NCBI GenBank assembly: GCA_964187785.1
Contig: OZ076409.1
Span: forward strand, 51,710,001 to 51,774,000
Length of the DNA: 64,000 nucleotides
Origin: Amphiscolops sp. MND2022
Lineage: Eukaryota
Reading direction: 5' to 3'
Shown in pieces: positions 1 to 64,000 of this stretch. The notes beneath the pieces are model-generated. The model did no database searches. It worked only from the letters and a program-made list of their open reading frames with translations, and was not told the origin of the DNA. Numbering within the stretch: the first letter of the stretch is position 1; the number at the start of each line of letters is the position of its first letter. Both the position numbers and the translations under genes were made by a program.

Positions 1-100
1 TGTAACATCATATATAGTTTATTTGTATTTGAACGTGTGGTTCTTTGATTGTAGGATTTGTCGTCGATTCCTTGGTTTTGGAGGTCTTGTTTCGTTTTAG

Positions 101-2333
101 TCGTTAATCTGCCAAGCTCTGTTTCCCCGAGTATTGCGGTCACTCGTGTCATGGATCTCGTCTTTCCGAGAGTATAGTGTCTTCTTCGTCGACACAGCTA
201 CAACGCAGGAGTGTTTTGTCCATACCTGGGATGACAATGCGCTATTCTCTGTTTGCATTCGCGTGGAGCCTGCTGGTCAGCGTGTACCCGTGAGTGAGTT
301 GGCTGGGCTATCCCGTATCATGGACAGTGTGCCTTCATGTCAGTTGCCTCTGTCGTGTCAGGGTGGTAGTGTGTCATTATTGCGTGTCCTGAACGACAAC
401 CGCATCGATGGGCGACAGTTTTTGTATTGCCAAGAATTTACAGATGACAGTTTCCTGCGGGGGTATCGTCTAGCAGAGCAGGAGATCTTCGGAAGGCTTG
501 ATGTTGCCTCTGTGATCGACTTTGTGACGTTGCGCTTGCGGGGTGCGCTTCAAGAGGCATGGATGGAGGGAACGCCTGCTCTACGACGTTGTGTGCTGTC
601 TGGTCACGTTGCTTTTGCTGATTTGTGTTCAGTAGCATCAGAACTTGTGGCTAATTGGAAGATTGTGCGTGAGTTCGTACGATTCACGGGTCCCGGTCAT
701 GCCAGATGTGAAGTCGATAAGGTGAGTTCCACGTGATTTGTTATAGTTAGGGCAAGAGGGGTGGAAATCGTACTCTTTGCAATTTGTCATGTTGTTTCGA
801 ATAATAGGGAAGGGAGGGGGTGTCCTATATTAAATATTATCATACAGTTGGGGTTTTGTTTCGTTGCAGATGCGAGGATTGGATTGGCTGATTAGCAGTG
901 ACACCACGATCGTCTTGCGTCTTGGACTACTTTGCCACGTCCTTGATCTCTGTAAGTTTTTGTCGTCTTTCGTGAGGCAGTTGTTATAGTGTTGTTTTGA
1001 TGCTTATAGTTGCTCCTAGTCACCAAGACTTCATTATAGTGTTTGGTAGGGGGTTGTTCTGATATGGTGTTGGGTTTTAGATGCAGTTTCCTTCAAAAAG
1101 CGACGTGTCGGACGTGCTGACTATGGTTTCCACTACTACATGGAGTTGAGTCAGTTCATCTATGGGTTGTTATCCCGTAGTCGTAAGAGTGTGTCACTGC
1201 CTTCATTGAACTCGTGGGATGACTACATGGACTCTTCGAAGCTTGCTGCCTTGGAGAAAATATCTGCCGACGATTTCCTCGCAAATTACGAGTTTGGGGC
1301 GACTTTGCGTGATTTCAAAGGTGGTGAGTCGCGTGAGTTTCGTCGTCAGTGTCCCAATTTTATTGACCGCTTTGTGGATGCTATTTTTACCCGATGTCCT
1401 GTAGCCGCAGATCTTTTGCGTTATGCCTATTGTTTCTGTCCCGAGTTGTTGCTGGAAGGCGGGGATGAATATATCTTTGGCCTGTTCAATGACCTCGTCG
1501 CGTTATTGGGACGATGCAAGGTGATGAGCGATGCTGAAGTTAGTGGTGCCACAGAAGAGTTTTTGTCGTTCGTAGTGGATGTTCGTTCTCGGCATAGTAG
1601 TGGTGACCAGATTGCTGAAGATATCCCCGATGTAGTTTCGTTTTTGTTGGCTGATTACAGTTTCCTGGCCCGCAAAAATTTGTGTCGAGCATTTAAGTTA
1701 TGCTGCCTGGTTATTCTGAGACCACAAAAGAGTTTCCCTGCTGTTGACATCGATTTATCCAATTGTGCCGTGCCTGAGCCTGTGGTGTCGTCTTGTGTCC
1801 GCGGTGTACAGAGCTGTGTGTTGTCGGCAAATTACAGTCAGAAATCGTTTTATACGAAGCATACCATGGAATCGATCCGCGATGCTATTGTCAATTCACG
1901 TGCTTTTATGTCTCGGGTTGATTTTGATCCATGGGAGAGAATTTGCAGTGGTGGGCATGGCGGCTTTGTAAATCGATATACTGCATTGTTCAAAGCTTAT
2001 TTGACTCAGAAGGAAGATGAGGCGTATTATCGTCTTCGAGTTGCAAATCGTCGTGGTAGTCAGGGGCAGTCTGCCAGTCATTCGGACTCTGTAACTGTGT
2101 CGTGTTCCGAGAGTGGTGAGTCCTCTGTCGCAAGTGCAAGTGCTGTCATTCAAGGCGGCAGTGGGACGAGTTCTGGTCGCCCCAGTAAGACGAAAAAGTA
2201 CAGTAGTTTGGCTTCGTTGCTTGGGCGAAAAAGAGGCGCGAAGGAGACAGTCGATACAAAGTCGAAGAAAAGTAAAGTAGAGTCAGTGAAGTCCGTGGGC
2301 AAGGGCGAAGCTTCTTCATCAAAGAAGTGTTGA
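101..2333 (+). CDS. Spliced gene antisense to the Gypsy pol, >=651 aa, unknown function, Ser/Lys-rich basic C-terminus; 5' end probably outside the window
   Basis: Exons 101-721, 870-951 and 1081-2333 join in frame via GT-AG introns (gtgagt at 722, ttgcag/869, gtaagt at 952, ttttag/1080); covers ORFs 134..736 and 1140..2333. Confidence 0.7.
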
Positions 2334-2448
2334 AAACTATTTGTTATGTTCTAAACTTTTGTTGTGATGATTGTTTGATTTGTATGCCTGTGAATTGAAA
2401 ATTGTCAGATCGGTTCGGTCTTGACTCCTGATATTTTCTTTTCTCTAT

Positions 2449-4392
2449 TTAGTGAGTCGTAGTTAAAGCGTCAAGTCGTCTAAAGTCAGGGTCAGCATTA
2501 GGTTTAGGATTAGGTCGTAGATTGTATTTCGCTGTTTTTCTCGGATTATAGCCAACGATTGTAGGCGGAGATTTTGGGGGAATAGGTGGACTTTGAATGG
2601 GTGGGGGGCGACGTATGTATGGGTTATCCCCTACGTCTGTAGTGAGATTCGAAAAGTCCGGTGACGGCGGTATCATTTCGTCTGTATTGTCCGTTAATTG
2701 TTGTGGCATCGTGTTGTCGTCTGTACTTGTCACCTCTTGTATTTCTGTTCTTTGTTCAGTCTCCGTATTTTTTGATGTGTCGAGTTCGTCGATTTGTTTT
2801 CCGAAATCCATTTCCCACGAGACTGCATACCATTCATTGTGTGATACTTTAACGTCTGGATCCGGTAGGTATTCGTTTGACCGTACTGTGACGTCGGGTA
2901 TGCGTTGATCTGGCACATAAGGTCGTATTCTGATTCGATGCAGAGTTTGTGTATATCTCGTGCCAATCTTTCGTATTGTGTAGTTATTATTGGAAAGCAC
3001 TTTGATCACTATGTATGGTCCTGTCCAAATACAATCTTGAAATGCAAACTTTGTCGATTGATTGTCAGCTTTCGGATTGAGTATATAGCAATAGTCGTTG
3101 ATTTTTAGTGGGGCGGCTGATGCCTTGCGATCATAGTATTTTTTGTATTTGAGGTAGGATAACATGATGTTGTCCTTTGCTGTCGCTCGTACCTCGTCTA
3201 TTTGTTTTTGGATTTGCTCCGCTATGTCCGAGTTGGGTGTTGTTTTCCATTTTGGTTTGATTCCCAGTTTTAGGTCAAGGACATTGTAGGGTATTCGTCC
3301 GTGGAATACTGTAGATGGTTCGCAGCCCAGAGTCTCATGGTATGTTGTATTGTAGTTCATTACGGCTATTTGGACGTATTTGTGCCACATCGAACGTCTT
3401 TCACCCGTGGAAATTTTTAGTGCAGTTTTGATTGACGCATGTGTTTTTTCCAAAATTCCGATTGTTTGTGCATGTTTCGTGGACGCGTGGCTGATTTGGA
3501 TCTCTAGTATCTGGGCTATTTCTGTGACGACTTCTGATCGAAATTGTGAGCCTTTGTCTGATAAGATTAATGTTGGCAAGTATGCGTGTCTTGTCATGAC
3601 GTCGACAATACATCGTCCGATTGTTTTCGCTGTGACATTCTGTGTTGGGTATGCAAATAGGTAACGTGAAAATACGTCGATCATCGTAACGATGTTCTGG
3701 TATCCCGCAGAGTTTGGCAAATTTGGTAATATGTCAATTTCAAGAATGTCCTCCGGGCCGAGGACGTGTTCCGTATTGTTGATCTTTTTTGGTCTGATTT
3801 GGCTATTGTTAATCCGTTTGTATTTGATACAGACTTCACATTGCATTACCCATTGTCTGATTCTTTTTGCTAGACCGGGGTAATAGTACTTTGATCGGCA
3901 TTCTTGAATCATTTTTGTAATTCCTGGGTGTTTTCCCATTTGTCCATGTATTGTTTTCAGAAGTTCTGTGACCAAGTGTTCAGGGATTAGTATTTGGTGG
4001 TGGGTGACTTGGCCACATTCGCCGTAATATTTGCGCATTAATACTCCATCTTTGACAATTAATCTGTTTTCGTGGATGAGGAGACGTTTTGCTGTCGGAT
4101 CAGTTTGTAAGAGATGTTTGTCATATTCTTCACAAATCAATTTCTTTTTGATTGCTTTGAAAACTAGGTTTGAATCTTGTTCGGCTCTGATGCGCGCGTC
4201 TTCTTTTATTGCCCCGAAGGTGTAGGAAGCTTTGTTTATTGGGATTGGGTTAGTCTCTTTGATAGCTAGTTTAAGTTTTGTCGTCTCTTCGTCGCGCGCA
4301 TTTTGTCTAGCTTGTTCTTTCTGCAGGAGGATATCTTGTTCGGTTTCAATCGTTTCATCTGGAAGAAAGAAAAATTGTTCTTCATCTGCGAC
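2449..4392 (-). CDS. pol: Gypsy pol, 3' part: integrase (HHCC zinc finger + DDE core)
   Basis: HGQMGKHPG...CEVC, EIDIL, SDKGSQF, GILEK and WTGPY motifs; frame open from 4392; separated from RT/RNaseH by a frameshift near 4390. Confidence 0.92.
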   Translation of the reverse strand, partial: VADEEQFFFLPDETIETEQDILLQKEQARQNARDEETTKLKLAIKETNPIPINKASYTFGAIKEDARIRAEQDSNLVFKAIKKKLICEEYDKHLLQTDPTAKRLLIHENRLIVKDGVLMRKYYGECGQVTHHQILIPEHLVTELLKTIHGQMGKHPGITKMIQECRSKYYYPGLAKRIRQWVMQCEVCIKYKRINNSQIRPKKINNTEHVLGPEDILEIDILPNLPNSAGYQNIVTMIDVFSRYLFAYPTQNVTAKTIGRCIVDVMTRHAYLPTLILSDKGSQFRSEVVTEIAQILEIQISHASTKHAQTIGILEKTHASIKTALKISTGERRSMWHKYVQIAVMNYNTTYHETLGCEPSTVFHGRIPYNVLDLKLGIKPKWKTTPNSDIAEQIQKQIDEVRATAKDNIMLSYLKYKKYYDRKASAAPLKINDYCYILNPKADNQSTKFAFQDCIWTGPYIVIKVLSNNNYTIRKIGTRYTQTLHRIRIRPYVPDQRIPDVTVRSNEYLPDPDVKVSHNEWYAVSWEMDFGKQIDELDTSKNTETEQRTEIQEVTSTDDNTMPQQLTDNTDEMIPPSPDFSNLTTDVGDNPYIRRPPPIQSPPIPPKSPPTIVGYNPRKTAKYNLRPNPKPNADPDFRRLDALTTTH

Positions 4393-7354
4393 GTAGGTTT
4401 ATTTGGATTGGGCGAATTGTGATGTCCTCTCTGATTTTTAATTCAACTCTCTCCTTGGGGTTGAGGTCAATTCTCGATAGGAAATCAGCTGCTGTATTCT
4501 GTGTACCAGCCACGTGCATTATGTGGAAATTGAATTGTAGTACATAATCGCACGCGTTCCACAAGGTAGGCGGTATGGCTTTTGTTTGGAAAAACCGCGT
4601 TACTGATCTGTTGTCTGTCATCACTAAGGTCGGTAGAGTTGTTTCCCACAGGATATGGCTGTATTCTAGGAAGGCGTGGTATATTGCTAAAAATTCCTTG
4701 CAATAAATTGACATTTTTAGCTGCGCTGGGGAGAATACTTTCGATCCGAATGCGACTGGCGCAAATGTCTTCTTTTTTGAATTGAGTTTTTTGTCGTTGT
4801 CTTCTTCGATCATCAACGCATAGCCCGAGGCTCGGAAACTGGCGTCCGTCATTAGGATGTATTGTCGTCCTGTGATTGGTTGTTTGAGAGCCAACCCACA
4901 GGCTTGCGCCAATGCTGCGTTGATCGCTTTGTAGTGATCGAGTAGTTCTTCTGTGACCTTGATTTGTTTGTCTGCTTTCAATAGTTCGTAAAATCCGAGC
5001 AGTTTTTCGGACAATCGCGGGATGTAGTTGCGATAATAGTTGACAAAACCAATGTACCTCTGTACTTGTTTCTTTGATTTTGGAAATCTCACATTGGCTA
5101 AAAATTTCTGTATCTTGTGGTCTTGGGGGGCGATCCCTTGTGGGGTGATCGTCCTTCCAAGGAATTCGACTTCAGTCACCCCAAAATGGCATTTGTCAAT
5201 GGATAGTTTGAGTCCTGCTTGTCTGATGCATTCGAAGACGGCTCGGATGTTTCGTATCAGCTGCGTCACGGAGTTGGCGGCTATGCCGATGTCGTCCACA
5301 TATTGCGCACATTGGTCAGCTTTGATTACTTTATCCAAATATTCCCTCATGAAACTTGAAAATGCCGATAATGCTCTGCTTAGTCCTTGTGCCAGCCGTT
5401 TGTATGCGAAGGTTCTGCTTGCAAAGTTGAATGCTAGCATCTCGATGGATCGTTGGTCTGCCATTTGTAGACAGTGGTATGCTTGGGAGCAATCTAATTT
5501 GTAGAACAACTTTTTCCCAGCTAAGTGTTGGGCTGCATCCGACAGGGTGCTGACTGGGTGGTTATTGTTGATGTAATCGTCTGAGATTAATGCATTTATT
5601 TTTCGTAGATCGACGAGTAGTCGCAACTTGCCATTCGGTTTACGTTGTGCGAAGATTGGGCTTGCGTATTTTGAGAATGGTAGGGTCGTTATTATGCCGT
5701 ACCTATGCATTAGTGCTAATTCAACTGTGAGATATTCTTTCAGGTTGATTGGTACCGGCAAGCTTTGCGTGTAAATTGGGCGCTCGTCTTTCGGAGTTAA
5801 TTTGACTTTGAAGCTATTGTTGATTCCAATATCAAGGCGATGACGGGCAAAGATGTCGTTGTATTCGACTATTGTTTGCTCAAGTTGTTTCCTGTCGTTG
5901 CCTTCGATTTGAGAACCTTCCCACTGGAACATGTCCAGGAAATGCTTTCGTGATTCTGGATCTTTGGTCGGGTCTAGTTTTTCTTTTTGAATGAGTTCAC
6001 GGATTTCTTTCAGTATCCTTCGTTGAATTGGTGTATGTTCTTCTTCGTTTCCTGGGTTCTCGGGTGTGGGGAACCAGAAATTTTCACCGTTTTGTTCATT
6101 TTCGCTGGATTTCATGAGTTCATTCACATACATGTGTGTGTCGTCTGGATCTTGTAGAGTGGTTAACGTTGCGACGTCTATGGGTCGTATCTGTTTGGTG
6201 TCTTCTGGCCGCAGGATTTGCAATTCTGCCAATTTGGTGTGATTTTTTATGGTGTGAGGGAAATCTGTCAAGTTGGCTATCCGTAAATTGATTCGTTTGT
6301 TGTGAGCTGTGGCTAGTGCTGGTGCGACGATGATGGTTGCTGTTTCGTCAAATTGTGGTAGCGGTTGTACTGCTCCTGTGATGTCAATTGCGTTTGTAGT
6401 TATGACTATTGCGTTTACGGTTGTTGTTTGTTGTGGAGGCAGTGTCTGGTTCCCTTCAGTCATGATTTGGAGTGGTTTGGGGTTACAGTTTTTCTTTTCA
6501 TCTGTCATGGCTAATGTCATTTCGACATGGGGGAAGGTGATGGTCCCATTGGCTGTGTCGATCACTGCTTGGTGATTTCTCATGAAGTTCAGTCCGATTA
6601 TTGGGAAGGACGTTTTTGAGAGTATCACGAAGGTGTCCGTGAAGGTATACGTTCCTATGTTGAATTGTATATCGTCTGTGGCTATTGGTTGCTCCAGTTG
6701 AGCATTTGCGCATTCGATTTTGAAAGGAGGTTGTGGATACTCTTTTATGACACAGTTGTCACTGTTCATTTTGATCGCATTGTAGTCCGACCAGGACATG
6801 GCATTGATGAACGCACCCGAGTCGACAAGTCCATCCATTGTTATTTCGCCGAATTCTAGTGGTAAGTACAACATTCTCCTCCTGCTCTTGAGGATTATAG
6901 TCGAGTGGAGAGGTAAGTACGTCTCTCCGTCCTTTTCAGTAACATACTCTTTAATAGAGTTGAGAGATGCGGGGAAATCTTCTGGGAAGATAAGTACTTG
7001 GGTGGAGCCGTGAGTATCTTCCTTTGTTAGTGATGACGGTGGTTGGTCTTCATGGGCGTTTTCAGTTTGTTCTATTTGGGTTGCGGTGGATTGTGTTGTG
7101 TTGGTGGGGGATGGCTGTATGAGATTTGGGTGTTGTTTATGGTCGTCTCCATGGTCCTCATCTGGTGTTTGCTCTTTTTCGGTTTGTATGGGGGGTCTTC
7201 GTATGGAGGCGAGTGCCTGACGTCTCAGCCAGTCCTCTGTTGGAGTTCCATCGCATTCTATTGTTGTATCTTTTGTGTAAGTCGTAGGGGGATCGTTCGT
7301 TAAATACGCCCTCGCGTCTACTGTTTCCCCGAAGCGCAGGCGCGGCGTAATTAG
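4382..7354 (-). CDS. pol: Gypsy pol, 5' part: aspartic protease, reverse transcriptase, RNase H
   Basis: LVDSGA protease motif, YVDD RT motif, TDAS...KEF...TDN...ADFLSR RNase H motifs; frame stays open upstream of the ATG at 6874 to 7354, in the -1 frame relative to gag. Confidence 0.93.
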   Translation of the reverse strand, partial: LITPRLRFGETVDARAYLTNDPPTTYTKDTTIECDGTPTEDWLRRQALASIRRPPIQTEKEQTPDEDHGDDHKQHPNLIQPSPTNTTQSTATQIEQTENAHEDQPPSSLTKEDTHGSTQVLIFPEDFPASLNSIKEYVTEKDGETYLPLHSTIILKSRRRMLYLPLEFGEITMDGLVDSGAFINAMSWSDYNAIKMNSDNCVIKEYPQPPFKIECANAQLEQPIATDDIQFNIGTYTFTDTFVILSKTSFPIIGLNFMRNHQAVIDTANGTITFPHVEMTLAMTDEKKNCNPKPLQIMTEGNQTLPPQQTTTVNAIVITTNAIDITGAVQPLPQFDETATIIVAPALATAHNKRINLRIANLTDFPHTIKNHTKLAELQILRPEDTKQIRPIDVATLTTLQDPDDTHMYVNELMKSSENEQNGENFWFPTPENPGNEEEHTPIQRRILKEIRELIQKEKLDPTKDPESRKHFLDMFQWEGSQIEGNDRKQLEQTIVEYNDIFARHRLDIGINNSFKVKLTPKDERPIYTQSLPVPINLKEYLTVELALMHRYGIITTLPFSKYASPIFAQRKPNGKLRLLVDLRKINALISDDYINNNHPVSTLSDAAQHLAGKKLFYKLDCSQAYHCLQMADQRSIEMLAFNFASRTFAYKRLAQGLSRALSAFSSFMREYLDKVIKADQCAQYVDDIGIAANSVTQLIRNIRAVFECIRQAGLKLSIDKCHFGVTEVEFLGRTITPQGIAPQDHKIQKFLANVRFPKSKKQVQRYIGFVNYYRNYIPRLSEKLLGFYELLKADKQIKVTEELLDHYKAINAALAQACGLALKQPITGRQYILMTDASFRASGYALMIEEDNDKKLNSKKKTFAPVAFGSKVFSPAQLKMSIYCKEFLAIYHAFLEYSHILWETTLPTLVMTDNRSVTRFFQTKAIPPTLWNACDYVLQFNFHIMHVAGTQNTAADFLSRIDLNPKERVELKIREDITIRPIQINLRRR

Positions 7355-7360
7355 TTTTTT
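7305..7360 (-). promoter_or_regulatory. Putative programmed -1 ribosomal frameshift signal (gag-pol)
   Basis: Slippery heptamer A-AAA-AAC (7360-7354) just before the gag TAA, followed by a GC-rich stem (TACGCC...GGCGTA); pol is in the -1 frame. Confidence 0.75.
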
Positions 7361-8235
7361 GAATCAGTGACAGCATTGTCCTTCGTTTGTTGGACGGGAA
7401 CGTCCTTTTTTGATTCTGGATTGTTGTGACGCTTAGGTCGTGGATCATTGGCAGAGTTGGCTCCGTTCCAACAATCTTCCGTTTTGTGGGGTTTGCCACA
7501 TGTTTCGCATTTGAGCGGTTTGCCTGCACTAGAGTTAGTTTGACCATTGTTTTTCCTGGTTTGCATCCATTTATCTCTCTTCATTTTTCTGCATTCTGCC
7601 TTATAGTGTCCGAATTTGTTGCAGTAGAAGCAATATCCTTTTTTGACATTTTGCGTTGTGTTGTCGACTTGTTTGGGCTCAGTTTTTGTTGGGGCTGGTT
7701 CTGCTTTGTTTAGCGGTACCAAGGTTACCTCATCCGGCGCTCCTAAGCCGTTAAGTCTCATTTCGCGTTCTAGGTGGAGTACTATATCATTATAGGATTT
7801 ATCCTCGAGGTATGCCCTGTTTAGTATTTTCTTGACGTGGTCTGGCATCTTTGCATAGATCGCCTTATCAATAAATTGTTGGGCTTCAGAGCCAAAAGCT
7901 TCCTTGGCAGTTTTTTGAAGTATGTCCAGAAATTCGTGGAGTTTCTGGTTCGAGAGGTCGAATTTGAGCGCGTCCCATTCGCATCTTGCCTTGGCCATAG
8001 ACAAATAATCTCCGAAGCGTCGTTTGAAAATCGTCATGATCTCATCAAGTGAATCCTTTTTCGTATCTTCGATATTGCAAAATGCTTGTAAGGCATCTCC
8101 CCTGAGGAGGGAGTGGAAGTAGTTTATTTTTTGGATTTCAGTAAGGTGTGGGTACATTTTTATGTTGTTCCGGAAAAGGTCTTCGAATAGTTCAAATTTT
8201 TCCGACTTCCCGTCGAAGGTCGGGAGTGACGCCGT
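7351..8235 (-). CDS. gag: Gypsy gag, 3' portion (capsid-like region + two CCHC zinc knuckles)
   Basis: LPTFDGKSEKFELFE; CFYCNKFGHYKAEC and CETCGKPHKTEDC; the ORF-track ATG at 8238 comes from the inserted TIR. Confidence 0.9.
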   Translation of the reverse strand, partial: TASLPTFDGKSEKFELFEDLFRNNIKMYPHLTEIQKINYFHSLLRGDALQAFCNIEDTKKDSLDEIMTIFKRRFGDYLSMAKARCEWDALKFDLSNQKLHEFLDILQKTAKEAFGSEAQQFIDKAIYAKMPDHVKKILNRAYLEDKSYNDIVLHLEREMRLNGLGAPDEVTLVPLNKAEPAPTKTEPKQVDNTTQNVKKGYCFYCNKFGHYKAECRKMKRDKWMQTRKNNGQTNSSAGKPLKCETCGKPHKTEDCWNGANSANDPRPKRHNNPESKKDVPVQQTKDNAVTDSKN

Positions 8236-8257
8236 CATTACGATACACGTACCGGTA
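8236..8257 (+). repeat. Left terminal inverted repeat CATTACGATACACGTACCGGTA
   Basis: Reverse complement of 36052-36073 with 2 mismatches. Confidence 0.92.
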
Positions 8258-8313
8258 AGCTGCCTTTAGTCAAGCAGCGTAATCTGAGTAAAATGGTAAA
8301 ATGATCATTCAGC

Positions 8314-8545
8314 GTAAGTTAGTCAAGACGGTCTATGCTTCAACGGTGTAGCAAAATCAACGCGCGTAATGGAAAATTGTGTAAGTTAGTCAAAACATGT
8401 AATTAGAAAAAAGCGGAAGTTAGTCCAAAAATACTCTTTTTCGTAAGTCAGTCAAAACGTTGACTAACTTCCACTTTTTGCAAATTGAGGGACTCCTATA
8501 CTTCCGAAAAGTGGAATGTGGTCAAAGTTTTGACTAACTTACACC
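8314..8545. repeat. Left subterminal short repeats (AAGTTAGTCAA, both orientations)
   Basis: Copies near 8316, 8383, 8417 and 8445, inverted copies near 8460 and 8530; related AGTTAGTCAA/AACTAGTCA copies at 35844-35921 near the right end. Confidence 0.7.
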
Positions 8546-8954
8546 ATGTTTATATGCATTCAAAACTCAGTGTTCATTTTAATTCTAATTCATACCACAG
8601 CATCATAAACCAGTCAAAGTAAACAATGATTCAATAAATAATTAGTTATCATTACTGAGCTCTACCGTGCATAGTACGTATAAACTGCATTCAATGCAAG
8701 TTGCACACGTGAACACGTGTGTTTCATCCACGCATTTACGTGCAAATAAAATACCTTGTAGCTTCTAATTAGTACAATTGATTGATCTGTCAACAGGTTT
8801 CCTATTTTAACAAAACAATTTTAAAGCAGCCCTCATTAATAGTTGCCTAACTAATTTTAATTTTGGTCCCTGTCGTGAGCACAGTCACCGGAATGATTGG
8901 TTAACTTGTTATTTTGGTCTGGGTATTTTGAGCCAGGGTATTGGCAAGGATCTA

Positions 8955-9145
8955 TTTTGATCCCTGTCGTGAGCAACATCAAGAAAAGTTGTAACAAATA
9001 ATCTATACGAAGTTGAAACTTTATCAAACCGAAAACAGTAGTTTATGGAATACCGATCTTGAATTATTGAACTAAAAACGAAGTTTGGACCATGTGCCTT
9101 ATCCTCCCTCAGATACATACTGTTTCTTATCCAACAACACCCCCC
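8955..9145 (+). repeat. 191-bp direct repeat, left copy
   Basis: Matches 35418-35608 with one visible mismatch. Confidence 0.9.
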
Positions 9146-9642
9146 TCCCCATCCTTCAATTGGTCAAATGGAAAAGAGAATGAGAGAATTGATTTCAAAA
9201 TTGAATTACTTTGTATCATGGTTAAGCATTAAAAGCTTTGAATAAAGCCACGTGACATATACGTCACGTTACATATACGGTACATGTATGTTTTAAAAGT
9301 TTATGAATGTGTGCAAAGCAGCGGCAAGTGGGGATGTTGGCGCGGTGGATAAGTCCATCGGATGTGACTGTTAGTCACTGAGTACCACAGGATCGATCCC
9401 AGCCATTAGCACACTGGCGAATCGATACATACAACTCTTACAAAGATACCCTTCATATTTGGCAGCTCATGTCTCTCGGGCCGAATATTCCACATTGAAG
9501 GAATCAGCACCGCTGCAACATCCTTTTTGATGAGAGGAACTCCAAGGTGTGACCTTGTTCTGTGCCGCAACTTTGTGTGCCCCACAAATGATGCAATGAT
9601 GATTGCTAATGATTGCAATGATTAGAGATGGCGAGATACTAG

Positions 9643-10067
9643 CAGGGATGTTAAAATATTTATTTATCGTTTCGATAACCGCGATAAAATATCGGAATAC
9701 ATTATTGTTGCCTAGAAAATATTCAGATTTTTTATTGTCCAATAAAAATGAATTCCAATAATCGTGTGAAGCGTGCCTCGATTATCGACCAGTCTAAAAG
9801 CGAAACACATTTTGTCGCCAGAAAGAAAGCGATTATACCCAATGCATGTTGAAGCCCTCATGTTTCTCAAAGCAAACGAAAATTTATGGGATGCAATACT
9901 GGTTTCGAAACTTTAGCAGCTAGAACTGTGAACAACGATAATCGAAAATACTTCGATAATTTATTGTTGAGTTTGTAAAAATCCGATAATTTATCGCTGT
10001 GTTTGAAAAATATAAATAATTTATTGTTGTTCACAATATTATTGCGATAAAATAATTAACATCCCTG
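9643..10067 (+). mobile_element. hAT-type non-autonomous element retaining the last 38 codons of a hAT transposase
   Basis: TIR CAGGGATGTTAA/TTAACATCCCTG, 8-bp TSD GATACTAG; 9800-9916 translates AKHILSPERKRLYPMHVEALMFLKANENLW..., a hAT dimerisation-domain tail. Confidence 0.88.
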
Positions 10068-10476
10068 GATACTAGTATCCAAATTCTGGCCCCCATTCCT
10101 GGCTGCCAATGATATTCATAAAACTCTGACAAAGACACCCTTCCTATTCGGCGTCTCATGTCGCCGAATATTCCACATTGATGGTATTAACACCGCCGAA
10201 ATATCCTTTTTGATGAGAGGAACTTTGATGGTGAATTCCCAAATAACATAAGAGCAAATAACATAAAAACGAAATTAGTTTCAGATAACATAAAAATGAA
10301 ATGAGTTTGACTAAACATAAAAATAAAATTGTTTACGAGAAGGTTTTAGCTGTCAAAAGCATTCACAATTCAAAAGATTCACTCAAAAAAGTATGAAAAT
10401 TACAAATAAACTTTCGTGAGTTCGATTACTTAACCGGGTATTCGGTTTTATTTTTATGTTATTTGAACCTAATTTT

Positions 10477-10767
<291 letters not shown>

Positions 10768-12949
10768 TGTAGTAGAAAATCCCACATTGAAGGTATCAAC
10801 ACCGCTGTAACATCCTTGTAGTAGTAGTAGTAGCCTACTCAGTAGGCTACCTTCTGAGAAAATCCCACATTGAAGGAATCAACACCGCTGTAACATCCTT
10901 GTTGATGAGAGGAACTCTTGAATGTAAACTTCCTTAAAAAGTTTAGACTGGTCCGATTAACTGTTTAAACTGATTGATTACGCAAAAATAGTGTGAAGAA
11001 TTGAGATTCTAAATTCCAAACTCTCAATTTGAAAAAAATTAAATTGATGGTTTCTAGTTTGTATTCAACTTGAATACAAACTAGAAACCATCAATTTAAT
11101 TTTTTTCAAAGTGAGAGTTTGGAATTGAGATACAAACATTCTTTTTTTGAAATCTTCTGATCTTTTTTTGATACCTGTCGTGAGCTTCAGCAAAAACTGT
11201 TCCGAAAAATTGTTTTTTCGATTAACTGTACTCTTTTGTACGAAAGAAAGGAAAGTAAAGACAAGATTAAAAAGCCATTAGTTTAAAAGTAACCCGCTTT
11301 TGAGATTTGTAAACGAACGATTTTCATAAATCAGGGAAGTTTACAAAAGTGTAGTTCCAAACTGAACGAACTGTTTCATTCTTTTGTTTACCATTCATCA
11401 ATCAAATTTTAAGTTGTTACAGCAACTCATGGTTTTCTTTAAGGATGCGAATAAGTCCTACCTTATAAGGTAACGAAAGTTTCACTCATCATGAGTGATG
11501 ATCAGCTCTCATTTCCTTATAAGGTACGCGCTGTCCCATTTCTATGAAAAAGCTACCTTATTACCTTATTTGGTCAATACGGTGATTCATCGTTGACGAA
11601 CAAGCGTGCGCGTATTACCTTATTTGGTCAGTAAGCGCCTGCTTTAAAGTATTTCAAGTTTGATCGCGGTAAAATTCCAATTAAATTGGCGGTTATCAGA
11701 TCTTCTCGAAGAGACCAATTTCCCTTATGAGTAGGCATTGGATTTATTTGGAAATTACAGTAGTAGCAGAAGCATACAATAAAATATGGATACCATTTGG
11801 TTGATGGCTAGACAATACGGAAAAAAATACGGAAGAAGCGTTGAATATGTGAAAGTAAAAACAGTCTTTACTTCTGAGTCAGAAATAAATACTGTTTTTA
11901 TTTTCACATATTCAACGCTTCTTCCGTATTCTGAGAAGTACTGAGATTAGTGATTGTTAATCGTGTCGCTTCTCAGAAACGTCAATTTAGCTAAGTATTG
12001 AATAATTTCTATCAAAATAGATATAAACTTATGTAAGGCGAAATATGGAGAAACATGACATTTGGATACAAATAAATCCTAAGCCTACTCATGATTGTTC
12101 GCTATGGATGAATCAAATGAAGATGTTTGGAATTTGGCAGTCAGAATTTGTAACAGACAGCAATATCATTGTTTTGTTGGTAAATATGAACGCCAATGCG
12201 AATTCTAAAATTGATGATTGACACTTCAATAGTGATTCTTTCTCACCACTGTTACAATACGCTTCTGACAGCAGAAAGTGGTTCGCAATACTAGCCCCGA
12301 GAAGAAAAGTTTAGCTCCGAAATTTATCATTACTAGAAAAGCAAAACGGTTGACCGTTGAATCCTCTCCCTTTACAGAAGTTTCAACAGTGTTAGTAGGT
12401 AAGATATTGATAGTTTTGTTTCCTTTCCGTAGTATTCAGCTATCTAAAAATTTATTCTCTTCACTAAAAGCTTTAAATATAGTATATCTTCAAACAAACT
12501 CCTGTTTCACCTCCTTTGGAAAAACGAATAATTCTTCTATATTGAATCTGAATCAGTTACTAAGGAACTGGATATAAGTTGAGTCGGACACTTTTCAATG
12601 TCCCTCATATTATCGTCACGGCTGTGATTACGCTCACGGCAGGGACCAAAGTTCAGAAATTTGATTGAGAGTAAAAACATTTATGGTAAACAAGGTAACT
12701 CAGTAAACAAACAAAATCCTGAAATTTGGTCCCTGTCGTGAGCGCAATGTTAATAAACAATTCATTAACTTGTCAGCATAACAACAAACACTGTCTGCCA
12801 GGCAACAGTGGCCGACAATAATTGATAAATTGTTTAATGCGTAAATTTAAATGATTAAATTTACGCATTAAACAATTTATCAATTATTGTCGGCCAGACC
12901 GTGATGATGAATTGTTTATTGATAAATTGTTTAAACTGAGTTGCAGCTA

Positions 12950-13312
12950 CTAGGTGAACCAAAAAAAAACGGAACGTACAAAAAATTCTTGAGCTCTCAA
13001 AGATCCAAATATTTGACAACTGAAGTTTCAAAGCAACGTTCAACGCTCCTGTCAATCATTCAAATTTGGTATATTTCTTAGAAGCGAAAATGCTTTCGCA
13101 CATTGAAAGTAAGAACGAAATGACTGGTATAGACGTCTAGACTATTTTTGATGGTTCAAACCATCATTCGTTGGAGATGTGATTACGTAATATGAGCTTC
13201 AATCAAAATATTTGATAGATAAAATTGAAAGATTCTCAGTGCCTTGTTTACAAACAATACGATTTTGAAGACACAAAAATTTGCACGTTCCGTTTTTTTT
13301 TGGTTCACCTAG
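12950..13312. mobile_element. TA-flanked MITE (Tc1/mariner-type); internally deleted second copy at ~23725-23925
   Basis: TIR CTAGGTGAACC(A)nCGGAACGT / ACGTTCCG(T)nGGTTCACCTAG, TA on both sides. Confidence 0.8.
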
Positions 13313-13538
13313 TAATTTTGGTCCCTGGTGTAAGCGCCTGATGTAATAAAACGTTCCTATGACTAAAATGACTCCGATGACTTCTGATCAAGGAAAACGC
13401 TAATTTGAAAATTCCATTTTGTAATTTTTGTATTTATGATACTTTTATTTAAAAAATGCAATAATCATGATCGTAATCATTTGAGGATCACACCATTTGA
13501 ATATCATATGAAAAGTTACATGACAAATGAAGTTGAAA

Positions 13539-15548
13539 TTAGGAGCAATGTTCCTTTACGTGCATCCTATAATTTTCCATTGTCTTGAAATTAACATTGG
13601 ATACGAGTGTCGCGTGAACATTAATGTTGCTGTTGAAGTTTAGAGTTGATGTTTTGTCAACTTTGAATTTCAGGGACGTAATGACAGCTGTTCCATCCGC
13701 AACTTTGTCCCATTCGTTGCCCAATATGTGGTCCCATGCTGATGTTGAAAAAGGGCCGTCGTCTTCTTTGATGGAGAATGTCACTGGGCCATTTGTGACA
13801 CCGAACGCGTGAATCGTCGCATCAGTGCAAGGGGCAAAATCTTGCTTGATGTCTTTGACTCTGCTGCGTCCACTGAGGGAATTCATCAACAAGTTTTCAG
13901 GTTAGAATATGCCCAATACACTAACGCATGGTCGTCGTATAACGGCGCGCCAGGTGCGTTTTCAACTGCTCCCAGTCTTTTTTTCCGGAGATAACTTACA
14001 GGGACTGTTGCGTTGAAGGAAGGATCGTCCTGTTTTTCGACTTCTACGAGAAGTTTCGTCTTTAAATAGTAAATAGAATTAATCTTCCAATCGCAGCCCA
14101 AAATTTCAACAATGTCTCCCTTGATGACGACTCCGGTGCTGATGGGGACACAAACTAGTTCTTTTCGTTCAAGTGGGGTACTTTTGAAACTCTGGGAAGG
14201 TCCACCAATTATGGCCTGGTATTGCATCAGGATTACCCGGGCCGAATAATTTATCGTAGTCACTATTCCAAAGTTTAAAAAATATTAGAAAAATGTTTGA
14301 AAAGTACTACAACTAACCCATTGAACCTATTTTGGTTGGTGATATGCAAATGATAATAGGTATTTTTGCCAAAATTGAGAACTCAATTCGCTTCGGAAAA
14401 ACTGAGGATAAAGCACTTCGGAAACTTTTCCTAGTAGTATTGTCAAAAAGATTAATGTATTCTACAAAAAAAAATTAAATCAACTGTACGTGCTTTTTCT
14501 CGGGAGGCTGCCAACAACTTGCAACGTTAAACTTGCAATCATTCAACCCTCATAGTCTAGCTAAAAAATAGTTGTACCTCTGTTAAAAAAATATTGAAGT
14601 AGTATTTTCGGTAAGCCTGCTTTACATCAATTTTAGTCTTCTTTTTAGGCATCTTGGCGGGGATCGTGGCCTCTATTCCGCGGGTCACCAACACCGTGAC
14701 TTTTTTGTCAAACACCGTCTTTTTGTCGCATCTTGAAGTAACGTGTTCTTCGTCAGATTCATCCGAGGACTCGGAGTCCTCGGGTTCTTCGAATTTCACT
14801 TTTTTGAAAACGGATGCTGCTTTTGTGACGATTCGCATCGAAGCTGGTAGTATTTGATGGGGACCAAATTCACATTTTCTAGCTGTTCTTCGAAAAAAAC
14901 GTTTTCCTCTATTGGTATCACAACTGGCGATATCAACATTTCTTTACGGAAGGGATCGTTTTTCATTACGAAACCTTCTTCGATGTCCCCTATGTGTCGT
15001 ACGCCGTCTTTAGCATGGGCCAGTGTGTAATGAACTTTATCGATTCTAACACGTTTTTCTTTCATGTAGCCCAGAACATCAAGGCTCAGTGTCAGTTCAA
15101 CGCTACGGCTGTAGCTTGGAATTGGCGTTTCGTTCTTTCGGATGGGCCATTTCTCTGGAAAGTCGTGGAATTTTGGGGGTGTTCTAACAACTCCTGCTGC
15201 ATGTTTTGAGTTGTAATCTAACCATTTGACTTTCGCCTGGAAACAAAAACGTTTTAAAATGTAACTCATTGAACAAAATTCATTAGCAGTAGTGATATTT
15301 CTGAAAGCAACAAATGGCAAGACTGAAAATCGAATATCTCTAAAACAACAGCGATTTCTGAAAAAAATTATGAGGATGAAAGTTTCTTAGATTTTCATGT
15401 ATGTTTATTTGAAGAATATAGGATGAAAATTTAATACCTCATGAGTTCGGTGAAATTCGGTGACGTAGGCTGATCGCCAAAGTCCACATTCTTCCTCGAA
15501 ACATTGCAGGAGTTCTCCGACTTTGAAATTTTTCGAGAATGTCTGCAT
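13539..15548 (-). pseudogene. Spliced gene with N-terminal Tudor/chromo-barrel (Royal family)-like domain and acidic stretch; frameshifted downstream
   Basis: Exon 15548-15438 (MQTFSKNFKVGELLQCFEEECGLWRSAYVTEFHRTHE) splices in phase 0 to 15236 (AKVKWLDYNSKH); frame changes near 14840 and 13890; linkage of the 13539-14263 ORFs is uncertain. Confidence 0.55.
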
Positions 15549-16371
15549 TGTCTGTTGTTTCGCACTCGGTTCAAGACTCGGTACTAGTAGTGGGTTTAAG
15601 AGAACTAAATTCAGTGTCTTTGTAGTGAAATGAGACTAATATTATGTTGCTCTAAGCAAGCTAAGTTAGCAAAAAGACTTCAACTTGAACTGACTTCAAC
15701 AAAAATTAGAATAACTTCAACTTAAACTTGTCACAGCCGCAAAACCAAATTGGGTTAAATTGGTCCAGAATGATATACCGGCCCGCGGGCGTTAATTTGA
15801 ACCAATATGGTCAAAACTTAGATTTTCGGATAATCAGTTGAATTGCACAATGGAAAAATTAGTCTATTTAATGATGCTATTCATTACTATCCAATTTATA
15901 GTAATGAACGATGCCTCCTATGATGGGGATGACCATCATTACAAGGCCCACTTCATCCAATATTCAATCTTGGTTGAAACCTAAACCACAAAACCAAATT
16001 GGGTTAAATTGTTCCAGAGTATTTTGCCGGCCCGGGGGCGTTAATTTGAACTTGATTTTCGAATAATGATAATTATGAAGTGATTAGATAATGATGCCCC
16101 GTCCTGGCTGACTTCAAGTCACGCTGATAAGTCACGCTTTAAGTTACGCTGATTGACCATCTTACGCTGCATGACTGAAATCCATTCTACCGGGAAGTGT
16201 CTCGTTATTACATCGTAAAATCGAAAAGGGAATAAGTTTTTGAATTCATCATTTGAAATCAATTCCTCGTCAAGTTCAGACCTCAATTTTATTCAAACTT
16301 CTCAACTATATTGTTGCAACAACCAGTTTACTAATCTCTTGAATTCGAGAATCAAACTGAAATTTTCCAAA

Positions 16372-19300
16372 ATGCTCGATGCTTCTTTTTCTCAAACAAC
16401 ATCTTCCCAAACTTCGGTCAACATTGCTATCGAGCAAATTATTGCCCGTCATTTGAATGATGATGGAATTGTACAAGAAGTTATCCATGAACTCGCGCCT
16501 CCTCCTGTTCTGACAAGTCAGATATCTCATCCTCACGCTCAGGCTGATATATATGACTTCGTTCCATCGAACTCATCAATGCCAGCAGTAATCGCCGAAA
16601 ATCATACAGGTTCAACATTTTTTGGTACTTTAAAACGTTTATTGGGCGCATTATACTTTTTCCCTCGGCTATGTGTCGTCTGTTGATAGTTCCAGTTACG
16701 TAGTTACACTCAGTGTCAGTAATTTGCATAATTCTAAATAAATGTCGCACTATGTCAGATAAATTTTACGGAACAAAGTGCTCTACATAACTGGGTAGCG
16801 TTCTAAAGTATTGCAAATCCATAATAATACTTGACTATATACCACAATAATAAGTTGAATAATATCCATAATAAGTTGAATAATACTTTCTGAACAAGTT
16901 TTGGTCAAACATTTGCCGTCGAGAATGATCCTGCCGAATTAGTAATTAGTAAACTACAAAATAAACATGATTTCAGTTCAATTCGCAGTGTGTATATAAC
17001 TGAAATCCTGAGTGATTTCACTGGAATAATTTTATGCCTTGTAATGGAGCTCACACCAGGGACCAAAATTTTGAAATCAATCGTAGAACATCGAAATTGT
17101 TTTTGTGAAAAACGGATGTTTCCAACTGAGTAAATTATTGAGCTAAACAATCAGTGTAGGATAAAAATAGTTTTTTTTAGATAACTGAATGCAATCAATT
17201 TTTTCTGAATTTCCTTGGATTTATATGCTTTCTCTTATTTAAAAAAAAAACAGATTGATTTCAAAAATCAATTAGGTTTCGGTAATCAAATGTTTCTTGA
17301 TTGGCAGAAAATGGCATGTTTATTGTATTTAAGGTTATCAAACTCCATCATGGAAACCCCCAGGCCCCAAAGAGCAGCTTGAAAATTCTAGTGTCCCGCT
17401 TCAAACACGCCCAGAGGGATTGAATAACCCCCATTCAACACCACATCCGAACCATGCGTCATCAACGAACTTCGCCGCTCCATTGAGCCCGATCGACGCG
17501 GTCAATTCCAACGGGAGCAACTATGATTCTCCCCTCGAACTTCAGCCAGCGGCCCAGGATGCAAATGGTCGTGGTGAACTGTTGAGCGTCATGTCAAAAT
17601 GGGCAGAAGGACGCTCTCATGTCGAACATCTAGTGGAAACTAACCGTGTTCCTCAAAAAGAAGGAGCCATGCTTGTGTTCCAGTCGCTCGTGATCATCTG
17701 GTGTGTCATCAACAACTACCCTGCCCGACTTCTCAAGAAGTTCACTGTGTATGACTTTGTGAACTTCGTCAAGAAAGGAAATGGTCAATATGTTTGTGCT
17801 GTGACTGATGGAAACAAGTACAAATTTAGGAGGGCTTTAAAGTTCAACGAGTTCGAGCAAAAAGTGATGACTTTCTATTTCAAACGTGTTCGCCCATTTT
17901 GGATAAATGCATTCGATGTTCTGAAAGACAGTTTTCTCACAGAACCCTTAGATTTGACTCTGCAAGAAGTAACACAGTCATTTTTTTATAATTCACTAGG
18001 GAAAAAGCAATTGAATGTTACCAGAGTTTGTGAGAACTTTCAAAACAAAATGAATGCAACCCACAGGAAGCCGAAAAGAAGACTCATCTACGAGCCAACT
18101 ACAACAATTCTCGAAAATGATGGAACTGTTAGTTCAACAGTGGAAATGATATCGCAGGCAACCAAAACGCCACCAAACAACACCCCCGATTCTGATTCAG
18201 CAGCTCAAAGACAGTTGAAGCCAGTGGAGATGACTACGATGTCCCCGACTTCAAAAAAACAACTGTTCTACTCTAGTGATAGCTTTACCAGTCTCAATTC
18301 AGTAAGTTAAATCTTTTAGTATCCATCATTACGATACTCGTACCGGTATGCTGCTGTCAGTCAAGCAGCGCAATCTGAGTAAAATGGTAAAATGGTCATT
18401 CAGCGTAAGTTAGTCAAGTATGGAGTAGAACAGATGATCGTGCGCACTGAAAAGTTATTGGATTGAATTTGGTCCCTGCCATGAGCACAGCTGAAAATTT
18501 TTATTCAATAAAAATTTTTTCAGCTGTTCTCATGGGAGGGACCAAATTCAACCCAATCAAGTTGATCCTCAGGAGTTGAACTTGATTGGGTTGAATTTGG
18601 TCCCTGCGATGAGCACAGCTGAAAATTTTGGACTGAATTTTTTGGACTGAAAAAGTCCACATTGCTCGAGGTGAACAAAACTCCTACAAAACTCTACTAA
18701 AGTAGTTAGTTTATGAAATTTTTCAGGTGAAAAAATTTTTCATTCTTCCGAATAATCCCGAGGACACTATTCCGACGCCGGCCGAATGCAGGGAAGAAAT
18801 CATGAGAAGAGTTTGCATTGATGCGGCAGCAGCAAAAAACCTCGGAGGACGTGTGAATGACCACTTGCGCTACAAACTCGTGAATTTGCGTGTCCAAAAA
18901 ACCATTAACTTCTTCCATGGACCGACTCAACCGTCCCGAGATTGCGTAGCAAAATTCGTCCGCAATCGTGGTTGGTCGGATCACGCAAGAATTGTCGACC
19001 AAGCGATGATAGCGTGGAAGCCTGCAAATAGTGATGTTAGACGAATCACTAGACGTACAGTACCTGAAGTAATTCAGACGGATCTCGGAAGAGGCGTGTG
19101 TATGTTTTTTTGCAAGCTGACATCAACTTTTGTGAACACCTCAAAAATACAAGAGTACATCTGTAACCAAGAGTGGCCCTTCCTCCAAGTTCGTGAAAAA
19201 ATATTGTTCGCGAATGGTTCTGTCGGCCGCGGAGTGGTCACAACTGCCTCAATCAAAGAATCGGAAATAGTTTGTGACTACCACACAGACCTTGTCATAG

Positions 19301-19734
19301 ACCAGGCACTATTACGAGAACGTTCAAACACGCAGTATGTTCTTGACTGTGGTGATTTTGTGCTCGATGCTACTGCCGAAACGTGCAAATGTCACCCTGG
19401 TAGAAGATCGTTTGGACGTCTCCTCAACTACAGACCGAGCAACAACCAAGAATGTAATGTGAGAATGAAGCGGGCAAATATCGGTGGCCAAGATGTAGTT
19501 CTGTTCGTTGCGAAGAGATCCATCGATGTCTTGGAGGAACTCTGCTTCGATTACAATGATGCAGTTTGCAGGGCAGAGTTTTGCCAGCAACTTTCCAATT
19601 CCTCGGGTGCCTCATGGTCCACACAGACCCAAGGAACATCTACCACTGGCAGTGAATCTGAGCGAGAGACCTCTACTACTACTACTAGTAACTCTCAAGT
19701 GACCGAGACGCCTGGAAGTCCTACCCTCTTTTGA
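16372..19734 (+). CDS. ~737-aa protein: tyrosine-recombinase-like region + C-terminal SET domain (SETD8/PR-Set7-like)
   Basis: Exons 16372-16609, 17334-18301 and 18727-19734 join in frame; SET motifs GRGVVTT, DY, LDAT, FGRLLNY, EELCFDY; YR-like VCAVTDGNKYK...YFKRVRP...FFYNSLGK. Confidence 0.8.
18327..18418 (+). repeat. Internal 92-bp copy of the transposon left end (TIR + subterminal repeat), in an intron
   Basis: 85/92 identical to 8236-8327. Confidence 0.9.
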
Positions 19735-20347
19735 AACTTGAAGTGTAATCATTAGTGAAGATGATCTTAGTACAGTAGCGTGATTTTAAAAAAAATGCCC
19801 GGCCTGCCTCTACACTAAGCGTTATCATAAATGATCGATTGCATATTTGCTCAATTTCAACTGATTATATATTTTCAACACTTTCAACTGATATCATATT
19901 TCAACATATTTTCAACTAATAACTCATTTTCAAATAGTTTTTTTTACCGAAGACAGTATTTTTCTTCCTTACATGACGATGATACGTATGATACTAGTGG
20001 AGTCTCTCATAAATTAAAAAAATGTTTTCAGGACATCCAAAGGAGTTTTTTTTGAATTTTTGAATTACGTTTCGAGTTACTTGGTTTTTTTTCTCTGAGG
20101 TTAACGCTTTATCGCATAACGAGACAACCCGGTAAAATAGGTTTCAGGCACGCAGCTGTATGATCTCGGACATTTCAAAAAGTCTGTCGGAAGTTTGCAA
20201 TTTGTTTTTTCTTCTTCTACCGTGACGGTCACTTCTGGTGGCAATCATAACTTTTGAAATTGTTTTCATAATCATTAAGCCAGTATCATCGTTTTTGTGA
20301 TTTGTTGCTGGTTTCTTGCTTAAACAGGTTTTGTATTTCAGATCGAA

Positions 20348-23300
20348 ATGATACAAAAACCAATCATCACTTATGCTGGCATCAATTACGTGAAACTCAC
20401 ATTCCTGAACGTCTTGTTCCCGAATGTGTTCCTGCTGGAAAGCAATGACTGCCTTCTTCCCAATGATCGCAGAAAGGCTACAGATTTCCTCAAGAAGCAT
20501 TTAAAAGGTTTACTTTCTTTCCTTTTTTAATCAAAAACATAACTAGATATCGTAAACGTAATCGTACAAAACGTGGTTGTGAGATGTAAGGAATGCACTT
20601 GAGCATAGCATTGTAGTTGATCGTTCGTGGCACGTTTTGATTCATGATTGTTGCAGGACTGAACGTAAACTTCTCTGATGTATACAAGCCCCATGGGATC
20701 AAAGAAAGATGTCCTTTGTTGCGCGAAGACGTATTCGATTTATTGATAATATCTGCACCTCCATCATTGATTCCCTGGACGACTGAAAGAGTTGGCTATA
20801 TACGACAATTTTTCCCTTCGTTGCCCATTCCAGACTCAACCTCTTTTTTAACAATTCAAGTTGACGCTATTTTTTCACAACAGTCATTGGAAACAGGCGT
20901 TTCGCTGCAGAATTTTTGGAGCTCTTCTTTGAAGACTATATCAGAATCAGAAATTGCATTGGGTCAATTTATTGAAACTCTCAAGCAGTTTTTCACAAGT
21001 CAAACTTTGAAAATCAAGAAAAAAAACACCTTAGTTCATAAACTTCTTCATCTATTTCTGCCAAACTTGTTTTGCCTTGAAAGGGAAGACATTCAAATGG
21101 AGATTCAATGCCTACTTACTCTCAGTAATCCTCAGGATCTTTTAGTCAAAATACGTCGACTTATACAATGCCCTTTCATCAAATCCACCATTCTCCCTTC
21201 AAGACGTGAACTTCAAGCAATCACAAATAAATTGAACGAAGATTTCAGATTAATACTTACTCCCAGAAGAACCCCCACTGGGTTCCGTGTTAATCTTGTT
21301 TCATTTGTCAGATTCGTTGCCTGCAATTTGTATAACAAGACCAGCTTAGTCGGCTTGAGAGTCGACATTTATGGTGATGCAATGTCTCGGGGGAAAAAAG
21401 ACGTCGTACGAATGGCCTTCCGAATTTTGCAAAGCGGCATCGAAACTGAGCAATCCTCAACCCATGTCTTCACGTTTGCTGTGTTTGAGGTGAGTCGTTC
21501 AAGTTTTAATCTAATTTTAACTTTATTAACTTGATTTTAACTTCATTCTAACTTGATTTCTATTGTGAGCTACATCAAAATGTTTATTGAGAACCTAATT
21601 TTGGTCCCTGTTGTGAGCTACACTTAATAGTTTAGTGGTAACGCGAATCTAAATTTGGTCCCTGTCGTGAGTTACACTTAAATGATTACTTAGTAGTTGG
21701 AAAACCAATTTGGTCTGTCTTGAGCAGCACTCAATTGTTTTGTTGATATAACTCTAAATTTTTCCCTGTTGTGAGAAACTGGAAGTTGAAATATGAATTT
21801 TTGGAATGTTTCCCAGGGTAAAGATGTGCGAATCAACCTGGAATACAATCTCGCCATGTCAGAAGTGCTTGGACGCCCTGGATGGCTATACAACGAAACA
21901 AAGGCCTTGCATGATGAAAGTGCTATACTGAGTTGCTCGGGTGATTCACCATTCCAACTGCGTCTTTTAAAAGGTGTTAGCAGTGATGTCTCTTGTCTGT
22001 CAAAGATGTGTCTTTATGTCAGTGATCCTGCAGATATTTCGAATCCACCAGTGAAACAGACAAAAAAAGACACCGCTGAATATAAGAAAGAAATGGAAGG
22101 AAGGGGGGTGATTCTTCCGTCAACTGTCGATTATGCTACTGGCCGAAGAACAGAACTGATCATTGACATCAACGAATGCATCCCAAAAGACTCTCTCATT
22201 TTTCTCAAATCCACTTTCAATACATGCCCTGATTTGCTGCATATGGTTGTCCGTTCAGTCGAAAGTGACTTGAAGTTGCATGTGGACTCGATGTTGCTGT
22301 TGAAAGACCATGCAGCAATATGTAGACTCGAATGTAACATAACGGAACGAAATGTGAAACCGCCGAGATTCAAGTTTGAGATCGCTGAAAAACTCTGCAA
22401 GGCTGTATCTCTCAGTTTCAGAGACGCCGAAGTCATAATATCCGACTGCAACAGAATCAGCGACTATGGCCGATCAGACTGCCCAATTTTTGAAGGTGTG
22501 TATTCATTCGAAACACCTCATGTCTACAAAGCTGACCAAACAACCTCTACAACGTCTTATAACGTGTTGATATCATTGGTTGATGGGTTGGAGACATCTT
22601 TCACAAAAGGAGTGGGTATTTCTGTTCGGAAACTGGCTGACCTCCAATTCCAATCTCTTTACCAGTTACTTGATTTGCTTCGACAGAGAGAATTCAAAGA
22701 CATTCAAAAGTGTAAAGATCTCTATGAGATTTATTACCAGTCAACTTTATGTCTTTTCGGTGATCGTGCGTTGACGCCATACAAATTGAAACTGGATATT
22801 TTACTCAGACTTTTTGAGAAGGGTGAGCTTCTGTCTCCATTTTATTACATGACAGAAGGAACTGAAAAAAGCCACCACACGGCAGCCAAAGACTACAATA
22901 CGAAGACAATGCGTGATGGTGACAATGATGCTTGGAACATGTCATCCTGTTATCTCGATATTCAGTTTTCCTTCTACCGTGCAATTGATTTATGTTCTTC
23001 AAAGTCTTCGACACTTGAATCTTACCGGAAGTTGTATGGAAAAACCGACGTGACAAAGACGTATCTTGAAATTTGCTGTGAACCCATTCCAGAACCTGAA
23101 CTTGACTATCTTAGAACTGAAGACATGTTTAGAGGTATGCACTTTGTCATTCTTGGAACATATGGTCACCTGAAAGAAACTCAAGCGAGTCTTGAGAAGA
23201 AGATCACTGAAAATGGAGGAAATGTTGTTTCCAATGTAGACATCATCAACAGAAGCAAGCTGAATTTTTTGAGCCATCACTATTGCATTTTACCAAATCG

Positions 23301-23643
23301 AAATTGTATCGACGCATTCATTAAAGGTCAACAAGGTAAAGAAAAAGCTGCAACGAAGGCGCTTTCCAATACGATACTCGGTAACTGGATTTACTTGAAC
23401 GCTGAATTTGTAATCGCCTGTGTACAGAAGAAGTCTTTGATTGATCCCAAAGGCTATGTTTTTGAAGTAGATGAGTCTGCGAGAGCCAAATTCAAAACGA
23501 TGAAGTACATATCTATGGCCCCACAATTACAACGTCAATCAAACCCCCTACGACATGGTTCATTAACTTACCACACAGCAATGCGGAAGTACAAGAACGC
23601 ACTAAAAAAGGCCACATTGAAGAGAAAACTAGACGACGTTTAA
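20348..23643 (+). CDS. ~939-aa RAG1/Transib/CMC-like DDE transposase with C-terminal BRCT domain
   Basis: Exons 20348-20507, 20657-21489 and 21817-23643 in frame; candidate D (YGDAM), D (VSSDVS), CPDLLH, TPYK and E (TEGTEKSH); BRCT pattern FRGMHFVILG...IT-NGG-VV...FVIACVQKKSLIDPKGY. Confidence 0.75.
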
Positions 23644-24304
23644 TACCTAAAAACTTACTTATTTTATTACTAATTCAGTAGACAAGGTCCATTTGACCGC
23701 TTCATTGTCAATTCAGTGCTATCTACTAGGTGATTCAAATTTGGTACATTTCTTAGAAGCGAAAATGCTTTCACACATTAAAAGTGAGAACGAAATGACT
23801 GGTATAGACGTATATTTTTGATGGTTCAAACCATCTTTGGTTGAAAATGTGATTACGTAATTTGATCTTAAATCTAAATGAATGACAGAAAAAATTGAAC
23901 GATTATCAGTGCCTTGCTTACAAATATTTTATGTTATAATTTAAACTTATGATAGATCTATGATGATAGATTGAACCAAATATTCGCAATTCAACTTATA
24001 CTTCCATGGTATATCTTTTCGCCGTGACGTTTTCTCTGAAAAGTTCATCAGTCGAAATTTTGATCCCCGTCGTGAGCGCAATATTTAACTGCATCGAGTT
24101 TACATTCCCTCTGTTACCTTATTTACTATTGAATGATCTATGACAGTTGTCTCAGGAATGATCTATGAGGACGTGTGACTTCCTGGAATAGTGTGACTTG
24201 TTGTGAGTTGTTGGATGTATATATTTGACAATCATTTTATAGTTAATTTCATACAATATTGATTGGTGTATAACTTATGAGCGAATTTTTTCAGTTGATA
24301 TCAA

Positions 24305-27300
24305 ATGGCAACACTGCCGACCACGCCATCAACGTCTCGTCGAACGACACCAGCGAAAGTCCCATGCGGCCAAGGTTCGATAACAATTTTTTTGTGATCA
24401 AGCTGTAACGTAATCAAGCTGTAACTTTTTTTCACGGAAAAGTTTAATCTGACATATGGCATTCCTTTTAGGCACTTGTGACGTTGTGGACAAGCTGTCC
24501 AACATCCTACGCCACCGCAAAGTCTGTCCCCGAATGCCACGAGAGCAGTTCAAGCTCATGGAGAGAACGTGCCAGCTCTGCGGCCAGATCATTTCCGCCA
24601 AAAAACTGCTGAAGAAGCACTACAATACAAAGTATTGTAAGGAGCAGCAAAAGCGGAAAGCAGAAGGCCTGCCTACCCGAATGTACCAGTACGGTTAGTC
24701 ATTACAATGTATGTTAAAAATTGATCGACTTGTAACATTTTAAACTCAATGATTTTGAAAAAAAGTCTAGGTCTCAAACAAAAAGTGTGTTTTTATTCAT
24801 GTAACTTCTATGTTACAGCAGCTGCAAAAGGCTTGACGCGGAGGCCTAACTTATGCTACGGCAGAGGTTGTGGCAAGTCATATGTTTACCCTTATGACTT
24901 GCGCGTGCACCTTTTGAAGAATCCTCAATGCCAGGAAGGAGCGAATGTGAGTGCCTGTCCTATTTTTTTCTCTTTAAGAACACATGTTGAATGATTTGAT
25001 TGACCATTTGACTCTCGAAACGCCGTGTTTTAAACGGTGACAATGTGACTGGAACTCCGAATGAGTCATTTTATCGTGGCAACTGTTTAGGCTGCAGTAT
25101 CTTTGGGCTCCGATTCGTCTACTAGTAGCAACACTGACGAGCGATTCAGGCCAGAAGATTTCAACCACATTCCTTCTGATGTGTTTGGGTCTGATGGATT
25201 TTTCAAGTTCGCGATGGAAGTGCCCCTCGACTACAAGTTTCCTGTAGCTCAATGGGAAGGCAACGTTGACGACCATGTCGTCAAATTCAATTCCCTGATG
25301 AGACACAGTGTGCCTCTGTTGTGGCGTGGAGGTGTCAACCATTGCCATGGTTTGAAGCTGCCTCAAGTGGAAGAACTCGCTTTCACTCAAGTTGTCCAAC
25401 AGCTTCTAGTCCCCCAGAAGCTACAAGCAAGTGCAGCAACCATCAATGTCAAGTCGGCAAAACTTGGAGAAGTAAGTCTTTGGTAGAATTACTTTCAATT
25501 TGAAGCTTGTTTTTTTCGTAAAATATCTGGAACAACTGCAATTTGATCCCTGTCGTGAGCTCATTTTCCAACTTGGACAAGTCTTTGGTAGAATTACTTT
25601 CAATTTCAAATTTTCAAGTAATGCTTCAAGTTGAAGCTTGTATTTTTCGTAAATATCGAACAACTGCAATTTGATCCCTGTCGTGAGCTCATTCTCCAAC
25701 TTGGGCAAGTTGAATTTGTCGAACAACTGCATTTGAACTATTCTAACAATGAGAAAGTTGTCCGTCTTATTCCCGTCTTAGTCACTTTATGATCATTTCA
25801 TTTCAGAGTCGTGACCTCAGTCTCGACGAGTTCAAGCAGGAGCTCATCAACGCCGACAGAAGCAGCGTTTACTATCCTTTAAACGCTATAGACATCGCCA
25901 TGCAGCCAAAGGTAAACAACATTGAATGAGCTCCTTTGATTTGATGGAAAACGCAAATCCAGTGAAAAACGACTTTTCTTTTATTGTTTTCCCCAACCCC
26001 CTGTTTGCTAGTAGTTGCGTACAAATTGGACTTTGAGGATTTTATTCAACATAATGCACATTGTTTTGAAACAACTTCAACTTATATTGATTTTTTTGTC
26101 TTTTCAGTCCATCTACAGCGTGCCAACGATGATAAAAAAGTCGTCAGTGAACCACCTTGTGGACGAGCTGGTCAGTAAGTCAGCAGAACCGTTCTCAGTA
26201 GCGACTTCATACTACTTGCTGATCTCCAACGATGGTTGTCAAACAACTTGGCACACGGACTTCAGTTCAACATCTGTCTTTTATACAGTCTTGACTGGGT
26301 CCAAGACCTTCTTTCTGGTTGCGTCAACTGAAAACAACATGAAGTTGTTCAATGCCTGGTCCAAACAAGAATCCGACGACATGTGAGTTGAATTTTTTCA
26401 CCAAGGAATTTCAGCTTTTGTGTTCATCTATTTTTGTATTTTTGCATCATTTTGCATCACGGGCCATCATTTCCGTACGTGTTTTCATTGTATTTGCGAA
26501 ATTTTCAACTTTCAATGCACTATATTGTTTTTGCATCGCCGAATATTTTAAGAATAGTCGCTTAGAGTTCCAACAGTTTTCGTTTTAGGCCAACATTTTT
26601 TGGATGCCACAAAAGACTGGAGGGGGGTTGCCTCAGGGTTACTCTTAATCCGGGCGACGTTTTCGCCATGCCGTCTCAGTACATCCATACAGTCCTCACA
26701 AGTGGAGACTCTGTGGCAATAGGGACGAATTTCCTTTCAGAAGGTCATTCGAACCAGTTCAAAAAGGCGATCATTGAAGAAGACTCCATCAGGGAGCATG
26801 AGAAGTTTCCGGGCATGTTGGAAATGCTAGCTACTTTGATGCTCAAAGCATCAGAGAGATGCATGATAACTCCGGACTTCCTTCGTCTTCACAGAGCCAT
26901 TGAGAATCGATATCAAGAAAGTGAAGCTGTTGCTGTGAGTTGTATTTTTTAGTTCACAATCGTTTAGAATCAAACTAAGTTATCGAATTAAGTATTTGTA
27001 TAATGAAGCAGTGTTGTGACTCACAACAGGGACCAAAACTGAAATTGGTAATCATAATGAATAATGTTGATGATGACGTTGTGGCTCACGACAGGGACCA
27101 AAATTAAAGGTGGTAATGATTACCAATTTTAATTTCGGTCCCTGTCGTGAGCCACAAGGTCATCATCAACATTATTTGTTGATGATCAACAAAGTTGATC
27201 AAATAGCTTGGTGAGTTATCACGAGTTTTGTTTCAGATTTGCCCCGAATTCAGCAAGGAGAGACTCGTTTACAATATTTGCTCGCGCAAAGACTTCGTAA

Positions 27301-27863
27301 ACGATGTTCATGTCACTGCTTTCACGGAAACGGCCTCAAAAAGGGCATATCTTCTTTGCCCCAAGCCTTGCTTCAGAAGGAGGAACTGGTTTACAAACGA
27401 GGACGGCGTGAGGGTCCCGAAGGAAGCAATTTCTGAGGAGCGCCTCACTTTCTTGTGCCGAAGACCTGATGTTGACGAGCCGAATCGTGATGTTTTGATC
27501 AGCTATGAGGAAGCCATCACGTATGTGCACCCGCGACCGTCACAAACAGTAAGAGCTTTGCACAAAATGCCGAAAAGAAAAACCCTCGTTCAAGACCGTG
27601 GTAAGTTTGCTTATTTTAGTTACATCCTGGTTGTTTCGTCTTAGTATACATAGTGGTAATGTAAGTGATGATATTCAAAACTGGTCACCTGGTTGAACAT
27701 CCGTAAGGCTTACATTTGATTTTCTTATTTCCTAAAAAGACTTCAAAATGAAATTAATGGAGTGGTAATCGAATTCAATGTTTTTGTTTCAGAATTCAGA
27801 CCATCTACTGATCGTTACGTTGCTTCGATCATGAGCCACCATGTCCCTGCATACAGCTTGTAG
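24305..27863 (+). CDS. Nine-exon gene: three C2HC-type zinc fingers + JmjC domain (KDM2/KDM7-like putative histone demethylase)
   Basis: Exons approx. 24305-24374, 24472-24693, 24819-24946, 25091-25471, 25807-25911, 26108-26382, 26589-26934, 27237-27600, 27792-27863 with GT-AG introns; TTWHTDFSSTSVFYTVLTGSKTF and MPSQYIHTVLTSGDSVAIGTNFL. Confidence 0.85.
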
Positions 27864-28031
27864 TTGCGTACAGACTGAGTTGTGCTTAAGAAGTTCTCGA
27901 TCATTGTTAACTTAACATGTTGAACTTTCTTGTCTCCGAGTTATTTGTTGTGCTCAGTAAGTTGTACACTGTGGCTCGGTATAAACTTGTAGCTTGAAAA
28001 ACTGCTCTAGATTTTTCGAATGACCGTCAAC

Positions 28032-28391
28032 CAGGGGTGTTAAATATTGCATTGCAATACTATTGCAATACTAATAAAACAATCTTTTGTTATTCTGAAT
28101 TTTGTTGAAACAATAATTGCAATTATTGTGTCTATGAAAAAGATTGTTTGAAAAACCAATCAAATCAATTTGTTGATCAAATTACCATCTGAAAATTGTT
28201 CGTTGATCATTATTAGTTTGACTGAAAAGTCCGCCAAATTGGAAGTATTTGGCACCCAACTCATGTCTCCGAATTCTTTCCTTATTGTGAAAAATCAACA
28301 ATGTATTGTATTTGATAACGTTCTGAAAATAATTATTGTATACAATTTTATTGCAATTATTGTGACCTAGAATTATTTTTTAACACCCCTG
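28032..28391. mobile_element. hAT-type MITE
   Basis: TIR CAGGGGTGTTAAA/TTTAACACCCCTG, 8-bp TSD CCGTCAAC. Confidence 0.9.
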
Positions 28392-29723
28392 CCGTCAACA
28401 ACCTGGTATTTTTTGTTCATAGCAAATTCAGCAAAACATTCAGCAAATTATTACGGCAAAGTCCAATTACCTCATAGTCTAGTTAAAATCTTTATTTTAA
28501 CTAATCATTTCACGGTAAAAAAAATTGTTGTTGACCATTATTCAATTATTAGGTTACTATTCATTCAATAAGTTAATGTGTACAATTTACCTTCGATTTA
28601 TAGTGCATTCAAAGTTTGTACAGCCTTGATCGTTTGTAAGTTTGTAATGTTCTGAATTGTATCAACTGTGTTTTGGACAATTACTGTCGGAAATGTCGAG
28701 TAGTTGTTCCCAAAAAAAGAGGGACATCTACCGTCGGAAATATCGGGTGGTTGTTTCCAAAAAAAATATCAAATACCGTCAAAATCAATCATTGATGGCC
28801 GCCGGAAGTCATCGGGTCATCGGAAGGGAGTTTCCAATTAACTTCGCCTTTGTGCTCCCTTGCATCGTATGTTTTCTCTTTCAGTACAGGCCGAGTATGA
28901 ATAATAGAAGCAAAAGCCTCTTTGTTAAGGAGAAAAACAGTGTTTAAGGTTGTTTAAGAATAGAAAAACGGTCAAACGTCCCAATTCAGATTCAGTTGTC
29001 TGTAACTTTTTCAATTTTCGTCTGAAAAATTTCAACGTTAAACTAATGTAAACTAGAAGAAAATTTAAGAATAGTTTCCTTCTGACAATTTTACAAATTT
29101 TCAATCGATTCCGAAAAAATCGAGCCTGAAAATGCTCGGGGGGTGTTTTCCTAATCACAGTACTAGAGCTCTCAACCAATGAAATGAACATGTGGGCATC
29201 AATTAGCCAATGATATCTATTCGTTCGTTCCGCCGGCGGCTGCTGTTTTTCAAAAGTTGATAAAAGTACTTCAAGTTGACTCAAGTTTGTTATGTTTGCT
29301 ATAGACCAAGACTCAAGTTATTTTAATTTTTCTTGACGCAGCTCGGAGAAGCAACATAAATACAGGTTACATTTTGATCCGTCGTGAGCAAATATAAAAC
29401 AGAGTTGCTAAACCATATTTTAAGTTAAGTACCAGCTCTGAGAAACTGTCTCTGTTTTCAACCACAGTATCCTTCTTTTCTTAGGATGTGTTTTCAGAAA
29501 GAAAACAACTTTCATTGAATATTGTATTTTGAATACAAAAATAGCACCAGTTTTATAATGGAATTTATGAACATTATAAAATCACAAAAAAATAATTGAA
29601 AATAAAAAATTTATCTCTTGTAGAGCAAATAAATAATGAGTTTTGAAACTTTAAAGTTTCAAAAATAGTGGAAAAGTCGTTGAAATCGTTTCAACAAAAC
29701 TTCGAGTCCCTCGGGTTCAGACA

Positions 29724-30107
29724 TTATTTCAGCCTGAGCAGGCATCCTTGTTTCCTGCAGAGTGGGCACTTCACCCAAAGGGCACGATCAGTGCTTTCCC
29801 TGTGAATCACAGTGATCAAAATTTTCGAACGATATCTAGAATGAGTTTGTTTTGTAACCACGTGTGTACCAAAAATTTCAGGAATACAAAAATGTAAAGG
29901 ACACGCCTCAAAAAATTGATCAGTGAAAATTATCAGAAAGGAAAAGTGAAAACAGCTTCAATAACAATTTTTCAAAGCAAAGTTCTGTGAAACTTACCTC
30001 TCAAGCACTTTGATCCAGGCTTGACGGCACTGATTGCATATCGCGTGTTTATCATGGAGAATCCAAAAACGCGAAAAGATCTTCTCTCCACAGACAGCGC
30101 AAAGCAT
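29724..30107 (-). CDS. Spliced RING-finger-like protein (not in ORF track); may extend upstream to ~30235 across a frameshift
   Basis: Exon 30107-29998 MLCAVCGEKIFSRFWILHDKHAICNQCRQAWIKVLE joins in frame (gtaagt...tctag) to 29835-29724 RYRSKILITVIHRESTDRALWVKCPLCRKQGCLLRLK*. Confidence 0.7.
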
Positions 30108-30607
30108 TTCCAGTTGGTTAATGTGTTTCAGGTGGTCAATAAGTACAATGATTTTTGAAAAGATATATCAGTCTTGTCACACGGTTGTTTGAAGATCGAA
30201 TGGCCAACAATCGGCCCGGGACATATAGAACACATCGTACGAAAGATTTGAACTTTATTTTGTCATTATCTTGTTTCTATGTACGAACAACTGGCTTTGT
30301 TTCATGACTTGACAACTTGCAAGTCCTTTTAATCCTTTCACTAAGTAACCACCTAGTTAATTTATAACCTCTGTACCTGTAACAAATAACCGTCTCCACT
30401 TATTATTTGGTTTAGTAAACCAACGCGGTACTTCGGTAGTGCCACTTTCATTCATTTCAAAATAAGATGATAGTCAAGATGATTCTTTCATTTCAGTTAT
30501 TATGTCGATATAATTGTATTTGTTTCAATGGTTTCAAAAAATGAAATAATTATTACTTTACAGAATTGAATGACGTACATATGTATGTTTACAAAGTTTA
30601 TGGAATT

Positions 30608-30803
30608 AACAAAGTTCATTCATTTATCACTACTAAAAAATTAATAACGTACATATGTGGTTTTGATCCCTGTCGTGAGCAACATCAAGTTGTAACAAAT
30701 AGTCTAACAAAGTTCATTCATTTATCACTACGAAAAAATTAATAACGTACATATGTGGTTTTGATCCTTGTCGTGAGCAACATCAAGTTGTAACAAATAG
30801 TCT
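30608..30803 (+). repeat. Two tandem ~98-bp units containing the 20-bp motif, related to the 191-bp direct repeat and to 34315-34395
   Basis: AACAAAGTTCATTCATTTATCACTAC...TTTTGATCCYTGTCGTGAGCAACATCAAGTTGTAACAAATAGTCT twice. Confidence 0.8.
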
Positions 30804-31403
30804 ATACGAATCTAAAACTCTGTTTGTGTCTAAAACTCTATCAATCTGAAATGTCTATTCCAAATCTCCAAGTACTTAAACGATTATTTAATTACCACTG
30901 CAGTAAATTTAGAATTGAGGCGTGTTGAATAAGGACAACTGCCAGTGAAGGTGCCACAGGCTGTTCAGTGAAGGTTTGTCGAAAACTGCTGAGAAGTGCT
31001 TACACCGTGTAAGCATTAATTAACACCATTAACACCGTGACGATTAAATAATTAATACTGCAGGAAAGGGTAGATTTGAGGCATTTTAATTATGACTATT
31101 CAAATTTTGTCGATAACCGCAGCAAAGTCTTTACACGATTAACTAATTACAATTACGAATTGAGGCTTTCTAATAATGATTTCTGAATTTCTGTCGAAAA
31201 CTGAAAAGTCGATTCAGTCAAACCTTTTACAACGATACTGTCAACTTGCTTTCATATCTCTCGCAATCATCAACTTCTGTTTTCATCAAATCTTAATTTC
31301 ATAATCAACTTCTGAACTTGTCAAAAACAGCAAAGTCGAATCAGTCAATTCTTTCGCATCAATATTTTCAACCTTCTTCCTCTCGCAATCATCAATATCT
31401 ATC

Positions 31404-31865
31404 ATGTTCGATCCCGCAGCAATGCCAATCAGGTCGTGTATTCGTCCAATAGATGAAATGATCTCAAACTGTGGACCACCACACAGAAAAAATGTGCGTT
31501 TTGCTGACTCAGCACCAATCTCGGTCTCAACCACCAATCAACTTGAAGCAACTCCCACATATCCGAGAGCTTGGAGAATCAAAAGAAGGGCACCCATTCC
31601 TGAAACTCCAACTCCACTGGCACCCACTCTAATGCACCCACTCCACTCCACTGGCACCCACTCCGGGAACAAAAAAGCAGTCACTACGGTAGGATCAAAA
31701 ACAGTGAGGTTCTCTTTCATAGAAAGGGCTGTATCACCGAATGGAGAAGTATCAGAGTCAGTCATTTCCTTCAATGACTCGGAAACCAATCCTTGTGACG
31801 AATACTGGAAACCTGGGGCTCTCGACGACAGGCCGTACATAATGAACTGCCGAACAACACGATAG
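31404..31865 (+). CDS. 153-aa Pro/Thr-rich ORF with two RVxF-like motifs
   Basis: ATG-initiated ORF, GC-richer than flanks; RKNVRFADS and SKTVRFSF. Confidence 0.5.
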   Translation: MFDPAAMPIRSCIRPIDEMISNCGPPHRKNVRFADSAPISVSTTNQLEATPTYPRAWRIKRRAPIPETPTPLAPTLMHPLHSTGTHSGNKKAVTTVGSKTVRFSFIERAVSPNGEVSESVISFNDSETNPCDEYWKPGALDDRPYIMNCRTTR

Positions 31866-31946
31866 AATTTAAAGTTATTATTCTGCTCTTCTAGTACAGT
31901 TGACACAACTGTACTAGAAGAGCAGAATAGTAATTTTAAATGTAAC

Positions 31947-32312
31947 CAGGGCTACCGAAAAAATAATGGATCAAACCATTATCTTTGATAAATAATTTAT
32001 TTCTAGTATATTTCCATTCAGAAAATTTATTTCTGTCATTCGAAAAATACCATAATTATTTCGGAATTTTCCATTATTTTAGAAATAAAATGATCTACAA
32101 AGCAAATAAAGGCGACGCTACCACCAAGGCAGCTTGCCGTATGTAGGCTATTGTAAATTTCTAACATATGCAAAATTATTTCATATAATTTAAAATTATG
32201 GCCATAATTTATTTATTTGAGAAAATATTGTTATTTATGGGCATTAAATCTAAAATAAATCTATAAATATAAAAATAATGAAAAAAACTAAAAGAAGTTT
32301 TCGGTAGCCCTG
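31947..32312. mobile_element. hAT-type MITE
   Basis: TIR CAGGGCTACCGAAAA/TTTTCGGTAGCCCTG, 8-bp TSD AATGTAAC. Confidence 0.9.
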
Positions 32313-32371
32313 AATGTAACATCGGTTCTAAAATCATTTCTGAATGTGGACGAAACAGTTTGGCTTCAGTA

Positions 32372-32742
32372 CAGGGGTGTTCATTATTGTATTGTAATTT
32401 AAATCTAAGCCTACGAAAATCAATAATTCAATTTTCCACAAAAATCAATAATTGAAATTATTGTGCTCAAAAACAAACTGATGAAGAAACTTAAATTGCT
32501 CTGCGAACTTTGAAAGTTTCTTTCTATAATAAGTCATCATAAATCTCGCTCGAGAGGATTTTTTTCAAGTAACCAACTTTTTCGATTTGTTAATGTTACA
32601 CTGCAATTAATAATTTCCCCCACAGGATTACGAGCAATCAATAATTGTTGGAAAACAGAGACGTAAAATCAATAATTGTAATTGTTTAACTTAAATTGAA
32701 TTGCAATAATTGTTCTTTGCAATAATTAATTGAACACCCCTG
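32372..32742. mobile_element. hAT-type MITE (same TIR family as 28032-28391)
   Basis: TIR CAGGGGTGTTCA/TGAACACCCCTG, 8-bp TSD CTTCAGTA. Confidence 0.9.
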
Positions 32743-32976
32743 CTTCAGTATCTCAGTATCGGATGCGAATTTTACCTCCGGGGTAAAATTCGCATCCGAT
32801 ACTGAGATACTGAAGCCAAAACTGTTTCGTCCAATCAGATTTTAGAACCAACCAACGAGTCGTCATCTGGAAGGACAAATTTTTCTGATGATCAACTTGC
32901 AAAGCGAACAAAAGATCGGTCGTCTCGACACGAACTTCTAGACCTATTACACAGTCTGAAATCCAACCTGTCAAAC

Positions 32977-34220
32977 TTGAAAGCGAATGGTCAATGTGTG
33001 AACAACTTCTTGACTCAAGGACGACCTTCGGTGGACGAAATTGAAGATCTTTCCTACCCACTTGAAGAATGGATGGAGGAAATTGAACCCTTGGTTTCCC
33101 ACTTCAATGCCCAAAACTTCGCAACCCTCAGTGAGGAGAATTTGAAGCAAGAACAAAACAAATGCCTGGAACTTCAAGAAGGTGTTCAAGCTCAGATAAT
33201 CTCAATTGGCAAGTTACAGAAGAATATGTTGAGGCCTTGTACAGTAGTGATATTATTAAAAGCAACAAAAGGCAAATCTCAAAACCGAATATCTCTAAAA
33301 CAGCAGCGATTTTTGAAAAATGATAAAGTGAAAGTTTCTTAGATTTTTATCTAGTTTACAAATATGTTTGTTTGAAGACTATGCGATGAAAATTGTAGAA
33401 GTTACGATAGGCCATTTTTAGCCAAATTTAGGTCAAAATTGAGGTTTTTCTCACTTTTGGGCTACTTTTCCCCAAAATTTTTGAAAAAATTTTTGTTCAA
33501 TTGACCCCCCTGATTTAACTGAAGCTCCTGATATGTTTTGATTTAGAAATCATCTTAAAATCGTAAAGAAAATGCGCTGTAAAATTGAACTTTTTCGAAA
33601 ATACATGTATTAAGATACGATTTTGAAATATAACCACTTAAAACAAGCTCGTACTAATACAATTTACAAAATTTTCGAGAAAAAATTATATTGTCAGATT
33701 CAAAATGTTTGGGAGAATTTTTCTGTTAAAATTGTTTTGAAATCAAAAAATTGTAAGTGGGTCAAAAATTCAAAAAACTAAAAAATGATGTTTTGGAAAT
33801 CGCTCTCGACCAATGAAATGAGCGCGTGAGACATTATTTAGCCAATGAGATTTGTTTATTTGCTCTCTTTCCGCGTGCTTTGTTGCTTAATAATATAGTT
33901 GTTGTAGTAATAATAATATCACTACAGTACAAAACCATTCAAAACTCACAGATTCAGAACAGCACCCAAGATAACGAATCAGTGGCTAGTTTGAGCGACC
34001 GCGTGATCGGAATCATGAACAGATACAACGCCATTTCTTCCAACGTGGAGGAAAGAGCGCAACAACTGTATTTCGACATAGAGGAGTCCTTACAGGTATT
34101 GAGATTGTGATTGTTATGTATCCGAAGAAACTGAAAGAACAGCTGAAGAATCTATCGCAAGTTAGAACAAATCTGGAGGACACCGGTGCCGAAATTGACA
34201 AGATCAAGGCCAACGCTGAG
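32977..34220 (+). pseudogene. Coiled-coil-like coding remnant disrupted by a MITE and a frameshift
   Basis: Glu/Gln/Leu-rich frames 32977-33240 and 33928-34220 on either side of the TA-flanked insertion. Confidence 0.45.
33242..33927. mobile_element. TA-flanked MITE; partial second copy at ~15287-15430 in the intron of the Tudor-like gene
   Basis: TIR CAGTAGTGATATTATTA / TAATAATATCACTACAG, TA on both sides. Confidence 0.75.
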
Positions 34221-34634
34221 CAAATGTTGAAGAGTATTCCTCACAATCGAATTTATTATTTCGAACAATATATTGTCAATTCATGTTATTATTCATTTAT
34301 TAAATAAAAATATAATTGATATTATTCAATAAAAAATTAATAACGTACATATGTGGTTTTGATCCCTGTCGTGAGCAACATCAAGAAACGTTGTAACTGG
34401 AGTAACTATAAATTGAACAAGTAATTTTTGTCGGGCACAAATTCTGGCTGAGATTACAAATCTCAACGAAAAAAACTTTTGCCCATTTTGATGTAGTTTT
34501 AAAGAGGCTCTCAGTTTGGGGATCACATAGTGTCGCCCGTAACAAGACCCACGACGCGAACGTGGCCTCTGAAGGGTCTCAAAATCTAATTTACAAATTC
34601 TACAAAATTATACTAACTACACTTTTACAAAAAT

Positions 34635-34850
34635 TTAATTATACAAAATGCTATTTACAGGTAATCTACAGTAAGGACATCTAACAAGGTCTGCACTCGC
34701 TAAACTATCTAAATAGTGTTTTATACACTCTCTACAAGCTAAATGTAATTTATGTTCTAGGTGAAAACTTTGCAATTCTACTATTCTAAAGTTTTCGTAG
34801 CAGATCATGCATTCTTTATTCTTCGAAGCAGCAGCTTTCTTCACCCTCAT
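34635..34850 (-). CDS. 71-aa stand-alone RING-finger protein
   Basis: CMIC...H...HLACREC...CPYCR. Confidence 0.7.
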   Translation of the reverse strand: MRVKKAAASKNKECMICYENFRIVELQSFHLEHKLHLACRECIKHYLDSLASADLVRCPYCRLPVNSILYN

Positions 34851-35417
34851 CGATTGGGCTATTCAGAATGTTGGCTGTTGATTTAGAATGGCGAAAGGAT
34901 AGAAGGAAGAATACGAATAAGAATGAAATTTTAAAGACTTGTAGAGATTTTAGAGATTTGTATAGAGCGAGGGAAGAAATGAGTGACAAAATGAAAGACT
35001 TCACGAAAAAGTTTCAATTTCGTAAATCCTTTCACGAACCATGCCGGGACTGAACGAAATTTTCACCGATACCGAACACCTGTGACGTCATAATTAACTG
35101 TATTGCATTTCTGATGCGCGCTAACCTTTCAGCTATATCGCCTTGAAAGAAATCAATTACCATTCGCAAATGTTGAAGAGTCACTCTTCAACATTTGCGA
35201 ATGGCCCATTCCCGGGGAATTGATTCCTTTCAAGGCGATATAGCTGAAAGGTTATAATAAATAAAAATAAATAAAAATAAAAATAAATGAATTAAAATAT
35301 ACAAATAATGAATTCGATTGTGAGGATTCATGATATTATTCATTTATTCAATCGATTAAAAATTAATTGATGTTTATTGATATTATTCAATAAAAAATTA
35401 ATAACGTACATATTTGG

Positions 35418-35608
35418 TTTTGATCCCTGTCGTGAGCAACATCAAGAAAAGTTGTAACAAATAATCTATACGAAGTTGAAACTTTATCAAACCGAAAACA
35501 GTAGTTTATGGAATACCGATCTTGAATTATTGAACTAAAAACGAAGTTTGGACCATGTGCCTTATCCTCCCTCAGATAAATACTGTTTCTTATCCAACAA
35601 CACCCCCC
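35418..35608 (+). repeat. 191-bp direct repeat, right copy
   Basis: Matches 8955-9145. Confidence 0.9.
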
Positions 35609-36051
35609 CATCCAAGACTTCCCAAACAAATGAAAGTAGGTCTCATAATGAAGGGGCGGTTGCTTCATTGAACTTGGTAATTTTGGTCCCTGTCGTGAGC
35701 ACTTCCTGTAGTCAGATTTACTGTTTATGCGATTTGATACTGTGTAGGCGAATCAAGCAGTGTAGTTACGAGTCGGCGTGTGTAGCTCACCAGTAAAAAC
35801 CCGTAATTGCCAGAATTATGTGTAAATATGAGATGCACAGTGTAGTTAGTCAAATTGCTTAAACTAGTCATATGGTGTAAGCTAGTCAATTACTGTACTA
35901 TCCAATGGTGTAAACTAGTCAACGTACGTAGCAAAATCAACGAGTGTAACGGCCTATCAATGCGCGTAATGTGAGAAAAGTGTAAAACTTCCAAAAAAAT
36001 ATTCGCGCTCTGATTGGACAAAAATCGAACTAGCAGGATCCTGCTAGTTCG

Positions 36052-36073
36052 TACCGGCATGTGTATCGTAATG
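36052..36073 (-). repeat. Right terminal inverted repeat
   Basis: Reads CATTACGATACACATGCCGGTA on the minus strand, followed by the GT TSD on plus. Confidence 0.92.
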
Positions 36074-36075
36074 GT

Positions 36076-36630
36076 GACTGCTTTTGGCATGGGTAGAGTA
36101 GTGCTATCGTTTTTATCTGTTGCAAATAAAGTCCTTGCCGCTACTGGACGTTCTTTTGACGGCGGCTGACTTTGAGACCTGGCTTTTGTTCTTTTTGGCT
36201 GGTTTGTGGAATCGGTTAGGACTCCTGTCACCATGTTACGACATACTATTGGGTCGTTTTGAGTAGAACTTATTCTCACTGATTTTGTGGGAGTATAGAA
36301 ACTTCTGGTTTCCTCTTCTACCTCTTCATCGGTATTTTCCCTAATAATCCCTCTTGTTTCAGGTTTGAGGAGTTTTAACATCTCTTTTTGAGATTCAATA
36401 AGAAGATTCTTAATCTCTGACGTTATTTCTTCCTTCAATGAGGTTCTCAAGCTTTCAAAGAGATTATTTTCAATCCGGGGGGATTTAGGTCTGGAAGGCC
36501 CCGCTACTTCATCGTCCTGATTCAAAGAACAAGGATTTCCTACTACTATGGGTGAAATCAAGCCTTCACTTACGTTCTCACTGGTGCTTTGCTGATCGTT
36601 CTTTCTTTTTTGGCTTCTTGTTGTTGACGT
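36076..36630 (-). pseudogene. gag: Gypsy gag, 5' portion (likely start codon reads ACG)
   Basis: (T)STTRSQKRK...TTLPMPKAV joins in frame to TASLPTFDG at 8235. Confidence 0.85.
36221..36233 (-). promoter_or_regulatory. Candidate primer-binding site TGGTGACAGGAGT immediately after a ...CGTAACA LTR-like end, inside the gag ORF
   Basis: CA|TGG junction; the homologous relic at 57061-57177 stops exactly at CGTAACA. Confidence 0.5.
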
Positions 36631-37758
36631 TTTGTAGAAAAGTTTGATCTTGAAGAATTGTATTCCTTTCAAAGATTTTTCTGAAAAAGTAGAACAAGGT
36701 GAGAGTGAAATTGAAAATTCAACTGAATTATACAATTGCAAAAGACTGAGTCCCTTAATCATCAAATCCTATCATATTTATACCCTCCCAGCATCATTTG
36801 ATCACGAACAAAACCCTAATTTCCCTTGAACAATTAGTCATTTCCTGTATTTTCGATGAAAAAATCATTTTGTTCCCAACTTTACGTCGACATTTCGTCA
36901 ATTTTTGAGACACGATGATCTTCATTTAGTGTTAGTCATCAAATTTGATCATATCATTTCATCTCGGCGTCCTTTTGCTTCCTCCCAAGCAGGAAGTAGA
37001 TATTACTTCAGTCTGTCAAACCGGAAATGCTTCCCTGTTTTACTGCTTTGGTTCGCGGGAAATTGACGCTGAGATGACGCTGACGTGAACAACAAATACC
37101 TGATTTTGAACTTCGCTTTGATAAAAATGCTATGACTAATTCCAAAATAGGAATATTTGAACGATGCTAGGACGATATTTTATGAATTTGGACTCAATCC
37201 TATGCTAGAGATGAGAATGAAATCATGATATGAAAATAATATTTGTTAGCGACTTTGTCATGTCGTGTCAAACACGACAAGATTTACAAAATTAACAGCA
37301 ACGTTTGTTAAATGACAACACCAACATGACGTAAATAACTGGACAGCAACGAATGGATAAATATAGAAAACGTGATTACAGCCACAAAAACAGCGCTCAA
37401 TGTTGTAGAATACGAAAATGCAAAATACATGAAAAATACATTTCTGGTACATAATAAGATTCTAGTTGGAGAGAATAAACTGTGACTTCCTAATTAATCT
37501 ACTGTGGAATCTTGTAATAAGATGGTTTATGCACGGAAGTTCTCTTCTTGTTAAGAATACATGATTGTTACTTAACGTGAGGTTGAAATTATCCTACATG
37601 TGTCAAAACGCATCCTAAATTGGGACCTTAAACCATGGAAAATCGACAATACGTTCATTATACAATTTGCAACAGTCTGCAATTTTCTTTCCTTAAGAAA
37701 TAACGGCTTTTATGCGATGAAAACTTGACTAAATTCAGCAGATTCATTCACTTTATTC

Positions 37759-37906
37759 AATTTCATAAACTTGTCAACGTCATGTTGACGAGTTTTCTTG
37801 ACAGAGTTGAATTTCATAAACTTGTCAACGTCATGTTGACGAGTTTTCTTGGCAGAGTTGAATTTCATAAACTTGTCAACGTCATGTTGACGAGTTTTCT
37901 TGGCAG
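37759..37906 (+). repeat. 51-bp tandem repeat x3
   Basis: AATTTCATAAACTTGTCAACGTCATGTTGACGAGTTTTCTTGRCAG at 37759, 37810 and 37861. Confidence 0.92.
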
Positions 37907-40728
37907 GGCAGAGATTTTGACTAGTTTGACGCAATGCTGCCGAGTATTTTAGAAATGAGTCTCTCGCTAGCTACCGGAGCAGTGACGTCACAGTGGCGGT
38001 AAATTGGAATGGTTTCTAGCAATGCTATTAGTATAGGCGGATAATTGGAATGATTTCCTGGTACGCTTATGCGAGGCAGTGACGTCAATTGGTATGCCTT
38101 CAAACTCGTCTGCGTCTTACTGACGACAAATATACATGTACTCTTGTTTCTTTCGCCGCTTTGTTTACTCAGCGCAGTATTGACGTCCTAAATCACTTTA
38201 ATTGCTGTTCAAAAGAGTAATTAAGCTGTCTTTCTAAGAAAAGGCTTAACTACCACGGTGTGTTGTCTCACTGTAATTTCCTGATTTAGGTCCGAATGAA
38301 ATGTAGTTTCTCGGGATTAGTTTTGATGTATTTTCATTTAGATTAGCTTATGGTCTCTTTATTCTTGGGATAGTTTTATTCTGATTTTCAGGTTGTGAAT
38401 GTTTCATTTGTCGTGGTTGACTCGTCCAGCCAAACATGCGTGAAATCATTTTGGATTATTTTGCTTCCTTATTTCATTTCCGCCCAAATTTGCGCGCGGT
38501 AAATGTGTATTTCACATTTCCGGTACTATTTTATTCGATTTCGTGAGAGCATGAAAAATTTAGAACGCGTTCACTAGTTTTATTTGGGATTTTTGCTAGG
38601 CAAAAGTATTATTGCGTTTCAAGTCACAGTTTATTTAAATTTAGTTAGAGTTTGAGTTAATAGCCAAAATACCTTTTCGTGAGTCTTGCGGTGCACCCAT
38701 GTCCACGCCCAAAACCAACTCTCCTGCATCCGCAATCCAGTCCGGGAGCGGACTGTGACATTGACCCCTAGGGTGAACCTGCGGTTCAGAGTACTGCAAT
38801 AGCGAGAGTCATGTCGATGTGAAAACACCGGAAAAGAGATTGGCCCGGGGAGTACCTGTAGCCTGCCGAGAGAAATCGACACCAAGCATGATCAAAGTGC
38901 AGTTTCTGTTTATCATGCACTACGACACTTTTGCAAGATCATAACTGTTACTTTACACCCATCAAGTGCATTTTGTAAAACCTGATTTATCAGTTGGGCC
39001 CTAAGTTGGTGTCAAACTTGATATGGTGATTGCATTTTATACAGGTGCGATACCGAAAAGTGCTAGAATCTCAGTGCGAAAATGAAACTTTGAGAAATTT
39101 GTCCAAATCATGTTGATTGTCTAAAGTTGCTAATGGTGTTCCAGTGTTACAATCCACTGTTGGTGTGGTATCTAAGGATGCCTGCTAGGATGGAGAAAAA
39201 CTCACATTTTTGGGCAGCAACTTCTTGTTATGCAGCAATATCTATCTAGATTCCGGAAGTACTGTGTTGATGAAACAATACAATGGGATGATGATGAAAC
39301 GTAAACGTCCTTTCTCGTTTGCCGAGGACGTCGAACTACGGCTCGGGGAGGATGTAACGTCAGGCAGCATTCAAACAAAATTTCGTTGAAAAAAAGTGTG
39401 CGATATCAAAAAGGTCAATTCAAAATGGCTGACCTGGCAGGTACAGAAAATCAAAAACGAAGCAGAAAAACGCACACACGACACCCCCACCCCACCACTA
39501 TGTGCAAACAACAAACAGAAAAGAGCCCCAGAAGAAGGAGATGGCAGAGAATTCCAGTGTTGTGCCATCTCAACCCGAAAAATGCTTGGGAAGACTCGAA
39601 AAAGACGTACAACCCATCAATGGACTTTTTCCAGAACTACGAAACCCAGGAGACAGTTTTGGGACAAAAACTGATGTCTAGACCTGTAGTTAGACAACAG
39701 TCTCCTGTTTAAGCATCCTAGGCATTATCCCACTTCTGTGATGTACTCTGCTAGGTGCACATTACATTTGGACGGTTTGCGTATTCATTTCAGCACGGTT
39801 CTCTAAGCAAGTTCGGTTAAGAAAAGTGAACGTCTTCATTGCATACTTGTATATTATAATAAGACTCTATATACCACTTGAAACGAGATTCGGTTCTCAA
39901 TTAAGCCCGTGGTATCACTTGAGCTGTTTCATTTCAAACCAAGCATTTTAGCAACATTGTTTTGTAATTTCATAGACAACCTATATATTTTGTTGCCTTT
40001 CGCGAACAAAGTGCCAAAACATATTTTTTTTTGTCTTTTTGCTTCGTTGGACGTTTAGCAATTTTTTTTGTAATTTTCAATTTTTGAAACATTTAAACTT
40101 TACATTTTTTTCAGAAAAACTGCCCTGAATGCAGAGTTTTGTAGCTCTCATAGTTTCCTGTTTTTGTTGAACTTCCCCCAACTTTTGTGTCTTGGGTCTT
40201 TTATCATAAAGGGGGTGATGGGTTTGAATACAACTTGAGACTAAAATTTTGCGTGTTTGTAAATCTTCATGGGATCAAAGGGTGCAACTTTATTTCATTT
40301 GTATTTGTATTTCCGAATCATTTAGTAATGTTTTCTCTTACACATGTAAATGCTTTTGTATCGGACTAGTAAGTCCGCTCACCCTCTTTGAAGTTGTCGA
40401 CGGTTGCTATAACCTCGACAGTACACCGAGAAGTTGAAAAAGTGACAAAAATAGGGAACATTTTTTCAAAGCCTAATTTCTCCGCGAATAATAGTCAGAG
40501 GATGAATCGGTTTTCTGCTTCTGGAAGCCCTTTGTCTAAGCTTTCAAATGCACATTAGTTAGCCTGGTAGTTGGCGTCACTCACTTTTGGGGTGAGAGCG
40601 CCATCCAGGCAGCGCGGGCCCGCCTTTGCCGGGCTTTCAAATGCCGGTCGAACTTTTCGCTGAAGCTTCATTGAGAAAACTTCTATATGCGGTTTCACTG
40701 ATGGCATACTGTGTTTCTAGAGTGTGAC

Positions 40729-41308
40729 TGTCATGAGCATTAAGACTGTATTGATCGCCATATTGAAGATCTTGGTCCAGCTCACTTCTCATATTGTTTC
40801 TTGTACCAGAATTTCGCGGAACATCGGAATTGACTTCCGGTCTCTCGGACGGGGCGTTCCATGCATTTTTGGTCAGCTGTCCTGAACCGGCCTTAATGAC
40901 ATTTTGAATCTGCGGTAAGACCTGATTACTAATGGCGTCATTGATGGCTCTTTGGATTTGAACACTGACTGAAGTCATCATCTCGTCCATATCTCGAGAT
41001 ATGCGAGAATATAGTGAACTATACAACCTGTTGATTTCAGCACTAGAGTTAGCAGTAACTGAGTCAAAATCGGCATTAATACCAGGGTTGACGGTCCTTG
41101 GGTTTCCATGTATATTTTCCTCACCGTTTTCGGACTCAATGCTAATAACGCTTCCTGGTCTTCTAGACAAATTACTGTTCAAACTTTCATCCCTTTCTCT
41201 TGAATTGAAATGGTTCTCGCCTAGCATTATGTCCAAGATTTCAATGTCTGATAGCATCTCAAGTCCCCTAGACTTTCTAGCTTTGTTCTGTTTTCTAGTA
41301 GAAGGCAT
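40729..41308 (-). pseudogene. gag-like N-terminal ORF relic (MPSTRKQ... family), probably within a solo LTR
   Basis: Homologous by eye to 55532-56155 and 49050-49578 (STRxQK, SDIExLD, ISxxM, AIxxxVxPxI); coding character appears to end at ...CATGACA. Confidence 0.55.
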
Positions 41309-42317
41309 CAAGACAAAACCGGGTTAAATAATGAATTATTCAAAACCGGAAAACAATGCTTTGAAAGGTTTATAACGAACTTGGTATACTAACAAACTGA
41401 ACTTTAGTAGTATTGTAAGAATTGTGTCTTCCCCAGAAAAACTGCTACTACTTATACTCCCTTGGACGTGACATACATTACACAACAACTTTTAAAATGC
41501 ATAAATAACATTACAAAGGCGCCTGACTAGGAATTCGGACAAACATCAAAGCGCTGTCGGAATGTGATTGGCCAGGTCATAAGACCATTCAAATTCCTCT
41601 TTTTGGTATAACGGCAAATTTTTGAAGGTGGCAAAGCACATCAAACCAACGTCATATTGCATATATTTATTTGAAGAATGTCAACTGCTCTGTATTGGCA
41701 CGTGCCTACATAAGCGGGCAAATTTAACAAACAATTAACACCGTTACATGCTACTTCACTTAAGGAATCTCGCCTTATACGGCCATATGACATTTGGGGC
41801 TAGTTGGTGGGAACAGCCAAAGTAGTCCAAAGGACTGGTATTTATCTCGTTATTACTGGTTTAGTATTAATTGCACTGGTTAACTTCGAGAGATTCATGA
41901 ATACTTCCCAATACAAATATAATCTTACATGACATCTAAAACATACAAACATTTTCATTTGGACAATTAATTCGAGAAATAGCCTCAGCCGACCACTTTC
42001 CAATTGCCGCTTTCAACAAAAGCCGACCACTTTCCAATTGTCGCTTTCAACAAAAGCGTCAATCTGTCAAACGGCCTTATTTGGGCAATTAGTTAAATGA
42101 AGCACAATATCACAAAAGGATGCTCAATTAGCACAAGAAGCATAACTAAACTAGTATTGGTTGAATAAATAAGCAATTGGTGAATTATTTTCATTATTCA
42201 GCACAAGACGGTCAAAACCGGCCATTTGATTGAAATGCAAAGTGCGGAGAACAAAGTTATGTCATCTGGCCTTATTCAGCTAAATAATTAAAATTAGTAC
42301 AGCACTATGGAACGAAT

Positions 42318-43091
42318 TGTAACGGCAAGCTGTTATCGGTCGCTTTACGCGTTAACAGAGGTGGAGGAACCTGCAGGAATGGGTGAATTGCTCTGGACAG
42401 GCGCCCATCGCCACAGATCCATTTTGCCTCCAGGGGTGAAATACGTCCCGGGTCCGCGGGTGCTTCGACGAATACTGTCCAACCGGTCCTAGTCTTTGAT
42501 TGCTAATAGTAACGGGCATCTTTCTGACTCTCTAAAGACCACCGCTTAACTAGCATATAAAAACAATGCCAAGAATAAGGTAAATTTCCAGTTCCAGGGT
42601 GACATGTGAATAAGATCTAAAATCGGGGAATAAGATCTAAACTAGCGCTAGCGCTACTGAATACAGCCAAAATCACTGAAAATACATGAAAACAGGCACA
42701 AATATGGCAAACCACACAGCTAAAAAGCTGGGGCGCAGGAGCTCCAAGCACCAAACAAGGACAATTAAGCAAAAAGACTCATTTTACCGGTTTCTTCTAC
42801 ATAGGGTAGCATAATGCTGAAAATCGATAAAAACCGGGGTTAGCACCTCAAAAAGAGTCTATTTTCGGATGTTCTTGCCGTCTCTGGCTTCTGTCATGGC
42901 GGCGCGCCCGTGTTTTTGCTCGTTCTTGCTCTTTGTTGTCGAAGTACCTGCCAATTTCGTGGAAACAGCGAAAAGAGCAATCACATGCTCAGTGCCACGT
43001 CACACATCGGATTAGAAATTTTGACAAACTTTCTGAACATGTCAAAGTTGCAAAATCGGTTGATACTGCTGTACCAGAGCTTGCCGTTACA
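42318..43091 (-). repeat. 3' LTR (774 bp)
   Basis: TGTAACGGCAAGCT...AGCTTGCCGTTACA 14-bp inverted termini. Confidence 0.9.
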
Positions 43092-46000
43092 TCACTCCCC
43101 GGGCTTTATGCATGACGTCCCTGTCATGTGGAGAGGCTGGCATTGAATACATCGCCACATCATGAGTGCAATCCACGGGGGTCTCAAGCTGGTGATGTTG
43201 CAACGGTCCAGTGGCACTGTCATCTCTTGCTGATTGGGCAATCATGAGGTCTTGCTTCTTGCCATCCAGAGACCCTGCATCGTCCAGTAACTGTTGAAAC
43301 AGAGCTAGCTCGAGAGCTAGAAAACCAATACTCAAAAATGCACCTTGAAATTGATCAAATCCAAGATTCCATACATCAATCAAAAAAGCACCACTTTTTG
43401 ATACGAGTTTTCTGCAAGAGTTTGAATAGGATCCTGCTAGCACTTTGGTTTTTGGACGTCTAAAAGTTCTTTTACGGAGCACTCACGCTCCAAAGCGCAC
43501 GTGGTTCTCAGCAAAACATCTTTTCCACGGCAATAAAATTTCAGTTTGCAGCACAGTTAAAAGTTCTTTTCGCTAAGAGTTCTTTTCAGCAGTAAAACCA
43601 CTGTTTAAAAGGAAGACAAGCTGTTTCTTTGATACTTTTTTTTACAGTTCGGCTTGGTTTGGGCAACACGCACTGATGTGCAGCTCCATACCTGTATAGA
43701 GTTCAGTAGCATCTGTCAAGGAGCGCATCAGAAGCAAACTACGAACTGCTCGTAAGAGTAAGCACTGGAGTAAAGCAGACAAAGGTAGATCAAATCTTGC
43801 TATTTGCAGATCAGGAGCGCGCGCGCTCTTCATTTTTCCGGATATCACATTGGAATCTGGAGGAAATTTCTGGAAATCTTGGAAAAAAAAACAAAAATAG
43901 CACCTTTCGGGCGTAGCAATACATGTAGAGTTTTTGGGTTATTTATTGCACTGGGACTCCCCGGGCTTTAATCGTTGAGCACCTTCATTAAAATTAAGAT
44001 AGCAATGACTAACAAAAAATGCGAAGAAAATGCGAGAGGATGGATTGGGCGTGATTGGGCGTTGAAGACACCCCTTCCCCCTTGAAAAGAAGTGGAGTGT
44101 GGTATTTGGACTGGGTAGACATCACCATCCAATAGATACTGATCAAATATCACACGCACAGCAATGAAATAACTTCTGGGAGTTCAAACTAGGGGTTTCA
44201 ACAGGTTTCCAGCACGTAGAACTGGCTTTTTTCCCACTTCCCCAGTTTTCGTCTCGGTGAAACCTTAAACTGAAACAATGACCATGCACGTCCAAGAAGA
44301 GTCGAAATTAGTTCCAAGGGTTGTAGCGTGCTGGAAGGTATACAGCACTTCCGGATTGATGCACTGACCCAAAAAGTGAGTCCAGAATCGGGGTATTAGG
44401 ATCCAGTCACAGGTCAGAGGTTTTCCAGATGTTTTTTGGGTTTTTCAGCTTCACTTGAAAAAAAACTCCAGAGGCTAGCGCTAACGCTAGAAACGCAGGA
44501 TCGATTTCAAAATCAACCACACAATCCCACGTAAGTTGAGGTACAAGGGAGTAATAGCTTATTTGTGCTGAGATAACTGGGAGAAGTTTCAACACAGTAC
44601 AGACGTTCGACATCACTGTGTTCCAATATGCACTGTTCTTCACGTGTCAACCCAGATTCTGGCGATCTGCAAAGAGCGCTCACGCTCGTTTTTTCGGCAA
44701 CAATACGATAAACTTGCACTGGTTACGATGGTTGGCAGCAATTTGGCCCTACTCTTTGAATAAGGTGTTCAGGCAATTCCACAATACTTCGTAGAATTCG
44801 CCTTCTTGCGCACCTTCTTGTGCAGTTTGTTTCAGTCAATTTCTCAACAGATACAGTACCAATTGACCCCAAACTTGGCAGGCGTTGTCAGTGGGCACCA
44901 ACCACGCTGTTAGAATAGTAAAACAGACGCTGGTAGGCTTGCAGGGGGTCTCCTCAAGGATTTGGCCCTCTGCTCGTCTCGGTGAGGACTTACGAAAATT
45001 GATGTTTTTTCAACGTCCAAGATTTTTCAAAACACGTTCTAAGGCTCGTAGGCTGTTCAAATTTGCACCGCGTTTTCCCACAAGCACACTGGGCCAGAGA
45101 ATCAACCTGGTTTAGGTCAAAATGTCTGCAGTCACCCACAGGAAGAATTTCAAAGAATTTTTGGATGTTCCACAAATCGCACCACAACACTCAAGAGGCT
45201 CGTGTGTGCGCTGGAAGCGCCGTATCTAGCCCAAAATTGCCCAGCAGATTTTAGGTACACGTAGGTTTACGAAAATGAACACAGAATTGAGCTGCACCTC
45301 TTCTACACAGTTTCACATAGGTACAGACGTGCGGTACCACTATGTACCAAAATACACTGTTTTTCACGTCTTTTTCAAGATTGCGGTCCACTGGAAGGAG
45401 CTAGCAAGCTCAAAGTCTCTGCAGCAACGTAGGAACTAGCACAGGTTACGATGGTGGGCTGCAATATAGCCCCACCCGTCGGCTAAGGTGTCCGGGTTAC
45501 TCGGAAAAATTAAGAGGAAAATGCCTTTTTGCGCACCTTTTTGGATGCCACGTTTTTGCTATTTTCTCAACAAGTATCACACAAATCGGCACCAAACTTA
45601 GTCGTTAATGCCAGTGGGCACCTACAATGCCACTAAAAGGGTCGAATTGAAGCGCGAGCGCTTATTTGAGGATCGACACACTATGTACGTTGTACACGAA
45701 AAAACACTGTTTTTGACGACTTTTTTTCACAAATTGACCAAGAGGATCACCTCAGAAAGTGATACGGCGGGCAAAATGGGACCAACGTGTTGCCCTACTA
45801 TTCGTAGCACTGGGATAAACCCTCAATTGGTTGTGCCCGTTAGGTATAAGGCACTGACAGTCCTGCAGTTTTGGATTTTTTCGGTCCTCTTACGCTTCTC
45901 TGAAGTCGAAACGTCAGAGAGCTTTTCTCAACTTTGGTGACCGATACGCTCACTAAATTTTCGGCACTAGCGTTAATTTTGGTGGTAGTTACGAAATTGC

Positions 46001-47356
46001 AACCACTTTTTGGCTAGGGTTCAGGAATCGATGACCCGACCCTCGGTTAGAGACAGTCCGGTTTTGTGGAAAATTGATCAAATTCAGTGCGTTTTTCCTT
46101 TTTTCTCAGCACTGAATGAGAGTTTTTACACGCGGTTTTCACCACCACGCGTTATTTTTACTACAAAAACAGAAAATGAGAGCGCGCAGGCTCCCAGGTT
46201 ACGAAAACACTGAGTGCCCTAGAGGTTTTAATGATGTACTCTGGCACTCCTGAAACTGGCCAAAAGTCAAGGTTTTTCGACCTGTTCTCACCAAGAAAAC
46301 GTTACAAACTCTCTTAAATCCTGTTTTCGGTACTGTGGAGTATGCCCCAAACTAATAGCAGCACGGAAGAGGCAATTACATCACAATCCAGCACTCTCCC
46401 AGTGGCATTTCATAGTGGTATTTTGCCATGTTCGCCAAAAACCGGTTTTTTTCATGCAAAATGTGTCTCAAAAAGGTCTCCAACGGCCTTTCTGGTTGTC
46501 ATTACACTATGCAGCATAACCCTCAAGGTTTTGGGCTGCTTCTTATTCATTTTTGCAACTACTGTGGTTAATACTTCGAGCGCTCGCGCTCGTACCAAGA
46601 AAAGTACACAAAAATTCCAAAAATCACGTTTTTGCGACTTTTGCACTAAAAATCGCACTTTTTTCACTGAAAACAGGTGCAAAAGCACACACTGAGCTGC
46701 AACAAAGGAAAACAAGCCTTACCAAACAATTCCCCGTCGAAAAAAGTGTATTTTCAAAATTTTCGCCAACCATGAGCCATTTGAGCGACACTTCTGGTCA
46801 CAGGGGGTACATCTTCACCACGCTTTTTCTCCACATCTAGACCAGATAGAGACACGCAATTTAAACCATTAGCATCGTCTGCTATTGCACTTGCTGTCCA
46901 CCAAAAACCATGCCTCTAGAACGTCTCCACGAGAAATGGGAGTAGGAAGTAGGTAACACACTATTTGACCCCTCTGACGCCTCGCTGGCTCGTGGCTGAC
47001 CATCCACCAGTCACCTTCTTGCATGGCATTAAATGGCTGAAAATACCTCAAAAAACCTGTTAGACACCCGTAGCCACGTGCTACGGCCCTCTACACCTGC
47101 AAAAAGGTACCCGCTGATGGGAACCTTGCAATTTTAGACGATATTTGTCAACAAGTACCTGTTATCAAAACATACCAAAGGTACTCGGAAAAATCCCCTG
47201 AAAGACTGGAAAAACACCAAAATACAACGTCATAACATCTAAAAAATTTGGAAAATTTCTGGGTAAACGTCTCCTTCCAGAGTCCAATCGTTCTTGGCGT
47301 CCAATACCAGGGGGTCGGAAATTTCAAAACCATATAATAGGGCAGTAATCGGAAGC

Positions 47357-47375
47357 GATCCCTCTGTGGTCGCCA
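47357..47375 (-). promoter_or_regulatory. Primer-binding site TGGCGACCACAGAGGGATC (tRNA-Arg-like 3' end)
   Basis: Plus strand ends ...TCCCTCTGTGGTCGCCA, 15 nt from the LTR. Confidence 0.65.
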
Positions 47376-47390
47376 AAAAATGAGGTCTCA

Positions 47391-48172
47391 TGTAACGGCA
47401 AGCTGTTATCGGTCGCTTAACGCGTTAACAGAGGTGGAGGAATCTGCAGGAATGGGTGAATCGCTCGGGACAGGCGCCCATCGCCACAGATCCATTTTGC
47501 CTCCAGGGGTGAAATACGTCCCGGGGCCGCGGGTGCTTCGACGAATACTGTCCAACCGGTCCTAGTCTTTGATTGCTAATATTAACGGGCATCTTTCTGA
47601 CTCTCTAAAGACCACCGCTTAACTAGCATATAAAAACAATGCCAAGAATAGGGTAAATTTCCAGTTCCAGGGTGACATGTGAATAAGATCTAAAATTGGG
47701 GAATAAGATCTAAACTAGCGCTAGCCAAATACTACTGAATACAGCCAAAATCACTGAAAATACATGAAAACAGGCACGAATATGGCAAACCACACAGCTA
47801 AAAAGCTGGGGCGCAGGAGCTCCAAGCACCAAACAGGGACATAAAAGCAAAAAGACTCATTTTACCGGTTTCTGCTACATAGGGTAGCATAATGCTGAAA
47901 ATCGATAAAAACCGGGATTAGCACCTCAAAAAGAGTTTATTTTCGGATGTTCTTGCCGCCGTCTCTGGCTTCTGTCATGGCGGCGCGCCCGTGTTTTTGC
48001 TCGTTCTTGCTCTTTGTTGTCGAAGTACCTGCCAATTTCGTGGAAACAGCGAAAAGAGCAATCACATGCTCAGTGCCACGTCACACATCGGATTAGAAAT
48101 TTTGACAAACTTTCTGAACATGTCAAAGTTGCAAAATCGGTTGATATTGCTGTACCAGAGCTTGCCGTTACA
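47391..48172 (-). repeat. 5' LTR (782 bp)
   Basis: Direct repeat of 42318-43091 with a few substitutions and small indels. Confidence 0.9.
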
Positions 48173-49049
48173 AATGATTGTGATTGGCTAATGTAACGAG
48201 CTCAAGTGACGTCTCCGGAATTAGAGTTTCGTTCACTTGAAATCGTTTCGTGTACGCCGTATAGTTGCATTGCTAATTGTCCAATTACATTAAACGTAAT
48301 ACTGCACCGCCAATTCTAATACTTTTAAACACTCAACTTGGATCTTCTGATTGTGAGCCTTAACAGACTAATTACTGTATATAAAAATGAAAAAATAAAC
48401 AACATCATTAGATACTAAACCATATAAGGAACGATAAGTTAGGGTAAAAAATTCAAGTTTAATATTTTTGATTTTTGGTTAGTAAATTGGGAGAGTGCCA
48501 GACGCTGTCTCTTGTCCATACGCGGTCGTTGCAATTCTAGTGCCGTCACAGGCGGCAGCCTGCGACAGTGACAGTAACTTAGCAATCAGTTGCTGTGTTA
48601 TTGAGAAAAAACTAATTTCTGAAAAGAATCTTTTTGCAATTTTTAACTTTTACTCTAGTTACCTTTTTGCCCGTGTTTCGGAAAATAAACTATTTTGACA
48701 CAAATAACAACTCGCCCCAGGTAGTCCAATAAATTGTTGACGAGAAAAACAAATTTTCGTTTTTCTATATGCTTTTTGCGTTTCGCAATATTTTATTGAT
48801 TGTGAAAAAAATCGCTGTCCTCATTTGAGGACGAAATCACTGTCGAGGATAATTATATTTCCGATGCTTTGAATATTTTTATGACCATTGGAAGTACGAG
48901 TGTCATCCTGGTTTTACAATAAAATAGCCCGAATGGGAGCAATCATTTAAAATGTTACTTTACCTTGATACTAAATAGTAGAAGCAAGGATTTCTTAAAG
49001 GTAAAACAAGAACAATTGAATATTCTTTACTGAACAGTTTTTTGTGCAT

Positions 49050-49578
49050 TCAACTAGAAGACAGAAATCCATAGCAAGGCGCTTCATAGAAACGGACATA
49101 ATGTCCTTTACGAGACATGCTAGACAAGGACAGTTCCAACTCTATCCAGAGAAAGTTAGAAAATGCAATTGGCAGTTTTAGAAGTCAAGGAGACACTGAG
49201 ACCATTACTAGTCATAGATAAAATTCCTCTCAAGAGGATGAGATTAAGAATTTTGCAAACCATGATGAAAATGCTAAACTTGATATGCTCTTGGAGTCAA
49301 TGGAACTACTGTCCGGGGAAATGAAACTCAGACTCTCTCAAGAAATGGACTCACTCATGAGTGTAATTCCTACACCCTTTGATACAGCAGATAATTATGC
49401 AATTAATGACAGGGTAAGTCCTGAGATACAAGACATAGTAGGCACTTTGCCTCCGAGAGAAAACATTTTTGGGACAAGTACGTCCATTTTTCATGAAAGT
49501 CTTGGCGATAAGCTAGATGGGTCAAACGTAAATATATCACAGAATGATTCTAGGATTGCTTTCGACGTTGCTAACTAA
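49050..49578 (+). pseudogene. Degenerate gag-like N-terminal relic
   Basis: STRRQKS...RLSQEMDSLMS...AINDRVSPEIQ resembles 40729-41308. Confidence 0.5.
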
Positions 49579-50441
49579 ACTTCTTACCTCAAATATGTTA
49601 CCTTCATATGAAATCTCAGCGTACGCTTTGACTTGAACAAGAAGTTTTTCAAAAACGTTGCATAGTGCAGAAAAACCGCAAATCTTTTTAGTCGGCGCTT
49701 TTGAAGAAAAAGGCCTGACTCTTACAGTGAGTAGACTTTTTTAAGACACGTAAGGTCCACGCTTTTCATGTGTTCAATTGGAACTCCGGATATCCAAAAC
49801 ATACTTGAAACGTCAGAACCTCGTCTAAAACAAATCCGACGTCCAGAACCGCGAAAACATACTTTGTATTCAAACTTTGGCTATCTCGGTGTTTTTAACT
49901 TAGATTGTTTTCGGAAGTGCACCAAAGAGTCCCCCTTCATATTTTTTGAAATTTTGCAACTGAATGGATGTTTAAAAATCTCAATGGGTCCCCCTTTTAC
50001 ATTTTTCGACGCTGTTCAAAACTCAATTTTCATTTTTTTGAAGATTTTTTCAATGTCTCCCATAGGGTGCCCAAAATGTCTTCTCATGTTTTGCAACAAA
50101 CTGGAGTTTCAAAATGCCCAACGGGTCCCCCATTAACAATTTTAAAAACTTTGCGCTTTTCGAGCCTTAGATATAGCGCCGACTTTTACCGTTCCCTGCT
50201 TGTTCACAAATTTTGAGAGAACTTTCATTAGTTCCACTGGAAGAATTTAAAAGTTTTTTCACACTTTTTAAACTCTTCGATAAAACATGGTGCCAAAAAA
50301 CCCCGAGGGGTCCTCTGTACTCGCCAAACGTTTTTTTTCTGCAAACAATTGATGGGGCTCCGGTAAAAAAAATCAGAAACAAAATCGCATAGTGTCGGAA
50401 AACCACTGAAAGTCTTCCTATACATTTCCAAGCATAAAAAT

Positions 50442-50528
50442 TGGCTTCAGTGCGGGACTCGAACCGATGTACTACTGCTTCGCAAGCCCCGTCACTAGTC
50501 CTTAAAAGTTGCGTTAACTGCTAGACCA
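50442..50528 (-). other. tRNA-derived sequence (SINE head or tRNA pseudogene)
   Basis: A-box-like TGGTCTAGCAG, B-box GGTTCGAGTCC, ends in CCA; no convincing cloverleaf. Confidence 0.4.
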
Positions 50529-53500
50529 AAAAGCGGGACCTCTTCCGTATAATATTTATCAAATTTAATACAAGACGCCCGCTATGCACCGGGATATTTT
50601 CCGCCTTCAATTGGCTAACTACAGACGCTTAATCAAAACATTACTCCTCCTTCGTAAAACGCGATTACTTCGGATATAACGTCAAAATTCGGATATAGCG
50701 CAATAATTTCGAACCTCTGCCTACTCCATGGTAAAACGCAACTTACTTCGCATATAGCGTGATGGTAGAAATGGAAGTAAAAAACTACATGTGAGTAAGT
50801 AATATGTGAGTAAGTACATATGAGTAAGTACATGTGAGTAAGTAAATAGAGCAAGTATAAAATGGGGATTTGGCAGAATTTTGAAAAAAAACGCAACACA
50901 GATCATGATTTTCCTACCCCATTTATGTGGGCGGAAAATAAAAAGTGGACCTTTCACGGTGACTGAGTAAAAAATCCTGCCACTTTAAGACTCGTTCACT
51001 TTTTCGAAAAGAGTCGACTAAAAATAATGGTTTCAACATAGATTCACAACAAAAGTGGCAGACTAAATCAAATCTTTCGACAAAATGCAAGAGCTGATAT
51101 CTAAGTGCTACATAGAAATTTGCATAAGTTCGTCAATCCAAGAACATCGGTTTATAAGGAGACATCAAAATCTAATTCTTTTGACTCGCCTCTTGACATT
51201 AGAGGACTGGCCAGTAAAGGCTAACTAGGTGAGGAGTAGTCACGAGGTCACTTCGCGCCTCTTCAAACTTTCAAGCCTCGAAACTCTGCTCACGCCCAAT
51301 CTCTGAGTGAAGTACCACTTCTGCGGAAGGTATTCGTGACTGCCCTGCGACAATGGAAGATAGTAAAATATTTTAAGGATTTTGAGTGCCATCCAGTAAG
51401 ATTTCCAGAGAGCAAACATTGTGCTCGTCGCATGACCATGAAGAACGCCAGGAAGGCATTGCTAGATTCTCTCTGCTACCATAGATATCTTCCAGCTGAC
51501 GAAGCGTGATTGCGTCAACGGAAAACCACCGCTGAAAGACTGAACTCATTACGGGCCGCCTCAGCTTCACCATCAGGCAAGCGACCTTGTGAAAGCAGCT
51601 GTTAAGTCCTTGGAGAATCTCCACAACTCAACACTCAACACACTGCGACATCGTGTCTTGCCAAAAACTCCTCAAACTCAGTATGATACCCGTTTTCACG
51701 AAGACAAGTGTTAAATATCTTCAGATTATCATCAGAAAACTCAAACATTTCAAAGACATTTGCTTCAAGCATCAGAATCAGGCGAAAAAGTCATCTTTTT
51801 GGGTTCAATCCAGTAAAAGAAACTGAATTCAGAATAATTACGTCAATCATAGTTGGAGGTTCCAACCACAAACTGCTTCTTGAAGCTTGCAACTCCAAAA
51901 CTCACAGTAAATGTAGCTGTGCATCCAGATAGTTTCCATTGTGGCTCCTTGGTTTTTGAACCCAAGACGTGACTACAGAAATAGTGACACTGCTTAGATT
52001 TATTTCTCTTCTCGGAAAGAAAAGAAGTATGTGACACAGTCGAGGGCCTGTGTGAGTTCAGTAGTGTTACCACGAGGCACATCAGAGTGAGGTAACATAT
52101 AGCACAACACTCTCTCAGAGCTCAACAACAACACAAGACAAAACAAACTTGAGGGACAAAAAAAACATCTACAAAGTTGAATCAATTTTTTCCCTGTCGT
52201 ATAAATCTTTATTTGCATGATTCGCGGAATAGAAACCTTTACGATTTTAGGAATGAAATTTTCAGATATTTATTGTCAATCAACATTAAAAGCAAAGATC
52301 GAAATTAAGGCCACAGCATTTCTCTCGCTTTTCTTCAATAAACCAGTGTTTTGAAGATAGTTCTAGTCATCGCAATATGCATGAGAAAGTTAGAAATATC
52401 CAAAATTTCGGAAAAGTAAGATAACGCGTATTGTCTTCAATAGACATTCAAATGAGATTCTATTGTATATTTTGGTCAATCCTTGATACTTTTTGGCCGC
52501 TGAGCTTTTTCGTCCATTTTTTTGCACTTTGCTATTTGCAACAACTCAGATTTATTGTTCCTGATTTTGATTTTACAGGGTTATGACGATCATTCGAATG
52601 AAATTTTAGAAACTTCGGTGCAACGGATCAAGGGGAAAAATTAGATTCGTTCACAAGGTTATATAATTGTCCTGAATGAGGCTTCAAAGGCCAACCGTTT
52701 CTCAATAATTTCAACGAATTCCAGTAGTGTGTTGACTCTTTTCAAGATAAATGTTTTATTTATCAACATAAAACTGGAGATCAATGGCTCTTTTTAAAAT
52801 TCAGAAAATTTCATCGAATAAATATCTTCAAGAAGCCACAGATTCGTTCACTTACCATAGATCGCAAGGAACCAGAATTTTTGGGAGTTATCCATTGTTC
52901 CATCTGTGCCTAGTTTGTTCAGGTTTCCTTTTGGGGAAGAAACAATTCTGAGACGTTTTCTATGACATCATATATTTTCTTCAAACCATACAAGGCAAGT
53001 AAATTGGCTTCTCAGAAACGCATTTCCAGCATTCAAGTAGTTTTCATTATAGCTCCTTGATTTTAAAGATGAAACATTGCTACAAAAAGGGAACCACTGG
53101 AGTTCTCTATACTTCCCGGATAGCCGGTTTATTGAAGTTTTGAAGTTTATTCTTCGTGGTTTTCTATTGACCCTATGGTTATTTTTAGGATGTCGCCTAT
53201 CCATGTGGTTCTTTCAAAGTTAGGGGCTTTGAACTTTCACTTGGAAAATTGAGGGATTAAAATCACTTTTGAACCGATAGTATCCGGTAAACTCGCCACC
53301 CGCTTTTGCGAAATAGCATGGTTTTTGGGCTCGTTTCGTTAGTTTCATTTGGCTATTGAGGTGAAATTTGAAGGAAATTAGAGAACTTAGTTCAAAAATG
53401 CCGGAATCAATAGGCCAGTTCTTCTGGTTCCTTTAACTTTCTTAATCCGAAGATCGTACCTTGTATTACTTCGAGTTTGTAAACATTAGCATAGAGAACA

Positions 53501-55531
53501 AATGAGTTTGAAATGAATTTCCAAACTGTTTTAAAACAATGCTTTCTGTCACTAACTCTCGATAAAAGTTATCACGATTCACATCATAGTAATGAACTGT
53601 TTATCTGATCACAAAAATAGTTGACATCATGCTCAACCGTATATCCGTTTAATACGTTTAATCCGGAATACGTTACATCCGCAGATAATAAAATCAATGA
53701 ATGAATTACGGTATCACCGATGACGACATACCCAACTTTCCTGATAATTGTTAAATACAAAAATTTCTAACCACACAATTCCAATACTTCATAACAGAAT
53801 GTGCTTTATCCAAATTATTTACATTATATGCTGCTCTTATTGTCACAGCCCGCTCCCGGACTGAGTTGCAGTTGCAGCAGAGTGGGCTTTTGAAGAGGAA
53901 ATGGTTGTACGTCGAAACTGCCTAAGTGGTATTTCAACTTCTGAGCTATAAATTTCCAAAATAAACTGTGACCTAAAAGAAAATACTAGCCAAAATTCAG
54001 AAAATCTAAAATGCAAAAGACTACCGAAATGAACAAAATAAAATGAATTCACGCATTTCCGTCAAGAAATTTAGGCCACGTCGGAAATGAGTCCATTCTC
54101 CGCCTGAACCCTTAAATAGGATACGCGTCTTAAAAATATCTAATGGAAATTACATTGGAAAATAGTCATCAAAGCATTACGCCTTTTCTGAGATGAGCGA
54201 TTAGTGCGAACTGGGACAACGAAACGACGTTTAGCAAACAATTACGACAGCGCCGGCCGATTTTACTTTTTTGTGACGTCAGCACGACGCAAACGGTACT
54301 GAGAATACTCGAGGCGTAGTTAATCCCCTCCAATTTAACGACACGGCTATGTCACGATTAAAGCAGCTAGGTAGAACTTCATTTCGATTTCTCGTCAGCA
54401 TTACGTTGAACTAGGCAGCCTGCTAGCCAAGCTAGCCGTCAACACTACGTCACAAAATTATGGAGATGAATGTTTTGACTGATAATTAAATTGAAACCAC
54501 TGTGTCGCAGGCTGCCGCCTGCGACGTTACCCTAAACCACGTATTGCCAGAAATAACGCGACACTACCAGCTCCTGGGGTATTATCCAACTAAAACAATA
54601 TTTAGAACAGTCGCCTTGCACTCATTGTGCTATTTTATATTCAAAATAGGTAATTTGACTAAATTGCAGCTACTAATTATGTAATTCCGCCTTTTGCTAG
54701 TTTCATTGACCGCATACCAATGATGCATGTGTTTTGAGGTTGCGATTGTTATACTATTAATTGAAATGTTACAATAGTACGATTGAAAATATTTACTAAA
54801 GACCTATAAATACGTTGGATAGTTATCAATGTAAACTTTAGAAAATCATTTTAAGCACTGTAAATTCTATTTGAACGGTGCTTTTCATCGCCAAATTGGA
54901 AATGCGTTCAACTGGTACCGTGTTGCACTCCAGATGACACATGGTTATACCAGCAGTTGATCAGACACAGTGCTTGTCCATTTAGTGGTTTACTATAGTC
55001 AACAGGGCGTTACATCAACTTTCAAATGTATGTAGCTTAATAGTTTGTTGATGCAGTTACTTTGACGCTTAGTCAAAATGTTTGTTCTGTAGTAATAGAG
55101 AAACATGAAGCGATTCTACTTTAGTACATGTATTTATATCCACTTTTACTTCGCTTTATAGTAACCAATTGACAAGGTGACGTCACGTCTCAAACCGTTA
55201 TGTTCTAATTATAGATACTATGATGTATTACTAGGGTATTACTATTTTTAGAATATGACATCATCTACTATTCTTATATTATGACCATCAACATATTGCG
55301 TGTCACGGTGCTAGGATTAAAAACACCAGTACGCCTTACTCGCGGAGACACAACTGCGGACAAAAATACATGAATCAAGACGACCAGAAATCTTAAACTT
55401 GACTTGCAGTCAAAACTGATCATAGTTTTGTTCTCAAAGTTTGATTAACAAGTGATTTCAGTTTGATACATTCACTTTAATATTGAGGCTACAAGGTTAA
55501 TTCAACCCTTTAGTCCAATCATTTCTTCGCT

Positions 55532-56155
55532 ATGCCTTCAACTAGAAAGCAAAAGGCAAGATAGAAGCGTTCCAGACAGTCTGACGTATTATCGGATATT
55601 GAAAATTTAGATGTCCTGTTAGTGAACTGTCACGGAAATGATCAAGTTAGAGACGAAATCGTCAGTGAAGCAGCTTTTGACCTAGGCTCTAGTAGACAAC
55701 ACGGAGGATCAAACTTGGTTAAGGGGAACTTTGAGCCACTTTTGAATACCATCTTTCTTAGTGAAAAAAGTGGAAATACTGCTGAAACTAGTAGAGCAAT
55801 CTATTCCAAAATTTCTTCCAAAATGTCCAGAAAGCTTGAGGAAACGAAATCAGACTTGAATTCACACATTTTAGACGTAATCAACTATGCAATTGAAGAA
55901 AAGGTGATTCCGAGCATCAAAAAGGCAGGAGGAGGCAAAAATTCAGATAAAAACACAAATTTGGATCTTGGTTTTAGTCAAGTACGTCCTTAGAGAGACT
56001 TTTGGTCAAATGACGGCATCCAAAAAAAGTTAGCCAATCGGCCCAGGATGCTCAGAATGACTACCCCAGATTAGTAGCAATAAGTAGTAACCGAATTATT
56101 CACCGTTGAGAGAATTCCGTGGATTCTAGTTGCAGTGATGATGATGGTTACGACG
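55532..56155 (+). pseudogene. Degenerate gag-like N-terminal relic (in-frame stop)
   Basis: MPSTRKQKAR*KRSRQSDVLSDIENLDVLL...AIEEKVIPSIK. Confidence 0.55.
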
Positions 56156-57060
56156 AACTGGTTTTTAAGTAAGGATTTATTGGATAAAAGAAATTCAAAT
56201 GTACATCACATTAACGTCACTAAAGGAAAACTGCCGTAGAACAACACAGTTATATTCGAAATGCAAGGAGGAGTGATTAAAACAACGTTTGATGATATTT
56301 TAGTAGTTCATTAATAAAGTTTTCGTATTCTGGCATTTTGCTTGGCAAGCATTGTTTCGTTGAACGACAACGCAAAGTCAATTTCCAATGGAAACGAAAG
56401 AAATCCTATTTTTACGTCTCGCCTACGTCAACCAAAAGGCAGCGAACATGTAAACTAGGATTTTGGCGTTATTGTCATTATAATATTCTTTCATAATTTA
56501 TGCTAGTAATTTTAACTGAAAAGGTCACAGCTTTTGAGCAAGTTGAAATGAAACTGTTAGTGATAGTGTCTGTTATAAACGTTTAACCCAACCTTGATCA
56601 GTGCGATTTGATTCGAAATGTTTTCTTAACATTTGGTCCAATATTCTTGATTGGTAGTTGACACCTGTTATTTTTACTGCCAGCCAAAGCAGGTGCTCTC
56701 ATTCTATTCGTGTTAAAGCCTACGTTGATGTTAGAATATTAATGATATTTCGCTTGAAAATTTTACTTACGACGTTGCCACGTCGATCAGTAATATTTTG
56801 TTCGATCTATTAATGTTCGTGATTATTAGTTAAGAGACAGATAGTCAAGCCCTTAGTGTGTCTTACTTTTTACCTTTTTAGCATCACTACGAATAGCCGT
56901 TTTGGAAAATAGTCATAATTTTCTTTTTGGGATATCAATATCAGGTATTTGTTGTTCACGCCAGCGTTAGCTCCGCATCATTTTTTCTACGAAACGGGGC
57001 AGCAAAACAGGGAATTATTTCGAGTTTGAATGACTGAAGTAAAATTTACTTCCTAAGCAG

Positions 57061-57177
57061 GTGAAAGTGAAGGAAGCGAACAATTACCTGAAAGTGAGCC
57101 TAGAAGTTTTTACACACCTACGAGATCCGTAAAAATAAACTCCACTCAAAGTAACGACCTGGACACAGATCGTAACA
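57061..57177 (+). pseudogene. Relic homologous to the 5' gag of the large Gypsy element
   Basis: EPRSFYTPTRSVKINSTQSNDLDTDRN versus ETRSFYTPTKSVRISSTQNDPIVCRN at ~36310-36234. Confidence 0.65.
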
Positions 57178-60100
57178 ATTATCACATCCTGTTCCTATAT
57201 CAGAGTTCACTTCGAAGAGGTCAACCTGTGCAAGAACTGAGCCCACATCGTTTTTGAAATGTTACTGTTTTACTGTGCTTTAATTATTGTTCGAAAGAGT
57301 TCAAAATAGAACTAATGTCTTCTAATAGAACTAATAGTTCTAATGTCTTAATGTGCAAGAAAGAGCAAAATTTAAAGAATATTACATGACATCTGTCTCA
57401 ACTAGAGTCTCAGATCAACTAACAACATTTCTTCAAAAAAAAATTTTTAGTTTTACACAATACCGAAAACTATAACCACATTCAAGGCAATGTCATTTGG
57501 AAATCTGTTTATTCGGTTTATTTGAAACAAAAACAAACACTCTTTCATCATGTTTAAAAGGTTCTTAAAGGTGACACAAAAGCTGGCTTCTGGAGTAGAA
57601 ACACTTTTCATTTTTCTCATCATTTTTTGTACCGATACGTTTGTAAAATGAACAAGATGGGAACGTCTAAAATCGGCGCTATTTCTAAGCCTCAAAAAGC
57701 GCAGATTTGGAATATGCGTCGGACGTTTTCATGGAAAACTCCTGTTTCCAGACCTCTGCCTCCTACTTACAAAAACGCAATATAGTTCGGATATAACGTC
57801 AAAAGTTCGGAAATAGCACTTAATTCCGTATATTACGAGGCGGGACTTCAATAAAATTGAAAGCTTTTGAAGACAAAAAAATTTCGAAAAAAAATCTCAC
57901 AGCGCCGAAAAAACTTGGAAGGGGACCCTTAATCTCATCCGGTTTTGTATGTACGTTTAAAAAGTAAAAATTGGAAGGGAGATAATTTGGATGCAATACC
58001 CTTGTTGAACTTACTTGAACTTTTTATATGTTCTTTAAAGTTGCCAGCAACTTTTTCAATGATTTTCTAAATCTCTTACGGAAACTTCAATGCGTTATTA
58101 TTTCCCTGTTGTCATCAACTTTTATCAAGCTGCTTCAAAGAATCATCAAAGTTTTGGCGGCAATTTCAAGCCGTGAAGTTCTGCGAGTTTTATTATGCAT
58201 CAGTTCTAATTTTAAATGCATCTGAGACGTTCACAATTTTGCCGCCATTTCAATGCAATTTAATTTCATTCACAGTGTAAACAGCAAGCTAGCGTCATCT
58301 TCATCGTCCTATTTGAGAAACGGTGGTTAAATCAGATGAGTAGTTGAGAAATTAATGTGTGAATAAAACGTGATCATGTCCATAAAGAATAGGGAAATAT
58401 TTTCAAATTTAATTGCAGTAGTGGAGAATGCAGTGTAACTCTACAAGATTTACCACCGGATGCATACTGAATTTTCTAGGTTTTATAAAAAATTACCCTG
58501 CATGCAGGCCTGCAGCATGTAAAAAGTTCAAGCAGTCTCAACTAGGGTAACTTAGACTGAACAAAAATTTCGTCGCTTCAAGTCTGTCTTTAAAAAGAAA
58601 CGAAACGAGTGACTGTAATATTAATAGAAGCGCCGACTAAACACAAGCCAGGAACGGTATAAGTCGGCGCCCCGCTTGAAGCGCAACAAAAGCAAAAGTA
58701 TTTCAAGTTTGTATTGATATCAAGAGAGGGCTGAATTTTCGAAATAGGTTCAAAAAGCAATTAAGTTTTTTTAAATAGGTTCTTTTCAAAAAGTTTTATT
58801 TCCCAATTCAGAATTCGAGAAACTTGCATCGAACGTGCATTTAACAATGAATTACACTTGAGCTTGTTGAAAATATTGCTACTAGGATTTTATAGATTTC
58901 AGGTAGAACATTTTTCTTCAAAACAGAAAGATCTCAGATTGACAATTAGTCCAAACTGGGAACCTTTGGGGAAAATTTAGTTTTTCTGGCATGATTATTG
59001 CACCATTTTCTCCGCCGGTTGATAATATTTTTTTAAAGGGACCATTGGTTTCTCTTAAAGAATGAAAGACTCACAGGAAGACTTTTTCGATTGAAGAAGC
59101 TTCTACAAGAGTTCTTAGGATGATATATTCTTGAGTAGGACTCAGTTTTTTTATACTTCAACAAAATACCTTTTACTTCAGCACATCGAGTAGCAACACT
59201 TCTTTTAACATCGCCAAGGTCTGGTTCACGAAATTTTGGAGTTTTATCCCAACCAAACGCTTATCGAAGTTTGTTTAAGTATTTAATAAGACGCCCGCTG
59301 AGCAGAGAAATATTTTCCGCCCAAACTGTTCTACAACTACATAAATGTTCCACGAAAAGAAAACTTTGATTCATCCTATCACATTTTAGAGGAAGCCCCT
59401 AATTTTTTATTTCTGCGATACCTGGCATTTTTTTGTTTTTTTTTCCATAAAATTTTCCATAATTTTTTTTGGGAAAATTTTTCAAAAAACATTATTTAAA
59501 TTTTTAGTTTTTGAAGTTTTCTGTAAAAGAAACAAGTTTCCCGAGTCTTGAGGGTGACCTCTTTGTTACTTTTGATCATGTGGAATTGATGAGTTTTCTT
59601 TTTGATTGTGGAAAATACCTCATTCCAGTTTTTTTCCGACTCTGTGCATCTTTCCGAAGTTTCATTTGATCAAAGTGTACCCCTTGCATTCATAGCAAAT
59701 TTCGGCTCAGAAACGTAGTTTTGCGAGCTGAAACTAGTTTCGCCAACAAAGGACTTTGCCGGACAAATAAAAAAGTAGAGTTTTTGTGATTCCTTTTGGG
59801 CGAAAAAAGGTTTGCTAGTCTCAGGCGTATTTCTTGAGGCAATTTTTTGCACTGAGAAAATGGTTAAAGCTTGAAACTAGGTCCTTTGTAAATTCAATAA
59901 AGTTGAGCTATCCCGGTTTGTCATTTCATTGCACATAGTTTCACCAGAAGTTTCAAAATTTCAAATAGTTTTAATCAATTTGAGGAACTTTTCTAACATG
60001 AATCTACCGATGTGTCATCAAATTTAGGCCTGCTGGACACCGAGTTTAATTGTTGTTGAATGCTTACACCATTCAAACCGACGAAATAGCTCAAAATGTT

Positions 60101-61159
60101 GTTATTTGGAAGGTGTACTCCATATCTAGAGATTTGCATGGAGGTTTCTGAAAAATAAATAATGGACAAATGAGCTCGAACCTTATGTTTTTAAGTAAAT
60201 TTTTTGAAAAGTGTGCAAACAAACTTCTCTGATATCTTTTCGAAACTCTACCGGTAGCTAGACCTATGAATTTTCTGATTGAAGTAAGTTTTCGGAAAGG
60301 TTCCAAAAACTGGACTATGTTGTCTAAAAAAAGAAAGTTCGGAAATTAGACACCATTGTTGTAAACTCGATGAACTTCATCCCCCAATTGGGTTTTGAAT
60401 AGCTTGATGTGTAAACGTTCAGGTCATTGGAAGTTCTATTCTTAAAACACTTTCGTGGTTTGAACTAAAAATTGGGACTAGTTTGTCAAAAAACGTGATT
60501 TTTGGTTGTTTCAAGAATTTTTGGGTGTTTTTGAGACCAAAAAAGCATATATATCTTTGAAATTGCCTCCTGGAGATACCGGAATAAGTCATCGTTGAGG
60601 TTTTAAAACCATTTATTTCAGGAAGCATATCAAAAATTGAACAACAAACTGCCAAAAATATAATGAAAAAATTTGAAATTCTCTGTTCACCAATATTTGG
60701 GTCAACTGAGGAAACTTTGGACCATAAATTTGAACAACACGTGCATCGGACTTTAATCCATCATCTCGAGGTTTTCGAAACTTTTATTTTACAAAAAGTT
60801 TTCTCAAATAAAAATCCACTGAAAATATCGGATAGCGACAAAAATTTCCCAACTTTCGCCATTTTGCGTTCAATTTCCAGCCATTTACCAACCGATGTCT
60901 GCAAATATTCCTTTTAAAGCCTAATGGATTATGAGTTCAGTTTTTGTTGATCGTTTGCGGACATTCTGACACCAAAACTATCCAAAAAGTAGTACACAAG
61001 TTTCACAAAAACGAAGATGTTAAATTTTTTCGGCTCCTTTGGAGTGTAAGCAAAAAGTGTAATGCATAGCTGAATGCTTTACAAATTGAACTTAACTGGT
61101 AACAAAAGCGCACCCAACAAACGAAGTTGCCCAAGCTTTAGGCGTTTTGACGCTCAAGT

Positions 61160-62260
61160 CCACGAAGTCTCTTGTTATTTTGACAAAAAATTGAACAAAA
61201 AGAGTAAAAATCTGAAATTTTTTTTGAAATTTCGTCCTTTAGGATGTCGATTCCGGACATCTTTCGTTCAAAAAACTGCATTCATTTCTTTTATAAGGAT
61301 ACTGGACAACACATTCTTTCCCTGTTGACCTTTTTCAACGTTCCAATCCACAAAGTCCGTTGAAAATTTGGGGGAAAATGGTAAAATCTTTGAAAATTGA
61401 AAAATTTTGAGATTTTCGTTAATTTCGGTGTCAATTTGAGACAATTTCATTCAAAACATTGCAATTACCTTTTCATTAAAGAATACTGGACGTTTTAAAC
61501 CACGAAGTCTGTCGAAACTTTAACAAAAAATGCATAAAGCTTCGAAAACTAGAAAGTTTTTGGTTTTTTGACATTTTTGGTGTCAGTTTGAGACATTGTC
61601 ATTTAAAAACTGCAATAAACTCTTCGGGAAAACCTACTGGACAACACATTCTTTCCTTGTTGACCCTTTTCAAAGTTCCAATCTACAATGTTTGTCGAAA
61701 ATTTCTAAATAAAAAAGGCATAAAATCATTGAAAATTGGAAATTTCTGCCATTTTTGTCATTCTCGGTGTCAATTTGCGACTATTTCATCTAAAAAAATG
61801 GAGTACACTCTTCAAAAACGACTACTGGACAATCAACCCTTTCCTTGTTGACCCCTTAAAACAATCCAATCCACGAAGTCTGTCCAAAATTTGACAAAAA
61901 ATTCGTAAAAACTTTGAAAAATGAAACAGTTTGGGATTTTTGTCATTTTCGGTGTCAATTTGAGACTTTGTCATTCGGAAAACAGCAATTATCTCTACGG
62001 AAAAGCCTACCGGACAACCAACTAGTACCATGTTGAGCGTTTTCAAGATTCTAATCCACGAACTCTATAGAAAATTTGACAAAAATTGCATAAAAACGTT
62101 AAAAATCGGAAATTTTTTTTGCTACATTTGTGTCTTTTTCTTCCAAAAAAACGCATTTATCTCTTCATAAATGACTACTGGACAACCATTTCGTGTCTTG
62201 TTGAAACGTTTCATTGGAATCCACGACATCTATCAAAAAATATACAAAAATTGCAATAAA
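61160..62260 (+). repeat. Degenerate tandem array, roughly 150-190-bp unit
   Basis: Recurrent CCACGAAGTCTGTCGAAA, GGTGTCAATTTGAGAC and ACTACTGGACAA motifs in the same order about 6 times. Confidence 0.65.
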
Positions 62261-64000
62261 ATTTAAAAAAAAATTGGAAATTTTTGCAAACTTTCTCTTT
62301 TTGGGGTCATATTTGTGTTATTTTGGGGTCATTGTGGGGTCTTTGGGGTCAGCTTAAAACGTCAGAAAATCTCCACAAATACAAACCGCAGGAAGCTAAA
62401 TTTATGTGAGTTGAATTCTAAGGGTAACACCTTGAAAGTTAAACTTAAATTTGGTGCTTGGCAACTTTTGTAAAAAAACCGTTTGATTTAAATATTTTCC
62501 TTTCCCATATGAAATTTGGGCGGAAAATAAAAATCTTGGTGCATCATTATCAACATTTGACAAAATATGTGACGTGATCAAAATTGTAACGTCAACCAGC
62601 TTGATGACAAAAATGCACTCGAAATACGCCGCGTAGAAGTGTTTTATGCAGTGTGTCTGTGCAGCTTGGCAGGTACCCAGAGTTAGTACGGAATACGCAA
62701 AAAGTGAGCACACCACCAAAAACAGCCACCAATACACCATCGCGCAGAACCCCGGGCACACCGTGATGCACCCGAGCATTGCAAAAATGAAGAGATTGGC
62801 TTCCAATTTAATACAGAAAATCCTGTACTATGGCTTGTTTTTTATGCAATATATGAATTATTCCGCAGATCCGGATCTCTTTCAGGCCTTGATGCGGTGT
62901 GTTTGCGGGAATAATAGCAAGGGAAGCCACAAAAAACTGTATTTTTGCAGTATATTCGGGTATTTTGTAAATGTGTGATCTCACAGATCTGTCATTTTTA
63001 CTTTTTTCATCTAATTTAATGCATTTTGCCTAATTGTCATTTTCAGACCTCGGAGTTATGTAGTAAGACTCAGGAACCCTCGGAATTGTTTTTAGGTACT
63101 TGGGAGACGTGTCTAAAACGTGACTTGTTCTAATATGAGAAGCCTCCTGGACACATGAAAAGCCCTCCCGTTTTTTAGGTAAAAACTGATCTTTCGATTT
63201 CTGTAGTACCAACATCTCCTGTGTAAACAACTTGAGCATTTTGACAGTTCTAGATCGTGCTAATTTTTTTGGACCTTACAGCTAGAAAAGAATTATTGCT
63301 TAAAAATTTTTTGAAAAAAAATCAATGTTAATTACCCGAGTTGACCCTCTTACTAGCATCTTGGCTGTCTTGGCAAGATCTTGCCAAATTCTTAGTACAT
63401 CTTGGCAGCCATGGATCCCATGGCAAGATTCTTATTAAGATCTTACTAAGATAATACTTATTCCAAGATCGTATCTTATCACGATGGACAAAATTTTAAG
63501 ATTATTAAAAAACACTATACCTTCGGTACAAGCAGCCGAGACTCAATCTAAAGGCTCATTTCACCCGACAACGACTGTTTCTACTCGTTTTCATAATCAA
63601 AATGCTTAAACCTTCTGAAAAAATTTTGCATGCAAAAATGCGTGAAAAATTACGATAACGTAGTCTGGCTTCAGAAATTCTGACGAGAATCCTAATAATT
63701 CCTCACCTGTTTAAGACTGAAAAAAGCCGTATGTACCAAATGAAAGGTAATTTCAAGGGCTTTTCAAAACTTGTAATTTATCATTTCTGTCGATTCCAGA
63801 GACGGAGAAATATGCTCTCAAACGTCCAGACCCACTATCGAAAAGTTACAAAGGAAAGACCTTGAAATCCTGAAATTTTTGTATAAATCATATTTCAAGC
63901 TTTCTTTGAGCCTGTTTCGCAGCCTTATTACTGCTAGAAACGGCGGTCATTGCTCTAATTTGGGTAATGATTCAGCTCAACGCTTTTCTGACGCCGTTGT

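Follow-up and report, generated by a model that had tools for sequence, protein, structure and literature searches.

A young 27.8-kb transposon of Amphiscolops sp. MND2022 with four conserved genes, three of which may act on chromatin lysine methylation

The 64,000-nucleotide stretch of Amphiscolops sp. MND2022 DNA analysed here (contig OZ076409.1; referred to as the window) contains a transposon of 27.8 kb (8236–36073), whose ends were determined by comparison with six other copies. The element has the termini CATTACGATACA...TGTATCGTAATG and carries four conserved genes: an X-SET gene, a presumed transposase gene, a zinc-finger JmjC gene and a gene whose product possibly contains a small barrel. 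Ends and subterminal repeats are located as follows.

8234–8235, no strand: left target-site duplication (GT, 2 bp), matching the dinucleotide after the right end
8236–8259, plus strand: left terminal inverted repeat, beginning CATTACGATACAC
8314–8542, no strand: left subterminal short repeats, GTAAGTTAGTC
35877–35920, no strand: right subterminal short repeats (motif matches)
36050–36073, minus strand: right terminal inverted repeat, ending ...CATGTGTATCGTAATG
36074–36075, no strand: right target-site duplication (GT, 2 bp)

Both boundaries are exact. Similarity with 6/6 other copies begins at 8236, and similarity with 5/5 unrearranged copies stops at 36073. Reversed and complemented, the right end gives the first 13 nt of the left end without a mismatch, and the inverted match extends over ~22 nt with few mismatches. 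The terminal letters (CATTACG...CGTAATG) give 5'-CA...TG-3' ends. Flanking bases match as a 2-bp duplication in all six insertions for which both junctions were available (the window copy and five others); one copy (L023/L024) was left out of this count, its right part being rearranged. The duplicated dinucleotide varies by insertion (GT, AA, CC, CT, TT, CA) and shows no sequence preference. Five of the six matches to GTAARYTAGTC in the window lie within ~310 bp of the two ends (~0.11 expected by chance). The initial annotation gave the coordinates 13539–27863. At these two positions lie not the inverted repeats but the stop codons with which the outermost genes end, and the true ends lie at 8236 and 36073.

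For the exact 29-mer of the left end, the 1.07-Gb genome gave 104 matches and the reversed control none. The 104 exact left ends are spread over 13 large contigs and a number of small contigs, flanks are unrelated between copies, and nucleotide identity between copies is 99.1–99.8%. The element is a multi-copy TIR transposon of the cut-and-paste type, very young and highly amplified. The window copy lies within an LTR retrotransposon, in its gag region, with Gag-like ORFs on both sides and adjoining reverse transcriptase, RNase H and integrase. A retroelement ORF of the same kind is found near the copy of a sister family (family B, see below). A virus-like or Polinton-like reading was considered and rejected: TIRs and a 2-bp duplication are present, and ORFs of at least 70 aa gave no capsid or polymerase match in Pfam.

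The genes of the window copy and their parts are listed below.

13539–15548, minus strand: conserved gene with a possible small beta-barrel, called Tudor-like in the initial annotation; broken in this copy
~15435–15548, 14560–15386 and 13542–14284, minus strand: exon blocks of this gene, the first starting at an invariant Met
16372–19734, plus strand: X-SET gene (low-complexity N-terminus, domain X, intron, SET exon)
near 16372–16650, plus strand: tentative first exon of X-SET, from weak similarity judged by eye
within 17591–18301, plus strand: domain X, conserved, ~170 aa, assigned to no family
18302–18726, plus strand: X-SET intron (GTAAGT...CAG, phase 0)
18727–19734, plus strand: SET exon (Pfam PF00856)
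20324–23643, plus strand: presumed transposase gene with C-terminal BRCT (blocks 20324–20527, 20641–21510 and 21810–23643)
24471–27863, plus strand: zinc-finger JmjC gene, eight exon blocks, all conserved in families B and C
24471–24695, 24806–24952, 25151–25480 and 25786–25917, plus strand: JmjC exon blocks 1–4
26027–26380, 26569–26946, 27216–27560 and 27789–27863, plus strand: JmjC exon blocks 5–8

For evolutionary comparison, two diverged families were used in addition to the family of the window copy (family A). Families B (L037–L039) and C (L043, L033, L044) come from the same genome and were analysed at one locus each; for family B, 30 kb were covered and the left end lies beyond them. 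All four genes are present in both families at 43–72% protein identity, and the non-coding DNA of these families does not align to that of the window family. In family B, the JmjC gene has been retained although it sits on the other side and in opposite orientation, and the element ends in the same terminal 12-mer as the right TIR. At the family C locus the structure is more complicated: additional end-like motifs are present, and the flanks of these motifs do not pair. For every gene and every family pair, pS was 0.62–0.93 (saturated) and pN 0.17–0.36; pN and pS are given instead of dN/dS because synonymous sites are saturated. The pN/pS ratios of the three accessory genes (0.2–0.58) fall in the same range as that of the transposase. 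Judged by these ratios, all four genes are under purifying selection across the three diverged families. Since the genes were retained in spite of saturated synonymous sites and unalignable non-coding DNA, the cargo is selected and not carried as a passenger.

The large conserved gene lies between the SET and JmjC genes, as initially annotated, and is the best conserved of the four; its large exon is 70–72% identical to those of families B and C. Among 1.84 billion proteins, 377 representatives of this protein family were found at E<=0.001. Of 45 members, 26 carry BRCT_2, with E 2e-7 at best. Eight residues are conserved (D288, D361, H364, E371, D373, E571, E574 and H578 in P0015 numbering), and the assignment of catalytic residues among them would be a guess from conservation. 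Searches against known families gave no Pfam transposase and no NCBIfam family (no IS-family relation), and the 45 members gave no match to RAG1/EnSpm-type profiles at E<=10. A profile search of solved structures returned a weak match to the BRCT of ligase IV and nothing else. The predicted model had a mean pLDDT of 42.6 and was confident in the BRCT part alone; the alignments behind this model and that of the barrel protein were too shallow (11 and 14 rows). A language model found weak resemblance to RAG1 (score 0.77). The Pfam RAG1 model PF12940 had no match in the genome, but it had none in the controls either. Of the family-A transposase exons, 59/62 are free of stop codons. The gene is presumed to encode a metal-dependent transposase. 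Lying outside Pfam, its 377-representative protein family could be a group of transposases that has so far escaped description or recognition.

The SET-domain gene proposed in the initial annotation was recovered by profile search. The ORF 18706–19731 (plus strand) matched PF00856 with E 3e-10 and 40.9 bits (cut-off 22.4), and the SET domain of a sister family reached 43.9 bits. KMT5A/SETD8 were the best solved relatives (E 1.3e-6), and the GRGV motif and the tyrosine of ...CFDY align with KMT5A motifs. The canonical N-H is replaced by N-Y in 12 of 13 aligned SET family members and by N-F in one. Canonical SET enzymes carry the His of an N-H-S motif, and mutating that His abolishes activity in some of them. 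With N-Y instead of N-H, methyltransferase activity is therefore not a given. In a fourth family (L046), X and SET are both held by a single 807-aa ORF, and the two are therefore regarded as one gene. Profile searches with domain X retrieved no relative in Pfam and none among solved structures; the sole lead came from a language-model atlas, which placed it with DUF3504 and integrase-like clusters at 0.87. SET ORFs are free of stop codons in 109 of 128 genome matches. The X-SET product is accordingly described here as a predicted SETD8-like SET-domain protein, with a complete SET domain fused to N-terminal domain X.

The second enzyme gene, annotated initially as a zinc-finger JmjC gene, likewise stood up to comparison with known proteins, more firmly in its core than in its fingers. 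Core exons matched KDM2A, PHF8 and KDM7 with E 2e-8 and E 3e-4, KDM2A scoring as high as PHF8. Two neighbouring exons align with successive stretches of KDM2A (162–213 and 229–297), and the motifs WHTD..., ...GSK and ...YIHTV align on KDM2A FHVD, GGK and WIHAV. Counted from the first His, the Lys lies 17 residues on; together with the H-x-D and the second His, it falls on the KDM2A residues that serve as Fe(II) triad and 2-oxoglutarate-binding Lys. On a single exon, the Pfam JmjC model stayed below its cut-off (17.8 bits vs 24). Two C2H2-like fingers upstream of the core are weak (E 0.02–0.07 in the window, E 2.7e-4 in a sister family), and Pfam gave no match in this gene to the PHD module of KDM7/PHF8 or to the CXXC, PHD or F-box modules of KDM2. 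The gene is, by these alignments, a KDM2/KDM7/PHF8-type homologue with a complete domain and intact iron-binding residues. Its exons are free of stop codons in 139 of 150 genome matches. Among seven family-A copies, the JmjC region shows 4 synonymous and 8 non-synonymous differences, all of them singletons and neutral in appearance. Copies that have inserted are expected to drift in this way, and selection within the family finds no support in these differences.

Both enzyme genes thus occur in well over 100 copies, mostly open, and are not single-copy fragments. They evolve in a non-neutral manner by the pN/pS comparison, having been kept in two further families at saturated synonymous sites, and both (for JmjC, the core) match solved relatives. 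The profile and fold checks had a different outcome for the barrel protein, for which Pfam gave no match (window exons, E<=5) and Foldseek none at E<=0.001.

The gene at 13539–15548 was initially annotated as Tudor/chromo-barrel-like. It is a conserved gene (43–70% amino-acid identity to families B and C); the domain assignment drew no profile match and depends on a low-confidence barrel, and in the window copy private frameshifts, one near 13.89 kb and the other around 14.8–14.9 kb, break the gene. It is open in 7/7 other copies, with frames of 248 aa and 270–282 aa. No Pfam family was matched by the window exons at E<=5 or by intron-free forms of 426 and 431 aa at E<=1, and a profile search of solved structures gave no sequence relative. 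In the predicted model (mean pLDDT 37.2), residues 219–287 form six strands arranged as a small SH3-like barrel at pLDDT 50–63. VIA-align gave this segment Z 8.6–6.0 to BAH, PWWP, Tudor and chromo-barrel folds, and also to KOW, SH3 and R67 DHFR; these matches are borderline, as unrelated models reach the same level. The best of them include BAH, PWWP and Tudor domains that bind histone marks, and the list also has DNMT1 BAH1 in complex with H4K20me3 as well as the tandem Tudor of 53BP1. Foldseek returned no match at E<=0.001. With regard to an aromatic cage, the conserved aromatic residues of the segment are W246 (10/10), F270 (10/10), Y/F252 (10/10) and Y278 (9/13), in a model of too low confidence for their geometry to be read. 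The protein may hold a small SH3-like barrel of the Royal/BAH type. A Tudor-like look of exon 1, noted by eye, was followed up separately and discarded; its best match was a helix of the LDB1 dimerisation domain at a non-significant E of 0.15.

Taken together, we consider it rather probable that, of the four long-conserved genes of this young 27.8-kb transposon, the accessory trio alters lysine methylation at or near the element's own copies. The three accessory proteins would serve the element by changing this chromatin methylation. In the most likely role, zinc fingers would guide the JmjC enzyme to erase repressive or repair-directing marks, and the SET enzyme would write a mark of the element's own. 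As an outcome, copies would stay transcribed, or target choice and the repair of transposition breaks would be steered. The BRCT tail of the transposase points to the DNA-damage response. We infer a function in anti-silencing, repair control or targeting. Specificities (H4K20, the site that SETD8 monomethylates, for SET; H3K9, H3K27 and H3K36 for JmjC) would be carried over from distant relatives. The initial annotation had assigned a writer, an eraser and a reader to the element. The first two are borne out as SET and JmjC homologues, and the putative reader is drawn from the weak barrel model.

A more ambitious version of this reading is conceivable, though we hold it to be doubtful. The element would then represent a new lineage, at superfamily level, of giant DNA transposons of animals with a full lysine-methylation circuit, in which a SETD8-like writer, a PHF8/KDM7-like eraser, a BAH/Tudor-like reader and a BRCT-tailed transposase reprogram chromatin and break repair at its own copies. 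If true, the self-encoded circuit would explain how a 27.8-kb element reached ~100 near-identical copies.

The same proteins could instead act in targeting or self-restraint, which appears unlikely to us. Barrel and zinc fingers would tether the machinery to methyl-marked chromatin, or the SET mark would limit the element's activity or send new insertions to silent regions where they do no harm, comparable to what chromodomain integrases do for chromoviruses. The position of the window copy within a gag region and the retroelement ORF near the family B copy are in line with such targeting, but this flank content comes from two insertions, and the 2-bp duplications lack sequence preference. Histone-mark-binding BAH, PWWP and Tudor domains are indeed the best folds for the barrel segment; this fold, however, was obtained from a low-confidence model. 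The conservation of the genes indicates that some function was selected, and ~100 near-identical copies do not suggest strong restraint.

Quite improbable, in our estimate, is a non-histone or DNA-repair role, in which the accessory enzymes, the BAH/Tudor-like barrel and the BRCT transposase manipulate methyl-lysine signalling of repair choice at double-strand breaks, so that the sister chromatid serves to refill donor sites and the element gains copies. H4K20 methylation, 53BP1 and repair choice are linked. Consistent with this role are the BRCT domains in the transposase family, the closeness of the SET domain to KMT5A/SETD8, the presence of PHF8 and KDM7 among the closest JmjC relatives, and the occurrence of DNMT1 BAH1 with H4K20me3 and the 53BP1 tandem Tudor among the fold matches. 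However, the substrates are taken over from relatives whose matches reach no better than E 1e-6 to 1e-8, KDM2A (H3K36) scores equal to PHF8, and the barrel is uncertain. That three host genes were captured once and carried without function for the element is hardly credible: capture of host genes by large DNA transposons does occur, differences within family A look neutral and the window barrel gene is already broken, but the three genes were retained at saturated synonymous sites with transposase-like pN/pS and despite rearranged gene order, their catalytic residues are kept and most copies are open.

The preferred reading, alteration of lysine methylation by the accessory proteins at or near the element's own copies, can be set beside several known systems. 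SET genes are present in HarbingerS and MuDR transposons of Phytophthora (Kojima & Jurka, Repbase Reports 2014, via PMC12730594). As described there, these are also cut-and-paste DNA transposons with a SET methyltransferase gene of their own beside the transposase; in contrast to the present element, their transposases are of the PIF/Harbinger and Mutator types and their hosts belong to another kingdom. The passage that describes them in PMC12730594 speaks neither of a JmjC demethylase nor of a third gene kept alongside.

Fungal DNA transposons (Kyakuja/Dileera/Zisupton, Plavaka, ESTA, PHISTA and others) carry TET/JBP dioxygenases, and the gene has been kept in or passed between element lineages (PMC12730594). 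Like the present element, they have an Fe(II)/2-oxoglutarate dioxygenase aboard, which is proposed in that account to remove a silencing methyl mark. Their substrate is 5-methylcytosine in DNA, whereas the element described here carries a homologue of JmjC lysine demethylases together with a SET enzyme.

With respect to the termini, the element resembles the CMCT clade (EnSpm/CACTA, Mirage, Chapaev and Transib together with Plavaka, ESTA and Lanisha), in that its ends read 5'-CA...TG-3' and its 2-bp duplication falls within the 2–5 bp given for the clade (PMC12730594). The motifs by which that source defines the clade, C(2)C and H(3-4)H, were, however, not seen in the large protein. In the 45 aligned transposase-family members, whose catalytic residues are putative, there is no conserved cysteine pair, and the only conserved His are H364, H568 and H578. 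As both motifs and a profile match are absent, CMCT membership is not claimed.

VANC of the Mutator-like VANDAL21 of Arabidopsis acts as an anti-silencing protein for the element's own copies (PMC12730594). It is this countering of silencing at the element's own copies that we propose as the role of the zinc-finger JmjC protein. To our knowledge, VANC is no enzyme of a known family. It belongs to a plant system and its function was shown experimentally, whereas that of the JmjC protein is deduced. SETMAR, a primate fusion of a SET gene with the Hsmar1 mariner transposase (PMC9062482), shares the association of a SET domain with a transposase. It is a single domesticated host gene and not mobile; here, a separate SET gene lies inside an active multi-copy transposon.

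A search of literature titles and abstracts, with Repbase Reports lying outside it, brought up no description of JmjC in a transposon, whether by itself or next to SET. Transposons that counter silencing with enzymes of their own are represented by few cases (fungal TET/JBP, oomycete SET, Arabidopsis VANC). An animal element that has held on to both a histone-methyltransferase and a histone-demethylase homologue over deep divergence, and that is thriving at present, would lend itself naturally to the question of how transposition, target choice and repair are governed by chromatin marks. A direct test is also within reach: many copies have intact genes, the ends are base-exact, and standard assays exist for the enzyme families.

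The initial annotation had taken 13539–27863 as a span bounded by terminal inverted repeats (TIRs). Neither end has such a repeat; the two coordinates are where the outer genes of a four-gene cluster have their stop codons. In the 1.07-Gb eukaryotic assembly searched, the first and last 1,000 bases of this span each recurred in at least 40 places with 99–100% identity, and the match extended past the span in all fetched copies. To map the limits, six other copies were compared together with 10 kb of sequence to each side. On the left, similarity ended at 8235/8236 in all six; on the right, it ended at 36073 in five, the sixth (L024) being rearranged in its right part. Both junctions lie at a TIR (13 nt perfect, ~22 nt imperfect):

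Left junction: element begins with CATTACGATACACGTACCGG, terminal inverted repeat
Right junction: element ends with CCGGCATGTGTATCGTAATG, terminal inverted repeat

The flanking 2 bp were identical on both sides in all six insertions with both junctions (GT, AA, CC, CT, TT and CA; the rearranged copy is left out of this count). The genome contains 104 exact occurrences of the 29-nt left end, 53 in forward and 51 in reverse orientation (reversed control, 0), and five of six window matches to subterminal short repeats clustered at the two ends (0.11 expected). Based on TIRs, matching 2-bp flanks, left-end number and subterminal repeats, 8236–36073 is therefore a 27.8-kb cut-and-paste-type transposon with ~100 copies. 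Its copies are mutually 99.1–99.8% identical, and the element is very young.

The window's copy was inserted in the gag region of a minus-strand LTR retrotransposon, and strong GC and AT skew over 1–8000 is in keeping with such an element there:

2452–4398, minus strand: pol ORF, integrase zinc-binding and core domains
4385–7363, minus strand: pol ORF, RT and RNase H
7354–8265, continued at 36074–36768, minus strand: DUF1759/gag-like ORF

Farther right, a 782-bp direct repeat (42318–43091 and 47391–48172, 96.7% identity, ~5 kb apart) probably represents the two LTRs of another retroelement.

Several repeats were recorded inside the element. A ~200-bp direct repeat (8955–9154 and 35418–35613), its two units lying 720 bp inside the left end and 460 bp inside the right, was found in all copies examined. 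The other copies likewise contain the inverted repeat at 12809–12896, which has perfectly matching 42-bp arms around a 4-nt loop. Overlapping ORFs on both strands at 10477–10775 are due to a (GTA)n microsatellite of ~99 units. Small hairpin/foldback repeats with the common core GCTCACGACAGGGACCAAA are dispersed over introns and spacers and look MITE-like, as insertions inherited by all copies:

12627–12748, 17045–17081, 18457–18625, 21596–21676, 27014–27176 and 30607–30804: hairpin/foldback repeats

In the right 8 kb (27900–36000) the longest ORF has 186 aa, and the region gave a weak RING-like match (34638–34862, minus strand, E 2e-4) but no Pfam match above threshold. Counterparts in the examined stretches of the diverged sister families B and C were limited to two short blocks (~33.6–34.1 kb and ~34.3–34.7 kb). 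A 158-bp block (34427–34583), 91% identical to ~6611–6770 of family B locus L037, represents a nested repeat common to the two families or, alternatively, a conserved cis element ~1.3–1.5 kb from the right end.

For gene identification, Pfam was run over all 79 stop-to-stop window ORFs of at least 70 aa. Besides the SET gene, the cluster comprises:

13539–15548, minus strand: fourth gene
20324–23643: large gene, the best conserved of the four
24471–27863: zinc-finger JmjC gene, eight exon blocks, all conserved in the sister families

The SET gene postulated initially was borne out by a match above cut-off at 18706–19731. Its nearest solved relatives are KMT5A/SETD8 (E 1.3e-6), with GRGV and the ...FDY tyrosine aligned. 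At the position of the histidine in the SETD8 N-H-S motif the protein has tyrosine, as do 12 of 13 aligned family members (the remaining one has phenylalanine); this substitution is fixed in the family and does not reflect decay, but is a caveat on SET activity. An upstream 325-aa ORF (17333–18307) belongs to the same gene, because a single 807-aa ORF spans both parts in a fourth family (L046). In the window, the two parts are predicted to be joined by a phase-0 intron (GTAAGT...CAG, 18302–18726). No relative of this N-terminal "X" domain was found in Pfam or among solved structures; its only lead was to DUF3504 and integrase-like clusters (language-model atlas, score 0.87). The SET protein ends in a threonine-rich tail, which in some copies is expanded to a long (ACC)n-type microsatellite (L045, C13:20114001–20117500), yielding open frames of several hundred residues.

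The JmjC gene gave a sub-threshold Pfam match in a single exon (26015–26383). Two consecutive exons align to consecutive parts of KDM2A, and also to PHF8 and KDM7 (E 2e-8, 3e-4); H-x-D, the lysine 17 residues on and the second histidine all coincide with KDM2A residues. The zinc-finger part of the original designation corresponds to two weak C2H2-like fingers at the gene start. PHD and CXXC modules are absent.

For the large gene, a sub-threshold BRCT match was obtained in a 617-aa ORF (21790–23640), and none of the 79 ORFs matched a transposase family in Pfam. Its protein family has 377 representatives (E ≤ 0.001) among 1.84 billion proteins, and BRCT was present in 26 of 45 aligned members. 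Residues D288, D361, H364, E371, D373, E571, E574 and H578 are invariant or nearly so. No match was found to Pfam transposase or NCBIfam families, or to solved proteins besides a weak BRCT; the language-model atlas gave a RAG1-like lead (score 0.77). The gene is presumed to encode a transposase of unassigned family, since, of the four conserved genes, it alone has no other identity, and conservation between families extends to nothing else in the element.

The fourth gene had been described as a Tudor/chromo-barrel-like reader and gave no match in profile searches. The window copy has two private frameshifts; all seven other copies examined have open frames. In family C, most of the gene is one 426-aa ORF, and this form was folded with 14 homologues. 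The model was poor (mean pLDDT 37), with six strands at residues 219–287 (pLDDT 50–63). This segment was fold-searched against 48,161 solved chains and matched BAH domains (AIPP3 Z 8.6, EBS 8.4, Rsc2 8.2, MET1 8.0, DNMT1 BAH1 7.2), PWWP (7.4), Tudor (ERCC6L2 6.9, SMN 6.3, 53BP1 6.3) and the chromo-barrel of MRG15 (6.5), as well as KOW, SH3 and R67 DHFR; a best Z of 7–8 is typical of models without a clear relative. Foldseek returned no match for the model at E ≤ 0.001. Aromatic residues are conserved within the segment. Given low-confidence strands, mixed fold matches and these aromatics, a small SH3-like barrel is plausible, and the gene is no more than a candidate methyl-lysine reader. A Tudor-like reading of exon 1, made by eye, was dropped (best, non-significant match: an LDB1 helix).

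The accessory proteins may alter lysine methylation to the element's benefit, and anti-silencing combined with chromatin conditioning is preferred. At copies of the element, the zinc-finger JmjC enzyme would strip a methyl mark that represses or directs repair, the SET enzyme would write another, and the BRCT tail would tie the transposase to the DNA-damage response. In a narrower, bolder version, the module might steer repair of transposition breaks: SETD8 writes and PHF8 erases H4K20me1, H4K20-methylation readers of the BAH and Tudor types figure among the fold matches of 219–287, and BRCT domains act in break repair. Rivals to anti-silencing with conditioning are targeting or self-restraint, and action on non-histone substrates.

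Retention was assessed at one locus per diverged sister family of the same genome (B, 30 kb; C, 24 kb). Each carries all four genes (43–72% amino-acid identity), whereas DNA outside coding blocks is not alignable among A, B and C except the 158-bp block shared by A and B. The terminal 12-mer is common to a sister family too. Gene order in C is that of A; B has its JmjC gene inverted and moved to the opposite side, yet retains it. Nei-Gojobori counts gave pS of 0.62–0.93 (saturated) versus pN of 0.17–0.36 for every gene and pair; pN/pS was 0.20–0.58, with accessory genes within the range of the transposase N-terminal part. Stop-free matches comprised 59/62 family-A transposase exons, 109/128 SET ORFs and 139/150 JmjC exons, the last grading from 98% to 80% identity and thus forming several subfamilies. 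Only 3/10 family B transposase matches lacked a stop; this family is older. Long-term retention across diverged families, pN/pS and open frames therefore disfavour the explanation that the accessory genes are passengers. Selection is visible only between lineages: in the JmjC region of seven family-A copies (the window and six of eight fetched loci, excluding the window's own duplicate and a copy with an indel), 12 of 1,398 exon and 33 of 2,602 other sites differed, and the exon changes (4 synonymous, 8 non-synonymous, all singletons) represent the neutral decay expected after insertion. The proposed writer-like and eraser-like genes were confirmed as present and conserved within a highly active giant transposon. 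At the family C locus (L033/L043/L044, C11:44636001–44659800) the last exon of the barrel gene is duplicated, and the gene cluster encloses additional end-like motifs, one of the left and two of the right type, with 34-bp inverted termini; the flanking dinucleotides are unpaired, which makes this a nested or rearranged copy.

No transposon with JmjC, or with SET plus JmjC, was found in the literature titles and abstracts searched, which did not cover Repbase Reports. Kojima (2025, PMC12730594) describes the acquisition of SET genes by Phytophthora HarbingerS and MuDR elements, and TET/JBP dioxygenases on many fungal transposons, probably for escape from silencing. The same paper defines a CMCT clade (EnSpm, Mirage, Chapaev, Transib and relatives) with 5'-CA..TG-3' termini, 2–5 bp duplications and C(2)C / H(3-4)H motifs (PMC12730594). 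Termini and duplication length of the present element fit; it has neither the cysteine nor the histidine motif, however, and is not placed in this clade. It belongs to a known kind, transposons carrying epigenetic modifiers, and the family of its presumed transposase is unassigned.

Follow-up and report, generated by a model that had tools for sequence, protein, structure and literature searches.

The window analyzed here, a 64,000-nucleotide stretch of the Amphiscolops sp. MND2022 genome (GCA_964187785.1, contig OZ076409.1), contains a 27.8-kb element that carries a three-exon gene for a predicted RAG1-like transposase ending in a BRCT domain, together with SET, JmjC, and further cargo genes and a dispersed 19-bp motif (Table 1). 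The original prediction described a RAG1/Transib-like protein at 20348..23643; the element around it, and the introns within it, were absent from that account.

Table 1. Features of the family A element in the window
Feature	Position	Strand	Remarks
Left TSD copy, GT	8234..8235	+	Single GT in uninterrupted host copies
Whole family A element	8236..36073		27,838 bp; transposase gene inside
Left TIR, 22 bp	8236..8257	+	Starts CATTAC; perfect over first 13 bp, 2 mismatches in 22
19-bp motif TTTGRTCCCTGYYGTGAGC	8862..35700		22 dispersed copies, up to 2 mismatches
Multi-exon gene, family unassigned	13539..15635	-	First exon Tudor-like by eye; conserved in sister families
SET-domain gene	16219..19734	+	Putative exons near 16370-16640, 17333-18302, 18727-19734
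Internal left-terminus relic	18327..18418	+	92% identical; inside SET-gene intron
Transposase exon 1	20348..20507	+	N-terminal domain start; in-phase GT-AG junction in 30/30 copies; putative start codon
Transposase exon 2	20657..21489	+	N-terminal domain remainder, helical region, first RNase H strands, D294 in DIYGD
Transposase exon 3	21817..23643	+	D334 (GKD), D374 (SGD), D470xxH473, helical insertion lacking zinc ligands, E681, one BRCT
C2H2 zinc finger and JmjC gene, multi-exon	24453..27644	+	Weak Pfam matches; putative exon model
RING-finger exon	34635..34862	-	PF13920 E 2e-4, below cut-off
Right TIR	36052..36073	-	Ends GTAATG; from copy comparison and genome match count
Right TSD copy, GT	36074..36075	+	From copy comparison

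The boundaries of the element were set by aligning other copies to the window: five of these are about 99% alike between the two ends and dissimilar beyond them, and the other full-length members of this family (family A) are 27.6 to 30.0 kb. The window copy is inserted in a Gypsy-like retroelement, and the duplicated dinucleotide is present once in 14/14 uninterrupted copies of that retroelement. The target duplication (TSD) is 2 bp in all 23 resolved insertions, with 13 different dinucleotides represented; these comprise the window copy, the five aligned copies, and 17 of 20 further end pairs, such that three of the 26 in total were without resolution. The longest flank duplication is exactly 2 bp in each of the 17 pairs scored by script. 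Family A has moved recently, making 2-bp duplications of any sequence, and its transposase copies average 99.6% identity (30 copies). A 3.4-kb derivative retains both ends and the TSD, and end coordinates suggest further deletion derivatives of about 0.4 to 1.4 kb. A 29-mer over the transposase E681 motif has 130 exact matches genome-wide and the terminal 31-mer of the right end has 233; the larger candidate counts from a first look (1069 to 1147) were rejected as copy numbers. With approximately 130 copies of a 27.8-kb element, family A would account for roughly 3 to 4 Mb of the genome, if most copies are full length. All of these element-level data come from one genome, a 1.07-Gb assembly of an intron-bearing eukaryote. 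A search of Rfam gave 0 matches.

The transposase interval contains two long open reading frames (20644-21534 and 21793-23643), and what had been described as a single intact frame is instead three exons, encoding 939 amino acids without a stop once spliced. Both introns are GT-AG, with each of the four splice dinucleotides unchanged in 30/30 genomic copies. Relatives that are without intron 2 continue in frame across its site (FAAYRGKDSR), and the spliced N-terminus (residues 36-113) matches the relative P0049 across the exon 1/2 junction (E 9e-8 in a 14-sequence set), with exon 1 by itself giving no match in the same search. The three-exon coding sequence is intact in 18 of the 30 copies. 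With the window copy as reference, these 18 have 36 synonymous and 91 nonsynonymous differences, and the differences among intact family A copies show no sign of purifying selection.

All of the motifs on which the original prediction was based are present and in the order given: DIYGDAM (nucleotide 21364), GVSSDVS (21973), CPDLLH (22225), TPYK (22774), and YMTEGTEKSHH (22846), followed by the BRCT domain (approximately 23125-23480). Conservation was scored from a 30-row alignment, with residue numbers 49 higher after the addition of exon 1. Counting the relatives that cover each position, D294 is invariant in 21/21, D334 in 25/25, D374 in 28/28, D470 and H473 in 28/28, and E678, E681, and H685 in 25/25. 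The Asp of GVSSDVS, proposed as the second, varies among relatives, and the candidate second catalytic Asp is D374 in SCSGDSP. D294, D374, and E681, with D334 in place of RAG1 E662, are predicted to form an RNase H active site. The RAG1 residue roles used in this matching are general background, except for E962, which PDB titles name.

The absence of the CxxC and HxxxxH zinc ligands, noted at first for this one copy, extends to the whole family. Among the 63 aligned rows, 34 span the region from the second Asp to the Glu; CxxC after the second Asp occurs in 0/34 and H(3-4)H before the Glu in 0/34. As a positive control, CxxC is present in 8/8 canonical EnSpm open reading frames of the genome under study, and H(3-4)H in 6/8, with the other two being truncated. 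The position six residues before E681 is His in 25/25 relatives and Tyr in the window copy, which argues against a zinc role for that His; presumably it corresponds to RAG1 W956. The insertion domain is predicted to fold without zinc.

The full-length fold was taken from a stand-in, the full-length relative P0025 (26% identical), and the window protein itself was modeled over exon 3. The RAG1/Transib-type fold that had been proposed is borne out by both: the AlphaFold model of P0025 (pLDDT 83.8) matches RAG with Z 17.0 (rmsd 4.8, 424 aligned), BbRAGL with Z 16.8, the P element with 12.1, and HzTransib with 11.6, and it also resembles Hermes and Tn5 in structure comparison, and the exon-3 model (pLDDT 87.6) matches BbRAGL with Z 11.5 and RAG with Z 11.0. 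The anticipated Foldseek match to RAG1 was obtained with the P0025 model (E 4.7e-8) but not with the exon-3 model alone, which had no match at E≤0.001. In the exon-3 alignments, the range ends place model residue E350 (E681) on RAG1 962 in 4wwx and, if the range is ungapped, model residue D43 (D374) on RAG1 708 in 6oem, with the other rows off by one to four. The Atlas score to RAG1 is only 0.85, and sequence searches of the PDB gave no transposase match. These models predict that the transposase has a RAG1-like RNase H-type DDE catalytic core. The statement that it is closest to RAG1 holds among solved structures, and we know of no solved EnSpm transposase structure. The viral structure library gave no match at E≤0.001; its weak Bro-N/KilA-N-type rows (E 0.2 to 0.7) are a mere lead for the N-terminal domain.

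The predicted BRCT tail is well founded. BRCT_2 is matched in the window protein with E 9.9e-5, which falls short of the curated cut-off, and in 25 of 63 aligned relatives; structural matches of the modeled domain have Z of about 10 to 11, and the P0025 model contains a single BRCT domain. The phosphopeptide pocket of BRCT domains is defined by a Ser or Thr before a Gly. In the alignments the residue preceding this Gly is neither, so phosphopeptide binding is doubtful. The family has 413 clusters at 50% identity in a profile search, and the records of ten relatives that were looked up are unnamed or annotated as 'hypothetical.' A metagenome scan with P0025 as the query found nothing, and a scan with the A1 query found 12 contigs of 1 to 7 kb, too short for ends to be seen; two of the 12 have a weak match to the cargo gene at 13539..15635 (E 5e-5).

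The RAG1-fold gene is very probably the transposase of the 27.8-kb element. If it acts as RAG and Transib do, the protein would bind the 22-bp ends, excise the element by nicking and hairpin formation as described in the passages drawn on here for those enzymes (PMC10462144), and insert it with a 2-nt stagger, giving the 2-bp TSD. The single BRCT domain would likely contact DNA ends or end-joining proteins.

The cargo includes two genes for putative chromatin enzymes. The SET domain (PF00856, E 3e-10) is SETD8/KMT5A-like, with KMT5A the best PDB match (E 1.3e-6), and a JmjC profile built from three families matches PHF8 (E 1e-13), KDM7A (9e-12), and KDM2A (1e-9). Both the SETD8-like and the PHF8/KDM7-like families act on H4K20me1. 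The JmjC domain lies behind C2H2 fingers and its metal motif HxD...H is intact (TTWHTDF, YIHTVLT). The SET motif is NY (NYR) in 5/5 family A copies and NH (NHS) in families B and C (see below); given NY in place of NH, the family A SET domain may be inactive. The gene at 13539..15635 has no Pfam match and no useful Atlas match, and the RING exon has no tblastn match in the examined stretches of families B to E, those of family E lying outside its left end.

Sister families were found by searching the genome with the relative P0017, and their transposases are about 30% identical to that of the window. Families B (17 to 20 kb), C (17.8 kb), and D (47 to 48 kb) all end CATTAC...GTAATG, as does A, and the fifth, E, has the right-end hexamer common to A to D. 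Fourteen copies from the sister families were taken, and the TSD is 2 bp in 8 of the 10 insertions with both ends resolved, the mismatches being in copies B2 and D3. In each of the five families, the JmjC, SET, and 13539..15635 genes have orthologs, which are 25 to 65% identical across families and vary in order. The deepest split in a quick tree (32 rows, midpoint-rooted) separates A from B to D, so the ends, the TSD, and the cargo look old in the lineage; exchange of ends or cargo between families within one genome is possible.

The 19-bp motif is specific to family A. Its 22 matches in the window all lie within the element, as against 0.01 expected, and five family A elements have 108 matches in all, with none in the 58.5 kb that flank them. 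Families B to E have 0 matches; B and D have a different repeated word, and C has other, weakly repeated words. On inspection against our putative gene models, the sites fall outside the assigned exons, in introns and intergenic DNA, and they are distributed over the whole element, beyond the regions near the ends. The motif is often found within hairpins.

These features recall VANDAL/VANC of Arabidopsis, in which, in the portion of the account used here (PMC5735166), a family-specific short motif enriched in noncoding element DNA likewise differs between sister families; unlike the present elements, VANDAL has a MuDR transposase, and the binding and anti-silencing by VANC have been demonstrated experimentally, where ours would be roles suggested by analogy. 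By this analogy, an element-encoded DNA-binding protein, most plausibly the C2H2-JmjC product, would recognize the family-specific motif, and the motif-bound protein would keep the element's chromatin open. We rate an anti-silencing role for the JmjC and SET cargo, proposed on these grounds, at slightly under an even chance. Only somewhat short of that mark too, and a serious contender, is the reading in which the cargo genes are passengers or have another role, such as the choice of target-site chromatin, with the 19-bp motif serving as a binding site for the transposase or as a structural sequence, like the subterminal repeats of EnSpm. The altered NH motif of the family A SET domain and the frequent hairpins would suit passengers and a structural motif, but three cargo genes have been retained through reordering and extensive divergence in all five families, the JmjC metal motif is intact, and the motif runs throughout the element, introns included, well away from the ends.

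As to classification, the family has TIRs, a fixed 2-bp TSD, a predicted RNase H-like fold, and a conserved D/D/E, the features of cut-and-paste DDE transposons. Its closest solved folds are those of the Transib/RAGL (ProtoRAG)/RAG1 group (Z 16.6 to 17.0 for RAG and BbRAGL, 11.6 for HzTransib), with which it shares D, D/E, D, DxxH, and ExxE in the same order and ends that start with CA. It differs from this group in lacking the four zinc (ZnB) ligands, in its BRCT tail, and in having only 10 to 12% identity, and from Transib/RAGL in having no recognized RAG2-like gene and in its size of 17 to 48 kb with chromatin cargo. The Transib/RAGL TSD is given as 5 bp in the sections consulted (PMC10462144), whereas ours is 2 bp; together with the CATTAC ends, this excludes Transib/RAGL proper.

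The wider CMCT clade comprises EnSpm/CACTA, Mirage, Chapaev, and Transib, as well as Plavaka, ESTA, and Lanisha, and in the sections of Kojima 2025 (PMC12730594) used here both C(2)C and H(3-4)H are given for every member and for RAG1. The present family resembles the clade as characterized there in its 5'-CA..TG-3' termini, in a TSD within the 2- to 5-bp range, and in a DDE core with DxxH, but has neither C(2)C nor H(3-4)H. It differs from ESTA, which by the same account has a TA-specific TSD, in the 13 dinucleotides among its 23 family A TSDs, and its comparison with Lanisha, Mirage, and Chapaev is with their published description. Because the 5-bp TSD and the CMCT zinc motifs are both absent, these giant cut-and-paste transposons probably form a lineage that has yet to be described, a view that we favor on balance. 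The literature that we searched did not describe any zinc-less member with a BRCT domain; Repbase Reports and the bioRxiv supplements were beyond reach, and earlier curation there is possible.

An unlikely but substantive alternative is that the family is a far-diverged sublineage of EnSpm/CACTA (or Plavaka) that has lost its zinc ligands secondarily and perhaps stands in Repbase as EnSpm. CA...TG ends with a variable 2-bp TSD fit CMCT, and PlavakaB, as excerpted here, has ends of CATCA..TGATG and a TSD of 2 to 3 bp (PMC12730594). The spacings in the family, 80 residues from the first to the second Asp and 96 from there to DxxH, are near EnSpm's of about 83 and 92 to 99, and two EnSpm open reading frames of this genome look SET-fused by eye. 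The giant Plavaka elements of Bostrychia, in the part of the preprint drawn on (bioRxiv 10.1101/2025.02.11.637652), are 17 to 19 kb and have three accessory genes, including those for a SET protein and a 2OG-oxygenase, as well as arrays of internal repeats, to which the elements' own products are proposed to bind. As far as that account goes, they are the nearest architectural precedent, but they differ in having a Plavaka transposase, a methylase-SET protein, and a ParB-oxygenase, and in residing in red algae, whereas here the cargo is SETD8-like and C2H2-PHF8/KDM7-type JmjC. HarbingerS, cited in PMC12730594, is likewise a DNA transposon encoding a SET methyltransferase, but it has a PIF/Harbinger transposase, and the passages used mention neither JmjC nor BRCT.

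Against descent from EnSpm or Plavaka, the family has neither C(2)C nor H(3-4)H, by which that group is defined, and Pfam searches of 63 members at E≤1 have BRCT as the sole domain, with no EnSpm or Plavaka (PF02992 or PF18759) and no RAG1, among the families listed (25 of 33). The A2 profile gives negative scores on 8 EnSpm open reading frames of the same genome (hmmsearch), and hhalign gives a probability of 0.1 to 0.3% against them, although this is a shallow control (Neff 2.5) with which descent is still compatible. Searches with PF12940 and PF18759 gave no match anywhere, controls included, and so carry no weight. Highly improbable is a Crypton-like reading, in which a tyrosine-recombinase-like region of the SET gene mobilizes the element, leaving the RAG-fold gene as cargo or as a host gene that was domesticated: it draws on a by-eye resemblance of the open reading frame at 17333-18310 to what we take to be a degenerate tyrosine-recombinase domain, an identity that we rejected as being without Pfam or PDB support, and it is at odds with the TIRs, 2-bp TSD, and clean empty site, which are DDE hallmarks, and with the invariance of D/D/E across the transposase family.

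The explanation as a whole, a zinc-less RAG1-like DDE transposase with a BRCT domain and with JmjC and SET cargo likely countering silencing, is one that we hold with good confidence. A more ambitious version is tentative, and we consider it unlikely to hold in full: that these elements form an unnamed, widespread superfamily in which a zinc-less RAG1-fold transposase recruits end joining through its BRCT domain, and in which an ancient writer-eraser pair, SETD8-like and PHF8/KDM7-like, would be addressed to each family's own motif for VANC-like anti-silencing.

The elements are likely a new branch beside the transposons that gave rise to RAG1. They suggest that a zinc site thought to be universal in the clade is dispensable, which bears on the evolution of the RAG fold and of the stagger (2 versus 5 bp). 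Because the family is young, with intact copies and 22-bp ends, it is directly testable, and a predicted enzyme that moves 28 to 48 kb would be attractive for delivering large cargo. The conserved demethylase and methyltransferase cargo, with its family-specific motifs, offers a testable case of transposon chromatin counter-defense outside plants.

The N-terminal domain of the giant element's transposase (residues 1 to 110 of the full-length relative P0025, corresponding to exons 1 and 2 in the window) has a confidently predicted fold, and searches with the P0025 model returned weak rows for Bro-N/KilA-N/antirepressor-type structures; it is a candidate DNA-binding domain. Separately, an N-terminal SET-like domain is apparently fused to two canonical EnSpm transposase ORFs from the same genome.

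The giant element interrupts a Gypsy-like retroelement, close to the beginning of its gag ORF; this retroelement is present in many genomic copies that are 96-99% identical. Close to the left-arm microsatellite, and elsewhere too, the sequence can form several hairpins, 35-61 bp in length, that are perfect or nearly so, and the relic of a left terminus within the SET-gene intron may be the trace of an earlier, shorter element. The right arm (28925-34307) holds unassigned ORFs 100-190 aa long (coordinates in the table) that have no Pfam support and are possibly additional cargo exons. Copies of family A, to which the giant element belongs, on two other stretches (L073 and L090) are rearranged or nested head-to-tail.

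Features in the window and in EnSpm control stretches L171 and L178
Feature	Location	Strand	Remarks
Gypsy-like LTR retroelement	window 1-8235, continuing from 36074	-	gag, protease, RT, RNase H, integrase
(AGT)n microsatellite, length variable	window 10477-10775		left arm of giant element
Left-terminus relic, 92% identical	window 18327-18418		within SET-gene intron
ORFs without Pfam support	window 31305-31865, 32806-33342, 33817-34307		right arm of giant element
EnSpm transposase ORF	L171:79-2319		putative SET-like N-terminus, by eye
EnSpm transposase ORF	L178:355-3402		putative SET-like N-terminus, by eye

Gypsy-like coding pieces are also nested in the 47-48 kb elements of sister family D (stretches L151-L155, L183-L184, and other copies). 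Because all four copies share these pieces at 99.5%, a retroelement appears to have been amplified as cargo of family D. Directly beyond the right end of family E copy E1 (L191-L193, about 24.7-28.3 kb) are SET and unknown genes of another family, about 40% identical to those of family B, which suggests that the genome harbors additional transposon families.

Follow-up and report, generated by a model that had tools for sequence, protein, structure and literature searches.

RESULTS

A predicted KDM2/7-type demethylase with three N-terminal fingers

Does a gene that joins zinc fingers to a JmjC domain (24305..27863, + strand) belong to the host, and do its fingers read a 20-bp motif dispersed around it? 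These questions are raised by the 64-kb stretch of DNA analysed here, referred to as the window. The ZnF-JmjC gene has nine exons (24305-24374, 24472-24693, 24819-24946, 25091-25471, 25807-25911, 26108-26382, 26589-26934, 27237-27600, and 27793-27863). As originally predicted, these splice in frame into a protein of 653 aa with the terminal stop as its only stop, and 8/8 introns are bounded by GT..AG; among 12 splice combinations tried, a single one gave this stop-free frame. Most other copies of the gene keep the splice sites of the window copy, and the frame was intact in 11 of the 24 other copies sampled.

The catalytic residues were also complete, in agreement with the prediction. The region 26252..26305 (+) encodes H351-T-D353, the predicted Fe ligands, through K368 (GSK), the predicted 2-oxoglutarate ligand, and the distal His427 (YIH), the predicted third Fe ligand, is encoded at 26686..26688 (+). 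Exon 6 matched PHF8/KDM2A/KDM7A (E about 2e-8), and exon 7 matched KDM2A (E 3e-4). Y338, F354, and N441 are spaced like the KDM7B residues limiting the pocket to me1/me2. The domain is predicted to be a KDM2/7-type Fe(II)/2-oxoglutarate lysine demethylase, and a pocket of the me1/me2 type would not remove H3K9me3. In KDM7B, pocket residues have been described to restrict the substrate to me1/me2 (PMC13632499).

Three N-terminal C2HC-like fingers with the pattern Cys2..His..Cys were found, as predicted, all on the + strand: finger 1 (aa 21-42, split by intron 1; 24365..24527), whose helix carries K(-1), N(+3), and R(+6), finger 2 (aa 57-79; 24570..24638), and finger 3 (aa 110-135; 24854..24931). 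The Pfam zf-C2H2 profile matched the fingers of the window family, F1, only weakly and below the cut-off (E 0.056 and 0.0019), and it matched the homologue in family F5 at E 5.5e-8. Families F2-F8 have the Cys2-x12-His spacing and match the profile; finger 1 of F1 has 11 residues there, one under the canonical number. No Pfam match to PHD, CXXC, or F-box was found in the exons scanned (2, 3, 4, 6, 7, and 8), as the prediction had it. The protein resembles KDM2A, PHF8, and KDM7A in its JmjC core, with HxD..H, K, and the Y/F/N pocket positions, but three C2HC fingers replace PHD/CXXC/F-box/LRR, its tree branch is separate, and it is borne on a transposon.

A young, high-copy DNA transposon carries the gene

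The ZnF-JmjC gene lies in a 27.8-kb TIR DNA transposon of family F1 (8236..36073), whose ends are common to six other copies. The left TIR (8236..8260, +) starts CATTACGATACAC and is preceded by the target duplication GT (8234-8235); the right TIR (36049..36073, -) is followed by GT (36074-36075). F1 termini read CATTAC...GTAATG, and 16 of 17 copies had a 2-bp target duplication (6/7, then 10/10 further). An internal copy of the left end (18327..18418, +) is present in the window element and in two other copies. The JmjC exon occurs at at least 150 genomic places with 84-100% identity, which is a lower bound since 150 places were scored among 1134 candidates. All features of a cut-and-paste TIR transposon were found, namely TIRs, target duplication, dispersed copies, and a DDE transposase. 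The element also has the CA..TG termini and a duplication within the 2-5 bp given in the definition of PMC12730594, a likeness to the CMCT clade. F1 is a young, high-copy DNA transposon, and the ZnF-JmjC gene is its conserved accessory cargo.

Because it sits inside this 27.8-kb transposon and its JmjC exon is found at so many places, the gene is not a host gene, and it is not the organism's ordinary single-copy gene. The host carries a separate PHD-JmjC gene, which groups with cellular KDM2/7; the architecture of the element enzyme is therefore non-host, as had been proposed. In an unrooted JmjC tree of 95 columns, for which the extraction rule excluded nine database proteins as well as F5 (second exon not recovered), the host gene and 15 cellular proteins formed a 99/98 branch containing 0/11 element enzymes.

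The element encodes a RAG1/Transib-like transposase and two further conserved genes

The two-exon DDE transposase (20641..23643, +; exon limits estimated at about 21495/21811) has a conserved catalytic D..D..E and a C-terminal BRCT domain. A model with a mean pLDDT of 58.6 and lacking the first exon matched, over residues of about 49-358, BbRAGL (Z 8.9, rmsd 4.8, 200 aligned), RAG1 (Z 8.2), and HzTransib (Z 8.1, rmsd 3.6, 158 aligned). At E<=0.001, Foldseek returned only BRCT rows for this model, and no match was found among phage records or, for the MULE Pfam domain, in the long ORFs of the element. The fold match (Z 8.1-8.9) and the D..D..E triad are shared with Transib/ProtoRAG/RAG1, but the element differs from them in its 2-bp target duplication, its BRCT domain, its chromatin cargo, and the absence of the C(2)C/H(3-4)H zinc motifs. 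The target duplication of Transib is 5 bp. The pair of CxxC and H..H motifs was found in 0/17 testable transposases, of which 13 had neither, two CxxC only, and two H..H only.

A SET gene (18706-19734), whose closest solved structure is KMT5A (SETD8; E 1e-6), and an upstream conserved ORF (17333-18310) are probably one spliced gene (17333..19734, +). A suspected resemblance of the upstream ORF to a tyrosine-recombinase domain gained no support from Pfam or PDB profile searches. The conserved gene at 13539..15386 (-) likely encodes a tandem-Tudor protein, as judged from its F5 homologue, which models as two Tudor/Agenet-like barrels with a weak match; Foldseek gave nothing at E<=0.001 for this model (best E 1.8e-3). 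At two loci (L117 and L119), the Tudor-like gene adjoins the transposase. Alignments of the transposase, the Tudor-like protein, and the upstream-of-SET region gave no match in PDB profile searches.

The 20-bp motif is dispersed through the non-coding DNA of the element

The motif had 19 matches in the window at <=2 mismatches, compared with 0 in 100 shuffles. At <=3 mismatches, all 22 copies of the F1 motif GCTCACGACAGGGAYCAAA fell between 8861 and 35700, none of them outside the element, and 22/22 lay outside the coding stretches that make up 36% of it. Five copies occur in ZnF-JmjC introns, as had been noted: two in intron 4 (25541 and 25669; 25541..25688, +), inside a local tandem duplication, and three in intron 7 (27019 -, 27084 -, and 27133 +; 27019..27152), inside an inverted duplication. 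Copies are also present in the transposase intron, and in F1, F2, and F3 the homologous intron carries the motif of the respective family in tandem copies. The motifs cluster near both element ends and are also found as far as 14 kb from them, in introns and spacers of the interior; short non-autonomous copies retain one or two. All 20 isolated sites checked were embedded in DNA resembling the element, the match covering >=96 bp at 17 sites and 41-43 bp at three.

Gene and motif go together across families

The finger-JmjC gene is kept in eight families of the clade, among which there are six distinct dispersed motifs with a common GCTC/GATC half. The motif-by-family matrix was nearly diagonal (F1 21, F2 31/33, F3 8, F5 6, F6 26/23, and F7/F8/F10 17/13/14), with one off-diagonal match across 12 elements. 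A second dispersed motif, of the GTGGAT/GGATTC type, was found in several families. Family F4, a low-copy family with about seven close matches, has a transposase about 69% identical and keeps SET with the upstream ORF and, in one locus, the Tudor-like gene. Neither the JmjC gene nor the motif was found in 4/4 F4 loci, whose ends were not found, so that an F4 JmjC gene could lie beyond the DNA compared; one F4 intron retains a 10-bp F2-like core. G4 and G5 (one copy each) have different N-terminal zinc modules, with one finger-like segment present, and 0 motif matches. The joint loss of gene and motif amounts to two or three events only in this comparison.

Within finger 1, N(+3) and R(+6) are conserved in 7/7 families, and position -1 is K/R in the six families with a GAG motif and V in F2, whose motif has GAT. 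The zinc-finger base code links these contact residues to the GAG/GAT triplet; the GAT/V change is one post-hoc event. The long, not TGEKP-like linkers, the missing residue in finger 1 of F1, the unusual contact residues in fingers 2-3 of F1-F3, and the motif length of 19-20 bp, which exceeds the usual three-finger footprint, count against motif reading by the fingers. Moreover, all genes of an element are transmitted as a unit, and a match at the level of families is by itself not enough to assign the motif to the fingers. The original prediction had named this protein as the best candidate reader of the motif and noted the copies in its own introns. Co-presence across families and the one site-specific co-change favour the fingers, on comparative grounds. 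The motif is not special to these introns and occurs throughout the non-coding DNA of the element.

All 11 aligned families and F5 retain HxD and K; the distal H was present in 11/11 aligned families, the second JmjC exon of F5 not having been recovered. Between F7 and F8, dN was 0.188 and dS 1.49 over 320 codons. Between F1 and F2, pN was 0.31 and pS 0.78, a saturated comparison whose pooled value contains mis-picked finger-3 segments; the F2, F3, and F6 rows (4-11 codons) were otherwise unused. Judged from these rates, the gene is under purifying selection between families, where measurable. Within F1, dN about equalled dS (about 0.005), as expected for young copies, and therefore gives no selection signal of its own.

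DISCUSSION

On balance, we favour self-targeted anti-silencing of the kind known from plant VANDAL/VANC, except that a single protein would serve as both reader and eraser. The ZnF-JmjC gene would be expressed, and its N-terminal fingers would likely bind the family motif in the non-coding DNA of the element. The GAG/GAT triplet in the shared half would be read by finger 1, and the variable half by fingers 2-3 or by a partner. The demethylase may then remove repressive histone methylation from the element's own copies, and in trans from non-autonomous copies in which one or two motifs remain. Its substrate would be mono- or dimethylated, preferably H3K9me2 or H3K27me2, possibly H4K20me1 or H3K36me2, and it may cooperate with the SET and Tudor-like proteins. 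The net effect could be either opening or damping, because the mark deposited by a KMT5A-like SET is one that PHF8 erases.

The VANDAL (Mutator) elements of Arabidopsis encode VANC, which is anti-silencing and whose targets lie in introns and include tandem motif copies (PMC5735166). In both systems, an accessory gene accompanies short family-specific motifs that are tandemly amplified in introns, spacers, and ends, and related families use related but different motifs. The build-up of family-specific motifs in non-coding DNA by tandem repeats was found here as well, but homology to VANC was not, and the transposase is RAG1/Transib-like rather than Mutator. As described in that source, the VANC motif is 8-9 bp, compared with about 19 bp here; no catalytic domain is known for VANC, nor is the way in which it reduces DNA methylation, whereas here a predicted JmjC domain is fused to fingers. 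The giant Plavaka (EnSpm) elements of red algae, 17-19-kb members of the CMCT group encoding PAG1-3, likewise carry a SET gene and a putative DNA-binding/2OG-oxygenase fusion beside repeat arrays, and self-modification was proposed for them (bioRxiv 10.1101/2025.02.11.637652). However, PAG3 there joins a ParB-like domain to a non-JmjC oxygenase (HHpred E 0.29 and 0.016), and zinc fingers, a Tudor-like gene, BRCT, and family-by-family motif matching are not reported in the available portion of that source. TET/JBP-encoding fungal DNA transposons and the SET-encoding HarbingerS and MuDR of Phytophthora also carry epigenetic enzymes thought to counter silencing, but as described their enzymes either target DNA (TET) or serve solely as writers, and the word JmjC is absent from the main text of that report (PMC12730594). 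The endogenised giant viruses of Amoebidium are selfish elements with multi-exon KDM4-like JmjC genes, for which a role in escaping silencing was proposed (10.1101/2024.01.08.574619); these genes differ in belonging to the KDM4 subfamily, in having JmjC only with no targeting domain, and in their viral context.

An active element-encoded demethylase may also act while the motif is read by the upstream-of-SET ORF, the transposase N-terminus, or a host factor, the fingers binding protein, RNA, or another site. The motif is longer than a three-finger footprint, the second GTGGAT/GGATTC-type motif implies more than one reader, and the upstream-of-SET protein gave no fold match (Pfam, PDB profile search). 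But a GCTC-type motif is lacking from F4, G4, and G5, which retain SET, the transposase, and (where it was seen) the Tudor-like gene; finger 1 also co-varies with the triplet, and we regard this reading as unlikely. Alternatively, the motif could be a structural site for transpososome assembly, TnpA-like, with SET/JmjC/Tudor forming a methyl switch that acts on the transposase or integration sites and not on element chromatin. The clustering of motifs near both ends, their survival in short non-autonomous copies, the BRCT domain of the transposase, and the non-histone substrates described for KDM2/7 enzymes (PMC13632499) speak for it; yet motifs also occur deep inside the element, and G4 and G5 transposed with correct target duplications and no motif, which makes it rather improbable.

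Slightly less credit still goes to a module whose fingers bind the motif but which damps the element, KMT5A-like H4K20 methylation and KDM2-like H3K36me2 removal limiting transcription and copy number. It would suit the KMT5A and exon 7 KDM2A matches, and Tudor/53BP1-like barrels (a weak match here) can read H4K20 methyl marks. But the finger-bearing F1 and F5 are high-copy and young while F4, without the gene, is low-copy, and VANC, the precedent with the same motif behaviour, is anti-silencing. It is hardly credible that the gene is viral, an ordinary gene of the host, or a host fragment that was passively captured: its introns are normal spliceosomal ones and JmjC genes do occur in endogenised giant viruses (10.1101/2024.01.08.574619), but the dispersed copies within TIR/TSD-bounded elements, the 99/98 branch excluding every element enzyme, and purifying selection between families all oppose it, and a Pfam scan of the element's long ORFs matched no capsid, polymerase, or packaging protein. 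A viral (Polinton/adintovirus) origin was also considered and set aside.

Returning to self-targeted anti-silencing, the targeting domain and a recognisable eraser form one polypeptide here, and the eight natural families offer finger/motif pairs suited to direct swap tests. We tentatively suggest, at somewhat below even confidence, an undescribed RAG1/Transib-fold transposon lineage, probably in animals, equipped with a full set of chromatin tools: a SET writer, a Tudor-like reader, and a JmjC eraser. Its demethylase would be a natural sequence-programmed epigenome editor, with fingers co-evolving with a private DNA address per family; it may be the first enzyme-bearing, non-plant counterpart of VANC, and this genome would contain one further, unrelated class of elements using the same device. 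We found no description of such a system in the literature covered, and an earlier one may exist in Repbase Reports, most subscription journals, or supplements, which lay outside that scope. If true, this would explain how young 20-40-kb elements reach hundreds of copies despite host silencing and would provide a natural code of fingers and sites. The hundreds of JmjC/SET 'gene family expansions' in such genomes would then be transposon cargo, not host innovation.

The zinc-finger-JmjC gene is carried by a multicopy transposon

The nine exons predicted for the gene (window 24305-27863, + strand) were joined in frame by GT-AG introns into a 653-aa product, the only stop-free one of 12 splice combinations. 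As originally predicted, the architecture was not that of a host gene. Exon 6 had at least 150 places genome-wide at 84-100% identity (150 scored of 1134 candidates), on all 13 large contigs of the 1.07-Gb genome, and the gene lay inside a terminal-inverted-repeat element with 2-bp target duplications. Alignment with six other copies placed the common unit (family F1) at window 8236-36073, with terminal inverted repeats beginning CATTACGATACAC; duplications of variable sequence were found in 6/7 copies and then in 10/10 further copies. The element was inserted into an LTR retroelement with gag, protease, RT, RNase H and integrase (2449-8265 and 36074-36768, - strand); the insertion interrupts gag, and an open frame resumes on the transposon's far side.

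Among 24 other gene copies, a non-random sample drawn from hit lists, 11 had an intact frame, seven were broken and six were not fully mappable. The HTD/GSK/YIH residues were retained in 10 of the 11 intact copies, which diverged from the window by about 0.3-1.7%; the family is therefore young.

A two-exon transposase ORF (window 20641-23643) conserved the D, D and E motifs. The structure model of its exon 2, with a mean pLDDT of 58.6, matched BbRAGL (Z 8.9), RAG1 (8.2) and HzTransib (8.1) over residues of about 49-358, and BRCT domains at residues 441-562 (Z up to 11.3). In its working the element resembles a CMCT transposon, but it is not assigned to that clade because its transposase lacked C(2)C and H(3-4)H, the motifs that PMC12730594 states for the entire clade. 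A SET domain (18706-19734) was closest to KMT5A (E 1e-6). A Tudor-like gene (13539-15386, - strand) was conserved across the transposon clade; its F5 homologue was modelled as two small barrels, with tandem Agenet/Tudor readers as best, weak matches (E 1.8e-3; Z 8.0). Further ORFs (16219-16686, 31305-31865, 32806-33342, 33990-34307) had no Pfam hits, and that at 31305 had homologues near unrelated loci. The element also held one internal copy of its own end (18327), as well as a (TAG)n tract and a small insertion with inverted repeats (10477-10775; 28033-28392). Outside it lay a 185-bp satellite (61150-62300) and, 5 kb from each other, two 780-bp direct repeats that may be LTRs (42318-43091/47391-48172).

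The predicted enzyme is separate from the host KDM2/7 protein

The catalytic residues were complete (H351-T-D353, K368, H427), and three N-terminal Cys2-His-Cys fingers were located at aa 21-42, 57-79 and 110-135, both as foreseen. Exon 6 matched PHF8, KDM2A and KDM7A (E about 2e-8) and exon 7 matched KDM2A (E 3e-4). By residue comparison, Y338, F354 and N441 were spaced like the KDM7B pocket residues that confine activity to mono- and di-methyl lysine (PMC13632499), which makes H3K9me3 an unlikely direct substrate. The same source gives H3K9me1/2, H3K27me1/2 and H4K20me1 for KDM7 enzymes and H3K36 for KDM2A, a choice of marks beyond the reach of sequence.

A conventional host gene, whose introns are long and whose JmjC is preceded by a PHD-like exon, was found at C4:53.02-53.04 Mb. 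No other host-type locus was noted in the 112 candidates scored out of 1497, so more may exist. This gene and 15 cellular KDM2/7-type proteins formed a branch (99/98) without any of the 11 element enzymes. Because the tree (34 rows, 95 columns) is unrooted with two long branches, it shows separation from the host enzyme, not a donor. The branch also left out seven JmjC proteins of other records (P0045, P0047, P0084, P0109, P0110, P0135, P0147), which thus lie outside it as the element enzymes do and could be carried by transposons of other species.

Related families carry their own dispersed motifs

Divergent transposases and JmjC exons, used as queries, recovered families with transposase identities of about 70% (F2, F3, F4) and about 30% (F5-F8, F10, G4, G5). 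Mapped ends began CATTAC, with 2-bp duplications except in one F6 copy (3 bp), and gene order was shuffled. F1, F2, F3, F5, F6, F7, F8 and F10 carried the finger-JmjC gene with conserved catalytic residues. This gene is under purifying selection between families; F7-F8 gave dN 0.188 and dS 1.49, and F1-F2 and F1-F3 had saturated synonymous sites with pN about 0.3. Related transposases occurred at 13 metagenome loci, on contigs too short to reveal a JmjC gene; a Tudor-like gene adjoined two. In F3 elements (L049-L054, L225-L227), the family's 40-bp end recurred four times internally. At L093-L096 (G000 C8:44.59-44.63 Mb), a long insertion split an F7-type JmjC gene, with frames that we take to be polymerase-B-like.

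The F1 motif matched 19 times in the window (0 in 100 shuffles) and had 2051 exact matches genome-wide (0 for the reversed control). Its five copies in the gene's introns were recovered, in introns 4 and 7. All 22 hits assessed were non-coding, although many are tandem duplicates and hence not independent. Isolated sites on contig 1 were in element-like DNA in 20/20 cases, including 0.9-kb non-autonomous copies. Every finger-bearing family had its own motif: F1 GCTCACGACAGGGAYCAAA, F2 GATCATGMCAGTAARCAAA, F3 GCTCAAGMCAGTTYGTAAA, F5 RCTCACGGTGGATAC, F6 GCTCAYGGTTTAGAAA and F7/F8/F10 GCTCVYGGAGTCGTTAC. Counts over 12 elements were nearly diagonal, with one stray hit, and a homologous transposase intron in F1, F2 and F3 held tandem copies of each family's own motif. 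The pattern is the same as that given for the targets of VANC, the Arabidopsis VANDAL anti-silencing protein, in PMC5735166. Short GTAAGTTAGTCAA-like repeats clustered just inside both ends (8316-8540 and 35840-35930), a second, subterminal motif class, perhaps of transposase sites; a GTGGAT/GGATTC-type counterpart in F5-F10 and G4 was likewise dispersed.

The fingers are the favoured motif reader

F4 kept the transposase and SET, and neither JmjC gene nor motif was found in its four loci, where element ends were not located; one intron retained a 10-bp F2-like core. G4 and G5 kept all four gene types with a different zinc module in the JmjC gene (one finger-like segment and a Cys/His cluster), and the counts over 12 elements revealed no motif of the finger-family kind in them. 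Both states look like losses, since the finger-plus-motif state occurred to either side of the deepest split with support in the transposase tree. Finger 1 had N(+3) and R(+6) in 7/7 families examined, presumably reading G-A by the C2H2 code; position -1 was K/R in the six families with a GAG motif and V in F2, the sole GAT family. These three lines point to the fingers as reader. Several points weigh against that reading: the motif is long, the linkers are odd and the F1 finger is short; independent events are few, and a number of families have a second dispersed motif. On balance, the fingers probably bind the family motif, and for the whole anti-silencing mechanism the scales tip slightly in favour.

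A second multicopy element class (G1-G3; L133-L141, G000 C12:43.88-43.91, C6:73.94-73.97 and C3:78.22-78.25 Mb), drawn from 110 scored of 1472 candidates, had no match to the F1-clade transposase. It encoded a JmjC that carries one C2HC finger, and a SET gene lay close by (Pfam hit in G1, SET-like tail in G2/G3); each family had its own dispersed motif.

Epigenetic cargo on transposons is already known: VANC (PMC5735166), TET/JBP in fungal transposons and SET in HarbingerS (PMC12730594), and a SET and ParB-like/2OG fusion in red-algal Plavaka (10.1101/2025.02.11.637652); JmjC also occurs in endogenised giant viruses (10.1101/2024.01.08.574619). A transposon-borne zinc-finger-JmjC fusion with family-specific motifs was not found among the literature listings searched; Repbase Reports or supplements may contain one. 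The zinc-finger-JmjC transposon gene is real, conserved and surprising, with a role that we infer.
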